Shown here piece after piece: positions 1-64,000 of a stretch of 64,000 nt of DNA. The notes beneath the pieces were generated by a model. The model was given only the letters and a program-made list of their open reading frames with translations, was not told the DNA's origin and made no database searches. The position numbers and the translations under genes are program-made. Location of the stretch: the NCBI GenBank assembly GCA_021772565.1, contig JAJFLR010000097.1, positions 1,558 through 65,557 of the forward strand. Reading direction: 5' to 3'. The stretch comes from Opitutales bacterium (GTDB taxonomy: Bacteria; Verrucomicrobiota; Verrucomicrobiia; Opitutales; JAJFLR01). How positions within the stretch are numbered: the stretch's first letter is position 1; the number at the start of each line of letters is the position of its first letter.

Positions 1-2011
1 TATTACCCAAAATTCCCGTTAGTATATTATTAAAATCATGCGCTATACCACCCGCTAAAACTCCTATTGATTCTAGTTTACTTGACTTAAATTGCTCTAA
101 CTCGAGTAGCTTTCTGGATGTTGTATCATGAAAGGTTAAGACAACTCCACTATTTTGGGAATCAGAACTTTTAATTGGCGATGCTATAATATCGACATCT
201 TTTTCAACACCATTACGATCAATAATTATAATCTCATTATCGATTTCAAGTTTTTCATCGGTGCTAATTACATTTTGTATAAATTCTGCACAGCTCCATT
301 TTTTTCCTGATTTTTTAAGCCAAATTGCTACATCAACAAATTTATTAATTGCCTCTTTAGCACGCCAACCTGTTAACACTTCTGCTGCGTTATTGAATAA
401 TAAAATTTTACCTTTATCGTCAGTTGTAATGACACCGTCTCCAACAGACATAATCGTAGTTGCCAGACGTTGTTTTTCTGTTGCCAGAGCTTTCATCACA
501 TTTTTTCTTTCGATTTCTGCTGCTGTTCGGATGGCAAATATTCTCACTAACGATTCTGCCAGTTTTAGATTGGATAACGGTTTAGTATCCATAATAACAA
601 TCAATCCGAGTGGATTTCCATTGGTATCGGTGAGCAGTGATCCGACAAAGGATTTGATACTTTTAAGCTTTAGTAATTGATAGTTGGGAAATGCATTTTG
701 AACGTTATTTGAAAAAGAAACAGATTGCCGATTCATAATACTTTCATATGGAGTTCCCGCCAAATCGTGATCGAACTCATCGAGTATTTCTCCACTTTCA
801 TAAAATGCTATAAACCTGACTTTATTATATTCCCCCTCTATAACTTCTGCAATAATTGCGTATGCAACGTCCAGTGTTTCAGCAAGATGATTAACAAGAG
901 ATTTAAAAAATGCTTTCCCTGTTGCCGCAGATACTCCTCCTGCAACATTTCGTATCGCAGCTTCGGCTTGTTCTCGATCCTTAACTTCAATCTGCAATAA
1001 CTGGTTTGATTCTGATAATTCTGCAGTTCTTACATTTACTTTTTCTTCAAGATTTTCTGCATACTCATTCAATGTCTTTTTCTGTTTTCGAATAGAGGAA
1101 ACCATCGAGTTAAAGTTTTTTCCCAACAATTTTAATTCAGGAGCCCCGCTTTCTTTCATTCGCACTGACAAATTTCCAGCGCCTACTTCTAAAGTTTTTT
1201 CGGCCAGTTCTTTGATTGGTCTGGACAAATATCCAGCGATGCAAAATGCAAATATTCCACCTACAAATAAACAGGAAAGACTGAAAAATATCATGACGCG
1301 TAAAGCATCTTTAAGGGGTGCTGTGACTTCTTGAGGATTAAGGTGAACAACCAATTCAATATTTGGTGTCAAAGAAACAATGGATTTTTTAGAATTTGTA
1401 CCTATTATTTTGTGACTGCTCAAAAGGGTTCGGTTATCAATTCGCAGCTCAATTGTCGAATGAACTGCTAAACTATACGCTTCGAGAATAGTTAATGAAA
1501 TTTCGCGGGCACCGATGATATATCCTTTAAAAGCATTCTGCGATCTAAGTGGTACAATAACGAATTCATATAATTTATCTTTAACAATGTATAATTTAGT
1601 GTGAGATATCGGAACCTGAGAAACAATGGTTATTAACTCTGATTGAAGTTGTTTACTTTCGATACCATGCCAGGCTAAAATTTCCCCATTTATAGAAAGA
1701 AAAGCAAAAGCGTCGCAATCTAGTTCACTGGTAATTTCTGCTGCGGCAAACTGTAATGTCTCATTATCTTTTACCTCAGCCAAGGCTTGAAAACGAGGTT
1801 CAAATACCAGTCTCTCAAAGCCAATTTTACGCTGATCAGCAGCATTCCAATGGATACTTTTTAAAATCTCTTTGCTTTGCGTTAATCGTTCGTTTATTTC
1901 GATTTCAGATCTATCATTAATCCAATTTGATGTTAGAAATAGCAATGTTCCCATCCCTATAGTCAAGAGACCATAGGTTAATATTAATATTCTATATTTT
2001 AAAGGAATCAT
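1..2011 (-). CDS. Membrane sensor histidine kinase (TM-periplasmic-TM-HAMP-GAF-PAS-HisKA), 3' end runs off the window
   Basis: Absent from the ORF track because there is no stop in the window. Manual translation from ATG at 2011 gives MIPLKYRILILTYGLL (TM); later GAF-like (GKAFFKSLVNHLAETLDV) and PAS (SVGDGVITTDDKGKILLFNNAAEVLTGW) segments. The H-box KLESIGVLAGGIAHDFNNILTGILGN at nt 2-80 is in the same frame. Confidence 0.9.
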   Translation of the reverse strand, partial: MIPLKYRILILTYGLLTIGMGTLLFLTSNWINDRSEIEINERLTQSKEILKSIHWNAADQRKIGFERLVFEPRFQALAEVKDNETLQFAAAEITSELDCDAFAFLSINGEILAWHGIESKQLQSELITIVSQVPISHTKLYIVKDKLYEFVIVPLRSQNAFKGYIIGAREISLTILEAYSLAVHSTIELRIDNRTLLSSHKIIGTNSKKSIVSLTPNIELVVHLNPQEVTAPLKDALRVMIFFSLSCLFVGGIFAFCIAGYLSRPIKELAEKTLEVGAGNLSVRMKESGAPELKLLGKNFNSMVSSIRKQKKTLNEYAENLEEKVNVRTAELSESNQLLQIEVKDREQAEAAIRNVAGGVSAATGKAFFKSLVNHLAETLDVAYAIIAEVIEGEYNKVRFIAFYESGEILDEFDHDLAGTPYESIMNRQSVSFSNNVQNAFPNYQLLKLKSIKSFVGSLLTDTNGNPLGLIVIMDTKPLSNLKLAESLVRIFAIRTAAEIERKNVMKALATEKQRLATTIMSVGDGVITTDDKGKILLFNNAAEVLTGWRAKEAINKFVDVAIWLKKSGKKWSCAEFIQNVISTDEKLEIDNEIIIIDRNGVEKDVDIIASPIKSSDSQNSGVVLTFHDTTSRKLLELEQFKSSKLESIGVLAGGIAHDFNNILTGILGN

Positions 2012-2025
2012 GGATTCGAAAATAA

Positions 2026-2697
2026 TTATTTTTTACTCATGTTTGACTCTTCGAAAACAAGAGAAACAACAGTTTCGTTATCTGCACTTATTTTTATTGT
2101 TTTAGTAATTTCAGGCAGCATCGTATTCCAGGTTTTCAATTCATAATCACCAGCCGGAATAAAATTAATTTCGAAATTACCGTCCTTATCAGCAATAATA
2201 TATAGTGGTGTTGGCGTGACAAATAAAACACCGTTCATTGATTTATGGATTGAACAATAAAAACGAACGATACCGGGGTGATTAAACGTTACGGATTTGG
2301 ATGTTCCATGCGGATAAATACCAAGATCGAAATCATTGGGTTTTGAGTATGAAAAAACATTATGACTGATTTTATCTTGATTTGGGAATTCAACAGTATC
2401 ACCAACACTAATAACTGAAAAATCGGGAATGAATTTAGCCAACTTCTGATTGATATGATAAATTTTAATTTTTACTCTATTTGTCGAAAATAAATGCGTT
2501 GAATTTTTATCAATTGTATCAAGATAAATAACTATTGGGGCCACATTATTTATTTTCACGCCTTTAACATTACTCTTAACAGTTCCCACTATGGATCCTG
2601 TTTTTTTATTACCTGCATGAAGCGTAGACAAACTGAAAACAGTACCTAACAGGATCATCAATAAATCGAAGTAAAGTCTAATAAACGGTCGCTTCAT
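2026..2697 (-). CDS. Secreted cupredoxin / carboxypeptidase-regulatory-like domain protein
   Basis: Signal peptide; GDTVEFPNQDKISHNVFS and FYCSIHKSM give a type-1 copper His...Cys-x2-His-x2-Met ligand set; C-terminal PAGDYELKTW module. Confidence 0.8.
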   Translation of the reverse strand: MKRPFIRLYFDLLMILLGTVFSLSTLHAGNKKTGSIVGTVKSNVKGVKINNVAPIVIYLDTIDKNSTHLFSTNRVKIKIYHINQKLAKFIPDFSVISVGDTVEFPNQDKISHNVFSYSKPNDFDLGIYPHGTSKSVTFNHPGIVRFYCSIHKSMNGVLFVTPTPLYIIADKDGNFEINFIPAGDYELKTWNTMLPEITKTIKISADNETVVSLVFEESNMSKK

Positions 2698-2719
2698 AAC
2701 TACTATATTAGTTAGTTTA

Positions 2720-4156
2720 TCAGAATTTTGTGGTTAAGCCAATCCCCAGCTGATTTTTCTTACCGGCTTTATCTTTAATATCCTGAGTTACGCCATTAAT
2801 AACATTGAAATCATACCAGGAATATTCGATCTTCAGATTTATATATTCCCTGAATCGTGCACCCAATCCCAGACTAAATAAATTAACGCTTTCGGTATTA
2901 TAGCCAAGCTCTTTTCCATTGTTCATAGCTTCTAGCGCATATCCCTTGTTGGAATCAAAAGTTCCAATTGCACTGTATCGAGCGGCTAAATAATATTTAT
3001 TAAGTTGTTTAGATAATGCGCCTAATTCCAAAACCCCTTCTGCTATCCAATACTGTAAATCACGATCGTAAAATGATGAACTTTTGGATTCTATAGTCGA
3101 CTGACCGTAAGCTAACCAAATATGTCCAAGATCGATGGGACGATATATTACATCTAACTCCCATGCTGTCACTGATATTTTTTCACTTGGGTCATCAGGA
3201 ACAGGAACTCCATTTTGAAAATTGACTACATTTGTTGTTGATCCAAATTGATACAAGTGACTGCCGCCAAATTCAAAAGCTGAGATCCCGGGGACACCCT
3301 TAGCGCCTAATGTTCCTGAACTAAGACCACTCAAGGAAGTATAAAGCTGGTTCGTTGGTTTATATGAAATTTTTCCGACAATCTGAAGAGACTCATTACT
3401 GTTGCTATTGAACCCATTATCCCCATCTGTAATAGCAAATATGTAATCCAGTTTATAATCAGCAAGTGAGCCAAAAAGTTCAATACCCTCATCCCAGTTA
3501 TACGGTGCAGGTGCTGAATAACTAATGAGTGGATTTTCCCAACGTTGTTCGTGAAAACGCAAGTATTCCTCGCCAAATGGAATTGGAAAACGTCCTACTT
3601 TTAGATTGAGTGATTCATTTTCAAATAATCTATCAAGGCGTAAATACATCTGACCGACATTATTTTTAAACGCTGTCTCTCTGACAATATCCCATTCAAA
3701 AAAGAAACTTGAATCGTTATTAATGTTAAAGTCGAAAAATAAACGGGCGTTTTCAACAGCAAGTCGTGAATCCGGCGAAAGTGCATTGTCATCACCCGCG
3801 TAGTATGCGAAATCAGCATTGCCTGATAATCGTAAGTTTTGTAACCAACCAGGTAATTTTTCAGCAGACCCGAGTTGTTCAGACTCAAGTTTTGATAAAC
3901 GCTGTTTTATATCTTCATTTTGAACTAGCTGATCCTTTTCTATATCAACCTGCGCCGCTTTTACTAAAACTTGTTTTTGAGTCGTTTTATAGTTTTTCAA
4001 CTCCTCACGCAATTTAGCATTTTCACGCTCAACCAATCTAACCTTTTTTTCCAGTGCTTCTATCCGCTGTAAAACTTCATCAAGATTCGCATAACCAGAG
4101 TGACAAATTAATGACACTAAATATACAATTATCCATTTTTTATTTATAATATTCAT
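2720..4156 (-). CDS. Outer-membrane porin-like beta-barrel with N-terminal coiled coil
   Basis: Signal peptide, coiled coil (LQRIEALEKKVRLVERENAKLREEL), LKVGRFPIPFGEE motif of OprO/P-like porins, amphipathic strands, terminal Phe. Confidence 0.75.
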   Translation of the reverse strand: MNIINKKWIIVYLVSLICHSGYANLDEVLQRIEALEKKVRLVERENAKLREELKNYKTTQKQVLVKAAQVDIEKDQLVQNEDIKQRLSKLESEQLGSAEKLPGWLQNLRLSGNADFAYYAGDDNALSPDSRLAVENARLFFDFNINNDSSFFFEWDIVRETAFKNNVGQMYLRLDRLFENESLNLKVGRFPIPFGEEYLRFHEQRWENPLISYSAPAPYNWDEGIELFGSLADYKLDYIFAITDGDNGFNSNSNESLQIVGKISYKPTNQLYTSLSGLSSGTLGAKGVPGISAFEFGGSHLYQFGSTTNVVNFQNGVPVPDDPSEKISVTAWELDVIYRPIDLGHIWLAYGQSTIESKSSSFYDRDLQYWIAEGVLELGALSKQLNKYYLAARYSAIGTFDSNKGYALEAMNNGKELGYNTESVNLFSLGLGARFREYINLKIEYSWYDFNVINGVTQDIKDKAGKKNQLGIGLTTKF

Positions 4157-4893
4157 TTGATTAGAGCATTTGAATTCTCCATTCTCAAACTATCAACCCC
4201 AATTACAATATCATTACGCAGCTTCGAATTTTTTTTAATTTCAATAAAACTGGACACTGGAGGGAAACGTGGATGCCAGGCATTAAGTCTATGTTGTCCC
4301 GGAGTAATATTCTTAAGCTCCCAACGTCCAACATCAGAAGAAATAGCATATTGCCCGGGAGATACGAAAATCAGTGCTTCTTTATCAATACTATCAATAA
4401 CATGAAATCTTAATTCACCAGACCTCTTTGGGTTAATTTCTGCTTTGCTGCCTGAATCCAAATACTTGAGAAACCCAATTTGAGGACAAGAAAAAGTATG
4501 ACCTACTTTGTCTGCATTCTCTATGATTATTTTTCCGCCAATTCCGACAACACCATACTTAGAGTCAAATCGAGAACCAAAACGTGTCTCCCTAAAAATT
4601 ACACTTACAGCATCATTTTCAGGAGGTGAAACATGTTCAAGATATATCACAACAAATCCAGGTTTACTATAATCAACAAACTCAACATCTTTTAAACGCC
4701 TATCTTCATATCCACTGCCACTTGCCTGATTTAGAGTAACACCTTCTCTAGCTTTTAGGGTTACGTATCCCCAAACAGAACCCATATCACCAATTGGAGC
4801 AGAAGTTGTGGCACATCCAGAAAAACTTATCGATAGAAAAACCAGCCCTATTTGGGCAATAAATTTTGGGCAACTAGATAGTTTTAATGTCAT
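4153..4893 (-). CDS. Lipoprotein, degenerate cupredoxin/carboxypeptidase-regulatory-like paralog
   Basis: Lipobox FSGC; architecture parallels 2026..2697 (VVIYLE, GHTFS, PGQHRLNAWHP) but lacks C-x2-H-x2-M. Confidence 0.65.
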   Translation of the reverse strand: MTLKLSSCPKFIAQIGLVFLSISFSGCATTSAPIGDMGSVWGYVTLKAREGVTLNQASGSGYEDRRLKDVEFVDYSKPGFVVIYLEHVSPPENDAVSVIFRETRFGSRFDSKYGVVGIGGKIIIENADKVGHTFSCPQIGFLKYLDSGSKAEINPKRSGELRFHVIDSIDKEALIFVSPGQYAISSDVGRWELKNITPGQHRLNAWHPRFPPVSSFIEIKKNSKLRNDIVIGVDSLRMENSNALIK

Positions 4894-5273
4894 TAATAGG
4901 TATAATCATGAAAATATTTTAGTATGTTATTGGATAATTAGATGGATTATGCACTATAATTTATACCAATAATTCAATAGTCTACCCTATAATCGCAACA
5001 CTTTTTTAAAAATTAAGTGTTAATTCATCATTTAATTTTTGCAATAATGAACTATTAGCATTTATAGCAATCTCTATAAAATCCTGGAAATCAGACGTCT
5101 ATTGCAATTCGAACATTTCAGTCATCGAAATTTCAAACCTACAAAGGGACAATATTGTCCCTCGTAACTGAGGAAGATAGTTATTAAAAACAAGTTTTAT
5201 TTCCAAATAATCAATAGAAACTATAAGCGCAGTAATACGATGTGGTGATCAGTGGAATTCTGCAAAAAGAACA

Positions 5274-5753
5274 TCAATTATGTGATTTCATTTTATGCGG
5301 TCTATGGCTGATTTTGCAAATTTTTTTCAACTGATCATTATTTAAAATTAATTTTACCTCAGCTAATTTCACTACCAGATATTTTGCTTTAGATTTTTTA
5401 ATATCATACTTGCTATCAATTAATTTATTAACCGCTTCTATATTTATTTTGTCCTCATGCAAAAAACTCTTGATATCAATTTTTAATATATCGATCTCAG
5501 ATTGTTTTTTTATTAACTCTTTTTTAGTATCAGTTTTTATAGATTTGAGTTTACTGACCTGATCATTAGAAAGATTGAGTTCTTCCTTATTTTTTAATGC
5601 TCCACGGAGTATATGCATAATTTTCATCTCCAATTTTCCCTTACCCCCGTGCATCATTTTTCTGCCATGACCATCAGGTTGGTACTGGTACATCGCAAAG
5701 GTAGATGTGGTTATTATCATTAGGCTGATGAATACAGTTATAATCTTTTTCAT
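5274..5753 (-). CDS. Spy/CpxP-family periplasmic protein
   Basis: Signal peptide, His/Met/Gly-rich N-terminus, LNLSNDQ and ILNNDQ (LTxxQ-like) motifs. Confidence 0.75.
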   Translation of the reverse strand: MKKIITVFISLMIITTSTFAMYQYQPDGHGRKMMHGGKGKLEMKIMHILRGALKNKEELNLSNDQVSKLKSIKTDTKKELIKKQSEIDILKIDIKSFLHEDKINIEAVNKLIDSKYDIKKSKAKYLVVKLAEVKLILNNDQLKKICKISHRPHKMKSHN

Positions 5754-5801
5754 ATATAGTTTTATTTAATTATTTACATTAAAATACAATAAGAATTTTC
5801 A

Positions 5802-6224
5802 CTATCTGTATACGTCAACCCAATTTAGTTCCAGCTTATTACCTTTTTTATTAATGTATTTTCTGGGAAGAACTATTTCGATAAATTCATTTTGCTTCTT
5901 GTGACAATTCTCCATTGAAATTTCATTGTTATCAACATAAGCTGTAAATCCTTCGAGATATTGAAATGGACGATCGACTGAATACTGAAATCGAACGACA
6001 ATATCTCTTGATTTATAGTTATGGGGCAGCCAAACAGTTGCACTTCCAATACCGCCCGGACTCGTTATCAAAATTATTATCCCATCAATTTCCGGTAAAA
6101 TTGATAAATTATCATTCACATTTTTTAACCTGGTATGAAAATTTAGCTCTTTTTGTATCGAACTAGTACAACCAGTTAAAATTGAGAGTATAACTAAAAA
6201 TATGATAATTATTTTTGAGACCAC
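5802..6224 (-). CDS. Hypothetical lipoprotein
   Basis: Lipobox LTGC after hydrophobic stretch; C-terminal LNWVDVYR. Confidence 0.65.
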   Translation of the reverse strand: MVSKIIIIFLVILSILTGCTSSIQKELNFHTRLKNVNDNLSILPEIDGIIILITSPGGIGSATVWLPHNYKSRDIVVRFQYSVDRPFQYLEGFTAYVDNNEISMENCHKKQNEFIEIVLPRKYINKKGNKLELNWVDVYR

Positions 6225-6276
6225 AGTAATAATAATTTCATTGTGTTAAATTTTGTCTATCCCTTAATTTATCGAG

Positions 6277-7557
6277 ATGGACAATGAAGGTGATTTATCA
6301 ATTAAATCTATAAAATTTCATTGGGTTATTATTATAATTATAATTTGGGGCATAACATTGTTGGGTGCTTTTAAGATCGGTAAAAATTCATCCTCTGGTG
6401 ATACAATAAATCTCCAAAAAAAAATCGATTCGACCACTGCAAGTTCGACTAATAATATAGTTGAAGTTGAGCGAGAAATATTAATCAGTGCATTAACCCC
6501 AAAAGATCAAAATGAGCGTACTACACAAATCGAAAAATCTAATTTTGATTCAAGAATAAAACAGGCTATCGGCAAAACATTATCAGAAGGTCATACCCGT
6601 GATATTCCCCATGACTTATCTTTATTATTTTCAGCAATTTCGCTTAAAAATATTAGACAGGCAATAGACTATGTAAACTCAATACCGATTGGGCCTCAAC
6701 GTGAGTCTATTATAAAAGCTTTATTGGATAGATGGGGTGAGCAGGATGGCCTATCAGCATTATCCTATGCCCTCGAATCTACTTCATACTGGGAACGTGA
6801 GGTTAATATAAAAGCAGCAATTTCAGGTTGGGCTCGATCAGAACCAGAAGAAGCTTACAAGTGGGCAAAATCAAATCCAACTAATAGTTTATTTAATAAT
6901 TCCAGATTAAATTCTGTATTAAAAGAAATTGCTCAAAAAAATCCTGAAGATGCATTTAAACTAGCTTCAGAAGTTAGCGATGAATCACATAAATCTGAAG
7001 CTCTTAAAACTGTTGTTGATGAACTCGTCACGAGAGGTTTATTGGGCGAAGCCATTAATTGGTCACTAGCATTAGCTGATGGAATGCCTCGAACCTTATC
7101 ACTCGCTTATGCAGTACAAAAATGGGCTCGATATGAACCTGAAGCAGCCGGCAATTGGGTCTCTGAAAATTTTGACGATCCGGCAACTGGTGAATTGTCT
7201 GATACCGTCGCGCGTATGTGGTCTGCATCAGATCCCAACAATGCCATGTCATGGGCAGTTAATCTACCCGAAGGAAACATTCGCAAAGAAAGCTTACATA
7301 CAATTGTTGAACGATGGATTAAAGACTCCGGTTATTTACCGGCTGCTGAATATTTAAATCAATTTGAACCTCATGCAGATTTTGATACGACAACTAGAGA
7401 AATTGTAGTTCGCGCCATGAATGACGATCCGGAATCTGCGATGAGTTGGGTAGACTCTATTGTCGATGAAAACCTACAGAAAGTTCTGCGAAATATGGTT
7501 GAAGAACGTATAGTCGATAAAGAGAACGACAATGATACACAAAAATTGTTAAATTAA
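6277..7557 (+). CDS. Membrane-anchored helical-repeat protein (WAxxDPxxAxxWA repeats)
   Basis: N-terminal TM; repeats WARSEPEEAYKWA, WARYEPEAAGNWV, WSASDPNNAMSWA, DDPESAMSWV. Confidence 0.8.
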   Translation: MDNEGDLSIKSIKFHWVIIIIIIWGITLLGAFKIGKNSSSGDTINLQKKIDSTTASSTNNIVEVEREILISALTPKDQNERTTQIEKSNFDSRIKQAIGKTLSEGHTRDIPHDLSLLFSAISLKNIRQAIDYVNSIPIGPQRESIIKALLDRWGEQDGLSALSYALESTSYWEREVNIKAAISGWARSEPEEAYKWAKSNPTNSLFNNSRLNSVLKEIAQKNPEDAFKLASEVSDESHKSEALKTVVDELVTRGLLGEAINWSLALADGMPRTLSLAYAVQKWARYEPEAAGNWVSENFDDPATGELSDTVARMWSASDPNNAMSWAVNLPEGNIRKESLHTIVERWIKDSGYLPAAEYLNQFEPHADFDTTTREIVVRAMNDDPESAMSWVDSIVDENLQKVLRNMVEERIVDKENDNDTQKLLN

Positions 7558-7690
7558 ATTAGCAAATACTTTTGATAAATAACAACTTAGTAACAATTCT
7601 CGCTGTGAGGAGATTATTGCAAAAAGGTGCATTTTCAGTTAGAGAATCACAAATTAATAACCTAATCAGATATCGAGAGAATCAACACGC

Positions 7691-7870
7691 TAATCGTAAA
7701 GTTGGTACTATTTCGCCCTTTCAGGGCTTGTAAACTTATAATCTTTTTATCCCAGGACTAGAAACCCTGGGCTGGATTAGAACTGCCTTTCAGGCATACA
7801 AAATACCTAATTGATTAGTAACCCAATAAACCCAAATCCTCACCCATTCACCAAATGATCCTCATTGGTT
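7691..7870. repeat. Dispersed palindromic (REP-like) repeat, copy 1
   Basis: gccctttcagggc, cccagg...cctggg and tgcctttcaggca hairpins; aligns by eye with 21586..21770 in direct orientation. Confidence 0.8.
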
Positions 7871-7975
7871 GAAAAATTTGCCAACTACAGCACCTGGCAT
7901 AAATAATTTCCTAAATAAATGAAACGTCTTGCATCCAACTTGCTCGGCAAAATTTTAAATCGCTTGGGGTTGTAT

Positions 7976-7997
7976 TCCCCGCCGCTTGCGGCGGGGA
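7976..7997. terminator. Perfect GC-rich inverted repeat (terminator-like or IS200/605-type palindrome)
   Basis: tccccgccgc-tt-gcggcgggga followed by tctttattt on the + strand, between convergent genes. Confidence 0.5.
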
Positions 7998-8095
7998 TCT
8001 TTATTTGTCATAAATGGCAATTTAATACCATTCTCTGGTGTCGGTACGCTATCCTTGAGTAGTTGGTGCATCTACAGAGGACCTGTAACAACCTC

Positions 8096-8701
8096 TTATT
8101 CATCAGGGTATAAATCCCTTTTTACCAACTCACCTTTTTCCATCTCGACAATGGATTTAATTCTGCCGTTTGGGTACCAGGCTTTATTTATTCCATCTGG
8201 CTTACCATCGATAAAATGCATCTCTGTTGCCTTTTTCCCATTTTCGTGCCAACTGGTAAATGTTCCGGAGATTTCTCCCTCAATTATTTGAGCCTTTGAC
8301 TTCATCTGTCCATCGGTATACCATCGAATACGCCCTCCATGAGAGATGCCTTTTACAAAATGTTCTTCGACTTCCTTTTGCCCATCCTCATACCAGCCCA
8401 GAGATAAACCATGCGCCCGACCCTCTTTAATGGCGATAAGCACCTTCTGCTCACCACCCGGATAGTTTTCAACAAGATTGCCACTAAAAACCTCATCAGA
8501 GTCTTTTATAAATAAGGTACCATCCCTCAAATCGAGTTGCTCTCTGGTAAGTTCATTCGAAATTTCTACTGTAGCTTCAGTTTCAAATTCAGGTTGATAA
8601 TGTTGCCAGTAATACCAAATACCAACAGTGGAAATTAGCATTACAACAAGCAGCCACAGAAACAGGTTTTTAAATGGTTTTTTTAACTGCATTGTTAACA
8701 A
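8096..8701 (-). CDS. MORN-variant repeat protein (YwqK-like), single N-terminal TM
   Basis: Repeats GWYEDGQK, RWYTDGQMK, SWHENGKK, AWYPNGRIK. Confidence 0.85.
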   Translation of the reverse strand: MLTMQLKKPFKNLFLWLLVVMLISTVGIWYYWQHYQPEFETEATVEISNELTREQLDLRDGTLFIKDSDEVFSGNLVENYPGGEQKVLIAIKEGRAHGLSLGWYEDGQKEVEEHFVKGISHGGRIRWYTDGQMKSKAQIIEGEISGTFTSWHENGKKATEMHFIDGKPDGINKAWYPNGRIKSIVEMEKGELVKRDLYPDE

Positions 8702-8793
8702 GTAGCTCTTTACCTCATCTTGCGACGGTGTCTGTGGGAATCAAAAAATCATCAGTCAAAGTAAACCCGGATTTTGCACTAGGTAAACTTAAC

Positions 8794-9633
8794 TCATTTG
8801 ACATGCAGTTGGTAGAATTGGGGGCTTTTATCACTTTCATCAATTGATTCAGGTAACACTACGTAAATATCCTCATTATTCACATTAGGAGCAAGGTACA
8901 CAAAAAATGGGTTCGAGCCATCGGAACTGAGTGAAAAGCTCACATCTTTATAAGTGACAAGATCGTCTGATACTTTTAATGTATAAGTACGTCCCTCGAT
9001 CGCAAGAAATTGCAAACGGGCAAAAATCCCTACTGTTTCTATTATATCCAACCTGAAAGTCTCACTCTTCGTAAAGGCATAGGTGCCGGCGACATACTCC
9101 ACATAATTGCTAACGCCATCGCCATCGATATCACCTTCAGGACTAACATCGGCTAAAGTTTTAATTGCGTCATTTGGATTAAAATCAATCAAGTCTTTTT
9201 CCCATTGATCGGGTAGACCATCGCCATCGCTGTCGGCGCCCAGAGTCAGATCCAACCGTGTGCGGCCTCCCGGCTCGCCTATGGTATTATTTCCACCCAT
9301 AACTTCGAGCGGCACAAAAACATCATTACCAATGTTCACGCGCACCGTATAGGGCATAGTTGGACGCAATGCTGTTGGAACATAGAGAGTTTGGGTTATA
9401 CCCGCATCCATAGGAATTTTAAGCGAATAGTTTATTTCAGGCCCAATTGAAGAACTTATTGGCCCTGTGACAATATCTTTAGAATTACTGCTCAATGTAA
9501 TTGAAGCTGTAACAGTCAATGGAGTTCCTTTAGCATCACGTACGATTCCAAATACCTCATGATGAGGTGCTGGCGGAAATGCCGAGGCTGTTACGGTGAA
9601 TATAAATAAGACTATAAAGATTTGAATTTTCAT
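8794..9633 (-). CDS. Secreted protein with Asp-rich Ca-binding (DxDGDG) motifs and Verrucomicrobia-type C-terminal domain
   Basis: Signal peptide ending ASA; DSDGDGLPDQWE and DIDGDGVSNYVEYVAGT; C-terminal GRTYTLKVSDDL...FYQL; its ATG directly follows the upstream TAA. Confidence 0.8.
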   Translation of the reverse strand: MKIQIFIVLFIFTVTASAFPPAPHHEVFGIVRDAKGTPLTVTASITLSSNSKDIVTGPISSSIGPEINYSLKIPMDAGITQTLYVPTALRPTMPYTVRVNIGNDVFVPLEVMGGNNTIGEPGGRTRLDLTLGADSDGDGLPDQWEKDLIDFNPNDAIKTLADVSPEGDIDGDGVSNYVEYVAGTYAFTKSETFRLDIIETVGIFARLQFLAIEGRTYTLKVSDDLVTYKDVSFSLSSDGSNPFFVYLAPNVNNEDIYVVLPESIDESDKSPQFYQLHVK

Positions 9634-12600
9634 TTAATTTCCTGAGTATGAATAGGTTTCGAGGTAGAGTTCGATATCCTTCACCGATTCAATGAATATC
9701 TGCAAACCAACCTGCGGATTGCTCCTCAAGGTACTTCCCGGAATGACAATTTTCCAGCGACTGTTCCAAACCGATCGACCAATGAGACGGCTGTTTGTAA
9801 ATCCCGGTGCACTACTGAAAACAGTACCGCTTGGTACTGCTCGAAAAGCTTGATGTTTGCGAATAGCAAAGGCTTCCTCACTGAGTGAATCAGATGATAG
9901 AAATCCGGTATTTGTAGAAAAATCTGTATTGCCAATATTGAATGGTAATGGAATAGCCTGGTCATCGACACTCCAGCTACGCACAGTCGATACATCTCCC
10001 AATGGTGGTGAGCGCATCGAATCAACTCCTGTCGGAATCAGATAAATATGCGGCGTTGCACTGAGTGCATCTGGGTCCAGGAAGCCGAGATCCGGATCAG
10101 CGGGTGATGATGCACCAATTTCACTCAAGGTACCCCCAGTCGATGTCGGCGAATCCATGCCGACATAACCCTTAAATGCGATACCGGATGATCGAATTTT
10201 TGTGGCAAATGTACTAGGACTGAATCCGTGGTCGCCACCTGCCAGAGGCTCACCAAAAAAGTTGAAACCCTGAGCAATTGTCGTTTGGAATGGAATGACC
10301 AACCCAGGCACCGGTAGTCCGTCCTGATCAGCAATTTGCATACAGTAGCGGCGCACGTCAGGATCCTCAAGCACGTCACTCATACGGCTGGCTGCAAGTT
10401 TATCACTCCAATCCCCATCACCCGAAGCAGCCGGAATAATTCTGAAGTTTTCTCCACGTAATGAAAATTTAGTGCGATAACGATCCGGATTATTGAATCC
10501 GAGGCGTGTCTTTGCCACAGACCAGTCACCCTCCATTTGCGCCAGCACGCCAGAAAGCCCCGGGTCGCCCGTGTTTGAGGCAGTAAACTGAGGATTTCCA
10601 CTTTTATCAACTACACCAAGTGCACGACTTTGAACAATACTGTCAAAAAATGAAGCGGCTGCGCTACTGCCTGAAGTATGTAAAAGTCCCGTTTCATAAT
10701 CATAGGCGCGTGCTGCAAGGAAAGTGTAACGCGCTGCAAGATTGAAAAGCACACTGTATTTCTCAAGCGACTCATCACGAAATACGCGAAAAGCTAGGTC
10801 ACGAGTTCGATAGCCCTGAACGATAGCAGCCGCACGCTTGTTAAAGGTTTCACGTGCAGCCTGAACGGCAAACCCCCGTGCTTTAATTTCTTGAAAATTA
10901 CGCTGCGCCTGATCGTAAACACGCAATGCCTGATCCACGGCTGTTCGTAGTCCTCGAAAATCTGATAGCGCATCGTGTAAATCTTGAATAAGTTGTTTGC
11001 TCTGAGCATCCCAAAATGCTTCTTCCAGTTGTACTTCCAATAGTCGTTCTGCATCGACAATATTACTATCAATTTTCTCCAAGTCTGCTTCACTTGCAGA
11101 TGAAGCTGCCAGTAAAGCCGTTTTAATCCCAACACCTATTAACTTGGCTGCTCCACGACCTGGAGAAGTAGCGTCATTTGAAAATCCCAGAGTTGTGGGA
11201 AAAAATTCCGCAGCACCATCAGAAGCATCAATAGCAATTTCTGCTGCTATATCTGACGTGCGCTTAACTATAGAAAGCGCCAACTTTGAGTTTTCTATTT
11301 CTTTGATTTTATCATGAGCTGCTGACGTTAGTGACACTGCTTTTGTTCGTGCGGTTACCTCTGCATCATAGAGGTCAATTAAAGCGTTCATGTCATCTTT
11401 GAGATTTTCATAGTTGTCCATCGCCTGCCTGAGTCGTTGTCTCGCAGACAGAAGATCAGAAATTACACTCTGCATTTGTCCAGGATGGGCGCGTCGGCCA
11501 GTCCACGTTGCAGGTTTCACGACATCACCCTTGGCGTTGATAGTGAACATAACAGATTCTCCCAAGTTCAGTGTAGAGGAATTTGCATCAGCAAACTCTG
11601 GATCCAGAAATAATTCATACTCTCTGGATTCAAGAGTGGGATCAAAGAACAACTCCGGAGTCTCAACATAAGCAAAGTGCAGTAAATCAGGTCCAGTATA
11701 GCCCTGAGAATAGGTCTTGCCCGGACCTATATCATCGGGATAAGGCGTACCGTAGATCCCTATTAATTTGTTTTCAAAAGCGGTCAACTGAGATTCAATA
11801 GCAGCTCTATTTTCTGCAATACTGTTGTCCTGTTGCCGCAGAAATTCGGTTGAACTTTTTGCATTGTTAAACGCAAAAACCGCATTTTTAAGAGCACCTA
11901 CCGCTCTATCATAAACCTGTTCATAGTGCGTCTTGCCCGCATCGATTTCATTGGGTGAAATATCGAAACTGACCGCCCCTTTTGCAAGGCCTAACGGATT
12001 CAGTCGGGCGTCTGCATTATCAAGCGTAATCTGTATCAACTTGGCATCACCAACTACTTCGTCAAGTTCAGGTACTGTCGTTCGATCAACTTTTTCAATG
12101 CCTTCATTAACATTGTCTTCCTCAGGCAAAATTGAGTTGGCAGTCACCCAGTGGAAATAAGCTCCCTGGCCGGATCGACTAGCCCATTCATCTGTGCCCC
12201 ACCTGCGTGAAGTACCCGTTCTATCATTTGTCTGTCCATCACGTAAATGGGTCCAGCCAGCATTTTCATTCGCTGTAAATTGCTGTCTGTAGGTTAAATC
12301 GAGAACCTGATTCGCAGTTCGAGTAAGTGCTGCAGCTGCAGAGGCAAACTTACGCTCATCCTGATAATCAATTGATACCGGTTGTCCCAAGACAGAGACC
12401 GCTTCAACACGGGGTGTCCATGAAAAATGGTCGTTGCTTAACAAAGTGTAATAAACCTTCAATGCAGTGAGATAGTGACCATAGGCATCGCCATGCCCCT
12501 GAGGAAACTGTACCGTAGCATCAACAGCATCCGCTGCACCATCAACGTTGAGATCCTGTATATTATAGTTCAGCGAATAGATCGGTTCTCCTGAATTAAT

Positions 12601-15600
12601 TCCACCGGTAAAATTCCAGACAAGACGATTGTAGACAGGTGATACCACAACACCCGGCTGTAGATTATCATCTCGTCCGCGCAGTAGTGCTAGTTCTTCA
12701 TCGAGAACCGTGGCAAGTTGCCCTTTAAAAGCAAATAAGGCTGTATTAAATTCACCAAAGTCACCTCCCTCGGTGTCAAAGGCAATCGTTGGGTTGGATG
12801 CATCGGCAAATGCCTCATTACCCAGTAATTGGTAGAGGTCATTTAAATATCCGGCAGCGAGCAGCAGTGCGTCGTTGGCAGCCGGTACATTGAGTGGTGG
12901 GTTTCCACTGATGCTGAGGCTCTTACCTCTTCGTAAAACTGTTTCATAAATTTCTATCAGTCCAAAGTCGTCAATATTTTGGAGATTAAGTGCGATATCA
13001 CCCTCCCAGCGAGGCCCTGCTTGAGTGAGCAGAGAAACATCAGTATTAACATTATTGTTGAACAAATCTGTTACACGCTGTTCAAATGGATTGATACCAC
13101 CCAATACACGTTTGATCCAGCCCGGTGCCAATTGGGCAGGCAACCAACTCGACCAATTGCCAGCAGTGATAGCATTACCGCTGGTAGCAAATGCGGCGGC
13201 CGTTCCGGCTTTGGCTCGATAACGCATTGTGAAATAATTATCAGTCAATGTTTCTATAGTGGCACCTTCAATTGTATGAGTCGACTTGGCCACAACACCA
13301 TCGCCACTCTTGGCACCATCAGTGAGATCTTGCCAGCCTGAGAGGTCGACTGTTTCAATGCGGCCTTCCAGACGTAGATTAATTGTCGACTGGGAATTTA
13401 CATCGGATAGTGTATAAAGTTCAACAGTAACCGTATTGTCACCGGCGACAATTGCCTCAGGCATAATTCTAAAAACACGCTCTAAAGAATTTATATCACC
13501 GGGAGGTGTGGTAGCGACACTGTTTTCACGATTGGGAACATTCCAGACAGCTGCTTCTGTTCCATTAACATAAACAATAAGACCGTCATTATTTTCCAGG
13601 TCGATACTTAAAAATGCCTCAAATGGTAAAGGCAAAGCTTGTATAAATTCACGGCGAAGAACTGCATAGGGAATAGAAACTCCATTTTCTTCATTTCCAG
13701 CTCCATCATTAATGGTGATCTGCTGAGCGGGTAAATTGACCGTTTGCCATCCTTCTCCTGAATCATCAAAATCAACCGCCCTGAATTGAGCAATAATGGT
13801 ATCTGCAGGGTTATTGAAGAGTTGCCACGAACCATTTCCAACAATCGGTTGTGTCAATGCTGCAAAAGTGTAAATAACTGGCGGAAATCCCGCTACCGGT
13901 TGTGCTTTCAACCAGGCAAATTCAAAATCAGCCGGATCACCGGCATAATCTCCTGAATGTCGTAAATTCAGTTTCTCATCCAACGGATTTGCTGATTGAA
14001 CAATTTTTAATTCACCACGGTAAAGCGGTGCATCCACTTTGAATACGTGCAATGATACAGGCTCTGCAGGGGGAGTGAAGGCTGCACCATCTCCACTTGC
14101 TAATACAACATAACCGGTCCCTCCTCCAATAGCAGTCACGGCATAAGAATCGACTGCGGTATTTTCACTATTTACTTCAGCTAATTGTGTTGGACCAGCT
14201 TGAGTATTAAGTGCCGGATTTACAACAAACACACCTTTGCGTTTTGGATCTTCAATAAAAGTTTCCAGTGTTGTTGATAGTCCATCTATTGCAGTATGCC
14301 ATTGACTTTCCAATGAACCCCCTACTGCTACGAGTGCCTTACTATCAGTGACATCCTTTGCACTCATCACATTGAGCAGAAAGTAGTCTTCACCAAATGG
14401 AGCATCGATAAATTCACCAATGAAGACAAGGCTACCGAGTGGTCCGATATTGGGATCAAAAAAGAGTCGCTGACTAAGGTGCGGTGGCAGGTTGGGGAAA
14501 TATGTTTTGCCGAGAAAATCACTGGTCACCAATGAATCCGGTAATTTATCCAAACCACTTTCAGAAAGTGCAAAAGTCTTTTTCCTTGTAGGATCGAAGA
14601 GTCGCAAACTCGGTGTTTTTTCATCCACGTCACCCCCAATTGATTGTTGATAGAGCACACGCATGCTGGTTTGGCCACGCACAGCTGGCAGTCCACGTTT
14701 TGGTAGAGCCAGACTTTCAGAAATATTTAATATTGGTGGAGAACTCGGCCAAATTGGCGTAAATACCACATCAGCGGGAATGCCTGTTATCGGATCTCCA
14801 TTAAATCCACCTGCTGCATTCATTCCATTGGTAAAGGGTCTTAAATAAGGTACAATTGTGCCAACGTCCGGTTTTGTAAGTCCCGGAAAATCAAACTCTG
14901 CTTGCGTCTTGTAAAAATAGTGCATGACGAAGCTTTTTGCCTGATCGGTAACTGTACCGACATTGACTCCATCTGCATGGGGGCCACGATAAATCCATGT
15001 AGATCCTTTACGGTCCACGTAGGTGAACCTGTCATAATGTTCAATACCTTCAGAATTTGGGGCAAAATTTGCCGGCACGTCAGTCGGTGCACCGACTTCT
15101 CTGTTCCTTACAATATTATTCTCGTCCACCGGCAACTGAATGAGAGGCAGCGGTAAAGGTGCCTGTAATATCGCGCCAACAGTGCCTTCATAGTCGAAGG
15201 TATGTGCGGTATTTTCACGAACGACACGACGGATGACCATTGCCGGTAAATCATCTTCTGCAGTATAGTCCACCAACACATAGGGCTGAGACGATGTTGG
15301 GATATTTAAATCATCACGAAGCACATAGGCGACACCGCCGCTCATAAGCGCATGTTCTTCATTTGGATTATAACCGGGTAGTTGAGGATCTGCCTGTCGA
15401 TAAATGGATCCGGTAGCGGCAATACCTAATTCTCCTGACCCATCATTGCGGGCAAGAATAATTTCATCATTGAGATTTCCATCATCTGGATCGGTTACCG
15501 GCCATTGCAACTTGTATCTAATAACGAATCTCGGCCAGTGATTTACTGAAAAAGTGGACGATATAGGCTGGTTCATGGCATACCACCAAATAACAAGTTC

Positions 15601-17631
15601 ATCGTTACCGGGAAGTGCATTGACTGGTATAATTACGCCGTTGCCTGCCTGTTCAAACCCATGGGTAAAAGGATCAAAGTAAGCTCCCGGATTATAGGCG
15701 TTACCGAACTCCTCACGAATATGGCCGACCATAACGGACGAATTGGAAGGTGCATTAACACGTGTTCCAACGAGTGCAGTAAAGGGATTGTTCTCAAAAG
15801 AGACCCGAGCAGTTTCACTAATTGCTCCACCCTGCGTCTTCGTCACAATACCCGTAACAAGATTGATAGTGTAATCTGTGGTTATTGCATAGGAAGCTCC
15901 TGTGTCCGGATCAGCAAGCGATACATTGCTGATATTTGTGTAGCCGGTGCTGAATTGATCGTTTTCATCAAAAGTTCCCAATACAATCTGTGAGCCATCG
16001 AAGCTGCCGATTTCGGATTGGAGGATAGAGAAGACCCGCTCAAACCAGATTTCCTCATCGATCGTGTAGCGAATCAGTGCACGTCCTGTTGGGTCGGATG
16101 GACTGACAACCGTATAAAAAACATTTTGCGGGGTCAGTTTAGCGTGAGTTCTGGTAGGATCATCCTGATAGGCGATTACCGGATTATCCACAGAGTTAAG
16201 CTGTACGCCTGTTGCAATGGATGCATCACTACCCTCCGGTCGCGCATAGATCGAGTAAAATTCGCTCAACTCTTCAATGGTTGGAGTCGGCATAGTGGCC
16301 GCACGATACTCCTCCGGCCACTTGAAAATGTAGCCCACATATTCCTTAGGCCAAAATAGCTGTGCCACTCCCTCTTCCGTCCAGTATATAAGCACCTCAT
16401 TACTCTGCTGCTCAGGCAGTGGCCCGTCGCCATCCAGATCAAATGGGGAAGTTTCTCTAATAGCGTAAAGTGTGCGCTTTGTTCCACCCAGTGACAGATG
16501 CTCAAACAGATAAGGATCGCTTTGATCGCTAAGATTTTTGATCACTACAGCTTTCAAACTTTCATCGTTATCTGTAGGCGATACTTTCTCACCAATGGAA
16601 ACTTTAAGTTCCTCCGGCCGGGTCTCCTGAATGACATCAACAATTTCAAAACCCAAATGATCGCGGTAAATTCGGTCTGGCTCACGTAAATCACCGAGAA
16701 ATTCTACAAAGACACGACCTTCTATATTATAAGCGTGAATTGAGTTGTCCAAACTGTCGAACCAGAGAGTGCGTACTTCAGGAGGTAAGTTCAGTCCCGG
16801 GTTTTGCGGATCGTACGGATTTTCAGGATCAAAATCAAATGTATTAGATTCCGCAACTTCTTTAAGGAATAAGCTATTGTAAGCAATGTTTACATCGCCC
16901 ACACGTGACTCCGGAACTTGCACGGGCGGCCCGTTAAAATCACGTTCAGTCCAATAGATAGTTTTCGTCTGCTTTACCGGAGAGCCGGAAACATTGTAGG
17001 TCTGGGTAAAGCTGTTACCAGTTACCCGCTCCTTCCAGTCAATTGTGATGACACCCGGTTCCGTAGCAAAGACTCTCTCTGCGTGTGGACTCCAATAAAA
17101 TCTGCCTGTTGAAGAATTAGCGGGTTCCTTGAAATAAAATTCGGCCTCAGCAAATACTTTTGGGTCGAGGACGCTGCCATCCGGTTTACGATTTGGTCTT
17201 AGGATTTCTGATCCCATTGAAAATGAGACCAGTTGCACAACCATAGTGCGACTCATTTTAACACCGACAAGCTGGATAGTTTGGTTAGTCAGTTTGGTTT
17301 CTCCATCCAAATCAAGAGGTGTAAAGGAAGGGCTTAATATTGTCCCCGGTGTTCCGGCTACTTCACTAGTGCTGCCGGCAACAATTGTGCCATCAATTTT
17401 TATCCGTGTCGCTTGCCAGCCGCCAAATACCGTACCGCTTTCAAATTGATTGCCGGTACGAGCTGTTGGTCCTGGTGGCTCGGGGTCAGGAGGTACTCCA
17501 GCCTCGCTGAAGACATTGCGTACACTGTTCTCAATTTGAGGAAGTTGTGCAGAAAGATTGCCTGCAAGTGCCAGCATACCGGTTAAAATGAGGACTTTAG
17601 GCTTTAGTTTCATAGATGCAGAGTATTTCAA
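9634..17631 (-). CDS. Giant secreted protein (2665 aa) with putative Tc-toxin TcA-like C-terminal pore/translocation region
   Basis: Intact ORF with Sec signal peptide. Beta-rich N-terminal two-thirds, long helical region with hydrophobic hairpin (AAEFFPTTLGFS...AAKLIGVGIKTALLAA), YSVLFNLAARYTFLAARAYDYE and terminal WKIVIP...VKDIELYLETY. ORF is secure; the TcA similarity is a motif-level inference. Confidence 0.7.
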   Translation of the reverse strand: MKYSASMKLKPKVLILTGMLALAGNLSAQLPQIENSVRNVFSEAGVPPDPEPPGPTARTGNQFESGTVFGGWQATRIKIDGTIVAGSTSEVAGTPGTILSPSFTPLDLDGETKLTNQTIQLVGVKMSRTMVVQLVSFSMGSEILRPNRKPDGSVLDPKVFAEAEFYFKEPANSSTGRFYWSPHAERVFATEPGVITIDWKERVTGNSFTQTYNVSGSPVKQTKTIYWTERDFNGPPVQVPESRVGDVNIAYNSLFLKEVAESNTFDFDPENPYDPQNPGLNLPPEVRTLWFDSLDNSIHAYNIEGRVFVEFLGDLREPDRIYRDHLGFEIVDVIQETRPEELKVSIGEKVSPTDNDESLKAVVIKNLSDQSDPYLFEHLSLGGTKRTLYAIRETSPFDLDGDGPLPEQQSNEVLIYWTEEGVAQLFWPKEYVGYIFKWPEEYRAATMPTPTIEELSEFYSIYARPEGSDASIATGVQLNSVDNPVIAYQDDPTRTHAKLTPQNVFYTVVSPSDPTGRALIRYTIDEEIWFERVFSILQSEIGSFDGSQIVLGTFDENDQFSTGYTNISNVSLADPDTGASYAITTDYTINLVTGIVTKTQGGAISETARVSFENNPFTALVGTRVNAPSNSSVMVGHIREEFGNAYNPGAYFDPFTHGFEQAGNGVIIPVNALPGNDELVIWWYAMNQPISSTFSVNHWPRFVIRYKLQWPVTDPDDGNLNDEIILARNDGSGELGIAATGSIYRQADPQLPGYNPNEEHALMSGGVAYVLRDDLNIPTSSQPYVLVDYTAEDDLPAMVIRRVVRENTAHTFDYEGTVGAILQAPLPLPLIQLPVDENNIVRNREVGAPTDVPANFAPNSEGIEHYDRFTYVDRKGSTWIYRGPHADGVNVGTVTDQAKSFVMHYFYKTQAEFDFPGLTKPDVGTIVPYLRPFTNGMNAAGGFNGDPITGIPADVVFTPIWPSSPPILNISESLALPKRGLPAVRGQTSMRVLYQQSIGGDVDEKTPSLRLFDPTRKKTFALSESGLDKLPDSLVTSDFLGKTYFPNLPPHLSQRLFFDPNIGPLGSLVFIGEFIDAPFGEDYFLLNVMSAKDVTDSKALVAVGGSLESQWHTAIDGLSTTLETFIEDPKRKGVFVVNPALNTQAGPTQLAEVNSENTAVDSYAVTAIGGGTGYVVLASGDGAAFTPPAEPVSLHVFKVDAPLYRGELKIVQSANPLDEKLNLRHSGDYAGDPADFEFAWLKAQPVAGFPPVIYTFAALTQPIVGNGSWQLFNNPADTIIAQFRAVDFDDSGEGWQTVNLPAQQITINDGAGNEENGVSIPYAVLRREFIQALPLPFEAFLSIDLENNDGLIVYVNGTEAAVWNVPNRENSVATTPPGDINSLERVFRIMPEAIVAGDNTVTVELYTLSDVNSQSTINLRLEGRIETVDLSGWQDLTDGAKSGDGVVAKSTHTIEGATIETLTDNYFTMRYRAKAGTAAAFATSGNAITAGNWSSWLPAQLAPGWIKRVLGGINPFEQRVTDLFNNNVNTDVSLLTQAGPRWEGDIALNLQNIDDFGLIEIYETVLRRGKSLSISGNPPLNVPAANDALLLAAGYLNDLYQLLGNEAFADASNPTIAFDTEGGDFGEFNTALFAFKGQLATVLDEELALLRGRDDNLQPGVVVSPVYNRLVWNFTGGINSGEPIYSLNYNIQDLNVDGAADAVDATVQFPQGHGDAYGHYLTALKVYYTLLSNDHFSWTPRVEAVSVLGQPVSIDYQDERKFASAAAALTRTANQVLDLTYRQQFTANENAGWTHLRDGQTNDRTGTSRRWGTDEWASRSGQGAYFHWVTANSILPEEDNVNEGIEKVDRTTVPELDEVVGDAKLIQITLDNADARLNPLGLAKGAVSFDISPNEIDAGKTHYEQVYDRAVGALKNAVFAFNNAKSSTEFLRQQDNSIAENRAAIESQLTAFENKLIGIYGTPYPDDIGPGKTYSQGYTGPDLLHFAYVETPELFFDPTLESREYELFLDPEFADANSSTLNLGESVMFTINAKGDVVKPATWTGRRAHPGQMQSVISDLLSARQRLRQAMDNYENLKDDMNALIDLYDAEVTARTKAVSLTSAAHDKIKEIENSKLALSIVKRTSDIAAEIAIDASDGAAEFFPTTLGFSNDATSPGRGAAKLIGVGIKTALLAASSASEADLEKIDSNIVDAERLLEVQLEEAFWDAQSKQLIQDLHDALSDFRGLRTAVDQALRVYDQAQRNFQEIKARGFAVQAARETFNKRAAAIVQGYRTRDLAFRVFRDESLEKYSVLFNLAARYTFLAARAYDYETGLLHTSGSSAAASFFDSIVQSRALGVVDKSGNPQFTASNTGDPGLSGVLAQMEGDWSVAKTRLGFNNPDRYRTKFSLRGENFRIIPAASGDGDWSDKLAASRMSDVLEDPDVRRYCMQIADQDGLPVPGLVIPFQTTIAQGFNFFGEPLAGGDHGFSPSTFATKIRSSGIAFKGYVGMDSPTSTGGTLSEIGASSPADPDLGFLDPDALSATPHIYLIPTGVDSMRSPPLGDVSTVRSWSVDDQAIPLPFNIGNTDFSTNTGFLSSDSLSEEAFAIRKHQAFRAVPSGTVFSSAPGFTNSRLIGRSVWNSRWKIVIPGSTLRSNPQVGLQIFIESVKDIELYLETYSYSGN

Positions 17632-17654
17632 GTAGAGATTAATAGTAGCCTTTT

Positions 17655-19166
17655 TTATTTTGCAGATGCATCAAGCAATGTATCCAACCTGCTTTCAAGT
17701 TGCGTCATTCGTGATTTCAATTCCGCATTCTCATTCTGCAACGTTTTTATTTGCTCTAAATTTTCAATAGACTTGGTATTTAATTCTTTAATTGCATTAA
17801 CGCTTGCCCAATGAATAGGATCAACTTTCATACTTAAATATACACCGTCAACAGCACTCTCAAGTGTCCCATTAACCGCTTCCGGAATAACATCTAGTAC
17901 ATCCTGCGCAATAAATCCGATCTCCTCTCCATCAGAAGTCAGCCCCAAATCATTATCATCCTTGTAACGGAATTTAACAGGTTGCAGCTGTAGGATAGCA
18001 TCAAGGCCTCTTTCATAAACCCGAATATCCTGCTTCAACCGTGAATCCGAGAATGTTTGCCAAGATGACCCACCCGAGCTCTTTCCAGCGTTGCCAGTCA
18101 CCGTAAATTTAGTATCATTGGAGCCTCCCAAGCCAGATACTGGCCAAAAAGATGCAATTCGTGCATTTGTAATCGTATTTTTAATTTGTAGCACTTGATT
18201 AGAATTCCCATTTACACTGAAACTCCCCTGTGGTCCAGATACTAGAATACTAGATAAATTTAGTTTGTTAGCAGTCACCGCACTATTAGCGATTTCACTA
18301 TTACCAACAGCGTTTGCCGCAATCTCACTTGCTCCAACGGCATTGGCTGCAATATCAGAGGCCGTTATTGAATTATCAGCAATATCAACACTCCCTATTG
18401 TGCCATTACGAATATCACTTCCTTGAACAGAATTATCAACAATTTCACTTGTGCCGACAGCATTGGCTGCAATTTCGCTCGCACCTACCGCATTGGCAGC
18501 AATTTCAGCTGCTGCCACAGCATTGGTTGCAATATCAGAGGCTGTTATTGAATTATTTATAATTTCGCTTGAGCCAACAGCATTATCTGCGATTTGGGCA
18601 GAACCCACCGCATTGCCGGCAATCTTCCCTACACCGACCGCTCCATCTGCAATTGTATCTGAAAACTTTGCATGTTCCGCAACAACAGCAAAGGGCGATG
18701 CCAGCAATGCGAGCCGTGGTGAAATCTCACCGGGTGTTGCAGGTGGATTTAATACAGTTAATCCTAAAAAACGCTCCTTTCCATTAAATGCACTGAGTAA
18801 TTTATTTTGCGCAACTGAACCCGTTAGTGGAAGGGGGTCACCATCGGCAGTTGCTATGACTTCTCCTTCACCCAAGCGGACAGAGAAAAGGCCTGTTCCT
18901 GTCACAGTTACAATCTGTTTTTCGGCCCAGATCAAATTACCCCCACTCTGGCTATCCCAAATACGAAAGCGGATTTCGAAGTTGGCAGCAGTACCTGTAG
19001 TGCCAGGACCACCTGTACCCGTTATTGGACCGCCATTGCTGTTGAGTAACTGTCCCTGATAATCAATAAGGGCCGGAGCTCCTGCAACCTGAGCGTTGAG
19101 GATTGCACCGAAGTGTGCATAGAAGAATAAAGTCAGGATGACTGCTATTTTATTTTTCGTTTTCAT
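17655..19166 (-). CDS. Secreted tail-fibre-like trimeric adhesin with C-terminal peptidase S74 intramolecular chaperone
   Basis: Signal peptide; N-domain IDYQGQL...FRIWDSQSGGNLIWAE...GLFSVRLG; 10-aa repeats; SDSRLKQDI, IGFIAQDV..VIPEAV, NAIKEL plus coiled coil. Confidence 0.88.
   Translation of the reverse strand: MKTKNKIAVILTLFFYAHFGAILNAQVAGAPALIDYQGQLLNSNGGPITGTGGPGTTGTAANFEIRFRIWDSQSGGNLIWAEKQIVTVTGTGLFSVRLGEGEVIATADGDPLPLTGSVAQNKLLSAFNGKERFLGLTVLNPPATPGEISPRLALLASPFAVVAEHAKFSDTIADGAVGVGKIAGNAVGSAQIADNAVGSSEIINNSITASDIATNAVAAAEIAANAVGASEIAANAVGTSEIVDNSVQGSDIRNGTIGSVDIADNSITASDIAANAVGASEIAANAVGNSEIANSAVTANKLNLSSILVSGPQGSFSVNGNSNQVLQIKNTITNARIASFWPVSGLGGSNDTKFTVTGNAGKSSGGSSWQTFSDSRLKQDIRVYERGLDAILQLQPVKFRYKDDNDLGLTSDGEEIGFIAQDVLDVIPEAVNGTLESAVDGVYLSMKVDPIHWASVNAIKELNTKSIENLEQIKTLQNENAELKSRMTQLESRLDTLLDASAK
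18271..18653 (-). repeat. Intragenic 30-bp/10-aa tandem repeat (IAxNAVGxxE), about 13 units
   Basis: IADGAVGVGK IAGNAVGSAQ IADNAVGSSE ... IAANAVGASE ... IANSAVTANK in the translation. Confidence 0.9.
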
Positions 19167-19221
19167 AATTTCGGATTCTGATTTTGGTGATTCAATTGTT
19201 AAATTTTTTAATTACTAGAAG

Positions 19222-20982
19222 TTATTCAATTAAAGTAGCTATATCGGATACACGATAGAGAATAAAGGTGCCCTTTACTTTGATCGGTTGAGCACGCAGA
19301 CCAGTGATTGTCTCCTCATAATCGCCACCAAGTATGGTGCTGCCCCAGTTGAGGTCTGAAATACCGAGCTCATCCGGGTCGGCCTCCCATATCAACTTGA
19401 TGTCGCGATTTACAGTATAAGATTCATCACCGGCAAGTAATGGTGTTGTGCTAAACTGTAGATCTTTATTATCATGGTCAGGGTGATAGGTATGAACAAA
19501 GGGGTTTGTTTGCGCATCATGTGCCAGAACTGAACTGAGTGTGACTTCACCTGTCAAACCCAGGTCACCCGTTGCGACTACTTTCTCGTCGAGTGGAAAA
19601 CTTGCACTGGACAGACGACGCGCATTAGCCAGTTTCTCCGGATCAAGCTCGGACTCTTCTGCGGCAATGATGGTATTTCCAGAGGTGTTCTCGCCAATAT
19701 AAACCTGCTGCTGTAAATTTACTGTGCCATTATCTGAGCGATGGAGAATTATTCTCAATGGAAAGGCGGAAGGTGCGTCGGCATCTGCATCGGTCGTGAC
19801 ATCGACAGTCGCCGTACCATCACCCACAGGAGCCGGAGCTGCAGTTATTTGATCAACCTGGTTGACTATTGCTGTGCCAACCCAAAGGCCGGAAAGTGAT
19901 GTTTTAACAGCTCGCACCGGTAGATCGACACGTGAAATTTTTTCAGAATCAGTGACTTGAAGAATGCTCTGAAAAACATCATCGGGATTACCAGTCATAG
20001 TTGAACGGTCGACCGCGATAACGATCTCGACCTCTTCTCCTGCTTCGAGATCGAAAGTTTCAGCAGAATCAAAATCTTCAAATTCGAAATTGCCGGTGGT
20101 TGGATCCAGTTCACCGCGTATTTGCAGAGGGACGGGTCCAGCATTTGCATCCTCTCCAGTAGGTGGCACAGCCGATACTGCAGGAGTCACTGTAGCAGTG
20201 ACCTGACTGTTTGTAAGATTTTTTATTTTAAGTGTGGTAACAGCGCCTGTATCGCGAAAATTGAGTCCTGCGTTACCTGTCGTCACACGCAACGGACCGT
20301 AGAAGTCGGTAAATTGCGAACTTTGTATCCAGTAGGCCTGGCCACGTGAAACGGCTTTTAGACGCGGTGCAGTTACCCGCACGGGATTCGATTCAAGTGC
20401 TCCGCCGTCATAGAAAAATATATCGGCTGCCGTGCTCAAGGTGTTGCTGAAAGAGAGGAAGCGCTCGAAGTTGCGGTCGGTTACACTATCCGGTGTCTGC
20501 ATAGGAAAGCCGAAAAAATTGAGTCCCGAGCTGGACCAGGAATAATTCGGTGGTGTCGGTTTTCCAGTTAAATTTAATGTAATATCGGGTGATGTATCAG
20601 CAACTTTTATAAGATAGGTACCATTTGCCACAAAATTGCTTATAGTAGATTCTGTAGGCTTCCCACGTTTCCAGATCAACCATTGATTATCAGACTGTAC
20701 CGGTGTAGCCGGTGATTGAGTGAACTGTGTGCTCGATGCAGTTGTATTCCAGTACCAGACCTCTTCAATAGCGGTTTCGCCCGACAATAGATCATCGATG
20801 GACCCGTGTGAAACATCGAGTGAAAGCCAAATTGCATTCCAGCCCGCTTTCAGAGGATAGTCTTCGGAAACCCATTGCGCCAAACCTCGGCTTGTAGCGC
20901 TAAACACCACAACTATGGCAAATATATATCTCAAAAAAATGAAAAAACTGCTGTTCCTGGAATAGCTGATGTGTGTTCCCAT
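19222..20982 (-). CDS. Secreted beta-rich hypothetical protein, first gene of the fibre/TcA-like operon
   Basis: Signal peptide ending GLA-Q; PLKAGWNAIW motif; C-terminal NPFVHTYHPDHDN. Confidence 0.8.
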   Translation of the reverse strand: MGTHISYSRNSSFFIFLRYIFAIVVVFSATSRGLAQWVSEDYPLKAGWNAIWLSLDVSHGSIDDLLSGETAIEEVWYWNTTASSTQFTQSPATPVQSDNQWLIWKRGKPTESTISNFVANGTYLIKVADTSPDITLNLTGKPTPPNYSWSSSGLNFFGFPMQTPDSVTDRNFERFLSFSNTLSTAADIFFYDGGALESNPVRVTAPRLKAVSRGQAYWIQSSQFTDFYGPLRVTTGNAGLNFRDTGAVTTLKIKNLTNSQVTATVTPAVSAVPPTGEDANAGPVPLQIRGELDPTTGNFEFEDFDSAETFDLEAGEEVEIVIAVDRSTMTGNPDDVFQSILQVTDSEKISRVDLPVRAVKTSLSGLWVGTAIVNQVDQITAAPAPVGDGTATVDVTTDADADAPSAFPLRIILHRSDNGTVNLQQQVYIGENTSGNTIIAAEESELDPEKLANARRLSSASFPLDEKVVATGDLGLTGEVTLSSVLAHDAQTNPFVHTYHPDHDNKDLQFSTTPLLAGDESYTVNRDIKLIWEADPDELGISDLNWGSTILGGDYEETITGLRAQPIKVKGTFILYRVSDIATLIE

Positions 20983-21396
20983 AAAATTTGTTAATTATGC
21001 TATATTCTATAATGTATATGCATAACAGAACTGATTATACTAATAAAATAACGAAGAATAGATTATAGATAATATTCAAAATATCATTTAGCAACTTTTT
21101 TTTAACTTTTTTTTTATGTGGTTATAATTGTGAGTAATAAAGCCCTTTATAGCACTTAATATAAATAATTAGTAGATGGTATGACATTATAAATTACTTC
21201 CATAGCCCGAAGGATTAATCTAAACTAGCCCAAAGTTAAAGGAATAAATATTGATTTAATCTACAAAATGGTTGCGTTGCATTTTCAGTTGGGAAATCAC
21301 AGATTATAGCATCTGCCATAAATCATTTCGTATATTATAAAATTCAGAACAAAAAGCCTGAATGATAATACAGTTATCAAAAATTGAAAATTAGAT

Positions 21397-21524
21397 AGAT
21401 TGCCGCGACCTGCCTCAGCAGGTCTCGCAATGACAAACGCACTAACAATTGTCATCGCGAGGAACAACGTGAGCCGACTCCGCCATAGTAGCCTAGAGGC
21501 TACGACGGCTGGACGAAGCGATCC
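21397..21524. repeat. Nested palindromic repeat elements
   Basis: agattgccgcgacctg...caggtctcgcaatgaca and inverted partner tgtcatcgcgagg...gaagcgatcc, with internal gtagcctagaggctac hairpin. Confidence 0.65.
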
Positions 21525-21585
21525 ATGACTATTTAATTCGAGTAGAACATTAGCCTAAGTCCATTATAAACGAAAACACTTATGA

Positions 21586-21770
21586 TAATCGCTATTGATG
21601 GTACTAACTCGCCCTTTCAGGACTTGTTAACTTATAAACTTTTTTATCCAAGGGCTTGCACACCCTGGGCTGAATTAGAGCAGCCTTTCAGGCATGCAAA
21701 ATACCTCATTGATTACTATTCCAGTAACCCAATTCCCCACCCCATTTGCAAATTTATCAGCATTGGATTG
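21586..21770. repeat. Dispersed palindromic (REP-like) repeat, copy 2
   Basis: Direct, diverged copy of 7691..7870 (ggtacta..tcgccctttcagg.cttg..aacttataa; gcctttcaggcat.caaaatacct.attgatta). Confidence 0.8.
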
Positions 21771-21792
21771 TTGATATTGAATTTATTCAAGA

Positions 21793-23217
21793 TCAGCTTA
21801 AATTTTTCAGCACCGCTTTAGCTGCGTAGTACCCACACATTCCATGGACACCGCCGCCGGGGGGAGTCGATGCACTGCAGATAAATATTCTGGGATTCGG
21901 TGTAGTATATGGATTTAATCGAAAAACCGGTCGTGTGAAAAGCTGCCCCAAATCGCTTGATCCACCGGTAATTGCCCCGCCTACATAATTGCTGTTGTAG
22001 TTTTCAAAATTTACCGGTGTAAATTTATGCCGTTTTAAAATCGTATCCTTAAATCCGGGAGCAAATCTTGCAATCTGATTTTCAATACGATTGGTCATGT
22101 CCACGTCACAGCCATTTGGAACATGACAATAGGCATAACCGGTATGTTTTCCGGCAGGAGCTCTAGTATCGTCAAAGTTACTTTGCTGGCAAACAATCAA
22201 ATACGGTTTTTCAGGAATCTTCCCGTTTGAAGATGCTGCTTCAGAAATTTCTATTTCTTCAAACTTGCCTCCTATGTGAACAGTTGAGGCTAGTTTGCAT
22301 CTTTCATTAGCCCATGGAATTTTTTCTGACAACGCCCAATCCATTTTAAAAGTAGCCGGCCCATATCGAAATTTAGACAAACGGTTAAGGTAATTGGCCG
22401 GAAGATTATTGCCGGCAACTTCGATGAGTTGATTCGGTGAGGTATCAAAAATAATTTTGGATTTTTCGGGAAACTCTGCCAGTGATTTAATTGGTCGATT
22501 AGTTTCAATTGTACCACCCAGAGATTTAAAATAACTGGCAAGCGCATTGGTAATAGCACTTGAACCCCCTTTGGCAACCGGCCATTCGACAAGGTGTCCG
22601 GTAATAGAAAAGATCAGCCCGATGGCCGCGGAAGGCATTTTAGCTAATGGGAGAATTGAATGAGCTGCACAACCGGCAAATAGCGCCCGAGCTTTATCAT
22701 CCTTAAATAATTTTGCCATGCCTTTAGCCGATCTAATTCCATAAAAACCAAATCGGGCCATGGTAAACGGGTCAGTCGGAATACTAAGTGGTCCCATCAA
22801 ATCTGTCATCAATGTTTTTGGATTTTTCAGAAAGGGTGAAATCAGTCGCTGCCATTTTTTTGCATCTGAACCCAATTGTTCGGCAGTCTTCTCGATAGAT
22901 TTTTCTAAAAAAACTGCATCTTTATTATCCAATGGATGAGCCACAGAAATTGGTGGATGAATCCATTCTAATCCATGTTCGGAAAGCGGCAATTGTGAAA
23001 AATAGGGTGAGAGGTATCCCATCGGATGAACGGCGGAGCAGACGTCGTGGTTGAAACCGGGAAGGGTTAATTCTGCATTTCGGGTGCCGCCGCCAATCGA
23101 ATCTGATGCCTCAATAACAAGCACAGACAAATTTTCCTGAGCCAATTTAATAGCAGCGGCAAGACCGTTTGGCCCGGAACCGATAATAACTGCATCATAT
23201 GAATCTTTGTTGTTCAT
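21793..23217 (-). CDS. Phytoene desaturase-family FAD-dependent oxidoreductase
   Basis: GSGPNGLAAA dinucleotide fold, HDVCSAVHP, C-terminal CSASTPPGGGVHGMCG. Confidence 0.9.
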   Translation of the reverse strand: MNNKDSYDAVIIGSGPNGLAAAIKLAQENLSVLVIEASDSIGGGTRNAELTLPGFNHDVCSAVHPMGYLSPYFSQLPLSEHGLEWIHPPISVAHPLDNKDAVFLEKSIEKTAEQLGSDAKKWQRLISPFLKNPKTLMTDLMGPLSIPTDPFTMARFGFYGIRSAKGMAKLFKDDKARALFAGCAAHSILPLAKMPSAAIGLIFSITGHLVEWPVAKGGSSAITNALASYFKSLGGTIETNRPIKSLAEFPEKSKIIFDTSPNQLIEVAGNNLPANYLNRLSKFRYGPATFKMDWALSEKIPWANERCKLASTVHIGGKFEEIEISEAASSNGKIPEKPYLIVCQQSNFDDTRAPAGKHTGYAYCHVPNGCDVDMTNRIENQIARFAPGFKDTILKRHKFTPVNFENYNSNYVGGAITGGSSDLGQLFTRPVFRLNPYTTPNPRIFICSASTPPGGGVHGMCGYYAAKAVLKNLS

Positions 23218-23265
23218 GATGTAGGGTAATCTAATTTATTATTTAGAGGCAGCAAATTTTAAAAA

Positions 23266-23352
23266 AGTATAGGTGCTAACTTGACAGACTGTCGGTATGG
23301 AGACTTAGCAGCAAAAGGCACTCCGATAAGTGAAGGCCCTGCGGAGATGAAA
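23266..23352. ncRNA. Candidate structured RNA / conserved non-coding element
   Basis: GC-richer island in an AT-rich intergenic region with nested stems tgctaa/ttagca, ttgaca/tgtcgg, ctccg/cggag, gtgc/gcac; family not identified. Confidence 0.3.
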
Positions 23353-23367
23353 ACAAAAGAACACTTT

Positions 23368-24582
23368 TTAGTATGGTTCTGTTGGGCCATGATCTCCAGG
23401 TAGGTTAGTATCATTTTGCGGGATATTCTGATCAGAAAAATTTTCGAAGTTTTTTTCTGTTTCCCTATCAATATTTAAAGTCCTTGTTGGGAAGGCAAAT
23501 GAGAGACCTCGTTCTTTAACTGCATGCATAATTTTAATATTTATTCTCTGTTTGATATTCATGTAACCGAGCCATGCTGTTGTTTTTGTGAAATAATAAA
23601 CAAGTAAGTTTAATGAACTTTCACCAAAGTCATTGAAGTTAACTAAAGTAAAATCGTTGTTGATGCCTTGATCTTCCATTAATATTTTTTTTATATCTTC
23701 CACTAATCCTTCAATATTTTCAGGGGATGAATCGTATGTTATGCCAATAATTTGTTTCACTCGCCTTTTAGGCATACGAGACCAGTTATTGACGATTTCA
23801 TTAGCCAAAACATTGTTCGGTATGGAGATAACAGTCTTTGGCCAAGTGCGAACTTTTGTTGAGCGCAAGCCAATTTCTTCAACATCGCCATCGACCTGAT
23901 TGCCAACAGTAATCCAGTCTCCTACTTTAAAGGGTCTGTCTAATGCAAGTGCTACCGAGCCGTATAAATTCGCTATGGTGTCCTTAGCCGCAAAAGCAAA
24001 TGCTGCACCACCGAGTCCGAGTGTAGCCAAGAATCCACTGACAGAGTAGCCCAGGTTATCAATAATTATAATGATGCCTAAAATTATGATAAAGGCTCTG
24101 ACTGCTTTTTTTATAAGAGGTACAAATCCTGAAATCGACAGGCCTTTTTTTTCGGTGGTCTCTTGAAAAACATCTGATGCGACGTCGACTAGACGCAAAA
24201 TTCCCCAAATGACAAAGAACATAGAAATTCCTTTAAAGGCTAGAGTATAGATTTTATGGGCTTCAGTCTCGAGTGGAAAAACAATGATAGCCAAATAAAT
24301 ACCGAAGGTAAAAATAAAATAGGAAACAGGGATCTCCAGTGAAAGAATGACTCGATCGTCGTACTCAGTTTTGGTTTTCTGTGCTAATTTAAGGAGCTGT
24401 TTGAAAATTATTTTGGCTAAAATATTATGTGAGATAAATGCTGCCAACACTAAGCCAAAACTCAGCAATAAATCTCCTACCGTGAAACCCAAAATTTCCA
24501 GAGCATAAAATTTATCAATCTTGGTGATCTGATCATTCACTTGAGCAAGAAACAGACTACTGGATTTGAAAAAAATCGTCAT
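23368..24582 (-). CDS. mscS: Small-conductance mechanosensitive channel (MscS family)
   Basis: LGLGGAAFAFAAKDTIANL, DRPFKVGDWI, GDVEEIGLRST, IPNNVL, FAFPTRTL. Confidence 0.92.
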   Translation of the reverse strand: MTIFFKSSSLFLAQVNDQITKIDKFYALEILGFTVGDLLLSFGLVLAAFISHNILAKIIFKQLLKLAQKTKTEYDDRVILSLEIPVSYFIFTFGIYLAIIVFPLETEAHKIYTLAFKGISMFFVIWGILRLVDVASDVFQETTEKKGLSISGFVPLIKKAVRAFIIILGIIIIIDNLGYSVSGFLATLGLGGAAFAFAAKDTIANLYGSVALALDRPFKVGDWITVGNQVDGDVEEIGLRSTKVRTWPKTVISIPNNVLANEIVNNWSRMPKRRVKQIIGITYDSSPENIEGLVEDIKKILMEDQGINNDFTLVNFNDFGESSLNLLVYYFTKTTAWLGYMNIKQRINIKIMHAVKERGLSFAFPTRTLNIDRETEKNFENFSDQNIPQNDTNLPGDHGPTEPY

Positions 24583-24673
24583 TATATTGTTATTGAATGA
24601 TCAAAGCTGCTGGTTAATACTATCTGATATATTCTTAAAGAATTTCATCAAAGTATTATTACAAATAATTTTT

Positions 24674-25042
24674 ATGCCAGTTAAAAGTCAGATATATGAA
24701 GTCACCTTCAGCGATCAAAGTCTATCAGAACTCAATAAAATGGAGATTGATAAACAAATGACACTTATTGAGACAATTGGCAAAATAACCCCTACAAATA
24801 TTAAGAATCCCAAGGGGCCACTGGGAAGATTCAATCGAAACGGTAAAACATATTATAGATTGAGGGCGGGAGAATTTCGTTTTTATTTTGAGATAAAAAA
24901 TGAAAATTTGCTTACCCAATATATTTTGCACAAGAACACTTTAACTGATTTTATATTCAGATCAAAACTCCCACTGACGGAAGACCAGCTTGAAGAGCAA
25001 CATCAATCATTTTGGAAGTATCTCGAAACTTTAAAAAAATAA
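24674..25042 (+). CDS. RelE/ParE-like protein (start re-called to ATG 24674)
   Basis: YEVTFSDQSLSEL N-terminus and YYRLRAGEFRFYF motif; the track start at 24566 overlaps divergent mscS. Confidence 0.65.
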   Translation: MPVKSQIYEVTFSDQSLSELNKMEIDKQMTLIETIGKITPTNIKNPKGPLGRFNRNGKTYYRLRAGEFRFYFEIKNENLLTQYILHKNTLTDFIFRSKLPLTEDQLEEQHQSFWKYLETLKK

Positions 25043-25049
25043 CTCTATT

Positions 25050-25916
25050 ATGAAGGAAGAAAAAGATATAAAGCCAAAATACACGGATGTTGCTGAAGCA
25101 AGTCGGATATATTTTTTACCCAATTTAATGACCGCCGGAAATCTGTTTTGTGGATTTGTTGCAGTCATACGATGTATTCAGGCAAAATACGCCGCGGTAA
25201 ACCCTGAAGCAACAAACCAACTTTATGCTGAAGCAGTCTGGTTTATTTTAGCCGCTGTGATATTTGATATTTTAGATGGCCGTCTAGCCAAACTTGGCGG
25301 GCAGGTTTCACTTTTTGGCAAAGAGTTCGATTCTATCGCTGATACAGTTTCGTTTGGCATGGCTCCGGCACTTCTTTCTTTTTTCTTAATTTTGTCTCCA
25401 ACTGATCAATATCCGTTCTTTAGAAATGTAGGATGGCTCATCAGTTTTATTTATCTTTTGTGTGCAACAGTTCGATTAGCCCGGTTTAATGTAATTACAA
25501 ATCCGCTGTTAGTATCCGAAAAGGAGATGGATAACCAGGATTTTATCGGTCTGCCGGTGCCGGCTGCTGCGGGAACAATTGCATCATTGGTATTGGTACT
25601 CAACAGCTATGATCTGAGAAATTGGGCAATATTTTTACCGATTCTGCTCCTGCTAATCGCCATGTTGATGATCAGCGATATTAGTTATCCCAGCTTTAAA
25701 AATATAGATTGGCGCACGACAACGCGGCCACAACATTTTATATGGTTATTTATCTTTTTAGCATTGCTCTATGAAACCAGATGGATTGCGACTTCACTTG
25801 TTTTCTTTATTTATATTTTTTATGGATTATTTAAGCACTTTTATTCCAAGAAAGATAAAGTTATAGTGCCAAAAATTACTCAAAATGAGAGTGAAAAAAT
25901 GCATCACAGAAATTGA
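25050..25916 (+). CDS. pssA: CDP-diacylglycerol--serine O-phosphatidyltransferase
   Basis: LPNLMTAGNLFCG, DILDGRLAK...FGKEFDSIADTVSFGMAP, RLARFN, FIGLPVPAAA. Confidence 0.92.
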   Translation: MKEEKDIKPKYTDVAEASRIYFLPNLMTAGNLFCGFVAVIRCIQAKYAAVNPEATNQLYAEAVWFILAAVIFDILDGRLAKLGGQVSLFGKEFDSIADTVSFGMAPALLSFFLILSPTDQYPFFRNVGWLISFIYLLCATVRLARFNVITNPLLVSEKEMDNQDFIGLPVPAAAGTIASLVLVLNSYDLRNWAIFLPILLLLIAMLMISDISYPSFKNIDWRTTTRPQHFIWLFIFLALLYETRWIATSLVFFIYIFYGLFKHFYSKKDKVIVPKITQNESEKMHHRN

Positions 25917-26170
25917 CGCAATTATTACTAATAATATCTATTTTTAGCGTGAACTAATTGATAATAATATAATTTTAGGGGAGTATAATCATTTTCACCC
26001 ATTAAATTAACATTTCTATATGCAATTTTAATTGACCTTAAATTACTGTAGAATAAGAGATTGATATTATTATTAATTTTATTAACACTCCATAATAATA
26101 CGAATATATTATATAATTATACTATATATATATTATATATTAGTGATAACTTATAAAGTTCTATCATTTT

Positions 26171-27301
26171 ATGAAATTTAAAATAAACAAAGATCATTTT
26201 TTAAATGGCCTTCAACAAGTCTTAAATATTGTTGGTACCAAGTCCACTATGCCCATTTTAAATAATGTCCTTATTGAAGGTGATAAAGACACAATCAGAC
26301 TCACGACGACTAATTTGGATATTGGTGTAACTTGTCGTGTGAAGGCTGATATCTCAGAGGCCGGTGGAATTACCCTGCCTGTTAAGAAATTACATGATAT
26401 TGTCAGAGAACTTCCAAGTATTGAAATTGAATTGGAAGTTTTTTCAAATAATCAGGTTAAAATAGCATCAGGTTCATCACTTTATAGAATAATGGGTATT
26501 GAGAAAGATCAATTTCCGCCCACTGCGAAATTTGATGACAAGAATCATTACTTACTTCCGCAATCAGATTTACTAAAAATGTTGAAGTGCGTTTCCTATG
26601 CACAGTCTACCGATGAATCACGTCAACTTATGAATGGCGTCTATTTTAATTTTGAAGAAGGTAAATTGACTTTGGCTGCAACAGATGGAAGGCGATTAGC
26701 TCTTATAAGTAAAGAGATAGATGTGACAGAAGATAATGTTGGTAGTTTAATATTACCTGCAAGAACTGTGTTGGAATTAGAGAGATTACTGGATCAGGGT
26801 GATAAAGTTAAAATTTCTTATAATGAAAGGCAAGTTGCGTTCGATATTTATACCTCTACAGAATCAGATGAGACAGGTATCTTGGACTCTGTACATCTTT
26901 TGTCTAAAGTGGTTGAGGGTAAGTATCCAAATTACAGACAGGTCATCCCACAGGAGACAGATCGCTACATTAAGGTTAATAGAGAAATTTTACTCAACAG
27001 TGTGAGGAGATCTGCACTGGTTGCGACCGATAAAAATATTTCCGTTACCTTCAAGATGGCTGATAATTCAATTGAAATTTCCGGATCCAGTGCAGAAATT
27101 GGAGAATCTCAGGAGAAACTTGCGGTAGAGTACAGTGGTTCAGAAGTCAGAGTCGCTTTCAATCCTTTCTTTTTTATGGACACATTAAAAGTATTAACAC
27201 GAGATGAAATAATCTTTGAGTTTAAAGATGAAATGAGTCCAGGTGTCATTAGGACACCAGATAGTTTTTTATGCGTAGTTATGCCATTGCGCTTAAATTA
27301 A
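26171..27301 (+). CDS. dnaN: DNA polymerase III beta sliding clamp
   Basis: [30 protein letters not shown]-terminal VVMPLRL. Confidence 0.97.
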
Positions 27302-27447
27302 TTTTGAATTTATTTAATATCAAAAATTCAATCGACAAATTTGGTCTGGTCAATAATCGACAAATTGGACTTTTATAATATTGGTTGATAGGTATGAAAA
27401 CTAATGTATAATTTATGTAATTGTACAAATCAATTTATCATCAATAT

Positions 27448-28323
27448 ATGGAATTATTAATACATGGGCTAGTCGTTGGCATAAGTTTTTATTTAGTCTA
27501 TCGTTTAGATAAACTAACTTATAAACCTTTAGTAGCTATACTATTAAGATGGATTAGATGGGTGGCAGTTTCAATTTTATTTGCCTATATATCTCAAGAG
27601 CTAAATATTATTGATCGGCCGTTTGGGGTATTATTGCTAATAAGTTTTCTTGGATGGTTTTTATTAGAAACAGTCTATAACTGGATTGTTATAACTGCTA
27701 TAAGTAAAAGTCAAATACCCTTGTTTCCAAAGTACAATCTCATTGAAGAAGGTGATGAGTGGCCTATCCAAAAAGAATACGACAATATAAGAGATTGGTT
27801 GAAGCAAAATAATTTTACTAAGGTCATGTGTTTGAAAGCAACTTTAACAGATGAATTTATTTTGAGACAAAATGTTTTTGAATCAATTGATAAAAAGATA
27901 AGATTACAGGTATTGTTTCTACCTCATAGAAGTGGCAATTTGTCAGTCTGTTTTGTTATTAGCTCAATTTCAGATGATGGATTAAGGTTGATAACTGATA
28001 ATTATTTTATGCCATTTGGAGGTTTTTATCCGGAGAATTGGTATATCAATAGAAAACTTTGGATGCGTTCTTTACCCAAACTTTTTAATTATCATACTAA
28101 TAGGATGAAAATTAAAAAAAAGAATTTTATACCTTGGAATATTGATCCACTCAAAGATATTAATGATCAACAAAGGATTCTTGATAATACTAACACAGAA
28201 CTCGGTTTTCTTTTTCCAAACCCACAGAGAGAAGATTATGGTAAGATAACCCGGGAAGGTCGATATCGTGTATGGAAGGAACTGTGGCTGTTAAATTATT
28301 TTGGTATTACATTTATTTCGTAA
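27448..28323 (+). CDS. Hypothetical membrane protein
   Basis: Three N-terminal hydrophobic helices then a soluble domain; ATG at 27448 preferred over TTG at 27421. Confidence 0.75.
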   Translation: MELLIHGLVVGISFYLVYRLDKLTYKPLVAILLRWIRWVAVSILFAYISQELNIIDRPFGVLLLISFLGWFLLETVYNWIVITAISKSQIPLFPKYNLIEEGDEWPIQKEYDNIRDWLKQNNFTKVMCLKATLTDEFILRQNVFESIDKKIRLQVLFLPHRSGNLSVCFVISSISDDGLRLITDNYFMPFGGFYPENWYINRKLWMRSLPKLFNYHTNRMKIKKKNFIPWNIDPLKDINDQQRILDNTNTELGFLFPNPQREDYGKITREGRYRVWKELWLLNYFGITFIS

Positions 28324-28573
28324 TACATGTATTTACTTAAGTCTTATTTTGTGAACGTTAAGATTTATTGAATAGTAAGGTGGAACTTAAATTTATCTCT
28401 TTGTTAATTATTAAATTATGTATTTAAAATATAAATAATTAACATGATAATATTTATCTATTAAATTTACGTAAAACCTTGCTTCAAAATCAAATAATTT
28501 TTTACATTATTTGTTAATTACAAATAATCTATCAAATACATAAATGTAAACTAACAATAACAAAGGATTCTCA

Positions 28574-29671
28574 ATGAAATATGTGCTAAATAAAATAATT
28601 ATCGTATCTGTTCTAATCACGCTATTTAACTTTAACTCGATTACTTATGGTCAAAGTCCGCCTACAGATCTAACTGAATTAAGTATCGAGCAGATTTTGG
28701 GACTCCATATCATTAAGCAATCAGATGAGTCTAGTGAAAATGTAGAAACCGAAAAAAGAAGCAAATGGTCGGCAGGCTATCGTTATGTTCAGGCAAAATT
28801 TGCCGGCATGCGAGATGGAGAAAATAATTTGTCTAACGAACAAGTATTAATATCTCCAACAAATCCCCCATCAGATAATACATTTCCTATTGTTGTTCTC
28901 GATATCCATCAGCAAGCGCATATTTTTGATTTAAAATATGAAGCGACTGATAAATTATCATTTAATCTGCAACTGCCTTATATAATTCAGGAAACAGATC
29001 ATATCAGTGTTGTCGCAGGGTTTTCTGATTTCACTATTCGCTCAGCGGGTCCCGGTGATATATCATTGTCATCATCTTTATTAGTTTGGCACGATGATAA
29101 TAAATATATTTTGATTAATGGCGGTTTCAGTCTGCCTACAGGGTCGATCAATGAACATGGTGATTCTCCTGCCCCTGGTGTAAGTAATCAGTTACCCTTC
29201 ACTATGCAACTTGGCTCGGGAACAGTCGATTTTTTACCCGGGATAACTTATTTTTTCAGTGAGGAAAATTCTAAATGCGGGATTCAATTACAGGGAACTT
29301 TCCGTCTCGGTAGAAACTACAGAGGGTATACTTTAGGCGATCGTTTAATTATGAATGTCTGGTATCAAAGACAAGTCTTTAAATGGTGGGAACCTTCAGT
29401 TAAATTATCTGCTCAGGCTTGGGATAAAATTACTGGTGAAGATATTGCTAGAATTGGAACTGGATTCTATCCGGCACCTGTTGCAGACCCAAATAAATTT
29501 GGTGGCGAGAAAGTAAATTTTGTCATCGGTTCGAAATTTAACTTTAATAATAAATATTTAAAAGGTCAGTCATTTGAAATTGATGCCGCGGCTCCAATCT
29601 ATCAGTCTCTCAATGGTCCACAACCAAAAGAGCAATGGCGTTTTAATCTGGCGTGGAAAATGAATTTCTGA
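28574..29671 (+). CDS. Outer-membrane beta-barrel 'transporter' (SphA/MetA-pathway-like) with N-terminal DLTELSIEQIL peptide
   Basis: Signal peptide; GPGDISL, FSLPTGSI, MQLGSGTVD, PIYQSLNGPQ; terminal Phe. Confidence 0.75.
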   Translation: MKYVLNKIIIVSVLITLFNFNSITYGQSPPTDLTELSIEQILGLHIIKQSDESSENVETEKRSKWSAGYRYVQAKFAGMRDGENNLSNEQVLISPTNPPSDNTFPIVVLDIHQQAHIFDLKYEATDKLSFNLQLPYIIQETDHISVVAGFSDFTIRSAGPGDISLSSSLLVWHDDNKYILINGGFSLPTGSINEHGDSPAPGVSNQLPFTMQLGSGTVDFLPGITYFFSEENSKCGIQLQGTFRLGRNYRGYTLGDRLIMNVWYQRQVFKWWEPSVKLSAQAWDKITGEDIARIGTGFYPAPVADPNKFGGEKVNFVIGSKFNFNNKYLKGQSFEIDAAAPIYQSLNGPQPKEQWRFNLAWKMNF

Positions 29672-29722
29672 TAGGACGCTATCTGAAATATTTTAAAAAA
29701 GGTCATTAACACCTGATACAAC

Positions 29723-30394
29723 ATGTATTTTGGAATTAAATTTAATAAAAAATTGCTAAATCTTACATCATTTATTAAACTAATTACATTAGCGTTAGTA
29801 ATTTATTCAATTAATTTAAATTATTGCTTTGCAGATTCTGAGTATAAAGCTAAAGAGTATCAGGCAAAAGCGGCACTCATATATAGTTTTGCGAAATTTG
29901 TTACCTGGCCACCGGATGTTTATAAAAATAAAAAATCTCCCTTTATAATAGGGATTCTAGGAAAAGATCCATTTGGAGATGCAATTAATCTGATAAAAGA
30001 TAAAAAAATTAATGGGAGAGCGATTAAAGTTCAATATTATACAAGTATATATGACTATAAAAAATGTCAGATACTTTATTCCAGCCCCAGTATATTACAC
30101 GGATTTACCACGGAACAATGTAGACAGCTAGTTAAAGATCATGTTTTAACTATCGGTGAGATTGAGGGATTTATAAAGATTGGAGGCATATTGGGAATTA
30201 CATTAGTAAAAGAAAATATTGCTTTTGAAATAAATAGTGCAATGGCCAGAAAGTCAGATATTACTATTAACTCCAACCTTATTAACTTAGCTAGGACCGT
30301 GATTGATAATTATGAAATATGCTTTGATAAGCCTTTTCAGAAAAATATGTGGGCATATTTTATGGAAGAATCTGTTAAGCTATTGATTAACTGA
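29723..30394 (+). CDS. YfiR-family (DUF4154) periplasmic protein
   Basis: EYQAKAALIYSFAKFVTWP, IGILGKDPFG, CQILY, VLTIGE, FEINS. Confidence 0.9.
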   Translation: MYFGIKFNKKLLNLTSFIKLITLALVIYSINLNYCFADSEYKAKEYQAKAALIYSFAKFVTWPPDVYKNKKSPFIIGILGKDPFGDAINLIKDKKINGRAIKVQYYTSIYDYKKCQILYSSPSILHGFTTEQCRQLVKDHVLTIGEIEGFIKIGGILGITLVKENIAFEINSAMARKSDITINSNLINLARTVIDNYEICFDKPFQKNMWAYFMEESVKLLIN

Positions 30395-30563
30395 ATGATG
30401 AAACTAATAATTTCAAATTTTTTTATAACTATCACTTCTTTATATGGAAAGTTAATCATCAAATTTGCCTGAGAATGGGATTAAAACTCGTTGGAAGGTG
30501 AATTTGTGAGTAACTTTTCCGGTTCTTTTACCTGCTAATTCTCAGGAAGATCCTTTTATAATT

Positions 30564-32522
30564 ATGAAAAGATTTCAAAATTTATCACTAAATCGTAAGC
30601 TAACGGCGATTATTATGTCGACTACACTAGTCGCTATGATTTTCTCGTCCATTGCAATAATCAGTTATCAGGAAGTTGCCATAAAACGTAATATGGTAAA
30701 GGAACTTGAAACTGTAGCAGATCTGTTAGGAGCAAATTCTGCAGTTGCAATAAGATTTAATGTACCAAGTGATGCAGAAGCAATTCTTTCGTCAGTTAAA
30801 GCAAAACCAAATATAGTAGGGACTTTTCTATATTCGCCTAACGAGAAAATTTTCGCAAAATATTTGGGTAATGGCAAAAAAAGTATTCTACCTAAACTCC
30901 CGTTATCTGAAGGTCATAATTTTACAAAAAAAAATCTGACAATGGTTAAACGAATCATCCAAGACGGTGATTTTATTGGTATTGTTTGTGTTATGTCAGA
31001 TTTAAAACCACTCAAAGATCAGAGAAATAAAGTAATTATAACCACTTTATTGATTCTTTTTACTTGTTCATTTTTAGCACTCATCATGTCACTGATTTTA
31101 CTACGAGTAGTATCCAAGCCAATAAGCAGTTTGATAAGTACTGCGAATAATATTTCGCAATCTAAAGATTACTCATTGAGAGCAATTAAATATACAGATG
31201 ATGATTTGGGTAAATTGACAGAAGGTTTTAATAATATGCTCAATCAAATTGAATTGCGTGATGTTGATTTGAAGAAAACACACGATGAATTAAAAGTTAG
31301 GTTAGTTGAGCTGGATAAAGAAAAAAATGAATTAAAAAAATCTCAGGAGAGAGAAAAAGAGTTACAAGATAAACTATCACGATCACAAAGACTTGAGTCG
31401 TTAGGGCTATTGGCGGGTGGTGTTGCCCATGATCTAAATAATTTACTCGGACCCGTTGTCGGTTACCCTGACTTGATCTTGCAAAAATTCAATGGCGATC
31501 AGGCGAGCTATAGAATGATTGAAATTATTAGAGAGTCTGCTAAAAAAGCAGCCGGGGTTATTCAAAATCTTCTAACTTTAGGTAGGCGCGGAAGTTTTAA
31601 TGTTGAGACTGTGTACTTGAATGAAATTATAGAATCATATATAGATGATGCAGGATTTGAAGATTTACAAAATCGGTGTGCAAACCTGATTATTGAAAAA
31701 GAGCTAGACGCAGATGTTTGGCCGATACTTGGGTCGGTTTCACACCTTACCCAGGTGATTATGAATTTAGCAATTAATGCTGTAGAGGCTATGGAAAATG
31801 GTGGAATACTTACTGTTAAAACTGAGAGAGTTAGAGTCACCGAGGCAATTGATGGGTATGAAACAATACCGAGTGGTGAGTACACTAAATTAACTGTTAT
31901 GGATACTGGTAAAGGTATTGATCTTAAAAAATTAGGCAGAATTTTTGAACCTTTCTATACAAGTAAATCACTTGAGCGCAGCGGGAGTGGCCTCGGTTTA
32001 GCTGTAGTTTATGGAGTTATAAAAGATTTAAAAGGACTTGTTGATGTTAAAAACAGAATGAACGGTGGTGCCAAGTTCGAATTATACTTTCCGCCAATGT
32101 TAATTGAAAAGAAAAAGAAAAGGGAAAGCACAGTTAAAGATTTTACAGGTAATGAAAAAATATTAGTTGTTGATGATGTAAAAGAGCAGCGAGAGTTAGC
32201 GACAATTGTACTTCAAAGTTTAGGTTACTCAACGGATGATGTTATCAATGGACATAAAGCCTTAAAGTATCTTGAAACGAATGATGTGGATCTGGTTATT
32301 TTGGATATGATTATGGAGGAAAATTTTGATGGGCTTGATACCTATAAAGCTATTTTAAAAATTAACCCTAAGCAAAAGTGCATCATTGCAAGTGGTTTTT
32401 CTGAAAGTGAAAGAGTTAAGGAAGCTCTATCACTGGGGGCAGGTAACTATGTCGCCAAACCGTATACATTGGATTCTATAGGGAAGGCAATTAGAGAAGA
32501 GCTCGACAGAGTAGTAATTTAG
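30564..32522 (+). CDS. Hybrid sensor histidine kinase (YfiN-like periplasmic sensor-HAMP-HisKA-HATPase-REC)
   Basis: LAGGVAHDLNNLL, NLAINA, DTGKG, FEPFYTSK, GSGLGL, receiver LVVDD...ILDM...AKP. Confidence 0.93.
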   Translation: MKRFQNLSLNRKLTAIIMSTTLVAMIFSSIAIISYQEVAIKRNMVKELETVADLLGANSAVAIRFNVPSDAEAILSSVKAKPNIVGTFLYSPNEKIFAKYLGNGKKSILPKLPLSEGHNFTKKNLTMVKRIIQDGDFIGIVCVMSDLKPLKDQRNKVIITTLLILFTCSFLALIMSLILLRVVSKPISSLISTANNISQSKDYSLRAIKYTDDDLGKLTEGFNNMLNQIELRDVDLKKTHDELKVRLVELDKEKNELKKSQEREKELQDKLSRSQRLESLGLLAGGVAHDLNNLLGPVVGYPDLILQKFNGDQASYRMIEIIRESAKKAAGVIQNLLTLGRRGSFNVETVYLNEIIESYIDDAGFEDLQNRCANLIIEKELDADVWPILGSVSHLTQVIMNLAINAVEAMENGGILTVKTERVRVTEAIDGYETIPSGEYTKLTVMDTGKGIDLKKLGRIFEPFYTSKSLERSGSGLGLAVVYGVIKDLKGLVDVKNRMNGGAKFELYFPPMLIEKKKKRESTVKDFTGNEKILVVDDVKEQRELATIVLQSLGYSTDDVINGHKALKYLETNDVDLVILDMIMEENFDGLDTYKAILKINPKQKCIIASGFSESERVKEALSLGAGNYVAKPYTLDSIGKAIREELDRVVI

Positions 32523-32523
32523 T

Positions 32524-33897
32524 TTACAACGTTAATTTTATACTGCGTCTCAAATATGTTGGTACGTCAAGATCAACGTCTTTATATAAATTTCTTTCTT
32601 TATCATCTTCAAATAATCCCCGTTGCTCACTTTCTGAAAAAAGAAACTCAATTTGGTTATCAACTTTTTTAATTTTGTTTTTTCTTTTATATGTTCTTTT
32701 TGATTTTCCTTTAGATTTAGACTTTATGGGAAAAACTATTTTTTTGCTGTTAGTGTTTTCATTGTAAACAATAGTTTTAGATTTATTTGAATTAACTGGT
32801 CCTTCAACATTGTTTGATCCAAAAATGAACAATTCAATCTTATCATTCATCCCTTCTTCAATGTATGCACCATATATAATTTCAATATCTTTAGAATATT
32901 TTTCAAAAATTGCATCCATAACTTCTTTTACTTCATTCATCCCAATATTTGGGCCACCAGTAATATTAACGATCAATCGATCAATACAATTACAAGTTTC
33001 TGTCGTATGTAGTAGTGGACATAAAAAAAGATTTTCGATAGCTTTTTTAATATAATTTTCTCCTGCACCCTGACCAATTCCAAACAGTGTCTTTCCACTT
33101 TTATTTTTAAATATATTTCTAAGATCATTAAATTCCACATTTTTAATCCCATTTTTAAAAATCATAGAATGAATGGCCTTTATACCCGATGCGATCCAAT
33201 TGTCTGCTAGCAAGAATGAGTTAGTGACGCTGGAAGATTCATTTGATTGCTGGAATAAAATATCACCTGGAATAGGTATTACAGCATGACAATTACTTCT
33301 TAATTCAGCTAGACTTTCTCTTGCTTGTTGTTGTCTTCTTATTCCTTCAAATGAATATGGAATTATGGCAAAGCAAATAACAAGTGCGTTATGTTCAACC
33401 GCTTTTTTGGCGATGATTGGTGTTGCTCCACTTCCTGTGCCACCACCTAAACCTGATATTAGAAATAATAAGTCAGTGTTTGCGACCATTTGATTTATTG
33501 AATCTATATCTGATTCAACTGCATTTCTTGCCACTTCAATATCGCCACCCGCATCGAGCCCTTTAGTAATTGTTTTGCCAATTAATAAACACTCGTCAGC
33601 CTTGGAATTTTCAATTGCTCTAAAGTCTGTATTGACTGCCGATAACGTTATCCCGTCTAATTTTTCTGCAGCGAATTGATTGATTATATTGTTACCAGCA
33701 TTCCCAATCCCAATAATTTTAATTTTTAATTTCGGAGAAATTTCAGATTCATTATTTATTTCTAAATCTTTAAGATCTTCATCTACTTCTGGAATTTTTA
33801 TTTCACAGTTTAGATTTAGTAGCTCAGATTCGATATTTTTGTCTGGATTTACAGACTCATTGTTATCATCAGGAATATTTGAATTATTGGCTATCAT
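32524..33897 (-). CDS. ftsZ: Cell division protein FtsZ (divergent)
   Basis: AVNTD, GLGGGTGSGATP, FEGIRR, C-terminal DLDVPTYLRR; last gene of dcw cluster. Confidence 0.92.
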   Translation of the reverse strand: MIANNSNIPDDNNESVNPDKNIESELLNLNCEIKIPEVDEDLKDLEINNESEISPKLKIKIIGIGNAGNNIINQFAAEKLDGITLSAVNTDFRAIENSKADECLLIGKTITKGLDAGGDIEVARNAVESDIDSINQMVANTDLLFLISGLGGGTGSGATPIIAKKAVEHNALVICFAIIPYSFEGIRRQQQARESLAELRSNCHAVIPIPGDILFQQSNESSSVTNSFLLADNWIASGIKAIHSMIFKNGIKNVEFNDLRNIFKNKSGKTLFGIGQGAGENYIKKAIENLFLCPLLHTTETCNCIDRLIVNITGGPNIGMNEVKEVMDAIFEKYSKDIEIIYGAYIEEGMNDKIELFIFGSNNVEGPVNSNKSKTIVYNENTNSKKIVFPIKSKSKGKSKRTYKRKNKIKKVDNQIEFLFSESEQRGLFEDDKERNLYKDVDLDVPTYLRRSIKLTL

Positions 33898-33900
33898 GAT

Positions 33901-35115
33901 TTATTTGGAACTGGAAAAGAGCCTGGAAAGAATTTTGAATCTACTTTTTTTCTTTTTACTGACAATGTCGTTTTTTTGATATTTTAGAGCAAATAACAAA
34001 ATTCCCAAAACAGTACTGTACTCTGGGTGCCGTAATTCTTTTTGAACCCAATTTGGAATTTCACCCAGACTTACATCCATTTCAAAAACATTTTTAGCGA
34101 TATTAGTAATACCTGCTTGTCTTGATGTGCCTCCAGTTAATGTGATTTTAGTAACGGTTTCATTTGGTTTAAATGAGGTGCCGAGTTCATTTTTAATTAT
34201 GTTAAATAGCTCATCCAATCTTGCTTCAATTATTTGATCAATGGCATTTACCTGAACTGGTCTATCTCCAATTGATCTGTCTCCGTAAAGCCATAAATGA
34301 CGATTTTCTAAATTTTCGTCATCAGCTAATTTATTATATTGGCACTTAATTTCTTCGGCACGTTGCGTGTTTATTCTTAATGCCATACCCAAGTCACTGG
34401 TTATGTGATTGCCGCCCACTTTAATCACACCCGTTTTTGCTATTTTGCCATTTAAGTATAACACGTAATCAGTTATTCCGGCACCGATGTCTATAACTAA
34501 TGAACCATTAATTTTTTCCAGTTCAGTAACCAATGTGCACCCTGAAGCGAGTGATGAAAGTATTACATCATCTACTGTATAGTGCATCCAGTTTAATATA
34601 TGTATCTGATCTGCCAATTTTTTTTCATCACTTGTTATGTGCAAGTATGATGCTTCGAGCTGTTCCCCTTCTTTCCCCAGTGGGAATTCAATATTTTTAC
34701 CATCCAGTTTATAGCCATTTAAAATATGATGAATATATACTCTGTCAGGTCGAAGCTCCTTTACTCTTGCACTTTCAGTAGCACGTTTGACATCTTCCTC
34801 AACAATAATATTGTCAGGAGAACTAACGCCAACAATACCTTTGTTGTAAAATCCTCTTATGTGTCCGCCTGTTAGTGACATGTATAATTTTTCGAAAGAT
34901 GTTCCTGCAGATTTTTCAACTGTATTTATAGCTGCATAAACACAATTACTTGTGGCTTCCATATCAACAATATCACCTTTATTAACACCATGTGTAGAGG
35001 CTTCTCCCATACCAAGTATATTGAGATCAGTACCGTTACTTATTTCAGCAATAAGTACAATAATTTTAGAAGTCCCAATATCCAATGCGCCGATAATTTT
35101 ATTTTGATTCTTCAT
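33901..35115 (-). CDS. ftsA: Cell division protein FtsA
   Basis: LDIGTSKI, IDIGAGITD, GGNHITSDL, LTGGTS. Confidence 0.95.
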   Translation of the reverse strand: MKNQNKIIGALDIGTSKIIVLIAEISNGTDLNILGMGEASTHGVNKGDIVDMEATSNCVYAAINTVEKSAGTSFEKLYMSLTGGHIRGFYNKGIVGVSSPDNIIVEEDVKRATESARVKELRPDRVYIHHILNGYKLDGKNIEFPLGKEGEQLEASYLHITSDEKKLADQIHILNWMHYTVDDVILSSLASGCTLVTELEKINGSLVIDIGAGITDYVLYLNGKIAKTGVIKVGGNHITSDLGMALRINTQRAEEIKCQYNKLADDENLENRHLWLYGDRSIGDRPVQVNAIDQIIEARLDELFNIIKNELGTSFKPNETVTKITLTGGTSRQAGITNIAKNVFEMDVSLGEIPNWVQKELRHPEYSTVLGILLFALKYQKNDIVSKKKKSRFKILSRLFSSSK

Positions 35116-35127
35116 ATAATTTTTTTC

Positions 35128-36033
35128 TTAATCAAATTTAACGTTTACACGATCATTTAATGTTAAGTCTATTCGATTAATTTTTGGAGTATTATTGTTT
35201 ATTGAGAATTGAATAACGTTTGCTAAATTGTTGAGTTGTAAGTCAAAATTATAGGGCATAAACAACGTCTCATTTATTATATCTCCTTTTATGACAATGA
35301 CAGAATTGTCAGATATAATATTAAGTTTAAAATCATTATAAGATATAACATTCCATGAATCATATAGTCTTGGAAACCGTTTTTTTGTGATCAGCAATAA
35401 TTCTGTAATTGAATTTAATTCATCAATATTTGCATTATTGTTTCCATCCAAAATTATATCCACTCCTTTAATGAATGGAAGTTTATTTAAAATATCTTTG
35501 CTGTAGTTATGTCCTTTATACACCTGCCCATCCATTGAGATTAGGTATAATTCTTTAACGTTATTGTTGTTTTTATAAACATACCTCATAATTGGCTCCA
35601 GCTCATTAATATATACTTGTATTTCGTCAGGAAAGTTTCTCTTAATTGAAACGCTCTTAATTTGATCTAATTTTTCCAGCTTACTTTTAATTTGTACTAA
35701 ATTTATCTCCATCATATCTTCATATTGAGAGAAATCTACTTGTGTATCCAACCACTCACGACTCAATACACCTGTAGTTCGATATGAAATATGTCTTACG
35801 GGCTGGGGAAATTTAATTATATTAAAATATTGATGATTGTTTTTAATGTAATTAGCACTCCACCCTATTCCTATTAACGTAATTATGATTAATGATATTA
35901 TCGAACCTTGTTTTAAGCGCTTCTTTATTTTCAAAATTCTTACGGATTCAGAAATTGAATGACTGAAGCCTTTTTGCTCTATTCTTCTCCAGCTGTTCTC
36001 GTTTGAAAGATCAAAATTTGGTTTTCTATTCAT
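35128..36033 (-). CDS. ftsQ: Cell division protein FtsQ/DivIB
   Basis: TM plus POTRA (IKSVSIKRNFPDEIQVYINE), IDLT; located between ddl and ftsA. Confidence 0.85.
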   Translation of the reverse strand: MNRKPNFDLSNENSWRRIEQKGFSHSISESVRILKIKKRLKQGSIISLIIITLIGIGWSANYIKNNHQYFNIIKFPQPVRHISYRTTGVLSREWLDTQVDFSQYEDMMEINLVQIKSKLEKLDQIKSVSIKRNFPDEIQVYINELEPIMRYVYKNNNNVKELYLISMDGQVYKGHNYSKDILNKLPFIKGVDIILDGNNNANIDELNSITELLLITKKRFPRLYDSWNVISYNDFKLNIISDNSVIVIKGDIINETLFMPYNFDLQLNNLANVIQFSINNNTPKINRIDLTLNDRVNVKFD

Positions 36034-36989
36034 TATGCAGTTATCCTTTTTCTTTTAAATCTATTTATAGCTGGCAGTATCATTTGATAAACTAGTTCTG
36101 TGAAATCATAACCATTACAACTTGAGCTTTTAGGAAGTAAGCTGGTTGGTGTTAACCCTGGTATTGTATTTATTTCAAGAAAGTAACATTCACCTTCTTC
36201 AGAAATCATAAAATCGACACGTGCAAAATCACGGCATCCACAAATATTATAGGATTTAATTGCAAATTCCATGAGTTCTTTTTCCTGCCAATTTTCTATC
36301 AGAGCCGGATAACGGTAGTCTGTTAAGCCTTTTGTATATTTATGTTCATAATCGTATACACCATTCTTGGGCAAAATTTCTACTATTCCCATGCACTTTT
36401 CGTTGACTATGCCCACTGTAACCTCTCGTCCGGTTATTTTCTTTTCGAACAACCAATCACCAGGATATAAGTTATTTGTGGCGTTGTTAAGTTCGTGAAT
36501 ACCATTTACAATTGTTAGGCCAACACTACTTCCTTCACGAATTGGTTTGATAACGATGTCATTGCCAAGATAATCTATTATATCACTGAGGTCAGGCAGA
36601 TTAGTTGCTTCACCTTTTAAAAAAGGTGGTATTCTTACACCTTGAGAACTTACGCGTGAATTTGTTTCATATTTGTCGAAACATAATCGGCTTGATTCGA
36701 TGCCGCTTCCTGCATAACAAAATCCTTTGTCTTCCAAAATTTGTTGCAACTCACCGTCTTCTCCAAATGTTCCATGAAGCGTTGGAAATATAACCATGTT
36801 TTCAGGATCCAGATTTTTCGGTAGAGAATTTTGTTTAATATCTATTAAATCTACATCGATTCTGTTACTTAACGCTTTTGCGACAGAATTGCCGGATACT
36901 AAGGAAACATCTCTTTCGGATGATATTCCTCCTGATAAAACACCAACTTTTATCGGTGGGCTGTTTCTGGAAATTACATTATCTATCAT
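36033..36989 (-). CDS. ddl: D-alanine--D-alanine ligase
   Basis: GGISSERDVSLVSG, LHGTFGEDG, GSSVG, ARVDF, EINTIPG. Confidence 0.96.
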   Translation of the reverse strand: MIDNVISRNSPPIKVGVLSGGISSERDVSLVSGNSVAKALSNRIDVDLIDIKQNSLPKNLDPENMVIFPTLHGTFGEDGELQQILEDKGFCYAGSGIESSRLCFDKYETNSRVSSQGVRIPPFLKGEATNLPDLSDIIDYLGNDIVIKPIREGSSVGLTIVNGIHELNNATNNLYPGDWLFEKKITGREVTVGIVNEKCMGIVEILPKNGVYDYEHKYTKGLTDYRYPALIENWQEKELMEFAIKSYNICGCRDFARVDFMISEEGECYFLEINTIPGLTPTSLLPKSSSCNGYDFTELVYQMILPAINRFKRKRITA

Positions 36990-39286
36990 AATATGTCCTC
37001 CCAGTTAATTCCCATAATTTTTGCTTCCGGCTCAAGGTAAATGCTTCTCCTGTTGTATACCTCTAGTCGAATATCTTTTATTAACGAGATGATTTCATTG
37101 CTTGTCGCACCACCCCTATTGACAATAAAATTTCCATGGATTTCAGATACTTCTGCATTGCCAATACGATGCCCTTTTAATCCTAACTGATCAATTATCT
37201 GACCTGCACTTTCACCAATTGGGTTCTTGAAAATGCAACCAACACTTGATTCTCTTGGCTGTGTTAATTTTCTTTTTTGAGAGTAATCAGCCAAGGTCTT
37301 TTTAATTGTGTCATTATTCACGTCTGAATGTGCAAAAAATTTAGCACTGATAGCAGTTGTGTTTATTAAATTATCACATTCACGATAATTTATATTCAAC
37401 ATTTCTCTTGGTATTGTTTCCAATTCATTCTTGGAATTTAAAATTAGTATTGAATCTACAATATCATAAATACTCGATCCCATTGCACCAGCATTCATTC
37501 GTAACGCGCCTCCAACAGTTCCCGGTATTCCTTCTAAAAACTCAAAACCTTTCAAGTAATTATTAGAAGCAAAACTACACAATTGTTTTAGACGTAAGCC
37601 GGCTCTGGCAACAATATGTGATTCATTAATTAATTTTAGCTCACTCCAATATTTGTGGTTTAAGCTAATTACCATTCCGTCAAATCCATCATCGGGAATT
37701 ATTAAGTTAGAACCCCGACCGAGTATGTAATAGGGAACTCTGTTATTGTTACATTTTTTTATGATACTACATAAATCGTTTTGTGATGCAGGTTCGCTAT
37801 AATATTTTGCGTTACCACCGATTCTTAATGTCGTTTTATCAGATAGTTTAATGTCTGTTAGAATTTTTGTTGATTTGGAGATTCCATTATAAAGATTATT
37901 AACAAAAAAATTATTAGAATAATTATCAAATGAAATAGGATTATCTTTTAATATATTGATAAAATAATTTGCCCATAGATCAATATCGCCTGCTCCAATA
38001 AAAATAATTATAGAGGGTTCTTTTACTATTTTTCTCAGTTGATTACCTAACTCAGAATATGAATTAATTAAATGTGCTGATCTCAATTTTGATGTGCAAC
38101 GCAAAATGTCTTCACTATTGCCGCCTTCAATATTAGGTTCACCTGCGGAGTAAGCAGGCAGCAATAGCAACTCATCTAATGTGCTTAGTTTATCAGCGAA
38201 CTCTTCTTTAAATTGTTTTGTTCTGGAATGTCTGTGTGGTTGAAATACACCAACTAATTTCCTGTCATTAAAGGTAGATTGTACAAATTTTATTAGTTCA
38301 TTAATTTCTGTTGGGTGATGTGCATAATCTTCGTAAATAATTAATTCCCTTGAATTATAAATTCTTGTTTGACGTCTTTTAATTCCGGGAAATGCATCTA
38401 GCGAATTTTCTATAAATGGTTCACATATGATATTTGTAAGAGTGAGTGCAGCGGAAGCATTTTCTCCGTTAAAGTTTCCCACAGCATTTATTTCAGAAGA
38501 CATTTGAGGAAACCTGCCATTCAATCGTAAATGTAGCTTTTCAGGTGTCGTGTTTGAAATTTCACAAACATAATCTCCTTTACCTCCAAAACTGATCAAC
38601 TCAGCTATCATTGGAGAACGGATTAATTTTTTTATACTGGTTGAATGCGATGGGTAAATAATTTTTCCCTTAGTACGTGAAAATAATGATTCAAATGTTT
38701 CATGCAAATCTTCGATTGTTTCATACTGATCAGAATGATCCCAGTCCAGATTCACTATCAATGTAATTTCAGGTGCGAACAAATCTATTGTTCCATCACT
38801 TTCATCTATTTCAGCGACGAGCCACTCACTATTAGTTGACAGTGCCGGTGTAAATTCATTTTGGCTAAATAAACCACCTAAAATATAGTCAAAAGAAAAG
38901 TTGTTTTTTAAAAGTGATACAATTGACATCCCGGCAGTTGTAGTTTTGCCATGGCTTCCAACAATTGCAATTAGCTTTTTTCGAGTTGCTGTCTCTGCTA
39001 GCATTTCACCTCTTTTCAAAACAGGTAATCTTTTTTCTCTGGCTTCTAAAAGAAACGGATTATCTTTTTTAACAGCGTTTGAATAAACTACTAATTGCGT
39101 GCCCGGAGGAAGATATTTATCGGTTGTTAAAACTATTTGTTCTTTGTCCAATAACTCTTTAACATTTGATTTGATTGAACTGTCATAACCGCATATCTGA
39201 AAACCACATTGCTTCAAATAAATTGCAAGTGGAGCCATTCCCATGCCGCATATACCTATCATAAATATGTTTTCCTTATGCATCAT
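36986..39286 (-). CDS. murC-murB: Fused MurC-MurB (UDP-MurNAc-L-Ala ligase / UDP-MurNAc dehydrogenase)
   Basis: GICGMGM, GSHGKTTT, DYAHHPTE, FQPHR; then TTLRIGG, GRGSNL, LEGIPGTVGGA, GCIFKNP, HGNF. Confidence 0.95.
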   Translation of the reverse strand: MMHKENIFMIGICGMGMAPLAIYLKQCGFQICGYDSSIKSNVKELLDKEQIVLTTDKYLPPGTQLVVYSNAVKKDNPFLLEAREKRLPVLKRGEMLAETATRKKLIAIVGSHGKTTTAGMSIVSLLKNNFSFDYILGGLFSQNEFTPALSTNSEWLVAEIDESDGTIDLFAPEITLIVNLDWDHSDQYETIEDLHETFESLFSRTKGKIIYPSHSTSIKKLIRSPMIAELISFGGKGDYVCEISNTTPEKLHLRLNGRFPQMSSEINAVGNFNGENASAALTLTNIICEPFIENSLDAFPGIKRRQTRIYNSRELIIYEDYAHHPTEINELIKFVQSTFNDRKLVGVFQPHRHSRTKQFKEEFADKLSTLDELLLLPAYSAGEPNIEGGNSEDILRCTSKLRSAHLINSYSELGNQLRKIVKEPSIIIFIGAGDIDLWANYFINILKDNPISFDNYSNNFFVNNLYNGISKSTKILTDIKLSDKTTLRIGGNAKYYSEPASQNDLCSIIKKCNNNRVPYYILGRGSNLIIPDDGFDGMVISLNHKYWSELKLINESHIVARAGLRLKQLCSFASNNYLKGFEFLEGIPGTVGGALRMNAGAMGSSIYDIVDSILILNSKNELETIPREMLNINYRECDNLINTTAISAKFFAHSDVNNDTIKKTLADYSQKRKLTQPRESSVGCIFKNPIGESAGQIIDQLGLKGHRIGNAEVSEIHGNFIVNRGGATSNEIISLIKDIRLEVYNRRSIYLEPEAKIMGINWEDIL

Positions 39287-40410
39287 TATTTAACATCTAA
39301 ATGGTCATTTCTATTTAATTGGTAAGCACTTGATATTTTTTCGAGATCATCGACAATTAAATCGACAGTATTATACCTATTGAGACGGTTTAAATTATAC
39401 CGTATTTTTCCGAGAAGCTCATCATTAAAAACCAAATCAATCACTTCATTTAATAATGTATCAATGTTTGATTGCTCAATCATGATGCATCCACCCTTTT
39501 GCTCCAGATAGCGAGCATTGGCAACTTGGTGATTTTCTGCAGCATACGGATATGGAATTAAAATCGAAGGTGTTTGGCAGCGGATCAGTTCTGCAATAGT
39601 GCTTGCTCCAGCCCTTGATAAAACTAAATCTGCACTGGATAATACAGTCCCTACATTGGCTGAAAACGGACAGTAAGTGAGTGTGACAGTTTTATTTTCT
39701 AATGAAGTTGTTCTTACCTGTCCTTTTTCGCCTTTGCCTAAACCGGTTATGCAGTAAACATTTAATCCCTCAGCGGCTAATGAATTAAAATTTAAATGCA
39801 CCCATTCATTCAATATTGATGCGCCCTGGCTGCCTCCAAGTACAACAATGACTTTACTATTTAAGCTCAAGGAAAGTTTAGTCCTGGCTTTTTCTTTTGA
39901 AATACGGCGTATATCTTTTCTTAGAGGTAATCCAAGATTCATAATTACTCCTGGATTAACACCTAATAATTTAATGCCTTCGGGTAGATAAATTCTTTTA
40001 GCAAAACTTCTGAACAACCTGACTGCTTTACCTGGTTTTCGATTTGCCTCGTGTAAGACTAATGGAATTTTAGTGAGTAAGTCTGCCAGTGCAATGCTAA
40101 TTGTAGCAAACCCTCCAAACGCAATAATCGTATCAGGTTTTTTTTGTCTAATTAATTTTAATGAAAATAATATTGCTTTGATTTGCTCAATGATAAATTT
40201 GCACAGTTGTTGTGGCTTTATTGAAAATCCAATACCGGGTGCAGCAATAAAATCAAGGTTTGGGTAATGTCGTTTTATTAATGTATCGACTTGTTTCTTG
40301 CTAGTGATAATCCAACATTGATGTCCCTTTTCTATCAATTTTTCCGCAATAGAAATACCTGGAGCTAGATGACCTCCCGATCCACCGCAAGATATAATAA
40401 AACCACTCAT
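39286..40410 (-). CDS. murG: Lipid II GlcNAc transferase
   Basis: GGSGGHLAP, HEAN, GGSQGA, RAGASTIAE, HQVANA. Confidence 0.96.
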   Translation of the reverse strand: MSGFIISCGGSGGHLAPGISIAEKLIEKGHQCWIITSKKQVDTLIKRHYPNLDFIAAPGIGFSIKPQQLCKFIIEQIKAILFSLKLIRQKKPDTIIAFGGFATISIALADLLTKIPLVLHEANRKPGKAVRLFRSFAKRIYLPEGIKLLGVNPGVIMNLGLPLRKDIRRISKEKARTKLSLSLNSKVIVVLGGSQGASILNEWVHLNFNSLAAEGLNVYCITGLGKGEKGQVRTTSLENKTVTLTYCPFSANVGTVLSSADLVLSRAGASTIAELIRCQTPSILIPYPYAAENHQVANARYLEQKGGCIMIEQSNIDTLLNEVIDLVFNDELLGKIRYNLNRLNRYNTVDLIVDDLEKISSAYQLNRNDHLDVK

Positions 40411-41564
40411 ATTTCAAAATGTTTTATCGAAATTTTATGACTCCAGTTTCTTATACAATTTAATATTATCCCAACTAGTATCGACATAGCAGCAATATTT
40501 GATCCTCCATAACTAATAAAAGGTAACGGAATACCTTTCGTCGGTAAACATCCGGTCACCACACCAAGATTGAAAAGTGCCTGAAGTGTTATTATCAATA
40601 CGGCTCCTGACATTAGAATATATTGGAACATATTTGTTGCGTTAGGCAGTTGGAGGATACAGATTATAAATATTGCTAGATAGGTAAGAACAATACCGGC
40701 GGTTGCGGCAAATCCGAGTTCCTCACCAATTACTGAAAAAATAAAATCGGTGTGTGCTTCAGGAATGTAAGCCAATTTTTGTCGACCAATTCCAAGACCT
40801 GTACCATATTCACCACCTAGTCCAAGTGCTAATATGCCTTGCCATAACTGATGTGCCCCGTCAGTTCTATGACTGTCAATATCAATAAATGCACTAATTC
40901 TATCTAATCGTTCCGGATTTTTTGAAACAGCTGTTATAAAAATTGTTGCTGCCAGTAGAATCATTATTAATAAATGAAATTTTCTAACACCGGCAAAAAA
41001 TAGCATTATCATTGAGACGGAACCAATAAGAATAGCAGTTCCCATATCCGGCTGTATAAAAATTAAACCAAAAAATGTACCGACTATTGCCAAAGGATAA
41101 ATAAAGCCATAGGTAAATTTTTTAATATTTCTATGATTGCTTGCCAAATAGTGTGCTAATAAAAATATCAATCCTATTTTTGCAAACTCAGAAACCTGTA
41201 TTCTGATTCCCGGTAAATTAAGCCAGCGTTGTGCTCCATTTACTTTTACACCCAGAGGGGTGTATAAAACTAATAACAATAAAGTTACTATTACAGTTGC
41301 CTGTAGCCATGCGTATTTTCTGAAATTATCTAAATTTATAGTGTAGGTCAATGAACCCAATGTAATTGCCAGAATTATCCAGCAAATCTGCTTCATCATT
41401 AGATTTCTAGAATGTATAGAATCAGCCTGGCTGACACTGTATAGTGCCGTTAGGCCAAGTAGTGTCAAACTGATTACAGTGAGCAGAATCAGAATAAGCG
41501 GGCCATTTTTTCTCAGTGAATTTAGCCAGTCATAATTTCCGCTTTCTATGGCATGGCTTGTCAT
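40407..41564 (-). CDS. ftsW: SEDS peptidoglycan polymerase FtsW
   Basis: NGAQRW, QVSEFAK, QPDMGT, PEAHTDFIF, PTKGIPLPFISYGGS. Confidence 0.95.
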   Translation of the reverse strand: MTSHAIESGNYDWLNSLRKNGPLILILLTVISLTLLGLTALYSVSQADSIHSRNLMMKQICWIILAITLGSLTYTINLDNFRKYAWLQATVIVTLLLLVLYTPLGVKVNGAQRWLNLPGIRIQVSEFAKIGLIFLLAHYLASNHRNIKKFTYGFIYPLAIVGTFFGLIFIQPDMGTAILIGSVSMIMLFFAGVRKFHLLIMILLAATIFITAVSKNPERLDRISAFIDIDSHRTDGAHQLWQGILALGLGGEYGTGLGIGRQKLAYIPEAHTDFIFSVIGEELGFAATAGIVLTYLAIFIICILQLPNATNMFQYILMSGAVLIITLQALFNLGVVTGCLPTKGIPLPFISYGGSNIAAMSILVGIILNCIRNWSHKISIKHFEI

Positions 41565-42697
41565 TTTAATACTTCAGAATTCGATTCATCGGCTGGAATT
41601 ACCGGTTCGTTATCACTACCTTCTTCTTTTTCCAATAAAGATTTTAGATCCTCAACTGTGGGGGTATCATTATTCTCAGAATCAGAAGATTCCTCTTCAA
41701 AAATAACTTCTTCGAATTCAACATTCTCTACGTTTTCCTCTTCTACTTCGGGCACAACATTTGAACTTTCTACTTTATTTCCTGGAATTTTTAATTTTTG
41801 ACCAATCTGTAATTTTTTTGGATTTTCTATATTATTAATAGCCACTAAATCTTCTAATTTTACATTTAATCTATTGGCTATGTTTACTAACGCATCTCCG
41901 GAATTTACAATGTAATAACCATCTTCTGTAATTGTTTCAACAGCAACATCAGGTTCTGTTTCCTCAGCTAAACTAATACTATAAACACCAGGTATAACTA
42001 ATTTTTGCCCGGTTTTGATTAAATCGTTCAACAAGTTGTTTGCCCGCTTAATATCTTTGACGCTAGTGTTATAACGTTTGGAAATTTTTGATAATGATTC
42101 ACCTTTTATAACATTATGAATAATTCCATCATTTAATGGTTTAGTTGATTCAGTTACTTCTGACCGATATTTTGGTATAGAAATCAATTGACCCACATTT
42201 ATTATAGAATCTTTTGTTAGATTATTTTCTTCCAAAATAGCATTTAAACTTACGTTATGTTTTTTGGCTATTTTCCACAAGCTATCACCTTTTCGAACTT
42301 TATATGATACCATATTGACTTCATCTTCAATAGATTCAGTCACCGGGAAATCTAATGGTTCGAGGACTTCGGTATTTTCATCATCTACATATTGTTCTTC
42401 ATCATTGTCTTCTGTTTCGGGTTTGTATGTCCAACTTGGGCGAGTTGGTGGATATCTATTTTTACTGCTTGATACTTTCTTACTTTTTTGCGTTTCGAAT
42501 CCTGCATTAAAATCAGGGTGTAGCTCTTTTTTTTCTATTTCTACTACTGGTTCATCGGAAACCTTTGTTTGATCTGGCGAGGTTCCTGAGTGCTGATTAT
42601 TTGCTGTCTGGCATCCTGGTTGAACTAGTAGGATACCTATTCCTAATACATGCAGCAGTGCTACTAGACCAAATATTTTTGTTAATTTTAATTTCAT
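41561..42697 (-). CDS. LysM-domain protein (3 LysM) with N-terminal membrane anchor
   Basis: YKVRKGDSLWKIA, HNVIKGESLSKIS, YIVNSGDALVNIA. Confidence 0.9.
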   Translation of the reverse strand: MKLKLTKIFGLVALLHVLGIGILLVQPGCQTANNQHSGTSPDQTKVSDEPVVEIEKKELHPDFNAGFETQKSKKVSSSKNRYPPTRPSWTYKPETEDNDEEQYVDDENTEVLEPLDFPVTESIEDEVNMVSYKVRKGDSLWKIAKKHNVSLNAILEENNLTKDSIINVGQLISIPKYRSEVTESTKPLNDGIIHNVIKGESLSKISKRYNTSVKDIKRANNLLNDLIKTGQKLVIPGVYSISLAEETEPDVAVETITEDGYYIVNSGDALVNIANRLNVKLEDLVAINNIENPKKLQIGQKLKIPGNKVESSNVVPEVEEENVENVEFEEVIFEEESSDSENNDTPTVEDLKSLLEKEEGSDNEPVIPADESNSEVLK

Positions 42698-42728
42698 ATC
42701 AATCTTTCCTCCGTTATTTTATGTTAAA

Positions 42729-44021
42729 TTAATTTTTAAAATTTTGTATTGTTTTAATAAAGCATTCGCCCCTTGCTCCGAAGCTTGAGAACATATCAAG
42801 ACTAGAGAACCCGGGACTGAGTAAAACATTATCTCCGGTCACTGCGCTTCCATAAGCACTTAACACAGCATCCGGTAAATTATTTAATATTTTAATCTCA
42901 ATAGATTTGTTAATTGATTTTATAATCTCTGCAAGGTCTTTAGCTGTTTCACCAATTAAAAATGCAGATTTTATTGATTTGGTAATTTCGTTTGCAAAAA
43001 ATTCCAAATTTCCCTCTTTGGATTTACCTCCTCCTATCCACACTAGCGGATGCTTAAAAGATTTTATTGCCGCAATTGCTGCAGAAAAATTTGTCGCTTT
43101 CGAGTCATTCCAAAACTTTATTCCTTTATAATCTGTTACAAAATTTAAACGATGTTTTGGAATTTTGAATGTCTGCACCGCTTTAATAAAAAAATGCATC
43201 GGCAGATTTATTTTTTTCCAGTATTTTAACGCTATTAATAAATTTTCTTTCTGTGGTGCTTTTACAAGTGGAGACTGACAAATTTGGTTATTTGTTATAG
43301 GATCATTTGTGGATATTGTCTCTAAATTATCAGGGAATTCTAATTTAAAATTCGTAGCATTATTGAGAACTGATTGCGTTGTAATTAGCGGGTTACTGTT
43401 CAGCCTATCAACTAGATTCCACTTTGCCTGGAAATATGATTTTAATGTTTGGTGGCACTCAAGATGATCATCCTCAAAATTGGTCCATAAAACAGCATTT
43501 GGGTTAAGGTACTTTAGGCTTTCTGCCTGAAATGAACTTACTTCGCATACGGCAGTTAAATTTCGAGTGTCATCTTCATTGCAAAAATTTATCATTGGTA
43601 TTCCTACATTTCCTGCTGCTACAGATTTGATGCCGGCTATATTCAGAGCGTGATTTAAAAAAAGTGTCAGTGATGATTTTCCATTTGTTCCGGTTACAGC
43701 AATTATTTTTCCTTTAAAAAATATTGAAGCCAAATCAAGTTCCGAGATAGATTTCAGACCTACGCTCTTAGCTGTCTTACGCCATGAATGGTTATCCAGA
43801 AATCCTGGACTGTAGATGACTAAATTATGATCATCGGCTGTATTTTCAGTAAAAGCTTTTCTTTGTCCAATCTCAGGTGATTCATCGTAGCATATGGATT
43901 TAATGCCCTTATTATCTAAAAATTTTTTTACTACTTTTCCCGTTATGCCATTGCCAAAGATTGCCACCGGTTTGCCGGTCATTAAATGTAATATTTTATT
44001 CTGCTCAAAATTATCGATCAT
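42729..44021 (-). CDS. murD: UDP-MurNAc-L-Ala--D-Glu ligase
   Basis: YSPG, TGTNGKSS, EVSSFQ, NDSKATN, LLSPGFSSLD. Confidence 0.95.
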   Translation of the reverse strand: MIDNFEQNKILHLMTGKPVAIFGNGITGKVVKKFLDNKGIKSICYDESPEIGQRKAFTENTADDHNLVIYSPGFLDNHSWRKTAKSVGLKSISELDLASIFFKGKIIAVTGTNGKSSLTLFLNHALNIAGIKSVAAGNVGIPMINFCNEDDTRNLTAVCEVSSFQAESLKYLNPNAVLWTNFEDDHLECHQTLKSYFQAKWNLVDRLNSNPLITTQSVLNNATNFKLEFPDNLETISTNDPITNNQICQSPLVKAPQKENLLIALKYWKKINLPMHFFIKAVQTFKIPKHRLNFVTDYKGIKFWNDSKATNFSAAIAAIKSFKHPLVWIGGGKSKEGNLEFFANEITKSIKSAFLIGETAKDLAEIIKSINKSIEIKILNNLPDAVLSAYGSAVTGDNVLLSPGFSSLDMFSSFGARGECFIKTIQNFKN

Positions 44022-45118
44022 CTTATTTTCAAAGTAGCTAAACCTGTAATGGCAAATATTAATGAGAGTATCCAGAATCGAGTGACAACCTGAGTTTCTG
44101 CCCAGCCTAAAAGTTCAAAATGATGATGTATCGGCGCCATTTTAAAAACGCGTTTACGAAATGTTTTAAATGAAGCGACTTGAATAATAACTGATAATGC
44201 TTCTACAACAAAAATTCCTCCGACTAAAATGAGTGTGATAGGTTGATGAACCATAAATGCAACAACGCCAATTAACCCACCAAGAGCCAATGAGCCGGTG
44301 TCTCCCATGAAGATCATTGCCGGGTGCGCATTATACCACAGAAAAGTGAGACTTGCTCCAACTAAGGCAAAGCAGACAATTGCAAGTTCTCCGGAACCGG
44401 AAAGATAACTGATAAATAAATATTTAGCTATTATCATATGCCCGGTAGCATAAGCCATTACACCGTAGACCAGTGCAACAGTAATCGTGCAGCCTATTGC
44501 TAAACCATCTACGCCATCTGTCAGGTTAATCGCATTGCTCGATCCCGCTAATACAAAAAAGAAAAATAATATCAGAAACCAGATCGGCATACTAACGATT
44601 ACAGGTGATTTGAAAAATGGAATCCATAGTTCCTTAATTTGGCTTCCGGTAACCTCATTGGATAACAACACCGTAATTGCTATAATTGAAATAATTGCCT
44701 GACTAAATAATTTAACTTTTCCCGATAGTCCGTTGCTATTTCCTTTTGATATTTTTAAGTAATCATCGCAGATTCCTAATATCGTCAAAGTTGTATAAAC
44801 AAATAATGCAACAATGATATAAACATTCGGTTTTGCCCATAGGAGAACACTTGTTGTGACTGCGACATAAATAATTAAACCACCCATTGTCGGAGTGTCC
44901 TTTTTGGATGAATGCATATCTGCTAACTTGCCAACCTCATTTGCATTGCGCATAGTTTGCACCATTTTAAGGTTTCGTAGTTTTTTTAATATCAATGGAG
45001 CACAGGCAAATCCAATAAGTAATGCCGTTACGGCAGCCATAAAACTGCGAAGCGTTATGTAGCGAAACATTCTGAACGGCCCAAATATATTTTCAAATTC
45101 TGCCAAATAGCTCAACAT
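44018..45118 (-). CDS. mraY: Phospho-MurNAc-pentapeptide transferase
   Basis: TPTMGG, DDYLK, NLTDGVDGL, FMGDTGS, MAPIHHHFE. Confidence 0.97.
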   Translation of the reverse strand: MLSYLAEFENIFGPFRMFRYITLRSFMAAVTALLIGFACAPLILKKLRNLKMVQTMRNANEVGKLADMHSSKKDTPTMGGLIIYVAVTTSVLLWAKPNVYIIVALFVYTTLTILGICDDYLKISKGNSNGLSGKVKLFSQAIISIIAITVLLSNEVTGSQIKELWIPFFKSPVIVSMPIWFLILFFFFVLAGSSNAINLTDGVDGLAIGCTITVALVYGVMAYATGHMIIAKYLFISYLSGSGELAIVCFALVGASLTFLWYNAHPAMIFMGDTGSLALGGLIGVVAFMVHQPITLILVGGIFVVEALSVIIQVASFKTFRKRVFKMAPIHHHFELLGWAETQVVTRFWILSLIFAITGLATLKIR

Positions 45119-46551
45119 GCTTCTTCTAGTTTTCGAAAGTGTTCAATTGATAATTCTGATAAAGCGTCTTCTAATCTATAGATTCGACTTCCTTTAACTA
45201 GAACGGCGCCTTGAAAATTTTCTATTTCTGTGACTGCATCTTTCAAATCATCTACAATCTTAATTTGATTTTCATCAGCATTTTTTTCAAGCATACCCAG
45301 TTTAAAATCATTGGAATTTTCACCAATCAGGACAACTTTGTCTTGAGGTCGCAGCTCTAATTTGTTTCCTGTTTCCTGGTGTAATATAGATGAGTCTTTG
45401 CCAAGCTCAGACATTGAACCGAGCAAATAAAGACGTGGGGATGGATTGGAAAATGTATTATGAAATGCCTCAAATGCATCTGACATTGAAGCGGGATTTG
45501 CATTGTAACAGTCCACATAAAATTGTTTTCCGTTAAATCTAAAAATTTCACCCCGATGTTTTGCAGGCTTCCACTGAATCAATCTTTTTTGGATTTTGTG
45601 CTGATCTATGCCAAATATTGTTGCCAGTGTGATTGCCATTACAGTGTTACGCATCATTCCCGGACTCATAAACGGAATAAAATATTTTTGATCGGAGTAA
45701 GGCGACTGCTGGAATTTCAACAAGCAGCCGCCATCCGGTCTTCTAGGTATTGTCTCTGTCTGGTAGTTTACTATAGAATTTGATTTCGCTTCATCATAAT
45801 CGTGAGCGGAAATTATTAATTTATTTGATGTAATTGTTTCAAAAACAGGATGTGCTAAACATTCTTCCGGAAGAAGTGACCATCCGTTTAAACGAGTATT
45901 CAGCGCCAGTTTAGATTTTTCTTCGGCAATTGCTTCGATTGACCCTAGTCCTTCCAAATGAGATTTCGCCAATTTTGTTGTGATTGAAGCAGTCGGACTA
46001 ATAATTTTTGTTAATGCCTCAATTTCTCCCGGCGAATTGGTTCCGACTTCTATAACTGCATACTTATGCACCTGAGTGTTAATATTTAACAGTGATAGCG
46101 GCACACCGATATGATTATTGTAATTTCCCTGCGTTTTGCAAACTACGTCATCGTCGAGTAAAAGAGACAACATTTCCTTGGTTGAAGTCTTTCCGCAGCT
46201 GCCCGTTATGCCAATAACGTGACCATCAAAATGCTGTCTATGCCGTGCGGCAATTTTTTGGAGTGAATTGAGTGGATCTTCTACCACTAATTGTGGCAGG
46301 TCTAAGGTCTCATTAAAATTTTTAACAATAGCACCAATGGCACCATTTTTCTTTGCGTGTGAAACAAATTCATGTCCATCTCGCTTATCAGTTTTAAGAG
46401 CAATAAAAAGTTCGTTTGGTCTAATTATTCTGGAATCAAAACTAATTCCGGCAACTTTATCCGGCATTCCATTATGCCATTCTCCTGATGAAATATTTTT
46501 CAACAAATTTGCATCAATTGTAATGTAACTATTTTTTAATTCGTTTATCAT
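45112..46551 (-). CDS. murF: UDP-MurNAc-tripeptide--D-Ala-D-Ala ligase
   Basis: TGSCGKTSTKE, NNHIGVP, DCYNANPASM, VKGSR. Confidence 0.96.
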   Translation of the reverse strand: MINELKNSYITIDANLLKNISSGEWHNGMPDKVAGISFDSRIIRPNELFIALKTDKRDGHEFVSHAKKNGAIGAIVKNFNETLDLPQLVVEDPLNSLQKIAARHRQHFDGHVIGITGSCGKTSTKEMLSLLLDDDVVCKTQGNYNNHIGVPLSLLNINTQVHKYAVIEVGTNSPGEIEALTKIISPTASITTKLAKSHLEGLGSIEAIAEEKSKLALNTRLNGWSLLPEECLAHPVFETITSNKLIISAHDYDEAKSNSIVNYQTETIPRRPDGGCLLKFQQSPYSDQKYFIPFMSPGMMRNTVMAITLATIFGIDQHKIQKRLIQWKPAKHRGEIFRFNGKQFYVDCYNANPASMSDAFEAFHNTFSNPSPRLYLLGSMSELGKDSSILHQETGNKLELRPQDKVVLIGENSNDFKLGMLEKNADENQIKIVDDLKDAVTEIENFQGAVLVKGSRIYRLEDALSELSIEHFRKLEEAC

Positions 46552-48147
46552 TTAGACGTATTCGTAGTTATTAGAAAATTTATTTTCGATTAGTTCGTGT
46601 GCAATGAGACGATCATCAAACGGTTCAACAACTGAATTTATTTCCTGATATGTCTCATGTCCTTTACCGGCAATTAGTATACAGTCACCACTTTTTGCAG
46701 CATCAATAGCCGATTTTATTGCCCATCTTCGGTCTTCTTCAAAAATGATTCTGTTACTATCTGTAAGCCCTTCTTTCATGTCATTAAAAATTGACGCTAT
46801 TGACTCATTCCTCGGATTATCCGAAGTAGCCCACGCTAAATCAGCATATTGCTGAACTGCCTTTGTCATTAACGGCCTTTTTTTTCGATCTCTGTTTCCA
46901 CCACATCCAAAGATTACAATTAATTTTCCCGCTGTGATTTCTCGTAACATCGACAATGTATTTTTTAACGCATCATCAGTATGAGCATAATCAACTAATA
47001 CGTTATAAGGCTGACCGGCTGACACGGGTTCCATTCTTCCCGGCACGCCCTGAAAATCTTTCAAATATTGCACAGATTCACTAACGTCTATGCCTAAAGT
47101 ATAACAAATCGCCAGGGCCGCCAAAATATTACTCACATTATATTTGCCCAGCATTGATGTCATTACTGTTGTATTTCCATCCGGCCAGGTAACATTGAAT
47201 GTCACTCCATTATCACTGAACTTAATATCAGACCCAAATATTGTCGCGGCTTTTGTCATTCCAAAAGTCACCAAATTGACATCATTTGGGATGAGGTCTA
47301 ATAACTTATCCGAGTAATTATCATCAATATTTATTACAGCATTTTGTGGTTTATGTCCCGTTTCACCGGTGAACAATTTACTCTTAACAGTAAAATATTC
47401 TTCGAAGGTTTTATGATAATCGATATGGTCACGAGTTAAATTTAAAAACGCTGCGATATTAAAGTTAATGTCATTTACTCTGGCTTGATCAATACCGTGA
47501 GAACTCACCTCCATAACAGCATGGGTGCAATTGTTTGACTTTATTTGCGAAAGTATCTTGTGAATTTCTATTGCTTCAGGAGTTGTGTGATCTGCCGGTA
47601 ATGATTTATTGCCCAGTGCATATTTTATTGTTCCTATCATTCCGGTTTTTTTACTGGCACTGTTTAAAATGTGATGTACCAGATAGGTCACGGTTGTTTT
47701 CCCATTTGTGCCGGTGATACCAATCATATTTAAAGACTGATCCGGATAATTATAGAATCGTTGTGCGATAGTGCCTAAAGTAACTCGACAATCTTCAACT
47801 TGAATTACCGGAACTTTTTTATCGGAAATTTCTTGATCTGTTATGATGGCGACTGCACCTCTATAAATTGCTTCATCAATAAATTTATTACCATCAAACC
47901 TGCTGCCTTTTATTGCAAAGTATAAACTGCCGGGAGTTATTTTTATACTGTTAGTGCAAAGATTATCAACATTGCATTCCAGACTGCCGTTAGAATGAAT
48001 TATCGATAAATCATTCAAGAGTATTTTTAAGTTTTGATTATTATTATTGAAATAATTTTTATTTTGACTCAACAAATTGAGCGTGTACGAGAGCAATACC
48101 GGCGACGCATTCAATAGTTTAATTCCCTGTAACATCGGACTTATCAT
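46552..48147 (-). CDS. murE: UDP-MurNAc-dipeptide--meso-DAP ligase
   Basis: TGTNGKTT, MEVSSH, DYAHT, DNPR (meso-DAP type), AGKGHE. Confidence 0.96.
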   Translation of the reverse strand: MISPMLQGIKLLNASPVLLSYTLNLLSQNKNYFNNNNQNLKILLNDLSIIHSNGSLECNVDNLCTNSIKITPGSLYFAIKGSRFDGNKFIDEAIYRGAVAIITDQEISDKKVPVIQVEDCRVTLGTIAQRFYNYPDQSLNMIGITGTNGKTTVTYLVHHILNSASKKTGMIGTIKYALGNKSLPADHTTPEAIEIHKILSQIKSNNCTHAVMEVSSHGIDQARVNDINFNIAAFLNLTRDHIDYHKTFEEYFTVKSKLFTGETGHKPQNAVINIDDNYSDKLLDLIPNDVNLVTFGMTKAATIFGSDIKFSDNGVTFNVTWPDGNTTVMTSMLGKYNVSNILAALAICYTLGIDVSESVQYLKDFQGVPGRMEPVSAGQPYNVLVDYAHTDDALKNTLSMLREITAGKLIVIFGCGGNRDRKKRPLMTKAVQQYADLAWATSDNPRNESIASIFNDMKEGLTDSNRIIFEEDRRWAIKSAIDAAKSGDCILIAGKGHETYQEINSVVEPFDDRLIAHELIENKFSNNYEYV

Positions 48148-49925
48148 AGTTCAATCTTCCATGCTAAAATGTTATCATCTTTTCTTTCCGGCTCTTTAAT
48201 TGCCATATATGAAATTAATTGTTCAGCGATATTTTTAAAAGCGGGTGCAGCAAATTTCCCTCCATAACCAGCACCATCAGATTTTGGTTCATCGATAAAA
48301 ACTGATATAACCAGTCTGGGTTTTGTGGCTGGAAAAAATCCTACAAATGATGCAATATGCTTTTCGCTGGTATATTCACCGTTGACTAATTTTCGAGTGG
48401 TTCCTGTTTTTCCGGCTACCTGAAATCCGGGAATATTTGCTTTCGGAGCCGTTCCCCCGGTTTCAACTGTTTTCATTAAAATATTAGACATTATTTTAGC
48501 AGTATGGGCACTGATAACTTTTCTAATAGCAGCGGGTTTTGCCAATCCAACTCTGTTTTTGTTTTCATCGTAAAGTTGTCGTGAAATAATTGGAGTCATT
48601 AGCACTCCTTCGTTAGCTATTACTGAGTATGCCATATGAATTTGCATAGGAGTGGCCGCTATACTATAGCCTATCGGCATACGGCTTATTGTTAGAGCAT
48701 CCCATTTGTCTACTGGGTGCAAAATTCCCTTTTCTTCAATGCCAGGGGAAAAGCCTGTGGCACGACCAAACCCAAATTCTTTTGCATAGTGATATAATCT
48801 TTTTTCTCCTAGCCTTATGCCAACTTGGGATGTCCCCCTATTACTTGATTTACTCAGAATTTGCCAGACAGGCAGTTTTTCAAATTGTTTGTGGTCCGTA
48901 GGTAATTTTAGTTTTTTTCCTTTATAAACTGCAGTTGGATTTGCACAGTTAAATATCATTTCCGGTTGAACCACCTGATCCTCAATTGCACCGCTAATTA
49001 CAACTGACTTAAAAGTTGATCCGGGTTCAATCACATCTGCTATTGCCCGATTGCGCATTTCATTCAAAGAGTATTTTCTAAATTTATTTGGGTTAAATGT
49101 TGGATAGTTGGCTAACCCTAAAATAAAGCCTGTTGACGGATCACTAACGATGATGGTTGCTGATTTAGGCGTATAGTTATCACTAATTACTACGAGCTCG
49201 CTCTCTACAATATTTTGAATTACTCGATCTATTGTGAGTCCAATATCCCATCCATTTGACGAATTAATTTCCCTGCTGCGAAATTGACTCAGTTCATTTC
49301 TTTTTCCATCGCGTTCTGTTTCGTACCAACCTCTATGACCTTGTAGAAATTTATTAAAGAAACGTTCAACACCGATTACCGGTGTACCTTCATTGTTAAC
49401 AAAACCAATAATGTGGGAAGCTAAAGATTCATTGGGATAGTAGCGTATATGTTTTCTGTTCCCATAAATCCCTTTAATTTTTAATGCCAGAATTTTATTA
49501 TACGTGTCGTTATCAATTTTGTCTGCAATTTTTCGCCACTGAATTAACTTAACCTTCTTTTGGTTTTGATTTAACTTCCAGGATTTTGTTGTTACTTTCT
49601 CTGTAATTTCATCTAGTGGAATAGCTAAAATATCAGCTAATTGGGGTAGCTTTACTTCATCTTCATTTTTAAAAGTTTGTGGATCAACTCCCAACTCTAC
49701 AAAACTGTGAGTAGTCGCCAATAAGTTACCTCTTGAATCTAGAATATTCCCACGTTTAGTATCTTTTACAACTATGCTGTGATGATTATTTTTGGCAATT
49801 TCTGCAAGTTCGTTTTTCGTAATTATTTGAATATAGACTAAGCGTATGAGCAATACAGAAAAACATAGCGATACTGTAGTAACTATAAACCTGATGCGCC
49901 ATGACTGTATGTTTATATTTTTCAT
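48144..49925 (-). CDS. ftsI: Class B penicillin-binding protein FtsI
   Basis: RGNILD, EPGSTFK (SxxK), SSN (SxN), KTGT. Confidence 0.95.
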   Translation of the reverse strand: MKNINIQSWRIRFIVTTVSLCFSVLLIRLVYIQIITKNELAEIAKNNHHSIVVKDTKRGNILDSRGNLLATTHSFVELGVDPQTFKNEDEVKLPQLADILAIPLDEITEKVTTKSWKLNQNQKKVKLIQWRKIADKIDNDTYNKILALKIKGIYGNRKHIRYYPNESLASHIIGFVNNEGTPVIGVERFFNKFLQGHRGWYETERDGKRNELSQFRSREINSSNGWDIGLTIDRVIQNIVESELVVISDNYTPKSATIIVSDPSTGFILGLANYPTFNPNKFRKYSLNEMRNRAIADVIEPGSTFKSVVISGAIEDQVVQPEMIFNCANPTAVYKGKKLKLPTDHKQFEKLPVWQILSKSSNRGTSQVGIRLGEKRLYHYAKEFGFGRATGFSPGIEEKGILHPVDKWDALTISRMPIGYSIAATPMQIHMAYSVIANEGVLMTPIISRQLYDENKNRVGLAKPAAIRKVISAHTAKIMSNILMKTVETGGTAPKANIPGFQVAGKTGTTRKLVNGEYTSEKHIASFVGFFPATKPRLVISVFIDEPKSDGAGYGGKFAAPAFKNIAEQLISYMAIKEPERKDDNILAWKIEL

Positions 49926-50281
49926 TAATTTTGTACTGCAGCCATATTAATGGTTTTCTTAATGATTTTTGGCCCGTTAAAACTTAAATTTATTATTTGA
50001 TTATTTTCAGGGGGTTGTAAGTTCAGTTTTAATGATTTTGATCGAGCTATTAAATTTTTGGGACTTTCTGCTGTGGCAATTTTTGAGTCAATTTGCTGAA
50101 CATCTTTGTACGAACGACTTATAGAGCGTTCCAAATTTTTTATGTTTTCTGCTGACTGAGAAATATTATTTCGAATCTTAATAATGTACAATCCACCACC
50201 AGTCATTATCAGTAGATTCAGCACTACGAGACCAAAGAACAGATAAAGTATGATGGTTTTTTTATTAGGTTTTTTATTCAT
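49925..50281 (-). CDS. ftsL: FtsL-like cell division protein
   Basis: Single TM plus coiled coil, between rsmH and ftsI. Confidence 0.65.
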   Translation of the reverse strand: MNKKPNKKTIILYLFFGLVVLNLLIMTGGGLYIIKIRNNISQSAENIKNLERSISRSYKDVQQIDSKIATAESPKNLIARSKSLKLNLQPPENNQIINLSFNGPKIIKKTINMAAVQN

Positions 50282-51201
50282 GAGTTAGATAATTTCTTCA
50301 GCACACGCATTTTGGCTGATCGTGCTCTTCGGTTAATTTCACATTCGTCGTCACCAGGTTGTATCGGTCGTCTCGTTAATATTTCTGCGTAAGAAGTGCG
50401 GGATTGCTGAGGGGTCTGATCTTCTTTATGGATTGGCTGGCCGGCCATTTTTCTAAAGTAACGTTTTACAATTCGGTCTTCCAATGAATGAAAACTGATC
50501 ACAGCGAGTATTCCGCCAGGCGATAATTTTTCAAATGCTATCGGTAAGGCTTTTTCTATAAACTCTAGCTCGCGGTTAATATAAATTCTTAGACCTTGAA
50601 ATACTTTTGTTGCCGGATGTATACGTCTCGAGCCGGCAATCTTTCCTTTGGCCTTTACGACAAGATCGGCAAATGATTGTGTTTCACTCAATATGCCTGT
50701 TCCTCTGGCAGCAAAAATTTTATAAACAATCCTGTGCCAGCTTGGTTCTTCACCAAAATTGCGTATTGCCTTTACCAATTCATTGCGCGGTGCGGTTTCT
50801 AAAAACTCTGATGCTGTCAGATCGGTGCGTCTATCAAAACGCATATCTAATGGGCCATCGTACTTAAATGAAAAACCGCGCTCTTTTGAATCCACATGAA
50901 ATGAAGATAATCCTAAATCAAATATAGCGCCTGCATAGCCACTTCCCGGGATCCGGTCCAGATTAGAGAAATTTACATTATGAAAATTGAATTGCTGTGG
51001 ATATTTTGTATGCAAAATCTTTGCTCTATCAATTGCTTCATGATCACAATCGAGTGCGGTTATTTTTATATTTTTTGCTGACTCTAATATTGCTTCACTA
51101 TGTCCGCCTCCACCAAATGTACAATCCAAATACCAATATCCCTCACTGGGCGTAAGAGCCTTCAGAACCTCCTTTTTTAACACAGGTTGATGGCCGTCCA
51201 T
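50278..51201 (-). CDS. rsmH: 16S rRNA m4C1402 methyltransferase (start re-called to ATG 51201)
   Basis: HQPVL, DCTFGGGGHS, DLGLSS, LDMR, FQGLRI, ISFHSLEDRIVK, RARSAKMR. Confidence 0.96.
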   Translation of the reverse strand: MDGHQPVLKKEVLKALTPSEGYWYLDCTFGGGGHSEAILESAKNIKITALDCDHEAIDRAKILHTKYPQQFNFHNVNFSNLDRIPGSGYAGAIFDLGLSSFHVDSKERGFSFKYDGPLDMRFDRRTDLTASEFLETAPRNELVKAIRNFGEEPSWHRIVYKIFAARGTGILSETQSFADLVVKAKGKIAGSRRIHPATKVFQGLRIYINRELEFIEKALPIAFEKLSPGGILAVISFHSLEDRIVKRYFRKMAGQPIHKEDQTPQQSRTSYAEILTRRPIQPGDDECEINRRARSAKMRVLKKLSNS

Positions 51202-51220
51202 ATATTTTAAATTCGATGAG

Positions 51221-51445
51221 CTATGTGGATATAATAGCATTGATTAAGTTTCTCCATCCGGGGGAACGTTCATTTCCCTTCTTCTTAAAATTGATATCGT
51301 TTTTAACAAAACGACCTCTTGGAATATCCGTGTTTAAATCAGGTAATGTCGGAAATTCCCAAACTGTGTAATGACGAGTTTCGCCATTTCGATTTCTTCC
51401 ATTGTTTAAAATTGAATTATTTCGAGTATTTAAGTTATTTAACAT
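51221..51445 (-). CDS. Small hypothetical protein between mraZ and rsmH
   Basis: 74-aa ORF filling the gap, starting 4 nt after the mraZ stop, co-oriented. Confidence 0.45.
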   Translation of the reverse strand: MLNNLNTRNNSILNNGRNRNGETRHYTVWEFPTLPDLNTDIPRGRFVKNDINFKKKGNERSPGWRNLINAIIST

Positions 51446-51449
51446 TTTT

Positions 51450-51911
51450 CTATATGTCTAATTCTCCTAACGCATCGACTATATTTAATTCTTTTTCTGT
51501 TTCTGATTTAGCGTATTTCTCAGTACTCCAAATTTGAAAAGCTTTTCCTGTCCCAACTAGCGTTACTTCTTTATTAATTTCGGCGTGTTGGAGTAATTTT
51601 TCGGGAATGTTTATTCTGCCTAGACTATCGCAGCTAAACTTAACGGCTTTAGAGAAAATGCTTCGCAGTATCATCTGTCCTCTGATGTTGCCTTCTCTGA
51701 TTTCATTTGTTTTGGCGAAAAGCTCTTTTTGCTTTTGCGGCGGGTATACATTGATCCAGCCATTTGGATGTGGCCAAGCCAGATAAAAATTATGCTCCTT
51801 CAAATTATCATCTTTAACCCTCCAGCATGAAGGTACGGACACTCTCTTTTTAACATCTAAATTGTGTAAAAATTCGCCGACGTAGGTTGGTTGATTATCT
51901 GAGACTTCCAT
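51450..51911 (-). CDS. mraZ: Transcriptional regulator MraZ
   Basis: Two AbrB-like repeats LDVKKRVSVP and CDSLGRINIP; FQIWS. Confidence 0.93.
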   Translation of the reverse strand: MEVSDNQPTYVGEFLHNLDVKKRVSVPSCWRVKDDNLKEHNFYLAWPHPNGWINVYPPQKQKELFAKTNEIREGNIRGQMILRSIFSKAVKFSCDSLGRINIPEKLLQHAEINKEVTLVGTGKAFQIWSTEKYAKSETEKELNIVDALGELDI

Positions 51912-51930
51912 GGTGTATAAGAGCAGTATT

Positions 51931-51974
51931 TCCCACTTTCAACCACTTCTTACCACTTTATCCCACTTCGTCAA
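51931..51974 (-). promoter_or_regulatory. mraZ/dcw promoter with four 10-bp-phased AAGTGG MraZ boxes
   Basis: Minus strand ttgacg-aagtgggata-aagtggtaag-aagtggttga-aagtggga; matches the known GTGG(G) repeat MraZ operators. Confidence 0.85.
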
Positions 51975-52168
51975 GAACTTTTTATGAAAATTATAGCTAA
52001 TCTTAATAATTCACTTGACTAAACTCGTTATTATCAACTAAATGCTTAGTTATTCGCATGTTACTGACATAAGTCATTAGGTATTTGTTAGTTTTGTCAA
52101 TAATTAATAAAATTTTAATAATAACTGTTTTCTAATGTTTATAAGGTGAGCCTTTAAGTCATTATTTT

Positions 52169-52936
52169 ATGGCAGATCCCAAACAAAAAACTAAAATCGC
52201 ACGACTCGATGATTTGTTGGTAATTCAAGGTCACTGTGAATCAAAAACCCGAGCTAAAAGTATAATTCTAGCGGGTAAGGTAAAGCATGGGACAGATGTT
52301 CTTGATAAAGCAGGCAAAACTTATCCAGTTGATTTGCCGTTAACGATTCAAGCTCCCCCGCCCTATGTTAGTAGAGGCGGCTTTAAACTGGCAGGATTTT
52401 TGGACAAACTGCAATTGAATTTGACTGGGAAAAGTGCCCTGGATATCGGTGCATCAACCGGCGGTTTTACAGATTGTCTATTACAGCGGAACGTGAAAGC
52501 AGTTACCTGTGTTGATGTAGGACGGGGTCAGCTGCATGCAAAATTAGTTGAGGATTCCCGGGTAACAAATATTGAGAAAACTAATGTCCGTTATTTAACT
52601 GAAAAAATGTTACCATTGAACGAATATAATATCGTCGTAATTGACGTATCGTTCATTTCGTTAAAAAAAATTCTGCTACCGGTTTGGCAATTCGTTGAAT
52701 CTGGCGGGCATCTTTTGGCGTTAGTCAAACCGCAGTTTGAAGCACATAAAAAAGAAGTAGATAAAACAAAAGGAATTATTAAAGACTCGGAGATTCACCA
52801 AAGAGTATTAAGCGAGATTAGAGAATTTGCCGAAAAAAATTTAGTGCATGCCGATGAGATTGGTTTTATGGAATCAGCGATTAAAGGCACCGACGGTAAT
52901 AAAGAATTTTTATTGGCCTATGTGAATGGAAAATAA
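52169..52936 (+). CDS. tlyA: TlyA-family rRNA 2'-O-methyltransferase
   Basis: RLDDLLV S4 domain, YVSRGGFKL, LDIGASTGGFTD, DVSFISL, LVKPQFEA, GNKEF. Confidence 0.96.
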   Translation: MADPKQKTKIARLDDLLVIQGHCESKTRAKSIILAGKVKHGTDVLDKAGKTYPVDLPLTIQAPPPYVSRGGFKLAGFLDKLQLNLTGKSALDIGASTGGFTDCLLQRNVKAVTCVDVGRGQLHAKLVEDSRVTNIEKTNVRYLTEKMLPLNEYNIVVIDVSFISLKKILLPVWQFVESGGHLLALVKPQFEAHKKEVDKTKGIIKDSEIHQRVLSEIREFAEKNLVHADEIGFMESAIKGTDGNKEFLLAYVNGK

Positions 52937-52939
52937 TTA

Positions 52940-53147
52940 TCAATGCGAGGAATGAAATGACATAACGGTCCACCATATCTGTGCGATTATATGGTTTACA
53001 AACACTTGAACGATCAAACTGAATTAACAGAGCATGGCTTGCCGCCAGAGCTACTTAGCTACGCCCATTGGGTGCAGATTCCATTGCTGTCATGAGTTCT
53101 TCCAATGGCACGTTTTTTGCGTTAGGCTTTATTTTTTGTCTTCTCAC
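52940..53147 (-). pseudogene. Probable IS630-like transposase N-terminal remnant
   Basis: Manual translation VRRQKIKPNAKNVPLEELMTAMESAPNGRS*VALAASHALL..DRSSVCKPYNRTD resembles IS630 HTH N-termini; in-frame stop, truncated. Confidence 0.45.
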
Positions 53148-53466
53148 TATTTAGTTTATTTGTATAAACTAAACATTTGTCCAAGTAATTTTTTTCTTTT
53201 TAATTTACTTTTCGGAAATTTATTTTAGTAGATGCTCTAACCAGTATCTAACTATTAAGTTTTCAATTTTTATTTGCCAACGAACAGTACATATACTCCT
53301 TAATTAAAATATCTCATACATATAATCTGCCAATACTAAATTTACAATTGTCAGTAGTAGACACAATTATATTGATAAATAATATTTTATTAGTCTTGAT
53401 GAACTTTATTTATACTATTCGCTAGGTAACATACAATTGGAATATCAGTTGAAAGTACAATTCTAA

Positions 53467-54174
53467 ATGATAAAAAGAAAAACGTATGTCTTTGTCAGTT
53501 TGACCGTAGTCTTTACATTTATTCTATTTGGATGCGTTAGGTCAAATAAGAGTAACACTGGTAATCATGCGGCAAATTTAACTCTTGATGACCAATTTAC
53601 GCTCACCGGAAAGAAACATTTTGTTCAAGATTACCCACCCACTGATTCTTCAGGAAACTTAAATGTTGTTGTCGAAATCCCAGCTGGAACCAATGACAAA
53701 TGGGAGGTGGATAAGACTACAGGGAAACTTAAATGGGAAATTAAAAAAGGTAAACCAAGGGTTGTAATGTATCTTGGATATCCGGGAAATTACGGTATGG
53801 TTCCCAGGACACTTCTGTCAAAAGATGTGGGTGGTGACGGTGATCCACTAGATGTCATAATCATCGGCCCTGCTGTTCCAGGAGGTAGTGTTGTGAAAGC
53901 GCGCCCTATTGGTGTTTTAAAGTTGCTCGATGATGGAGAACAAGATGACAAGATAATCGCAATTTTACTTGATTCACCTCTTGTTGCAGTTTCCACAATC
54001 GATGATTTGTGGCACGAATACAAAGGGATAACAGGAATCCTCGAAATTTGGTTCTCAAATTATAAAGGGCCGGGGAGAATGTTGTCAAAAGGATTTGGTA
54101 GCTTAGCTGAAGCGCAGCTTGTAATCAATGCTGCTGTCGAAGCATATAATAATGAGCATTCAATATCTAAATAA
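53467..54174 (+). CDS. ppa: Family I inorganic pyrophosphatase with lipoprotein signal
   Basis: VVEIPAGT, KWEVDK, YPGNYGMVPRT, DGDPLD, DDGEQDDKIIA, WFSNYK; N-terminal lipobox LFGC. Confidence 0.9.
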   Translation: MIKRKTYVFVSLTVVFTFILFGCVRSNKSNTGNHAANLTLDDQFTLTGKKHFVQDYPPTDSSGNLNVVVEIPAGTNDKWEVDKTTGKLKWEIKKGKPRVVMYLGYPGNYGMVPRTLLSKDVGGDGDPLDVIIIGPAVPGGSVVKARPIGVLKLLDDGEQDDKIIAILLDSPLVAVSTIDDLWHEYKGITGILEIWFSNYKGPGRMLSKGFGSLAEAQLVINAAVEAYNNEHSISK

Positions 54175-54263
54175 TTTAAGTTTATCAAATCGGTAAACTG
54201 TGCAAATATTACTTGAAATATCAACTGGAAAAGCACTAGTTATCAACACGAGTATTGATTTTA

Positions 54264-54680
54264 ATGGCAGCAATTTTGGACAAATTGCAATTGGATTTGG
54301 TCGGTAAAAATGCCCTGAATATCGGTGCCTCAACTGGTGGCTTTACAGATTGTCTATTACAGAGGAACGTGAAAGCAGTTACCTGTGTTGGTGTAGGACG
54401 GGGTCAGCTGCATGCAAAATTAGTTGAGGATTCCCGGGTAACAAATATTGAGAAGACTAATGCCCGTTATTTAAGTGATGAAGTGTTACGATTGAGCGAA
54501 TATAATATTGTCGTAGTTGATGTATCGTTCATTTCGTTAAAATAAATTCTGCTACCGGTATGGCCATTCGTTGAATCGGGCGGGCATCTTTTGGCGTTAG
54601 TCAAATCGCAGTTTGAAGCACTTATAGCAATTACAATTCTTTTTGGCAGACACTATAAAAAAATGAAGTAGATAAAACAA
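54264..54680 (+). pseudogene. tlyA: Partial, decayed duplicate of tlyA
   Basis: High DNA similarity to about 52388..52770; AAA>TAA at 54543; DIG>NIG and VDVG>VGVG changes; ~33-bp insertion after gaagcac; lacks 5' S4 domain and 3' end. Confidence 0.9.
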
Positions 54681-54801
54681 ATGTGATTTTATGATTTTGC
54701 TAAGAATATGACAGATGAATTACCTCCTATTTTTCTTGAGTGTTTGTGGGCGTTTCAATACCTACGCCTAGCTGCATTCTTCTAGAAAAGCCGGGAATTA
54801 T

Positions 54802-54854
54802 TTGACACGGCAATTAATTTCCATAGAAATGATTTCTATACAAATGATTTCTAT
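54802..54854 (+). promoter_or_regulatory. Putative promoter with palindromic MarR operator
   Basis: ttgaca at 54802; palindrome atagaaat-g-atttctat (54823-54839) followed by a repeat aaatgatttctat, upstream of the MarR gene. Confidence 0.6.
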
Positions 54855-54875
54855 TCTAATTATTACGGCACAAAT

Positions 54876-55487
54876 ATGAAAAAACTAGCAACAGAACAGG
54901 TTGTAGAGCAGGTAATTCCTTCTGCCATATCAATGCCCATAGTTCCCAAAGAAAGGTATGACTTGCGTATTTTGAGTTCCATTCGACGTATCATTCGCTC
55001 GGTGGATATTTATTCGAGAAAACTCGCCCAGGAACATGGAGTCACTGTTCCGCAGCTGCTTTGCATGCTCAAAGTGGATGAGCTTGGCCCTTTGACAATT
55101 AAGGAGCTAAGCGAAGAGGTGTTTCTCAACCCCAGCACTATCGTCGGCATTGTAGACCGACTGGAAAAACATGATGTTTTTACTCGCGAACGTTCCGTTA
55201 AAGACCGTCGCTGTGTCCGTATTTACTTAACTGAAAAAGGCAGGGAAATGGTCGCCCAGTCTCCTTCTCCTTTGCAGGATTCATTAGCTACCTCAATTGA
55301 CAATTTACCTGAACTCGAAAGAGCCACCATCGCCTTGTCCCTCGAAAAGATTCTGGAAATGATGGACAAAAACCCCGTCGCCATTGAAGCCACTGTTATT
55401 TCTCAAGAAACGGCACCGGTTCTTGAAACTTCACCGGACTTGAAAGAAGACAAAGGTATTGTTCCGAAGATGAAAAATAAAAACTAA
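54876..55487 (+). CDS. MarR-family regulator, EctR/CosR-like
   Basis: IRRIIRSVDIYSRKL, TVPQLL, STIVGIVDRLE, RERSVKDRR, LTEKG, SPLQD. Confidence 0.88.
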   Translation: MKKLATEQVVEQVIPSAISMPIVPKERYDLRILSSIRRIIRSVDIYSRKLAQEHGVTVPQLLCMLKVDELGPLTIKELSEEVFLNPSTIVGIVDRLEKHDVFTRERSVKDRRCVRIYLTEKGREMVAQSPSPLQDSLATSIDNLPELERATIALSLEKILEMMDKNPVAIEATVISQETAPVLETSPDLKEDKGIVPKMKNKN

Positions 55488-55586
55488 ATTTATTAATTTA
55501 GGATATCCTGGCACAATCAATTCATGCTCAAGCAGAAAAAGGAGCCTGCTTTATTAAAAACTATATCAATTAGAACAACTTAAACC

Positions 55587-56567
55587 TTGAAAACCATGAT
55601 AACAGAAAACGACAGTAAAACTAAAACGAACACTGAATACCTTAATGACATCTATTCCGATGAGAATGATGCAAAGGCCGATTTTGATGATGTTTACGAT
55701 GCTCCCACTCCTCATTCCTATATTGAAACCATGGCAAATACAGGCTATGAGATTGGCCAACAATGCCAGCCGTTTTTTGTTGAAGCAGTAAGGTTCTTAC
55801 AGGAGCGAAATGGAAAAGCCTGGCCCGTTCAAATGCTTGACATCGGATGTTCCTATGGAATTGGTTCTGCCTTGGTAAAATACAAATGTACTTTTGATGA
55901 ATTGGTTGCATTTTCTGCCACTAGAGTTCCCCGAGATTATGACTCTGCTTGCCAGGCCCTACGGCAATGGTTAAACGTGATACCGCCGGAAAATGATATT
56001 CGTTGCGTAGGGTTGGACTGCTCTAAACCTGCCATCAAGTTCGCAATCGATTCCGGGTTGCTGGATGGAGGTTTGAGTCGAAATTTGGAAGAAGGGACCG
56101 CTCCACTTACACAGGAGGAACTACAATGGTTTGAAGGCTGTAATCTAATGATCAGCATGGGGGCGATCGGATATATCTCTGAGCGTACGTTGAATACTGT
56201 TTTTAATCATTTAGCAAAAGCGCACCCAGGTTCGCTTGGGCCAATTGCCGTCATGTCGGTTTTGCGCATGTTCGATCTTGAGTCTATTTACGATTGTTTT
56301 GCAAAGCATGGTTTTGTTCTAAGAGAAGTTCCCGGAATCTGCCTGCCTCAACGTAATTTTGCGGATGAGACGGAAAAAAATGAAATTCTACAAATTCTTA
56401 AAACGAAAGGCACGGATTTCGAAAGTTTTGAAGCAAAAGGCAAATTATACGCGAATCTCTTAATTGCAGCTACGCCTGATACAATAGATCTGCTTGAAGA
56501 GCGAATGTTATCAGTTCATGCCGAGCAGAGTTTGCTTAAGAATTCATCATCATTTATTAAACGCTAA
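55587..56567 (+). CDS. Class I SAM-dependent methyltransferase-like protein
   Basis: Motif I LDIGCSYGI, VGLDCS, MGAIGYI; N-terminal ADFDDVY; alternative ATG at 55596. Confidence 0.75.
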   Translation: MKTMITENDSKTKTNTEYLNDIYSDENDAKADFDDVYDAPTPHSYIETMANTGYEIGQQCQPFFVEAVRFLQERNGKAWPVQMLDIGCSYGIGSALVKYKCTFDELVAFSATRVPRDYDSACQALRQWLNVIPPENDIRCVGLDCSKPAIKFAIDSGLLDGGLSRNLEEGTAPLTQEELQWFEGCNLMISMGAIGYISERTLNTVFNHLAKAHPGSLGPIAVMSVLRMFDLESIYDCFAKHGFVLREVPGICLPQRNFADETEKNEILQILKTKGTDFESFEAKGKLYANLLIAATPDTIDLLEERMLSVHAEQSLLKNSSSFIKR

Positions 56568-56579
56568 GTAGCCTTACCG

Positions 56580-57350
56580 TTGATTTTATTAAAAGACGTT
56601 TGTAAGTCATTTGATGATGGTCGCAGCCTTGCGGTTAACCGAATTTCATTGGAAGTATCTAAAGGGGAAATTCTTGTTTTACTCGGTACGTCTGGATGCG
56701 GTAAAACCACACTACTAAAAATGATCAATCGATTGATCGAGCCTTCCGCCGGATCGATTGAAGTAAAGGGACAAAACATATTAAATCAAGATCCCGTTAC
56801 CCTAAGAAGGAATATTGGCTATGTATTCCAGGGGATTGGACTCTTCCCGCATTTAACCATCGAAGAAAATATAACGATTGGCCTAAAGCTTATCGGAGTA
56901 TCCTCCACTAAAAGGAAAGCCCGAGCGCTTGAGCTTTTGGAGATGGTGAAGCTAACTCAGAAATTGAGCAAACGTTTACCTGAAGAGCTTTCTGGTGGCC
57001 AGCAACAACGGGTGGGAGTTGCTCGCGCTCTCGCTGCTGATCCTGAAGTCCTATTGATGGATGAACCGTTTGGTGCGTTGGATGCAGTTACGCGAGAAAC
57101 TTTGCAAGACGAAATATTACGACTTAATAACCAACTCGACAAAACAATCGTATTTGTTACCCATGATGTCATTGAAGCAATCGCATTGGGAAATCGAATT
57201 GCAATTCTCAACGATGGAAAGCTTATTCAATTAGGAACAAGTCATGAGCTTTTTAGCGATCCTCAAAGCCCTATTGTAAATGACTTAATTCACAAGCCAA
57301 TGCAAAGGCTTTTACGTTTGGCCGACTCATACCAATCAGATAATACATGA
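56580..57350 (+). CDS. Osmoprotectant ABC transporter ATP-binding subunit (Opu-like, no CBS domains)
   Basis: GTSGCGKTT, MINRLIEPS, LSGGQQQRVGVARALA, LMDEPFGALD. Confidence 0.93.
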   Translation: MILLKDVCKSFDDGRSLAVNRISLEVSKGEILVLLGTSGCGKTTLLKMINRLIEPSAGSIEVKGQNILNQDPVTLRRNIGYVFQGIGLFPHLTIEENITIGLKLIGVSSTKRKARALELLEMVKLTQKLSKRLPEELSGGQQQRVGVARALAADPEVLLMDEPFGALDAVTRETLQDEILRLNNQLDKTIVFVTHDVIEAIALGNRIAILNDGKLIQLGTSHELFSDPQSPIVNDLIHKPMQRLLRLADSYQSDNT

Positions 57351-58939
57351 ATTGGATAGCGCCATGGATTGACTTTACTATCGAACGGTTGCCCGAATTA
57401 TGGTTGCGCCTCGGAGAGCATTTCATCCTGGTTGGAGTGTCGACGCTTATCGCAACTCTGGTTGGAATTCCCCTCGGTATATTAGCCAATCGAAATAAAT
57501 GGTTGCGGGGGCCGGTTTCAGTAGGTTGTGGTGCCCTTCAGCCAATTCCCAGTCTTGCCATGCTTGCCGTATTACTCACTGTTTTTAACAAAATTGGATT
57601 TCTACCTGCCATCACTGCTCTTACATTGTACGCCTTTTTACCCATAGTCCGCAACACGATAGCAGGGCTTGATTCTGTGTCTAAAGAAATTATTGAGGGC
57701 GCCAAAGGTGTTGGCATGACCAGAGCGCAGCGGCTTCTCTGGGTGGAATTGCCCCTCGCGTCGCCCATCATTGTTACGGGCATTCGAACGTCAGCAGTTA
57801 TCGGAGTCGGCATCGCAACGTTATCTGCATTCATCGGAGCAGGAGGGCTTGGGCAATTCATCAATCGAGGACTTTCGATGTCGAATACTAACCTCATCTT
57901 ATTTGGAGCCATTCCAGCTATTCTCCTTGCTTTGGCGGTCGATGCATCTGTTGTTTTTTCGCTTTGGGGTCTTAAAAAATATCGTCGTCGTCACAGCCAA
58001 CCGCTGAAAACCGGTAAAACTCTTTTCTATGGATTAATGATGGCTACTCCTGGAATACTTTTCCTATTAGGAACGCTTATTTATTTCATGCCTTTGAAAC
58101 AAACGAGCCCGACATCCACACAAACGGTAATCAGAATTGGCAGTAAGAATTTTACAGAACAACTCATTCTTGGAGAACTTATGGCGCAATTAATTGAGTC
58201 GGATCAAGATTTTCTGGTGGAACGGCATTTTAATTTAGGCGGAACCATGATTTGTCATGAAGCCATGAAAAATGGAGCGATTGATATTTATGCGGAATAT
58301 ACCGGAACTGGGCTTACCGCTATACTAAAACAAACAACTGCGATCAAAGGCAGTCAGGTGTTGCAATTAGTGAGCGAGCAATACCTGGACCGATACAATA
58401 TTAAATGGCTAAAACCATTTGGGTTTAATAATACTTATGCCGTCACGATTCGGAGTGAAGATAAAGACAAATTCCAGTTATCCAAAATATCTGAGCTTGC
58501 GAAAATATCCAATAAACTGAAAGCGGGTTTTACCTCTGAATTTATGGAAAGAGAAGACGGCTACCAGGGAATACAGCAGCTCTATAATCTTTATTTTGAG
58601 AGTGTAGTTGATTTGGAGCCATCCATTATGTATCGAGCTATTGCGAACAAAGAAGTCGATGTGATTTGCGCATTTGCCACTGATGGTCGGATTGAATCTT
58701 ATGAATTATATGTTTTGGCTGATGATAAACATTTCTTTCCTCCTTACCAGGCTGCCCCTATCGTGCGAAACGATTTGCTTAAAAAATTCCCCAAGCTAGA
58801 AAAACTGCTTAATACATGGGCCGGGAAATTGAATGACGAAACGATGCAACAGCTCAATTACCAAGTAGACGAGTTGAAACGCTCTCCCCACAATGTAGCA
58901 GAAATCTTTTTGAAAAATAATGTCTTACAAAGCAGGTAA
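57347..58939 (+). CDS. Fused permease-substrate-binding protein of a quaternary-amine ABC transporter (OpuF/EgtU-like architecture)
   Basis: QPIPSLAML, GVGMT, IGAGGLG; then GSKNFTEQ, EYTGT, FNNTYA, TDGRI, FFPPY. Confidence 0.92.
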   Translation: MNWIAPWIDFTIERLPELWLRLGEHFILVGVSTLIATLVGIPLGILANRNKWLRGPVSVGCGALQPIPSLAMLAVLLTVFNKIGFLPAITALTLYAFLPIVRNTIAGLDSVSKEIIEGAKGVGMTRAQRLLWVELPLASPIIVTGIRTSAVIGVGIATLSAFIGAGGLGQFINRGLSMSNTNLILFGAIPAILLALAVDASVVFSLWGLKKYRRRHSQPLKTGKTLFYGLMMATPGILFLLGTLIYFMPLKQTSPTSTQTVIRIGSKNFTEQLILGELMAQLIESDQDFLVERHFNLGGTMICHEAMKNGAIDIYAEYTGTGLTAILKQTTAIKGSQVLQLVSEQYLDRYNIKWLKPFGFNNTYAVTIRSEDKDKFQLSKISELAKISNKLKAGFTSEFMEREDGYQGIQQLYNLYFESVVDLEPSIMYRAIANKEVDVICAFATDGRIESYELYVLADDKHFFPPYQAAPIVRNDLLKKFPKLEKLLNTWAGKLNDETMQQLNYQVDELKRSPHNVAEIFLKNNVLQSR

Positions 58940-59064
58940 TTTGATATAACTTAATTAAAAGCGATTCTATCTCGACTTTCTCAATTTACGCCAAAAACAA
59001 ATCAAAAGATGACATAATGGTTGTCAGTATGCAGTTTCTGAGAAAAAATTATTGAAAATTAAAC

Positions 59065-59240
59065 GAGCCCTGAAAGAGCGATATAGTATCTCATGTGCTA
59101 AAGATGTTATGAAGATAAACTTTTGATAGGGATTGTGACACACGTGAATAATTACTTCACCCGTTTGGGCTTGTAAATAAAATTAGTAATTATTCCCAAA
59201 GCGTTACTCTGGCTAGTATAGATTAACCTTTCGGGCTATG
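59065..59240. repeat. Degenerate copies of the gccctttcagggc palindromic repeat family
   Basis: 59065-59090 is an inverted match to ggtactatttcgccctttcagggct; 59151-59240 is a decayed direct copy. Confidence 0.6.
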
Positions 59241-59518
59241 AAAATATTTATCATATAGATAATCTACAAATATCTGTTTGCCTGTTGATGGAGCATCTGC
59301 CATTAGAAACTTCCTAATTTGATTGTGCCTGTTGTGCCCAACGTGTTAGCGGTCCACCAAATGGTGGTCTAAAAGTGATATCAAAAGAACACATCTAATC
59401 TGAATAGTTTCTAGTTTCAAAACATCAAAAAAATAAGATATCAACAATTGCTTGAAGGTAATTCATTTGTTGTGTACAAAAATCTCATACGTTCTGCAGA
59501 CATTGTGAAGGATAGAAT

Positions 59519-60322
59519 ATGAGTGATTATTATGTTTATGTATACATCGATCCTAGAAACTTTGAGGAATTCTATTTCGGAAAAGGTAAAGGATCACGAA
59601 AAGATGTACATTTGGCGGAAGATTCAGATACTGAAAAATCAAAAAGAATTAAAGCAATAAGAAAAGAAGGCTTAAGCCCTCTTATACGAGTAATAGCTCG
59701 TAATCTTTCAGAGCATGATGCACTCCTTGTCGAAAAAACATTATTATGGAAGCTTGGTAAGCATCTGACGAATATCTCAACTGGACATTATTCGGATAAC
59801 TTTAGACCACAAGATACCTTACATAAAAAATTATCAGGATTCGACTTTAAGAATGGACTATACTATTACAATGTTGGTGAAGGTATCCATCGTAACTGGG
59901 ACGACTATCGTAAATATGGGTTCATTTCAGCAGGACAAGCTCCAAGATTTCGAGATGCCATGCTTCGATTGCAAGAAGGAGACATTGTAGCTGCATACCT
60001 GAAAGGAAAAGGTTTCGTTGGAATAGGAAAAGTCACCCAAAAAGCAAAACCTGTTAGGGAAGTTTATATAAAGAATGTTCAATTGCTTGGTCTATCACTC
60101 AAATCCTCAAATATAAAGGCTAACTATAATGACATGGAGAAGTCTGAGTATGTTGCTCTAGTTGAGTGGATTGTGGCAGTGGATAGAAAAGATGCAAGAT
60201 GGAAGCCTAAGAGGGGTCTTTTTACATCACAGTTAGTTACAGCATCGCTGGATGGTCAGTCTGTGACGGTAAAGTATTTAGAGAGAGAATTTAATGTCGA
60301 TATTGAGAATTTTATTGATTAA
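59519..60322 (+). CDS. GIY-YIG (LEM-3-like) nuclease fused to a putative PUA/EVE-like domain
   Basis: YYVYVYIDPR..FYFGKGKGSR, ALLVE, LTNI; C-terminal RNWDDYRKYGFISAG...GDIVAAYLKGKGFVGIGKV. Confidence 0.8.
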   Translation: MSDYYVYVYIDPRNFEEFYFGKGKGSRKDVHLAEDSDTEKSKRIKAIRKEGLSPLIRVIARNLSEHDALLVEKTLLWKLGKHLTNISTGHYSDNFRPQDTLHKKLSGFDFKNGLYYYNVGEGIHRNWDDYRKYGFISAGQAPRFRDAMLRLQEGDIVAAYLKGKGFVGIGKVTQKAKPVREVYIKNVQLLGLSLKSSNIKANYNDMEKSEYVALVEWIVAVDRKDARWKPKRGLFTSQLVTASLDGQSVTVKYLEREFNVDIENFID

Positions 60323-60527
60323 TAAAGATCGAATGCAACAATCCAAACTACAGGGCTAGATAAGGGTAGGGCTCGCTTTAATGTTTGTTCGATTTCTTAA
60401 ATGTGTATTATTGAATTGATAAAGTTAATTATACAGCCAATTGCATCATTATAATTTTTAGCGTTAGTTTTTCAGAAATAAAATTCAGAATGTTCTTCAA
60501 AAAAAGTCAGTCTTTTAAAGATTAATA

Positions 60528-62675
60528 ATGGCCGAAAAAAAAACAGCACCGAAAAACGATAAAGGCTTCGAGGAGTCCCTGTGGGATTCCGCTAACCGGT
60601 TGCGGGGCAGTGTCGAGTCTTCCGAATACAAACACGTTGTCCTGAGCTTGATTTTCCTCAAGTTCGTTTCAGACAAGTTTGAGGAGCGACGGGCGGAGCT
60701 GATCACGGAGGACAAAGAGAAATACGCCGACATGGTGGAGTTCTATACCATGAAGAATGTGTTTTACCTGCCGGAGTCTTCGCGCTGGTCTTACATTCAG
60801 CAGCATGCCAAGCAGGGAGATATCGCGATCAAGATCGACTCGGCTCTCACTGCGGTGGAAAAGAGCAATACCTCGCTCAAGGGTGCTTTGCCGGACAACT
60901 ATTTTTCTCGCATCGGGCTGGATGGCAGCAAGCTCTCGGCCCTGATCGATACGATCAACAACATCGATACGGTTGCGGACAACGAGGAGGACACGGTCGG
61001 TCGGGTTTATGAATATTTTCTCGGCAAGTTTGCCGCCTCGGAAGGCAAGTTGGGTGGAGAGTTCTATACGCCCAAGTGCGTTGTCAATCTGATTGCGGAA
61101 ATGATTGAACCCTACAAGGGCAAGATCTACGATCCCTGTTGTGGTTCGGGGGGTATGTTCGTACAATCGCTCAAGTTTGTGCAGAGCCATCACGGCAATA
61201 CCAAAGATATTTCGGTGTACGGTCAGGAGTTTACCGCCACCACCTACAAATTGGCCAAGATGAATCTGGCTGTACGCGGGCTCTCGGCCAATCTCGGAGA
61301 AATCGCCGCCGATACATTCTTTAAGGATCAACACCCAGACCTGAAGGCCGACTACATTATGGCTAATCCGCCCTTCAACATGAAGGAATGGCGAGCTGCC
61401 GACGAGCTGACCAACGACTCCCGCTGGGATGGCTATGAAACACCGCCCACCGGCAATGCCAACTACGCCTGGATCCTCCACATGGTGAGCAAACTCTCCG
61501 AGCACGGCGTGGCCGGCTTCGTCCTCGCCAACGGCTCCATGTCCACCAACACCACCGGCGAAGGCGCAATCCGCCAAAAGATGGTGGAGAACGACCTCGT
61601 CGACTGCATGATTGCGTTACCGGGTCAATTGTTTTTTACGACTCAAATTCCCGTTTGCCTCTGGATACTTTCAAAAAACAAACGAGGTACCGCGCAATCA
61701 CCCTCACCCCAAACCCCTCTCCCAGAGGGCGAGGGGATTACTGCCTCTGAGCATTATCGGGGAGGATTTGATTTTTCCGGTCTTGTGAAAACGGCCCGAG
61801 AGTTGCGCCAAAACCAAACACCCGCCGAAGAAAGTTTCTGGCAGGTTGTCAGGAATCGTAAACTGGCAAATCTGAAGTTTAGACGTCAACACCAAACTGG
61901 CGATTATATCGCAGATTTCTACTGTGACGAGAGGAAGTTGATTATTGAACTCGATGGAGAAGCTCACGATTCGGAAACGCGAATTAAGAAAGACAAAAAA
62001 CGAGACGCCTATCTGACCTCCAAAGGCTTCAAGGTACTAAGATTCACAAACAGAGAATGGCTCGAATCACCCGATCAGGTTCTCGAAAAAACTGTGAAAT
62101 ACTGTGAAACAACTTCCCCCACTTCGACTGGGAGAGAACAGAGCAGATCTAACAACGATTCTACTACAGAGGATTTTTCCTCCTCTCCCACTGGGAGAGG
62201 TCGGGTGAGGGTAAATAACACTTTCCGCAATCGTTGCGGAGAAGTGTTATTTATAGACGCCCGAAAGATCGGCTCAATGATTAGTCGCACGCAGAAAGAA
62301 CTCTTATCTGACGACATCGCTAAAATCGCCGAAACGTATCATAGTTGGCGAGCAACCCCTCACCCTAACCCTCTCCCAGAGGGAGAAGGAAATAAAAGCT
62401 CCTCTCCTTCTGGGAGAGGCGGGGGTGAGGGTGTTGAGCACTATAAAAATATCCCTGGATATTGTTTTAGTGCCCAACTTGAAGATATTCGGAAACACGA
62501 CTTCGTGCTCACCCCCGGTCGTTACGTCGGCGCCGCAGACATCGAAGACGACGGCATCCCTTTTGAGACTAAAATGACCGAGATGAGCCAAACGCTTTAT
62601 GCTCAGATGGAAGAGTCAGCAAAGCTGGATGAGGTGATTCGGAAAAACCTGGAGGGCTTGGGTTATGGGAAGTAA
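60528..62675 (+). CDS. hsdM: Type I restriction-modification methyltransferase subunit M with in-frame DUF559 insertion
   Basis: LWDSANRLRG, GEFYTP, YDPCCGSGGM, ANPPFN, LPGQLF, VLTPGRYVG. Confidence 0.95.
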   Translation: MAEKKTAPKNDKGFEESLWDSANRLRGSVESSEYKHVVLSLIFLKFVSDKFEERRAELITEDKEKYADMVEFYTMKNVFYLPESSRWSYIQQHAKQGDIAIKIDSALTAVEKSNTSLKGALPDNYFSRIGLDGSKLSALIDTINNIDTVADNEEDTVGRVYEYFLGKFAASEGKLGGEFYTPKCVVNLIAEMIEPYKGKIYDPCCGSGGMFVQSLKFVQSHHGNTKDISVYGQEFTATTYKLAKMNLAVRGLSANLGEIAADTFFKDQHPDLKADYIMANPPFNMKEWRAADELTNDSRWDGYETPPTGNANYAWILHMVSKLSEHGVAGFVLANGSMSTNTTGEGAIRQKMVENDLVDCMIALPGQLFFTTQIPVCLWILSKNKRGTAQSPSPQTPLPEGEGITASEHYRGGFDFSGLVKTARELRQNQTPAEESFWQVVRNRKLANLKFRRQHQTGDYIADFYCDERKLIIELDGEAHDSETRIKKDKKRDAYLTSKGFKVLRFTNREWLESPDQVLEKTVKYCETTSPTSTGREQSRSNNDSTTEDFSSSPTGRGRVRVNNTFRNRCGEVLFIDARKIGSMISRTQKELLSDDIAKIAETYHSWRATPHPNPLPEGEGNKSSSPSGRGGGEGVEHYKNIPGYCFSAQLEDIRKHDFVLTPGRYVGAADIEDDGIPFETKMTEMSQTLYAQMEESAKLDEVIRKNLEGLGYGK
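61701..62211 (+). mobile_element. Palindrome-bounded in-frame DUF559 (Vsr-like endonuclease) cassette inside hsdM
   Basis: Left ccctcaccccaaacccctctcccagagggcgagggga and inverted right cctctcccactgggagaggtcgggtgaggg enclose ARELRQNQTPAE...FRRQH..IADFYC..LIIELDG..H...RDAYL..GFKVLRF. Confidence 0.8.
62356..62431. repeat. Second, empty inverted pair of the same palindrome, translated within hsdM
   Basis: cccctcaccctaaccctctcccagagggagaagg ... cctctccttctgggagaggcgggggtgaggg encodes PHPNPLPEGEG...SPSGRGGGEG. Confidence 0.85.
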
Positions 62676-63810
62676 GGTTATCACAGACACTCAATATCGG
62701 CAATGGCTCAAGGATCTGAAACAAAGAGTTCGCAAGGCTCAACTGAAAGCGGCCGTTTCCGTTAATACAGCTTTGTTGACGTTCTATTGGGAACTTGGAG
62801 CCGATATTGTCGAGCGCCAGAAAACTGCGACATGGGGAAGTGGATTTCTAAAGCAATTGAGTGCTGATCTGATTGTGGAATTTCCGGAGATGAAGGGATT
62901 TTCGCACAACAATCTTCAATACATCAAAAGATGGTATCTATTTTATTCCAGGGATATTTCAAATTGCGGAACAGGCTGTTCCACAATTGCTCAATCGGTT
63001 GCTGAAAAATTGCAGAACCCGGATGCTTTGCCAAAAGTGGAACAGCTTGTTCCACATTCAAAATGGTCGCAGATTGTGGAAAAGTTGGTCAAGATCCCAT
63101 GGGGTCATAATCTGGTTATCATTTCCAGGTGCGTTGAAATGGAGGAAGCCCTCTTCTATGTCCAGCAAACCATTGAGAACAACTGGAGCCGCAATGTTCT
63201 GACCCACCAAATTGAAAGTGGATTGTATGAGCGACAGGGAAAGGCGATCACTAATTTTGACAAAACGCTTCCTGCCCCGCAATCGGATCTGGCTCAGCAG
63301 ATTATCAAAGATCCTTACAATTTTGATTTTCTAACGCTGACGGAAGATTATAAGGAGCGAGAGCTGGAGCAAGGGCTGATTGAACACGTTACCAAGTTTC
63401 TTATCGAATTGGGTGCGGGCTTCGCATACCTGGGAAAACAAGTGCCGGTTCAAGTTGGCGAACGTGAATTCTTTTTGGATCTCCTGTTTTATCATACGCA
63501 GCTTCATTGTTATGTCGTTATCGATTTAAAAATCGGCGATTTTGAACCCGAATTTGCCGGAAAGCTCAACTTTTATATCAAAGCTGTTGATGAGCAACTT
63601 CGACAGGAAGGCGATCATGACACAATTGGTATTCTTCTTTGTAAAAACAAGGACAAGCTCGTCGCTGAATATGCCTTGAGTGACATCAATAAACCTATCG
63701 GCGTTTCAGAGTATCAGTTGACACAAGCATTGCCCGATAATTTGAAATCAAGCCTGCCTTCCATTGAAGAAATAGAAGCGGAATTTTGTGGAAATTTAGA
63801 TGATAAATAG
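62665..63810 (+). CDS. YhcG/DUF1016-family PD-(D/E)xK nuclease
   Basis: AAVSVNTALLTFYWELG, GFSHNNL, IPWGHN, KDPYNFDFL, ELGAGF, DLLFYH, GKLNFY, TIGILLC. Confidence 0.93.
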   Translation: MGSKVITDTQYRQWLKDLKQRVRKAQLKAAVSVNTALLTFYWELGADIVERQKTATWGSGFLKQLSADLIVEFPEMKGFSHNNLQYIKRWYLFYSRDISNCGTGCSTIAQSVAEKLQNPDALPKVEQLVPHSKWSQIVEKLVKIPWGHNLVIISRCVEMEEALFYVQQTIENNWSRNVLTHQIESGLYERQGKAITNFDKTLPAPQSDLAQQIIKDPYNFDFLTLTEDYKERELEQGLIEHVTKFLIELGAGFAYLGKQVPVQVGEREFFLDLLFYHTQLHCYVVIDLKIGDFEPEFAGKLNFYIKAVDEQLRQEGDHDTIGILLCKNKDKLVAEYALSDINKPIGVSEYQLTQALPDNLKSSLPSIEEIEAEFCGNLDDK

Positions 63811-63814
63811 ATAC

Positions 63815-63956
63815 TACCAGATGATGTTAAACGTTAACTTATTTGAGATTGGGATGAATGAGATGAGCCAGATAGTTTATCGGATTATGAAAGAGTCGGC
63901 GAAATTGGATAATGTGATTTGGAGGAATTTGGAGGGCTTGGGTTATGGAGAATAAA
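63815..63956 (+). repeat. Decayed duplicate of the hsdM 3' end
   Basis: gagatgagcca...gaaagagtcggcgaaattggat...ggagggcttgggttatgg matches about 62540..62675. Confidence 0.85.
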
Positions 63957-64000
63957 TGGCGCTCTAGCATCTGGGGAGTAGAGATTTCTCTTGAATATGG
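63945..64000 (+). CDS. hsdS: Probable type I R-M specificity subunit, 5' end only
   Basis: MENKWRSSIWGVEISLEY(G) resembles HsdS N-termini (M..EW....LG......YG) and starts overlapping the hsdM-tail copy. Confidence 0.6.
   Translation, partial: MENKWRSSIWGVEISLEY

Follow-up and report, generated by a model that had tools for sequence, protein, structure and literature searches.

What kind of machine does a five-gene locus with a giant protein and a phage-type fibre encode in a bacterium of the Verrucomicrobiota phylum, and on which membrane would it act? The initial annotation of the window (i.e. the whole stretch of 64,000 nucleotides that was analysed) had proposed a Sec-exported, fibre-targeted relative of the Tc toxins, encoded by an operon of five co-oriented genes. 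We compared the cassette with related loci, protein families and folds.

Gene order and conservation of the cassette

Five co-oriented ORFs are present in the ORF list on the minus strand at 8096..20982, as the initial annotation had claimed. The genes and their flanking DNA are as follows:

20983..21792, minus strand: 810-nt intergenic region upstream of p586 (gap between ORFs)
19222..20982, minus strand: p586, 586 aa, first gene of the cassette
17655..19166, minus strand: fibre gene, 503 aa
9634..17631, minus strand: giant, 2665 aa from TTG
8794..9633, minus strand: p279, 279 aa
8096..8701, minus strand: MORN_2-repeat protein, 201 aa
7976..7997, no strand assigned: GC-rich hairpin of nine pairs (eight G-C), in the gap that separates the MORN gene from a convergent 426-aa gene

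From p586 to the MORN gene, the intergenic gaps are 55, 23, 0 and 92 nt; the p279 ATG immediately follows the giant's stop codon, so that the abutting stop and start noted earlier are real. The giant probably starts at the ATG at 17613 rather than at the TTG; its length is then 2659 aa, as in database protein P0006, which is identical to it. The region upstream of p586 (promoter-like sites not enriched over shuffles) would contain the operon's promoter, and the GC-rich hairpin is a possible shared terminator (consensus scan, site total not above the shuffled expectation).

The best 80 of 276 related loci from genome contigs were used as relatives, and the order and strand of the cassette are repeated across them. 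Among these 80 loci, p586 is present in 40 of the 41 with >4.2 kb of upstream flank, the fibre likewise in 40 of the 41 with enough flank, and p279 in all 60 with >1.7 kb of downstream flank. All four genes occur jointly in 33 of the 34 loci with sufficient flank. Because the MORN gene is found in only 42 of the 60 loci with enough flank (18 are without it), the core of the cassette is four genes, with MORN as a frequent but not universal fifth. This arrangement is well beyond chance, and the cassette is conserved in Verrucomicrobiota; the co-conservation on which the initial annotation had staked its reading is observed, in the same order, among the best 80 of 276 loci.

The flanking genes of the window are shared by just 0–1 of the best 80 loci. 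A genome can have more than one cassette: there are two in this genome and several in one Limisphaerales MAG. The two cassettes of this genome are outliers in GC content (45.0% and 43.3% versus 35.8%), and only 0.75% of 12-kb windows of the genome reach GC ≥44%. An extra giant of surface type (FG-GAP/DUF5122/Ig) lies 3′ of the cassette in 26 of the best 80 of 276 loci. The only runs in which DNA of the window was found are DNA runs of biofilm metagenomes, all from a single study.

The giant protein and its C-terminal module

Sequence searches with the giant match no Pfam family and no PDB sequence, and even at E ≤10 its profiles retrieve no TcA from the PDB sequences. PHROGs gives one weak match of unknown function in the N-terminal half (2e-4), and an NCBIfam tail-tube match stays at 18.1 bits, far under the cut-off of 60. 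According to structure models, the giant would consist of a beta-rich N-terminal part of ~1500 residues, a helical domain (residues ~1500–1880) and a TcA-like C-terminal module. The modelled features are as follows:

13351..13869, minus strand: galactose-binding-like jelly-roll domain, giant 1255–1427 (mid model, pLDDT 79.2)
10690..11478, minus strand: long alpha-helical hairpin, giant 2052–2314 (DSSP on the AF2 model)
11167–11208, minus strand: hairpin tip loop of 14 residues, giant 2142–2155 (DSSP on the model)
9637..10665, minus strand: C-terminal alpha/beta domain, giant 2323–2665, resembling the TcB-binding (funnel) domain of TcA in fold

The AF2 model covers the giant's last 1188 residues (pLDDT 67.2; 44–57 at the hairpin tip). 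Foldseek against the PDB returns 21 matches at E ≤0.001 for this model, and the best 20 of these are all TcA chains (i.e. TcdA1, XptA1/2, TcdA4, YenTc A and TcaA-TcaB). The top match has E 5.3e-8 and a probability of 1.00, and the TcA alignments span 620–1092 columns. TcA chains occupy the range from E 5e-8 to 6e-6, whereas the first non-Tc row appears only at E 0.19; TM-scores are low (≤0.19) and rmsd values high. VIA places model residues 401–1185 on TcdA1 2007–2516 (channel and TcB-binding domain) at Z 9.8–11.3. The TcB-binding domain alone (6l7i_A, TcdA1 2327–2516) aligns with model residues 904–1185 at Z 8.5, with an rmsd of 3.9 Å over 147 of 179 residues. The hairpin alone is not diagnostic of TcA because unrelated coiled coils reach nearly the same Z (RipA 10.9 and Smc 10.1).

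In the model, the hairpin has a descending helix of 90 residues (model 575–664) and an ascending helix of 159 residues (model 679–837). Its Gly/Ala-rich hydrophobic tip is kept across giant relatives, and the hairpin may act as a membrane-inserting channel. The alpha/beta domain is the best-modelled part of the giant (pLDDT mostly 75–93) and also the most conserved (mean column identity 65%), and it lies at the extreme C-terminus of full-length representatives among the 150 matches listed. The predicted order of hairpin and then domain is colinear with the channel and TcB-binding funnel of TcA.

Profile comparison by hhalign of the giant C-terminus with 25 natural TcA C-termini gives a probability of 68.6% (E 4.6e-5, 78 columns), with the match at the equivalent helix/funnel junction (giant 2276–2372). 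The controls give 0.12% and 0.05%, the latter for the profile of the giant's middle region against the TcA profile, and a single SepA sequence gives only 6.3%. An embedding search in the Atlas retrieves TcA_TcB_BD clusters at 0.90 and 0.80, which is a lead only. None of the 46 C-terminal domains of the giant family matches TcA_TcB_BD (PF18276) or any other Tc family in Pfam, even at E ≤10, while SepA as positive control matches TcA_TcB_BD at 3.6e-51.

The initial annotation had called the giant TcA-like and had made structural similarity to TcA or other pore formers decisive. Such similarity is found (Foldseek 5e-8 and VIA Z ~11, with Atlas and hhalign in support), and the model-based evidence establishes it just for the C-terminal ~790–890 residues, i.e. 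the channel hairpin and funnel domain. The claim does not extend to the beta-rich N-terminal ~1500 residues, in which no TcA shell was recognised by Pfam families or in the fold matches listed for residues 600–1500, or to the sequence-family level, where no match is significant and the profile–profile best is the 68.6% above. We are fairly confident that the C-terminal module is truly related to TcA.

Residues 600–1500 are modelled as beta domains, with no TcA among the fold matches listed. The Pfam families VRP1, ABC_toxin_N and Neuraminidase, all three present in the SepA control, have no match in the giant. The jelly roll resembles the N-terminal sugar-binding domains of GH2 enzymes (VIA Z 11–12, rmsd ~3–4 Å, ~135 residues) and lies within a hypervariable stretch (residues 1201–1500 are alignable in only 43–69% of 59 loci); it may be a receptor- or glycan-binding module. 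The N-terminal halves of giant relatives contain DUF5122 propeller, DUF642, Laminin_G_3, PA14 or He_PIG modules. Within the cassette, the giant varies in its N-terminal half and the fibre in its distal half, where lectin-type or phage receptor-binding modules lie.

Partner proteins and predicted export

The fibre is built of a predicted signal peptide, a conserved N-terminal domain, a repeat shaft and an S74 domain. The features of the fibre and p279 are as follows:

18657–19076, minus strand: conserved N-terminal domain of the fibre, residues 31–170 (alignment of 59 loci)
17874–18050, minus strand: Peptidase_S74 intramolecular-chaperone domain of the fibre, residues 373–431 (Pfam)
9094–9234, minus strand: two DxDGDG-type Ca-binding loops of p279, ~residues 134–180, flanked by beta-rich halves

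Pfam confirms the S74 fibre proposed earlier (PF13884, 8.1e-17, 61.7 bits versus a cut-off of 22). The fibre also matches 26 PHROGs families, at least 16 of which are tail-fibre or tail-spike (best 1.3e-24). Across 59 loci, its N-terminal domain can be aligned in 97% and its distal portions in 12–29%; the tips of 45 cassette fibres comprise 24 S74, six Collar, four Gp10_C and one H_lectin. The idea of a swappable phage-like fibre is supported, with a constant N-terminal domain and varying tips.

The p586 protein has no Pfam match (its 43 relatives give only two stray single-member matches) and no PDB sequence match, and its relatives in the Atlas are only unnamed Verrucomicrobiota clusters. 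It contains an invariant His/Asp-rich motif (H497, H500, P501, D502, H503 and D504). For p279, a TSP3_bac match (8e-6, Pfam) and a calmodulin match of its profile among EF-hand Ca loops (E 7e-4) agree with the Ca binding claimed for it, as predicted from sequence. The MORN protein matches MORN_2 above cut-off (3.6e-13, 48.6 bits, Pfam) and has one N-terminal transmembrane segment. Its earlier description as a MORN/YwqK membrane protein stands for the repeat and the TM-like anchor, but not for the name YwqK, for which no NCBIfam model of this type matches at E ≤0.1. In polymorphic toxin systems, proteins of the MORN_2/YwqK type act as antitoxins or confer immunity.

Signal peptides were read from the sequences, with a hydrophobicity heuristic across relatives as support. 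The heuristic finds signal-like N-termini in 38 of 43 p586, 44 of 45 fibre, 57 of 64 p279 and 39 of 57 giant relatives and a TM-like anchor in all 30 relatives of the MORN protein, compared with 0–5% of internal control chunks. The Sec export claimed for the first four proteins is in this way a heuristic prediction, with segments conserved across relatives. In diderm bacteria, a Sec signal delivers proteins to the periplasm only. No secretion or lysis genes recur in the flanks of the 80 loci; in the Sep locus, the SepA gene comes after holin and lysozyme genes.

The initial annotation was also right that the locus lacks TcB and TcC. Genome-wide (95.3% complete), neither SpvB (TcB) nor TcA_TcB_BD has a match at E ≤1, and the best TcdB_toxin_midN match (E 0.155) is under the cut-off. 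TcA_TcB_BD is found in 0 of 401 sampled genomes of the phylum, a sample that contains no positive control match, and no TcB/TcC-type genes recur beside the best 80 of 276 loci.

Proposed function and comparison with known systems

The explanation we prefer, in which our confidence is evenly divided, is a TcA-like particle without B and C subunits that would be exported by Sec, be targeted by lectin modules and the fibre, and act on other cells as a pore or translocator. The lack of a sequence-family match, the middling confidence of the model and the absence of a linked lysis cassette or route across the outer membrane weigh against it. The giant, as a distant relative of TcA, would form an oligomer, by analogy a pentamer. 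The fibre would dock on this particle through its constant N-terminal domain, and the giant's lectin modules and the trimeric fibre would bind glycans of the target surface. The hairpin bundle would then be driven into the target membrane, where the giant could form a pore or offer a passage to some cargo. The p586 and p279 proteins are candidate caps, adaptors or cargo, and the MORN protein, anchored in the membrane and facing the periplasm, may act as a chaperone or protect the producing cell. The system would probably serve antagonism against other microbes or grazers.

An unlikely competitor is a self-directed envelope device, in which the giant would assemble in the periplasm and its hairpin bundle would enter the producer's own outer membrane for adhesion or display rather than as a toxin. 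As an anchor or conduit, it would show lectin modules and fibres, perhaps export p586 and p279, and mediate adhesion to polysaccharide particles, algae or cells. Signal-like or TM N-termini in all components would suit such a device, whereas known TcA channels, in the available text of PMC6795518, enter foreign membranes from outside. The flanks without linked secretion, lysis or cargo genes (unlike the Sep locus), the carbohydrate-binding type of the variable modules and the surface-type giant that follows 26 of 80 cassettes also fit it, as do, weakly, the biofilm runs; however, a funnel-like domain as the most conserved part fits docking or translocation better than a plain anchor, and a frequent membrane-anchored MORN partner would fit protection from a dangerous product.

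It is rather improbable that the resemblance to TcA is convergent or artefactual. In that case the giant would be a large adhesin or other exported surface protein that has a stalk of coiled coils and a C-terminal domain unrelated to that of TcA, and generic long helices together with a model of modest confidence would account for the TcA matches. Although the giant has no significant sequence match to any Tc family, the model is of limited quality (pLDDT 67, low TM-scores and high rmsd), coiled coils also reach Z ~10 and hhalign stays below the usual 90–95% confidence, Foldseek parts TcA from other helical proteins (E ≥0.19) and the C-terminal domain matches the TcB-binding domain by itself. 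In addition, this protein of ~2600 aa ends, as TcA does, with the hairpin and then the domain, and the independent embedding search and the hhalign junction match with its clean controls agree with TcA.

A speculative variant, with a small chance of being right, is a large, unrecognised sister lineage of the Tc 'syringe' without a cocoon, in which a Sec-exported oligomer, formed in the periplasm, would pierce the outer membrane of the producer itself with its TcA-like channel; in a milder form, the family would represent an ancestral, cargo-less state. If true, this would be a new outer-membrane translocation or display system that puts fibres and lectin modules (perhaps also p586 and p279) on the cell surface, and the milder form would make the family the cargo-less ancestor of cocoon-loaded Tc toxins.

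A phage-derived or mobile origin (i.e. a prophage remnant, a tailocin or eCIS-like particle with the fibre as tail fibre, or a plasmid-borne island) is very improbable despite the phage-like fibre and two GC-rich outlier cassettes compatible with horizontal acquisition: no sheath, tube, baseplate, capsid, terminase or integrase genes occur in the cassette or recur beside the 80 loci, tblastn of the giant C-terminus gives no match among 50,697 phage and 72,556 plasmid records, phage tape-measure proteins in a viral fold library reach no better than E ≥0.007, PHROGs matches are the fibre only apart from the giant's weak one, the neighbour genes are ordinary (FAD oxidoreductase, MscS and CDP-alcohol phosphatidyltransferase), and neither a tRNA within 30 kb nor a PADLOC match was found.

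We found no description of this system in print. A TcA-like giant together with a phage-type fibre, but with none of the parts that carry the toxin, points to an undescribed relative of Tc machines. Compared with TcA, the giant has a similar size (~2400–2700 aa) and, according to the model, the same C-terminal architecture, in which a funnel-type domain comes after a very long hairpin of helices whose tip is hydrophobic. The available text of PMC6795518 describes TcA as conserved in channel, linker and TcB-binding domain and variable in its RBDs; the giant follows a similar scheme, in which the putative translocation core is conserved and beta-sheet parts, presumably for receptor binding, vary. 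By contrast, TcA (SepA) has the VRP1, ABC_toxin_N, Neuraminidase and TcA_TcB_BD families, all four of which are missing from the giant, and a helical shell, where the giant has ~1500 beta-rich residues with no recognisable shell. The C-terminal domain has ~340 residues in the giant and 190 in TcA, and the giant's hairpin is longer. The giant cassette has predicted signal peptides, unlike TcA, and partners that differ from those of Tc toxins (p586, fibre, p279 and MORN); TcB/TcC were not found in its locus, its genome or 401 sampled genomes of the phylum, and lysis genes are linked to SepA but not to the cassette. Its hosts are Verrucomicrobiota, whereas Tc loci, in the available text of PMC7861908, are mainly from Proteobacteria (96.4%, with 3.2% from Firmicutes).

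The MORN protein resembles an immunity protein in being small, in carrying MORN_2 repeats and in being encoded last in a putative toxin operon. Unlike MORN_2/YwqK immunity proteins of polymorphic toxins, it has an N-terminal membrane anchor and is missing in 18 of 60 loci, and the cassette encodes no enzymatic toxin domain as its cognate partner.

Like S74 phage fibres, the fibre has Peptidase_S74 and a modular design in which different tips (S74, Collar and Gp10_C) are joined to an N-terminus that stays constant. The chimeric fibre proteins of Bdellovibrio, as presented in the available text of PMC10769870, are a case of a bacterium using phage-type fibres for cell recognition. Compared with phage and Bdellovibrio fibres, the cassette fibre is chromosomal, has a predicted signal peptide, belongs to a non-phage cassette beside a TcA-like giant and has an N-terminal domain without a named family.

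YenTc is released by T10SS-dependent lysis, according to the available text of PMC10847048. In the parts available of PMC12705794 and PMC6486591, the YenTc-type A subunit is decorated with chitinases, i.e. separately encoded, carbohydrate-directed accessories. YenTc combines these chitinases with canonical B and C subunits, whereas the cassette encodes a phage-type fibre and two proteins of no recognised fold. By analogy, accessory proteins on a TcA-type particle would be the role of the fibre, and perhaps of p586.

The five-gene cassette and its distribution

Five minus-strand ORFs sit exactly where the initial annotation placed them, separated by intergenic gaps of 55, 23, 0 and 92 nt:

19222-20982, minus strand: p586, ORF for a 586-aa protein
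17655-19166, minus strand: fibre, 503-aa ORF with Pfam Peptidase_S74 (8.1e-17)
9634-17631, minus strand: giant, 2665-aa ORF with TTG as first codon
8794-9633, minus strand: p279, ORF with Pfam TSP3_bac (8e-6)
8096-8701, minus strand: MORN protein, 201-aa ORF with Pfam MORN_2 (3.6e-13)

With the ATG at 17613 as an alternative start, the giant would have 2659 aa, as does an identical database protein. The giant stop and the p279 ATG do abut in the sequence, as had been claimed. The cassette is preceded by an intergenic region of 810 nt, and a GC-rich hairpin lies past its last gene (7976-7997); promoter and terminator scans gave no excess over shuffled expectation. Pfam finds Peptidase_S74, TSP3_bac and MORN_2 in the fibre, p279 and the last gene, respectively, and has no family for p586 or the giant. 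The name YwqK, proposed for the last gene, is not given by NCBIfam, which adds nothing on the cassette, and PADLOC returns no defence-system match for it. Window DNA is matched in four DNA runs of one biofilm-metagenome study, one of which is possibly the window's source; none of the matching runs listed is RNA. Elsewhere in the window, 32524-49925 is densely filled by 15 minus-strand ORFs (301-766 aa); the stop of one and the start of the next overlap in many cases, and the run looks like a large biosynthetic or envelope operon.

We then searched genome contigs with the C-terminal 1188 residues of the giant, which yielded 276 relatives; the 80 best loci were kept, and all synteny counts rest on these. 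The genes are co-conserved, as the initial annotation supposed: the order p586, fibre, giant, p279 and MORN recurs on one strand. Where contigs reach far enough, p586 is present in 40/41 loci, the fibre in 40/41, p279 in 60/60 and MORN in 42/60; among the 34 loci with both flanks, 33 contain four genes and 25 contain all five. The unit is the cassette itself, because the genes that flank it in the window recur in only 0-1 of the 80 loci. A large secreted protein of the FG-GAP_2/DUF5122 propeller/HYDIN-ASH-type Ig kind follows the cassette on the same strand in 26/80 loci (e.g. L086:15200-20935). In addition, p586 is directly preceded upstream by a further fibre-like gene in 15 loci, and MORN is followed by a second S74 fibre in two (L009:15795-18155 and L010:9257-11551). 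All three additions are absent from the window copy.

The giant family comprises 1462 proteins at E ≤ 1e-3 among 7997 candidates scored, with Verrucomicrobiales, Akkermansiaceae, Haloferula and strain DG1235 as the named sources; cultured, non-pathogenic carriers of relatives include Verrucomicrobiae bacterium DG1235 and Haloferula chungangensis. The listed sources give it no functional name, only 'hypothetical protein' and, in three rows, an automatic repeat label. A profile of the C-terminal domain matches 1011 clusters (50% identity) at E ≤ 1e-3, of which 630 remain at E ≤ 1e-30, and every near-full-length protein (2,100-4,900 aa) among 150 listed ends in this domain. With a profile of the giant's C-terminal part, the family is detected in 56 of the 401 Verrucomicrobiota genomes sampled and in 42 of 185 genera; within the window's own order it is found in 5 of 41 genomes, one of these only marginally. 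The cassette is real and widespread. Five cassette contigs (L020, L027, L034, L044 and L070) carry MAG titles of Bifidobacterium, Bifidobacteriaceae, Enterobacteriaceae or Kapaibacterium, and one Atlas neighbour cluster of the giant (1133 aa) is listed as mostly Pseudomonadota; these labels are probably the result of mislabelling or misbinning.

Several cassette copies per genome are often seen, and the window's genome (G000) holds a second one on contig C25 (G000:C25:58767-74460, partly in locus L007). It encodes (i) a giant of 2564 aa with ∼42% identity over the C-terminal 1188 residues, (ii) a 427-aa fibre, (iii) a p279-like gene, (iv) a p586 homologue broken into two ORFs that overlap and differ in frame (73249-74460 and 70835-73258; a long additional C-terminal part belongs to the latter) and (v) a 454-aa secreted protein in place of MORN. 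Both copies are GC-rich relative to the genome (35.8%), with 45.0% in window 8096-20982 and 43.3% in G000:C25:60607-74349; values of at least 44% are reached by only 0.75% of 799 12-kb windows of the genome. Horizontal acquisition from Verrucomicrobiota of higher GC is one possible reason for this excess, a compositional constraint on the proteins another. Far from both cassettes, an isolated 272-aa ORF (G000:C47:80028-80681) is 50% identical to giant residues 2198-2419, which comprise the ascending helix and the first part of the C-terminal domain, and may be a fragment or pseudogene.

Resemblance of the giant's C-terminal third to TcA

The initial annotation took the giant to be similar to TcA, the A subunit of Tc toxins. 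This holds for the C-terminal third as judged from predicted structure, but not at the level of sequence families; among the fold matches listed for residues 600-1799, none is a TcA chain. No Pfam Tc family is found in the giant, and none in 46 C-terminal domains at E ≤ 10 (0/46). Against the PDB, (i) a phmmer search with the giant gave no match, (ii) a 46-sequence C-terminal profile found no TcA, the best match being a designed helical repeat at 0.07, and (iii) a profile of the last 343 residues gave no match at E ≤ 10.

The AF2 model of giant residues 1478-2665 (model residue 1 is giant 1478; pLDDT 67.2, pTM 0.61) consists, in order, of a helical domain, a 59-residue helix, a small beta insert, two helices of 90 and 159 residues joined by a 14-residue loop, and a better modelled alpha/beta domain with pLDDT mostly 75-93. 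Foldseek against the PDB returns 21 matches at E ≤ 0.001, and the 20 shown are all TcA chains, from five genera; the best has E 5.3e-8 and probability 1.00, and the alignments span 620-1092 columns. One more Tc chain comes next, at 5e-3, and non-Tc proteins begin at E 0.19. TM-scores of the TcA matches do not exceed 0.19 and their rmsd is high, as is expected where long helices and domain angles differ. A second aligner places model residues 401-1185 on TcdA1 2007-2516, which spans the channel together with the TcB-binding domain, with Z 9.8-11.3, and the TcB-binding domain alone (6l7i_A, 2327-2516) on model residues 904-1185 with Z 8.5 and rmsd 3.9 Å over 147/179 residues. In a viral structure library (BFVD), the sole significant match to the C-terminal model is A0A481Z1I0 of Mimivirus LCMiAC02 (1032 aa; Foldseek E 2.6e-7, probability 1.00, 958 columns), and the next is EsV-1-171 at E 0.017; A0A481Z1I0 may be a real TcA-like or giant-like relative or a binning artefact.

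As a natural TcA reference we used the Sep locus of Serratia entomophila pADAP, whose SepA is recognized as TcA_TcB_BD at 3.6e-51, along with Neuraminidase, ABC_toxin_N and VRP1. A profile of 25 aligned natural TcA C-terminal relatives matches the giant C-terminal profile in hhalign (probability 68.6%, E 4.6e-5, 78 columns); in each family the matched columns lead from the last part of the ascending channel helix into the first part of the funnel domain. Control profiles of p586 and of the giant's middle region score 0.12% and 0.05% against the TcA profile. The giant C-terminal profile compared with the SepA sequence alone scores 6.3%, at the same place. A language-model feature search, taken as a lead only, also points to TcA_TcB_BD clusters (0.90 and 0.80). 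On these models and profiles, we consider a true, very distant relationship of the C-terminal module to TcA probable.

The absence of B and C subunits from the locus, proposed in the initial annotation, is borne out, and no TcB or TcC was found in the rest of the genome with the families searched. In the window's genome (95.3% complete), TcA_TcB_BD and SpvB have no match at E ≤ 1, and the best TcdB_toxin_midN match (E 0.155) is below its cut-off. TcA_TcB_BD is found in 0/401 genomes of the phylum, in a search in which no positive control matched.

Putative targeting modules and accessory proteins

The model of giant residues 600-1799 (pLDDT 79.2, pTM 0.74) shows beta domains to about residue 1500. 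Residues 1255-1427 form a jelly roll of galactose-binding-like type, such as GH2 enzymes have N-terminally (Z 11-12, rmsd ∼3-4 Å over ∼135 residues), and others of the beta domains resemble Ig/fibronectin sandwiches (Z∼8). TcA chains are absent among the matches listed in fold searches against the PDB, by Foldseek and by the second aligner, with this multi-domain model as one query. In the models, the giant appears to retain the conserved TcA 'core' features examined, and a shell is not recognisable (cf. Leidreiter et al.). Across the 59 loci where the giant is complete, alignability is lowest for residues 1-100 (39%) and 1201-1500 (43-69%), the latter including the jelly roll; all other 100-residue bins align in at least 81%. 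N-terminal halves of relatives contain other binding modules, namely DUF5122 propellers, DUF642, Laminin_G_3, PA14, He_PIG, Sortilin-Vps10 and a sub-threshold legume-lectin match.

The fibre is swappable and phage-like, as had been proposed: 97% of 59 loci align over residues 31-170 and 12-29% over the distal parts, and the tips of 45 cassette fibres include Peptidase_S74 (24), phage Collar (6), Gp10_C (4) and H-type lectin (1). Like phage fibres, it thus combines a constant N-terminal domain with exchangeable tips, and this pattern would imply a constant docking partner. Complex prediction of p586 (36-586) with a trimer of fibre 28-172, run without controls, scored 0.01 against a mark of 0.32.

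No Pfam family, PDB match or named Atlas neighbour is found for p586. It has many invariant tryptophans and a His/Asp-rich motif, H..HPDHD (residues 497-504; window 19471-19494), which is invariant in 43/43 aligned relatives and may be a metal-binding or catalytic site. The p279 protein has a conserved mature N-terminus, two Ca-loop motifs matching EF-hand loops (E 7e-4) and beta-rich halves. The N-terminus of the MORN protein reads as a single TM anchor, and the positive charges ahead of it suggest a periplasmic repeat domain. A literature search on an immunity role of YwqK/MORN gave nothing usable; a figure legend in PMC7970981 merely names a 'YwqK domain'.

N-terminal signal peptides, reported earlier for p586, the fibre, the giant and p279, can be read from the sequence. 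In relatives, signal-like N-termini occur in 38/43 p586, 44/45 fibre, 57/64 p279 and 39/57 giant proteins, and the TM anchor in 30/30 MORN proteins, according to a hydrophobic-window heuristic rather than a signal-peptide predictor, with internal control chunks scoring 0-5%.

Possible action of the cassette and comparison with Tc toxins

Our reading rests entirely on comparative genomics and on structure predictions that cover parts of a single protein. The cassette products would leave the cytoplasm by Sec, and the giant would form an oligomer with a channel and funnel like those of TcA. Glycans on a target surface would be bound by the lectin modules and by the docked trimeric fibre, and the hairpin bundle would then go into a membrane. 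Without a cocoon, the effect would be either pore formation itself or passage of a cargo, and the MORN protein may protect the producer.

The main alternative is that the same parts are aimed at the producer's own outer membrane and serve as an anchor or display device. This would account for both Sec export and the missing release route; no lysis, secretion or RHS-type gene recurs next to the 80 loci, where the only recurrent extras are the FG-GAP/DUF5122/Ig protein and the additional fibres. We regard this alternative as rather unlikely. It is more doubtful still that the TcA resemblance arose by convergence or is a model artefact. Coiled coils (RipA and Smc) also match the hairpin, at Z∼10, so the specific signal is the colinear hairpin and C-terminal domain together with the clean Foldseek separation; the feature search and the profile-profile comparison are two partly independent lines that agree with the predicted structure. 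A phage or mobile-element origin is hardly credible: PHROGs matches the fibre only (26 families, best 1.3e-24; 16 of 25 shown are tail-fibre or tail-spike), and the window copy has neither a tRNA nor an integrase next to it.

Our literature searches turned up no paper on the giant family and none on Verrucomicrobia with Tc-like systems. According to Song et al. 2021 (PMC7861908), 96.4% of Tc loci belong to Proteobacteria and 3.2% to Firmicutes, and the main text of that paper does not contain the word Verrucomicrobia. What appears to be new here, judging from models and sequence, is the setting of a TcA-type translocation module: its scaffold, gene context, export mode and phylum. We do not call it a Tc toxin because neither sequence-family membership nor the A+B+C definition applies. 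If our reading is right, Tc-like machines would have a wider range and evolutionary history than is known so far, and the cassette would likely be a major factor of cell-cell interaction or antagonism in abundant environmental bacteria with unexplained giant 'hypothetical proteins'. It also raises the questions of (i) what role an A subunit has without a cocoon and (ii) how, once exported by Sec, a megadalton particle gets out of a diderm cell.

Tc toxins are a textbook case of a machine for protein injection, with few known examples outside Proteobacteria and Firmicutes. To our knowledge, they have always been described as an A+B+C system released by lysis. By contrast, the giant occurs in another phylum, has no B or C subunits found with it and carries a signal-peptide-like N-terminus. 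Its N-terminal scaffold, with lectin-like modules, also differs from that of Tc toxins, and its cassette ties it to a phage-style fibre, p586 and p279.

Follow-up and report, generated by a model that had tools for sequence, protein, structure and literature searches.

Does a giant protein of an Opitutales bacterium carry the translocation channel of Tc toxins and, if so, does it belong to a canonical ABC toxin or to another kind of system? The question was raised by a reading frame at positions 9634..17631 on the minus strand of the window (the whole stretch of 64,000 nucleotides analysed), in whose C-terminal part an earlier note had perceived a TcA-like channel signature. TcA assembles as a homopentameric bell, the hairpins of its five copies bundling into a central channel of 10 alpha-helices, and it inserts into foreign membranes; this channel is among the best understood protein-injection devices and is under development as a delivery tool. 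Our best reading is that the giant is an exported, BC-independent, TcA-like pore or translocator, its function and pentameric state being predicted. We assign a probability of about 0.6 to the last ~800 aa of this Sec-exported protein being homologous, though with high divergence, to the translocation module of TcA and set within a five-gene cassette.

Organization of the giant protein

Counted from its TTG start, the giant comprises 2665 aa, the length given in the earlier note. An ATG at codon 7 (window position 17613) provides an alternative start, from which the product would be 2659 aa long and begin like a typical signal peptide. This ATG is probably the real start, because a 99%-identical database protein (P0002) is 2659 aa long and begins at that Met, and the shorter length would then apply. 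The signal-peptide-like N-terminus (17548..17613, aa 7-28) displayed a basic start, a hydrophobic core and LSA before Q; it was recognized by eye and with a crude heuristic, the latter being positive for 151/218 members of the giant family vs 5/113 TcAs.

Like the reading frame itself, all parts described here lie on the minus strand. An array of Ig/cadherin-like beta-sandwiches occupies 13882..17334 (aa ~100-1250), as deduced from AF2 modelling and fold searches. The model (m6a296dded77c, aa 100-1299) was all-beta with a pLDDT of 84.8, and both Foldseek and VIA listed Ig/cadherin-like arrays for it. No TcA row was listed in three fold searches with this 1200-aa model, the rows listed being exclusively Ig/cadherin-like; as such searches barely test single domains, for instance a neuraminidase-like one, TcA-type beta domains may still be present. 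In the Pfam search, the giant matched neither the neuraminidase-like domain PF18413 nor PF03538 and PF20220 (the VRP1 and ABC_toxin_N shell regions), both of the latter being matched by SepA. Nor was the alpha-helical shell of TcA recovered, since the helical part upstream of the channel is limited to a ~380-aa TPR-like helical-repeat domain (11986..13134, aa ~1500-1882). Between this domain and the beta-sandwich array lies a variable insert (13282..13881, aa ~1251-1450, delimited by BLAST coverage), the least conserved region in the family, which was covered by ~105-147 of 242 homologues vs 232-242 for its flanks.

The C-terminal module was analysed on an AF2 model of aa 1466-2665 (pLDDT 79.9, pTM 0.68; protein numbering is model numbering + 1465), which displayed a helix-loop-helix and a beta domain. 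All features listed in the earlier note were found in the reading frame, at nearly the positions it gave, and its long helices, hairpin and return coiled coil have their counterparts in model residues 587-676 (helix), 677-690 (loop) and 691-849 (helix). The conserved Pro/Gly-rich stretch (11479..11751, aa 1961-2051, model residues 496-586) displayed little regular structure, a partly low pLDDT and conserved blocks in the family; it occupies the same position as the TcA linker and may play a linker role. It is followed by the descending channel helix (11209..11478, aa 2052-2141, 90 aa), which aligned to TcA pore-forming domains, by the hairpin tip loop (11167..11208, aa 2142-2155) with its conserved ExxPxxxG...D, and by the ascending, or return, channel helix (10690..11166, aa 2156-2314, 159 aa). 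The stretch AAEFFPTTLGFS corresponds to aa 2140-2151 (11179-11214), and hydrophobicity within the hairpin peaked at the tip. The collar motif Y..lFDLAARY.YLAA.AYDYETG, represented by YSVLFNLAARYTFLAARAYDYETG at aa 2292-2315 (10687..10758), stands at the upper end of the return helix. The beta-rich, funnel-like C-terminal domain (9646..10491, aa 2381-2662) corresponds to the TcB-binding domain and includes GRSVWNSRWKIVIP (aa 2618-2631, 9739-9780) and VKDIELYLETY (aa 2650-2660, 9652-9684). The earlier remark that the terminal domain is longer than in canonical TcA proved accurate: from the collar motif to the C-terminus, 370 residues were counted vs 243 in SepA. Residues P680, G684, D688, Y837, D846, W1161, P1166, D1187 and Y1195 (model numbering) were invariant or at least 90% conserved among 49 sequences. 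Judged at the sequence level, the C-terminal motifs of the giant are family-conserved and not due to chance.

Structural and sequence relationship to TcA

When the predicted C-terminal module was compared with the PDB by Foldseek, all 20 rows listed (of 21 counted) at E<=0.001 were TcA chains, namely XptA2, XptA1, TcdA1, TcdA4, TcaA-TcaB and YenTcA, with E-values from 9.4e-9 to 3.6e-5, a probability of 1.00 and 654-1126 aligned columns; the first row outside TcA had an E-value of 2.6e-2. TM-scores to TcA were low (0.12-0.21) and rmsd was ~50 Å because the domain arrangement of the monomer model differs. Likewise, the best 18 rows of the second VIA-align look were TcA and, when 48,161 representative chains were ranked, TcA held the first two places. 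[quoted passage not shown] At the fold level, the predicted monomer displayed the two very long antiparallel helices and hydrophobic tip loop of the pore-forming part of TcA, as well as the fold of the TcB-binding domain, the last residues of which were reached by all full-length TcA alignments. Of 30 named ESM Atlas neighbours of the C-terminal 626 aa, 22 carried PF18276 (scores of 0.93 and 0.92), at a recognition value of 1910, which is under the 2300 mark of the tool.

Profile searches gave a different picture. The earlier note had proposed to compare the last ~800 aa with profiles and structures: at the structural level TcA came out on top, but HMM-to-sequence searches recovered no Tc family. 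Searches of the giant against Pfam, NCBIfam, PHROGs and PADLOC returned nothing significant. PF18276 (TcA_TcB_BD) had no match at E<=1, either in the giant or in a six-frame search of the genome, whereas the positive control SepA matched it at 3.6e-51; Pfam searches with 17 family members likewise gave no match, PF18276 included. With phmmer, the last 888 aa found a single designed coiled coil among PDB sequences (E 4.4), and a profile of the 17 family members gave 48 matches there, none with an E-value under 0.067 and each to a coiled-coil or designed protein. TcA homology may be doubted because the Pfam searches, the genome search with PF18276 and the family profile against the PDB found no Tc family.

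Profile-profile comparison gave a result at the collar. Local hhalign between the C-termini of 263 family members and those of TcA yielded one match at the equivalent position (score 42.9, P 4e-4), pairing 27-28 columns with a probability of 31-34%; the TcA partner is AIYYQFYDL..SRCLMAq, and this single segment is exactly the YxxxYDLAxxxCLMAExAY motif that the earlier note had named. Controls (two other TcA windows, reversed TcA and reversed family) scored 15-23.5 (P 0.16-0.74), and nothing was aligned in global mode. The PNIFG loop of TcA, also named in that note, corresponds to the PxxxG tip common to both families: [DE]xxPxxxG was found at the tip in 144/263 giant-family members and 115/120 TcAs, and the exceptions listed retain P...G. 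The tips are equally hydrophobic: when each protein was represented by its maximum 19-aa Kyte-Doolittle value, the medians were 1.24 for the family and 1.27 for TcA. The distance from tip Pro to collar motif is 151 aa in the giant vs 123 aa in SepA.

These results also bear on whether the giant forms a channel at all. It could instead be a surface adhesin or fibre with the hairpin as a rigid stalk, its likeness to TcA being convergent and due to long antiparallel helices combined with a common beta-sandwich. The N-terminal two thirds do resemble Ig/cadherin-like adhesin arrays, long-helix models obtain middling Z-scores with many unrelated coiled coils, and the HMM searches recovered no Tc family. 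Convergence would nevertheless have to account for TcA coming first in two independent fold searches, with alignments crossing both hairpin and beta domain in the same order, for a collar match at the equivalent position with clean controls, for a PxxxG tip of equal hydrophobicity and for PF18276 on language-model neighbours, and we regard it as quite improbable. The channel interpretation of the earlier note is supported by Foldseek, VIA-align, the hhalign collar segment and the PxxxG tip.

The five-gene cassette and the search for TcB/TcC partners

The giant stands third in a cassette ordered as 586-aa protein, tail-fibre-like protein, giant, TSP3-repeat protein and MORN protein, all on the minus strand. 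The first gene (19222..20982) encodes an exported protein that falls into no known family and contains the invariant block NPF.HTYHPDHDN; profiles revealed no PDB or Pfam relative, and its ESM Atlas neighbours were exclusively verrucomicrobial hypothetical proteins. It adjoins the giant on the same strand in 48/51 loci with enough flank. The second (17655..19166) is next to the giant in 52/56 loci; its product of 503 aa is tail-fibre-like (PHROG tail-fibre families down to 1e-24), starts like a signal peptide and carries a Peptidase_S74 intramolecular chaperone at its C-terminus (Pfam PF13884 at 8e-17). The fourth (8794..9633), whose start abuts the stop codon of the giant, encodes a 279-aa exported TSP3-repeat protein (Pfam PF18884, 8e-6; repeats of the bacterial, calcium-binding type), found next to the giant in 52/64 loci. 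The fifth (8096..8701) encodes a 201-aa MORN-repeat protein (Pfam PF07661, 3.6e-13) with an N-terminal hydrophobic anchor, a neighbour of the giant in 34/58 loci. The complete order was retained in 27/42 loci, and at a paralogous locus of the same genome a second giant copy is flanked by a TSP3-like paralogue and a neighbour resembling the 586-aa protein.

A canonical A subunit could have its TcB and TcC encoded elsewhere, e.g. by the RHS-repeat giants on other contigs. RHS_repeat indeed matched the genome 45 times, in large frames of contigs C30, C31, C87, C110 and C111; TcB-type midN domains occur in 11 of 301 genomes of the phylum, and in one of them (G081) midN lies on the same contig as a family member, ~70 kb away. 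However, TcdB_toxin_midN and SpvB had no match in the giant's own genome, which is 95% complete, and midN was without match in 36 of the 39 genomes carrying the family; midC had no match in the own genome either, its control likewise matching nowhere. Neither SepB nor SepC gave a BLAST match in the window, at the paralogous locus or among the ORFs of 80 related loci. Moreover, what is conserved around the giant is a set of four unrelated exported proteins, the TcA shell families matched by SepA are absent, and the N-terminus is signal-peptide-like, unlike that of TcAs. The giant did not display the TcB/TcC linkage or co-occurrence of a Tc/ABC complex. The canonical reading, which we consider highly improbable, was rejected on account of TcB/TcC missing from the genome and loci searched, of the absent shell families and of the signal-peptide-like N-terminus. 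The giant is not a canonical ABC toxin, because it combines the lack of any Tc Pfam match with a beta-sandwich N-terminus, a Sec-like signal and no linked TcB/TcC.

The giant family is large and entirely unannotated, forms 1622 clusters at 50% identity and was matched in at least 594 genome stretches. Its occurrence in Verrucomicrobiota is patchy (39/301 genomes, 31/149 genera). For some related loci, MAG titles name Klebsiella, Bifidobacterium or Rhodospirillaceae; a spread beyond this phylum was not concluded from them, the proteins being 47-51% identical family members with the same cassette. Cultured carriers of a homologue together with the cassette include Oleiharenicola lentus and strain DG1235. 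Catalogued Tc loci are mostly from Proteobacteria (96.4%, with 3.2% from Firmicutes) in the available text of PMC7861908, and the channel appears almost only in these two phyla, always with a TcB-TcC cocoon, in the parts of PMC7861908 and PMC6795518 at hand. A full-text literature search (main texts without supplements) yielded no paper tying Tc/ABC toxins or TcA-like proteins to Verrucomicrobia. In one paper, Verrucomicrobia are mentioned beside Tc/ABC toxins, the phylum being named there only for teneurin-like YD proteins.

Predicted mechanism and comparison with known systems

In the proposed mechanism, the giant would be exported through Sec. Its module would open with a linker-like stretch rich in Pro/Gly, descend through a helix of ~90 aa to a hydrophobic tip loop with PxxxG, ascend through a helix of ~160 aa that ends in the conserved FDLAARY..AYDYETG collar, and close with a beta-rich funnel domain as the equivalent of the TcB-binding domain. 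As in TcA, the hairpins of several copies may bundle into an alpha-helical channel that would enter a membrane with its tip, an entry funnel being formed by the C-terminal domains. The casing would be made of ~1300 aa of Ig/cadherin-like domains and of the TPR-like helical domain, a TcB-TcC cocoon being absent, and the cassette partners (586-aa protein, presumed trimeric tail-fibre-like protein, TSP3 and MORN proteins) would most likely provide targeting and funnel docking. What we observe is the match of the predicted fold, the motifs, the family, the cassette and the lack of linked BC genes; oligomerisation, membrane insertion, target, cargo and partner roles are what we infer for the giant.

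The same TcA-like module might also reside in the envelope of its producer, as a periplasmic oligomer with its tip in the cell's own outer membrane, acting as conduit or anchor to export or display cassette proteins such as the tail-fibre-like one, instead of attacking other cells. The N-termini of all five cassette proteins are signal-peptide-like or anchor-like, that of the MORN protein being a membrane anchor, profile searches found no cargo-like toxin domain in the cassette, and several giant copies per genome are frequent, with variable N-terminal and insert regions. Own and foreign membranes are indistinguishable from present data, but the patchy distribution better suits an accessory weapon or adhesin, and the tip equals in hydrophobicity and loop motif that of TcA, which enters foreign membranes; we hold the own-envelope location for unlikely.

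As for the exported TcA-like translocator, its place in a different cassette that lacks the customary toxin partners suggests a branch of the Tc injection machinery not yet described. More tentatively, and with somewhat less than even confidence, we propose an unrecognized BC-independent lineage of Tc injection: a Sec-exported, Ig-domain-cased, 'A-only' nanosyringe or pore with four accessories, including a phage-type trimeric targeting fibre, used by free-living aquatic or soil Verrucomicrobiota against protist grazers, algae or bacteria. The giant family could be near the ancestral form whose channel was taken up by the insecticidal ABC toxins. If the family is what we propose, the Tc channel machinery would have a broader distribution and a more varied architecture than known so far, its origin would become more accessible, and Verrucomicrobiota, in which few cell-cell weapons are known, would prove to have an interaction system that is still unstudied.

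Among other known systems, Ig/cadherin-like repeat surface proteins (the grappling-hook protein GhpA of Aureispira and Sap S-layer assembly domains) were Foldseek matches of the beta-sandwich N-terminal two thirds but, unlike the giant, they have neither a long helical hairpin nor a funnel domain. Tripartite alpha-PFTs (AhlB/SmhB), IpaB and colicin-type coiled coils scored under the TcA rows; these matches covered the hairpin only, not the terminal beta domain, and shared no motif with the giant. The pentameric DotA-IcmX protochannel of Legionella has reportedly been likened to TcA. This lead was dropped, 'Tc toxin' and 'TcA' having 0 occurrences in the available part of the preprint 10.1101/2025.06.23.660953.

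The TcA set compared comprised TcdA1/TcdA4 (Photorhabdus), XptA1/XptA2 (Xenorhabdus), TcaA-TcaB (Yersinia), YenA (Y. entomophaga) and SepA (Serratia entomophila pADAP). Identity between giant and TcA was ~10-12% in structural alignments, and the giant matched none of PF18276, PF18413, PF20220 and PF03538, all four of which were matched by SepA. Its return helix and end domain exceed those of SepA by 28 and 127 aa, respectively. Ig/cadherin-like beta-sandwiches make up the N-terminal ~1300 aa of the giant, in contrast to the alpha-helical shell of TcA, where, in the excerpted text of PMC6795518, a trefoil knot ties the N-terminus to the last shell domain. The giant further distinguishes itself by its signal-peptide-like N-terminus, its verrucomicrobial hosts and a locus without linked TcB/TcC and without holin/lysozyme release genes such as those upstream of sepA. 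Both proteins are nonetheless alike in overall size (~2400-2700 aa) and in C-terminal order, from the linker position through two long antiparallel helices and a hydrophobic PxxxG tip to a Y/F-D-L...A-Y collar and a terminal beta domain superposing on the TcB-binding domain. Compared with TcA, the giant family would have retained channel and funnel, with the shell replaced, a Sec signal added and the partners swapped.

Extent and conservation of the giant protein family

The giant open reading frame occupies window positions 9634-17631 on the minus strand and comprises 2665 aa when counted from its TTG start, the TcA-like finding lying in its 3' third. Translation from an ATG at codon 7 would instead yield 2659 aa, and P0002, a database protein 99% identical to the giant, has this same length and Met start. 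From this ATG, a basic stretch is followed by a hydrophobic core and by LSA before Q. A signal-peptide heuristic, admittedly crude, was positive in 151/218 Met-starting family members versus 5/113 TcAs (A subunits of Tc toxins).

Nothing significant was obtained with the giant in Pfam, NCBIfam, PHROGs or PADLOC, nor did its sequence or a 17-member profile retrieve anything above coiled-coil noise among PDB chains. With aa 1750-2665 as query, 2388 of 8000 candidate proteins scored E<=1e-3; the 120 best displayed 45-99% identity across the entire query region and, where named, were nearly all "hypothetical protein" of Verrucomicrobiota. An exhaustive HMMER search of the last 1200 aa against 1.84 billion cluster representatives yielded 1622 matches at E<=1e-3, of which 916 reached E<=1e-30. 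BLAST coverage, measured over 242 homologues, was 236-242 for aa ~1450-2665, 223-241 for aa 650-1250, about 150-178 for aa 150-550 and only 105-147 for the variable aa 1250-1450.

The family was present in 39 of 301 sampled Verrucomicrobiota genomes (31/149 genera), and a scan of 185,579 species genomes revealed at least 594 relatives (594/599 among the pattern matches listed). The genome of the giant itself harbours a second copy on contig C25 (2559 aa, 44% identity over the last 1200 aa), which has TSP3-like and 586-like neighbours. On contig C47 (L003 1516-2244), a 242-aa ORF displays 50% identity to the part of the giant that runs from the return helix through the collar motif into the beginning of the end domain, after which the similarity stops and the sequence is unrelated; next to it is a 457-aa ORF, a putative transposase. 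Judging from its sequence, the 242-aa ORF looks like the remnant of a third copy.

Resemblance of the C-terminal module to TcA subunits

Conserved TcA features outlined in PMC6795518 are the pentameric bell, its shell of helical and beta domains, the pore-forming and TcB-binding domains, the linker and a trefoil knot. An AF2 model of the C-terminal 1200 aa of the giant was built on a 49-sequence alignment (mean pLDDT 79.9, pTM 0.68; protein numbering is model numbering + 1465). In model numbering, it is composed of a helical domain (35-417), a helix (437-495), a Pro/Gly-rich conserved but poorly structured stretch (496-586), a 90-residue helix (587-676), a 14-residue loop (677-690), a 159-residue helix (691-849) and a beta-rich domain (916-1197). 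Foldseek comparison with 350,542 PDB chains gave 21 matches at E<=0.001, and all 20 rows shown of these 21 were TcA subunits: XptA2, XptA1, TcdA1 (prepore, intermediate and pore states), TcdA4, TcaA-TcaB and YenTcA. They displayed E-values of 9.4e-9 to 3.6e-5, probability 1.00 and 654-1126 aligned columns at 9-12% identity, and the best non-TcA row reached only E 2.6e-2. Their TM-scores were low (0.12-0.21, with an rmsd of about 50 A), as expected since the long helices and domains of the monomer model are arranged unlike those of the assembled toxin. The TcA-like channel signature that the earlier note had proposed from sequence is supported at the fold level. The sole viral match to the model at E<=0.001 was BFVD entry A0A481Z1I0, an uncharacterised protein of 1032 aa under the label Mimivirus LCMiAC02 (E 2e-6, 957 columns); it could be a further TcA-like module not belonging to a known toxin, or it could stem from faulty binning.

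Sequence-level links were sought with sepA of Serratia entomophila pADAP as positive control and 120 collected TcA homologues. SepA matched TcA_TcB_BD (3.6e-51), Neuraminidase, ABC_toxin_N and VRP1, none of which was matched by the giant. Each motif singled out in the earlier note was recovered essentially where it had been placed, all on the minus strand: the tip motif at aa 2140-2151 (11179-11214), the collar motif at aa 2292-2315 (10687-10758) and two terminal motifs at 9739-9780 and 9652-9684. When 263 family C-termini (last 800 aa) were aligned with TcA C-termini (last 700 aa) by hhalign, a single local match of 27-28 columns was obtained (score 42.7-42.9, P 4-5e-4, probability 31-34%), against scores of 15.3-23.5 and P of 0.16-0.74 in controls (two other TcA windows and two reversed alignments). 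It paired the family collar Y..lFDLAARY.YLAA.AYDYETG with TcA AIYYQFYDL..SRCLMAq, both at the equivalent position on top of the return helix.

The hairpin tip has a loop common to both groups (consensus d.vPNIyG.A.GG in TcA versus e..P...G...D in the family). [DE]xxPxxxG occurred there in 115/120 TcAs and 144/263 family members, P...G being kept in the exceptions listed, and median tip hydrophobicity (most hydrophobic 19-aa window, <=45 residues from the tip Pro) was 1.24 in the family versus 1.27 in TcA. The loose pattern D[IVL]x[LIV] was present in the last 25 residues of 237/263 family members and 119/120 TcAs, but carries little weight because it is too degenerate. In an ESM Atlas feature search limited to named clusters and queried with the last 626 aa, PF18276 (TcA_TcB_BD) clusters held 22 of 30 matches (scores 0.93 and 0.92; 207 and 200 of 256 features shared), with a recognition value of 1910, below the tool's 2300 mark. 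The distance from tip Pro to collar motif was 151 aa in the giant and 123 aa in SepA; from collar motif to C-terminus it was 370 aa versus 243 aa, in line with the longer terminal domain noticed earlier.

Taken with the fold matches, these data argue for a very remote homology of the C-terminal module to the channel and funnel of TcA (probability roughly 0.85). Convergence without a channel would suit the Ig/cadherin-like N-terminal arrays and the missing Tc Pfam domains, but is improbable in view of the fold matches, the collar pairing and the common tip.

A conserved cassette and its surroundings

The giant comes third in a compact cassette encoded on the minus strand. It is preceded by an exported protein of 586 aa that belongs to no known family (19222-20982) and by a tail-fibre-like protein of 503 aa carrying a Peptidase_S74 chaperone (17655-19166; 8e-17 in Pfam, down to 1e-24 with tail-fibre families of PHROG). 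It is followed by a 279-aa TSP3-repeat protein (8794-9633), whose start abuts the stop codon of the giant, and by a MORN protein of 201 aa with an anchor at its N-terminus (8096-8701). Neighbours were examined at 80 related loci drawn from the species-genome scan, counting only loci with enough flank and neighbours adjacent to the giant in the same orientation. The 586-aa protein was found at 48/51 loci, the fibre at 52/56, TSP3 at 52/64 and MORN at 34/58, and the order was complete at 27/42. Ten loci are in MAGs titled Klebsiella, Bifidobacterium or Rhodospirillaceae, yet hold typical family members; these labels look like mis-assignments, since the loci retain the verrucomicrobial cassette. 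The 586-aa family has an invariant block, NPF.HTYHPDHDN, which from its residues looks metal-binding; profile searches found no relative in Pfam or PDB.

The flanks hold ordinary genes (among them MscS-type channel, CDP-alcohol phosphatidyltransferase, dnaN, HAMP/PAS sensor). G+C content was 42-46% in the cassette (8000-22000) versus 32-36% in its flanks, and 42-46% versus 33-37% around the paralogous cassette (L004 12000-20000), which might be explained by transfer from a relative with higher G+C or by the amino acids that these proteins use. About 5 kb from the cassette, at 26171-27301, is dnaN, whose product (the beta subunit of DNA polymerase III) matches all three Pfam domains, and at around 20-22 kb the cumulative GC skew passes through a local minimum; a replication origin may be close to this region.

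By analogy with TcA, the giant would oligomerise into a membrane-inserting channel and act with its cassette partners as an exported pore or translocator independent of BC (the TcB/TcC cocoon), a reading we moderately favour. In the main rival, the same module would be a conduit or anchor in the producer's own envelope; the MORN anchor would fit, and so would the signal-peptide-like N-termini of the cassette proteins. This alternative is rather unlikely, and convergence and a canonical toxin are less likely still.

Departures from Tc toxins

An AF2 model of aa 100-1299 (pLDDT 84.8, pTM 0.61) was all-beta, and Foldseek related it to Ig/cadherin-like arrays (Nup210, contactins, cadherins, GhpA, Sap S-layer), so that the alpha-helical shell of TcA is replaced in the giant. 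Partner families were searched in its own genome (3.57 Mb, 124 contigs, 95.3% complete): TcdB_toxin_midN, SpvB and PF18276 were not found, and midC was not matched, though the control of that search gave no match anywhere either. BLAST found neither SepB nor SepC in ORFs of the 80 related loci, the window or the paralogous locus. All 45 RHS_repeat matches of the genome were on contigs other than that of the cassette; on contigs C30, C31, C87, C110 and C111 there are several very long open frames with RHS repeats, the longest of 5033 aa, unlinked to it. Among the 301 sampled genomes, midN occurred in 11, of which only 3 also carry the family. Most midN frames spanned about 2000-2400 aa; the remainder were 422-1460 aa long, and contig ends probably truncate some of these. 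In one genome (G081), midN and a family member share a contig, about 70 kb apart. That the giant belongs to a canonical ABC toxin whose partners are encoded elsewhere, unlinked RHS frames being candidates, is highly improbable given these partner searches.

Catalogued Tc loci were 96.4% from Proteobacteria and 3.2% from Firmicutes, and the word Verrucomicrobia is absent from that catalogue (PMC7861908). A full-text literature search of main texts found no description of a TcA-like protein in Verrucomicrobia. Membership of the ABC-toxin system as defined was rejected, since shell, partners and release differ; the giant is best seen as a form of the TcA translocation module that is novel, as are the cassette and the phylum in which it occurs.

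Follow-up and report, generated by a model that had tools for sequence, protein, structure and literature searches.

A phage-type fibre gene in a conserved cassette of secreted proteins in Verrucomicrobiota

We analysed a fibre gene (17655..19166, minus strand; an ORF of 503 aa plus stop) lying in a 64-kb stretch of DNA, hereafter the window. With moderate confidence, we propose that its product is a Sec-exported trimer of the design known from Bdellovibrio MAT fibres, and that it is the exchangeable binding subunit of an assembly encoded by a gene cassette, to which a possibly TcA-like giant protein also belongs. The fibre would consist of a cell-specific N-domain of ~145 aa joined to a phage-derived decapeptide shaft, a short tip and a C-terminal S74 chaperone. 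It would serve as a swappable binding subunit among the four secreted proteins of the cassette (P279, P586, one to three fibres, and a giant of ~2,600 aa), held on the cassette assembly by its N-domain, either on P586 or on the giant, while the tip would set the binding target.

Anatomy and setting of the fibre gene

Translating the ORF, we find that the reading frame at 17655-19166 is open on the minus strand and that the plus strand there is dense with stops; the features of the fibre given below all lie on the minus strand. The first-pass annotation had described a signal peptide, an N-terminal domain, repeats, a short head and an S74 domain in this gene, and all of these parts are present. 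The N-terminus looks like a Sec-type signal peptide (aa 1-26; 19089..19166), read from the sequence as MKTKNK, a hydrophobic core and LNA/Q, with no lipobox Cys. The N-domain follows directly (aa 27-170; 18657..19088), delimited by alignments and proposed to be the docking module. It corresponds to the YQGQL...GLFSVRLG block read from the sequence at aa ~27-170 (~145 aa), and in alignments its conserved pattern is P..IxYQG..., FRIW, W.E, G.FSV.LG and PR...S.P[FY]A. The shaft (aa 171-305; 18252..18656) is of the phage tail-fibre type and is built of 13 decapeptide repeats, AVGxSEIAxN, at aa 176-305; its self-identity reaches 0.46 for a period of 10 and 0.39 for one of 20, and stays at or below 0.13 for the other periods from 5 to 24. 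The head, or tip, is short (aa 306-372; 18051..18251) and not conserved between cassettes, with 24-50% identity to eight other cassette fibres over short stretches only.

The remainder of the protein (aa 373-503; 17658..18050), assigned by Pfam and by motif, comprises the Peptidase_S74 domain and a C-terminal helical tail, in which heptad-like repeats are seen by eye at aa ~456-503. Pfam places Peptidase_S74 (PF13884) on aa 373-431 with an E-value of 8.1e-17 and 61.7 bits against a cut-off of 22, covering profile positions 1-57 of 58. The SDSRLK motif (aa 373-378) lies within this match and supplies S373 and K378, in agreement with the Ser/Lys dyad that had been read there at first. The available text of PMC10769870 gives SDxxxK as the S74 consensus, and an S-D-x3-K motif is found in all 31 other S74-bearing cassette fibres. 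The fibre S74 aligns with the MYRF ICA domain (7dc3) and with a phage tail fibre (8jov); among solved structures, 7dc3 gives the top sequence match to aa 373-479 (E 6.5e-4). MYRF ICA is likewise a self-cleaving trimerisation module, whereas MYRF is a eukaryotic membrane-bound transcription factor unrelated to the fibre outside S74. Because of the known endosialidase and MAT S74 domains (PMC10769870, in its available text), the self-cleavage site of the fibre is predicted between F372 and S373. By analogy, the S74 chaperone would aid the folding of three chains and would then cut itself off at this site via S373/K378, freeing the fibre tip.

Judged by its sequence, the fibre is a chimera in which an N-domain lacking any phage match is joined to parts of the phage tail-fibre type. 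Residues 170-490 match phage tail-fibre PHROGs (for example, phrog_1980 at E 1.3e-24), and in a tblastn search aa 182-503, that is, the shaft plus S74, matched 589 phage records. The N-domain matched none of 50,697 phage records, and it had no close relative in viral contigs in a search with a single protein, which reaches close relatives only. Phage tail fibres and tailspikes of this kind (PF13884; K1F endosialidase, the T5 L-shaped fibre, 8jov) also end a repetitive fibre with a Ser/Lys S74 domain. They differ in having an N-terminus for virion attachment, where our fibre has a Sec signal and a cellular N-domain, with no virion genes nearby.

These phage-type parts raised a question of whether the gene is a prophage or tailocin leftover, a genuine tail fibre whose virion has disappeared. 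The shaft and S74 are indeed of phage type, and the cassette forms a GC-rich island (45.0% versus 36.4% in the rest of the window). However, Pfam assigned no phage family to any of the 27 neighbouring ORFs, which include MscS, an FAD oxidoreductase, dnaN and the cell-division genes ddl/ftsQ/ftsA/ftsZ, and the 64-kb window contains no tRNA, confirming the earlier remark that no phage genes lie nearby. Neither virion, integrase or lysis genes nor a tRNA attachment site adjoin the fibre gene, and among the four operon proteins PHROG matches are limited to the fibre, which itself has a signal peptide and the N-domain without phage match. Moreover, the gene order is kept across the phylum with non-phage partners, and the viral matches of the model of the giant (described below) are only weak. 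A prophage remnant, which the first-pass annotation had named as grounds for giving up its idea, is therefore highly improbable; we rejected a prophage origin as contradicted by the neighbours, the signal peptide, the N-domain and the phylum-wide gene order.

The closest known kind is the MAT (mosaic adhesive trimer) fibres of Bdellovibrio bacteriovorus, in particular the S74 subgroup such as Bd3182. As far as the available text of Caulton et al. 2024 (PMC10769870) goes, all 21 Bdellovibrio MATs share a beta-rich N-domain of ~130 aa after the signal peptide, which is presumed to bind a surface element, and S74 occurs in 13 of the 21. The likeness to our fibre comprises a chromosomal non-phage gene, a conserved N-domain of ~130-145 aa right after the signal peptide (likened by description only), phage-like fibre modules, tips that vary, and a terminal S74 with SDxxxK in some members. 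The differences are the other phylum, the length (922 aa for Bd3182 versus 503 aa here, the former from the same text) and the setting: within its cassette, our fibre keeps a fixed position beside three further secreted proteins, whereas the available text of PMC10769870 names no partner. Performing searches with fibre aa 27-175, we found no Bdellovibrio relatives among longer proteins, which is weak evidence, and no Bdellovibrio protein was among the best 120 matches of the N-domain profile to longer proteins. The matches of the fibre in Bdellovibrionales and Bacteriovoracaceae (P0031, P0093) have only the shaft in common with it.

The cassette and the exchange of fibre modules

The cassette consists of P279, P586, one to three N-domain fibres and a giant of 2,450-3,015 aa, and all of its proteins carry Sec signals. 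In the window, all of its genes are read from the minus strand. The operon begins with P586 (19222..20982; 586 aa), a secreted protein that is all-beta in its AF2 model. The fibre gene is followed by the ORF of the secreted giant (9634..17631; 2,665 aa), whose translation probably starts at an ATG located six codons downstream (MKLKPKV...). The start of P279 (8794..9633; secreted, 279 aa), which has a TSP3_bac repeat of the calcium-binding type (Pfam E 8e-6), abuts the stop of the giant. The last gene on the strand encodes a MORN-repeat protein of 201 aa (8096..8701; Pfam MORN_2, E 3.6e-13); among 20 loci it has a homologue in L031 only (E 8e-31), and we regard it as an accessory gene. A GC-rich hairpin without assigned strand (7976..7997; 9 pairs, 8 of them G-C) lies between convergent genes and is likely the operon end. 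Promoter and terminator scans gave sites no more frequent than in shuffles. Rfam gave no match on the whole window, so we report no riboswitch there. The stretch is present in four DNA runs of one biofilm-metagenome study, and no RNA run containing it is listed.

We checked how widely this arrangement is spread. Of 301 genomes sampled from the phylum, 38 have relatives of P586, and species-representative genomes contain at least 564 stretches that encode such a relative; the best 80 of these bear 76 Verrucomicrobiota names and four unclassified labels (bacterium, uncultured bacterium, metagenome). The cassette gene order is kept across several orders of Verrucomicrobiota, and cultured carriers include the Haloferula strains of loci L045, L090 and L116. 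Giant homologues of 2,450-3,015 aa come after the fibre in nearly all loci, and most loci also encode a P279 homologue, located either ahead of P586 or downstream of the giant gene. Of 100 loci examined, 95 contain an N-domain ORF. At E<=1e-10 the count is 93, with the ORF directly after P586 in 90 and only upstream in three; in L025 and L026 it lies ~2.7 kb upstream. Four of the five loci without an N-domain ORF are cut by contig ends, and in L023 the giant directly follows P586, with no fibre in 2.3 kb of upstream sequence. Thus, homologous operons that lack a fibre, the other observation that was to speak against the first-pass annotation, are not the rule.

Several genomes carry more than one copy. 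The genome under study has a second cassette on contig C25, with P586 pieces, an N-domain fibre bearing a DUF2345 tip, a 2,559-aa giant and P279; therefore, both N-domain genes of this genome sit in cassettes. Genome G065 has at least eight cassettes, each with its own fibre or fibres. Verrucomicrobiota are abundant in water, soil and biofilms, and with at least 564 stretches encoding a P586 relative in species-representative genomes and up to eight or more copies per genome, the cassette is common.

Comparing our cassette with seven others, we find that N-domain identity runs parallel to P586 and giant identity (N-domain/P586/giant, in %: 68/57/56, 60/51/58, 49/46/52, 51/46/54, 54/44/51, 45/38/47 and 47/35/41). 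The shaft, head and S74 could mostly not be aligned from one cassette to another. In the distant locus L031, identity to our fibre is no lower for the shaft (57%) and S74 (46%) than for the N-domain (45%). The tips of 83 cassette fibres carry S74 (32), Collar (20), Gp10_C (one), DUF2345 (one), sub-threshold matches (two) or none (27); the share of S74, 32 of 83, compares with 13 of 21 in the Bdellovibrio MATs covered by the available text of PMC10769870. Cassette fibres are, like MATs, a mosaic of exchangeable shaft and tip modules, with and without S74. The earlier suggestion that the fibre is the specificity determinant of the operon holds in part: the N-domain tracks the cassette and the tips are swapped, but related N-domains also occur outside cassettes.

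The N-domain family is indeed far larger than the cassette. A profile search found 69,171 library representatives at E<=1e-3, nearly always with the domain at aa ~25-160, and the same kind of search against PDB sequences gave no match. Members of the superfamily include proteins with the labels Planctomycetota, Xanthomonadales, Marinicella and Pseudomonadota. In a cross-tabulation of the sampled genomes, the N-domain was present in all 24 with a near-full-length P586 match, and 29 of the 53 N-domain-positive genomes had no such match. We took 13 strong N-domain loci without a reported adjoining P586 for inspection: eight turned out to be cassettes, while five (L124, L128 and L132-L134) had N-domain genes with no cassette gene within 20 kb. 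Because the superfamily is wide and P586-less genomes and these five loci exist, the N-domain does not generally require the cassette.

This raises the alternative that the fibre is a free-standing surface adhesin of the MAT type, its N-domain sitting on a general envelope component as presumed for the Bdellovibrio MATs, and that only co-transcription or co-inheritance links it to the genes of the giant protein and its neighbours. The huge and taxonomically wide superfamily, the 29 genomes and the five isolated loci all agree with it, and co-inheritance by itself would make linked genes diverge in parallel. Against it, the high-scoring N-domain subfamily nearly always occupies the slot that separates P586 from the giant (in 90 of 100 loci), several orders share this gene order, neither N-domain gene of this genome lies outside a cassette, and genomes with many cassettes, such as G065, give each its own fibre or fibres. 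We consider a free-standing adhesin somewhat unlikely and prefer a fibre that docks on the cassette assembly. The fixed place of the fibre in a conserved gene set offers three concrete candidate partners for the N-domain. Experiments on cellular fibres made of phage parts have so far been done only in Bdellovibrio, according to the available text of PMC10769870, and a 2026 review adds nothing on what the MAT N-domain binds.

The giant protein and its predicted likeness to TcA

The giant gave no Pfam match at E<=0.01 on the whole protein, no match to PDB sequences and nothing in the protein atlas. Its conservation profile shows a variable insert at aa ~1250-1450 (13282..13884, minus strand), where identity is 0.10-0.14 and gaps are 0.50-0.63 across 20 homologues. 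Three giant homologues have Laminin_G_3 domains in their C-terminal 1,200 aa.

Modelling the C-terminal region by AF2 and comparing the model by Foldseek and VIA, we noticed a TcA-like region at aa 1879-2662 (9646..11997, minus strand). The model has a pLDDT of 66 and a pTM of 0.61, and the N-terminal 1,470 aa lie outside it. It predicts a pair of very long helices, spanning aa 2052-2141 and aa 2156-2314, with a C-terminal alpha/beta domain after them (aa 2381-2662). The 21 best Foldseek matches in the PDB are all TcA, the injection subunit of Tc toxins (E 1.6e-8 to 4.5e-6), with TM-scores of 0.13-0.22. In VIA, residues 410-1193 of the model match TcdA1 2007-2516 with Z 9-11, which is not above the values for unrelated coiled coils and TPR proteins. 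The TcB-binding domain 6l7i_A gave Z 9.5, with an rmsd of 4.2-4.4 over 151-154 of 179 residues. Among viral structures, the model matched one uncharacterised giant-virus protein at E 8e-7, and tape-measure proteins only at E>=5e-3. On this one model of pLDDT 66, the C-terminus of the giant may tentatively be likened to a TcA channel plus TcB-binding domain.

The link to TcA stays tentative because the sequences show no similarity and no TcB/TcC gene lies alongside. The profile of the giant C-terminal region retrieved no TcA chain from the PDB sequences, and the Pfam TcA families were absent from 21 C-terminal regions even at E<=10. SpvB (PF03534) and TcdB_toxin_midN (PF12256) were not found in the 95%-complete genome. 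The cassette has no TcB/TcC genes, and RHS-repeat genes occur only on other contigs (C30, C31, C59, C87, C110 and C111). A survey of Tc loci, in its available text, assigns nearly all TcC proteins to Proteobacteria and Firmicutes (PMC7861908).

Compared with known TcA proteins (TcdA1, XptA1/A2, YenTcA, TcaA-TcaB), the giant has a similar overall size, a predicted long helical hairpin followed by an alpha/beta domain that is colinear with TcdA1 2007-2516, and variable beta-rich inserts in an otherwise conserved protein. It differs in having no sequence or Pfam similarity to TcA, in its partners, which are P586, P279 and the fibre in a cassette without TcB/TcC, and in its Sec signal peptide, which classical TcA is not known to have. 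We do not class the giant as a TcA.

If the C-terminal third of the giant folds like a TcA channel and TcB-binding domain, the assembly may be a device for membrane insertion or for translocation, which the fibre would aim. It is possible, at a tentative level, that Verrucomicrobiota carry such a Sec-exported machine, often in multiple copies, in which a TcA-like giant is aimed by plug-in phage-derived fibres, with S74, tail-collar or gp10-like tips, that dock via their N-domain on the proteins of the cassette. This would be a hybrid of Tc-toxin-like translocators and phage receptor-binding proteins, and it would give the first genomic pointer to what the MAT-type N-domain holds on to. A giant working like TcA would widen the range of that kind of machine and add modular aiming to it; a giant that is not TcA-like would still leave the cassette as a large unexplored family of secreted proteins. 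We found no description of the cassette in the literature on Peptidase_S74 or Tc toxins in Verrucomicrobia. The Tc toxin and tail fiber literature, in the portions available, deals with Tc clusters, eCIS/PVC devices, T6SS and delivery tools, and no such pairing appears there.

P586 as a candidate partner of the fibre

P586 found no match in Pfam, NCBIfam (above cut-off), PHROG or PDB sequences, and in the protein atlas it falls in unnamed Verrucomicrobiota clusters only. Its AF2 model (pLDDT 79.8, pTM 0.71) predicts a PapD/ASH-like middle domain (aa 229-361) and a closed-barrel-like C-terminal domain (aa 362-580).

These two domains suggest another division of labour, in which P586 would be the export or anchoring device of the fibre, combining a PapD-like periplasmic chaperone with an outer-membrane barrel, and the giant would be a separate surface protein without Tc-like activity. 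In favour of this, the fibre comes immediately after P586 in 90 of 100 loci. In VIA, P586 matches PapD-like chaperones and ASH domains with Z 9-10 and an rmsd of 2.3-3.2 over ~100 residues; chaperones of chaperone-usher systems (YadV, CfaA-type, SafB, FimC-type) match the middle domain with Z 9.3-9.9. The C-terminal domain resembles eight-stranded barrels (OmpW 8.8, OprF-N 8.4, NspA 8.0). However, the Ig-like ASH domain of CEP192, which is not a chaperone, matches equally (Z 10.1), as do soluble barrels (PsbO 9.0, avidins ~8). Outer-membrane barrels usually end in a terminal aromatic residue, whereas P586 ends in ...ATLIE. In addition, the giant comes directly after P586 in at least two well-covered loci (L023 and L059). 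We regard P586 as an improbable export or anchoring device, and favour the cassette assembly in which P586 or the giant may hold the N-domain. P586 also contains a conserved NPFxHxYHPDHDN motif at aa 493-505, within the barrel-like domain.

A tail-fibre-like protein with a cellular N-terminal module

Reading the minus strand, we recovered the open reading frame at 17655-19166 that the first-pass annotation had reported; the plus strand across this interval is full of stops. All of the parts claimed for its 503-aa product (signal, N-terminal block, repeats, head and S74 domain) are present. A Sec-type signal peptide, recognized by eye (MKTKNK, a hydrophobic core and LNA/Q), precedes the N-terminal block (aa ~27-170; hereafter the N-domain), which contains YQGQL and GLFSVRLG. 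A shaft of 13 decapeptide repeats (aa 176-305) follows, with a self-identity of 0.46 at period 10 and at most 0.13 at all periods except 10 and 20, and then a short head (aa 306-372). SDSRLK (aa 373-378) starts the Pfam match to the intramolecular chaperone Peptidase_S74 (S74; aa 373-431, E 8.1e-17, 61.7 bits versus a cut-off of 22), and the S74 region can be aligned both with the intramolecular chaperone domain of MYRF (7dc3) and with a phage tail fibre (8jov). The tail (aa ~456-503) has a heptad-repeat appearance, as judged by eye.

Performing a Pfam search on 27 neighbouring ORFs, we found MscS, an FAD oxidoreductase, dnaN, a hybrid sensor kinase and ddl/ftsQ/ftsA/ftsZ, in agreement with the earlier claim that no phage genes lie nearby. 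No tRNA and no Rfam match was found in the window, and no RNA run turned up among the sequencing runs listed as containing it. In the cell-division cluster, a single 766-aa ORF (36986-39286) fuses Mur ligase (MurC-like) domains to MurB domains.

Over fibre residues 170-490 there are matches to tail-fibre PHROGs (24 besides phrog_1980, which matches at E 1.3e-24), and tblastn with aa 182-503 matched 589 of 50,697 phage records, annotated as tail fibres for the most part. The N-domain (aa 29-181) matched 0 of 50,697 phage records at E<=0.01; it had no close relative among viral contigs, and a sequence search found no solved structure for it. Judged by these sequence comparisons, the fibre is a chimera.

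Using a profile built from 40 N-domains, we searched 1.84 billion cluster representatives; 69,171 proteins matched at E<=1e-3, of which 23,941 also passed E<=1e-10 and 619 passed E<=1e-30. Among the 150 matches listed, the N-domain nearly always occupied residues ~25-160, directly behind the signal peptide. Because of these numbers and this position, we take the N-domain to represent a large family of cellular modules placed at protein N-termini. The family extends to proteins labelled Planctomycetota, Xanthomonadales, Marinicella and Pseudomonadota. Three of the best-scoring library matches (P0124, P0125 and P0161; 1,289-1,542 aa) carry three tandem N-domain copies. At locus L028, an RCC1-repeat protein with a C-terminal Peptidase_S74 domain (20-1063) lies just upstream of a cassette and is a further cellular use of this chaperone domain.

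A conserved cassette with a fixed place for the fibre

The fibre gene lies second in a tight row of five minus-strand genes. The first encodes P586 (19222-20982), a 586-aa secreted protein; downstream of the fibre lie the genes for a 2,665-aa protein, the giant (9634-17631), for P279, a 279-aa protein with a TSP3 repeat (8794-9633), and for a MORN-repeat protein (8096-8701). Signal-peptide-like starts are present in P586, the fibre, the giant and P279.

Of 301 genomes sampled from the phylum, 38 held a P586 relative, near full length in 24, and all 24 also carry the N-domain. In a species-representative collection, at least 564 stretches encode a P586 relative; the best 80 bear Verrucomicrobiota names in 76 cases (Akkermansiaceae, Haloferula, Prosthecobacter, Opitutaceae, Chthoniobacteraceae, Pedosphaera and Puniceicoccaceae) and unclassified labels only in four. 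Pooling these 80 with 20 fetched loci of 20 kb gave 100 loci, possibly fewer than 100 independent cassettes since the two sets were drawn from overlapping genome collections. An N-domain ORF was found at E<=1e-10 in 93 of them, directly after P586 in 90 and only upstream in three (L055, L098 and L112). In L025 and L026 it lies ~2.7 kb upstream, ahead of P279. Four of the remaining five loci (L059, L069, L072 and L096) are cut by contig ends, and in L023 P586 is followed directly by the giant, with no fibre between. A giant of 2,450-3,015 aa lies downstream wherever the contig is long enough, and P279 either precedes P586 or follows the giant. The cassette is thus conserved and widespread, and its fixed place for a fibre is the new element here; we found no published description of it in the literature searched.

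With at most four candidates per genome scored in the P586 search, 13 strong N-domain loci had no reported P586 alongside; eight of these are inside cassettes and five are not. At L124 (8582-11764) and L128 (7888-10832), two or three N-domain proteins are encoded in tandem, and the 20 kb fetched for each contains no gene for P586, the giant or P279; here the family's fibres occur outside the cassette. The 5.9-Mb genome G065 has eight or more cassettes on contigs C2, C4, C20, C23, C32, C37, C41 and C106 (loci L034, L041, L123, L129, L130 and L135), and in several of them two or three fibres stand in tandem.

Contig C25 of the genome from which the window comes carries a second cassette; this genome has just two N-domain genes, one in each cassette. 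The divergent C25 copy (L042 1-15322; G000:C25:60000-75321) has a P586 split into two ORFs (391 and 805 aa), a 426-aa N-domain fibre with a DUF2345 (VgrG-C-like) tip instead of S74, a giant of 2,559 aa and a homologue of P279. The window cassette (8096-20982) is a compositional island, with a GC of 45.0% versus 36.4% in the rest of the window and a GC3 of 51-57% versus 44% in the MscS gene; the second cassette has a GC of 42-46%. This GC excess suggests acquisition from a GC-richer relative.

Module exchange behind the N-domain

Comparing the window's proteins with those of eight other cassettes, we obtained identities for N-domain, P586 and giant of 68, 57 and 56% (L043), 60, 51 and 58% (L044), 49, 46 and 52% (L045), 51, 46 and 54% (L047), 54, 44 and 51% (L050), 45, 38 and 47% (L031) and 47, 35 and 41% (second cassette of the same genome); L046 gave 55% for the N-domain and 46% for P586 only. 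The N-domain identity parallels that of P586 and the giant, while shaft, head and S74 are mostly unalignable across cassettes; in the distant L031, the shaft (57%) and the S74 region (46%) are at least as identical as its N-domain. Therefore, the junction behind the N-domain is a point of module exchange. Among 83 cassette fibres including the window's, Pfam assigned the tips to S74 (32), phage tail collar (20), Gp10_C (1) and DUF2345 (1), with sub-threshold matches only in two and nothing in 27; S-D-x3-K was kept in 31 of the 31 other S74 copies. Such a pattern would be expected if the constant N-domain end faced the assembly and the variable remainder faced the target, though for linked genes parallel divergence alone is no proof of contact.

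Among known kinds, the nearest is the group of Bdellovibrio fibres termed mosaic adhesive trimers (MAT), a likeness of architecture. According to PMC10769870, this family has 21 members, 13 of them with S74; all carry a ~130-aa beta-rich N-domain behind a signal peptide, described there as having no PDB homologue, and its binding partner "awaits further study" (PMC10769870). A 2026 review adds nothing further on that partner. Relative to MAT-type fibres, what is new is that this fibre's position is fixed within a conserved cassette whose giant is possibly TcA-like.

The giant, a proposed mechanism and P586

The giant has no Pfam match. Its conserved regions are aa ~1500-2000 and 2250-2665; aa ~1250-1450 form a variable insert, and the helical stretch at ~2050-2250 is poorly conserved. 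The C-terminal 1,196 aa were modelled from 21 sequences (pLDDT 66, pTM 0.61), giving two helices, 90 and 159 residues long, and an alpha/beta domain at the C-terminus. Searching the PDB with Foldseek, we found that the best 21 matches were all Tc-toxin TcA subunits (XptA2, XptA1, TcdA1, TcdA4, YenTcA and TcaA-TcaB; E 1.6e-8 to 4.5e-6, mostly over ~950-1,085 columns, two near 620-645); the match ranked next was again TcA, at E 0.014. VIA-align placed model residues 410-1193 (giant aa 1879-2662) on TcdA1 2007-2516, and the TcB-binding domain alone (6l7i_A) fitted 151-154 of 179 residues at Z 9.5 and rmsd 4.2-4.4 A. The TM-scores against TcA were only 0.13-0.22, and in both VIA runs unrelated proteins (coiled coils and TPR proteins) reached Z values equal to the 9-11 seen here. 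A profile of the C-terminal region found no TcA sequence, no TcA Pfam family matched the giant even at E<=10, and neither SpvB nor TcdB_toxin_midN was found in this 95%-complete genome, where RHS-repeat genes lie on other contigs only. For these reasons we treat TcA likeness as a lead, about as probable as its opposite, and not as membership. A crude rule detects a signal-peptide start in 14 of 21 giants, whereas classical TcA subunits are not known to have one. Several very large RHS-repeat ORFs occur on contigs C30, C31, C87, C110 and C111 of this genome; on C30 one open frame extends over 5,033 aa.

As the signal peptides suggest, Sec would export all cassette proteins. Three fibre chains would then fold with the help of S74, which would afterwards cut between F372 and S373; we infer this from the dyad's conservation and from the block to processing that S782A causes in Bd3182 (PMC10769870). 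Synteny and parallel divergence suggest that the N-domain would fix the fibre to P586 or the giant. The tip would bind a target surface, and the mosaic pattern suggests that its exchange would alter the target. More speculatively, the giant may insert a helical channel as TcA does.

No sequence family was found for P586, and its AF2 model is all-beta (pLDDT 79.8, pTM 0.71). In the model, the middle domain (aa 229-361) resembles PapD-like chaperones and ASH/MSP domains (Z 9-10, rmsd 2.3-3.2 A, ~100 residues), and the C-terminal domain (aa 362-580) resembles both soluble closed barrels (PsbO, Z 9.0; avidins, ~8) and membrane-embedded ones (OmpW, Z 8.8; OprF-N, 8.4). These modelled matches are to common folds and do not fix the function. 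The motif NPFxHxYHPDHDN (aa 493-505; window 19468-19506), in a loop region of the model, is near-invariant over 19 P586 homologues and looks like a metal-binding or catalytic site.
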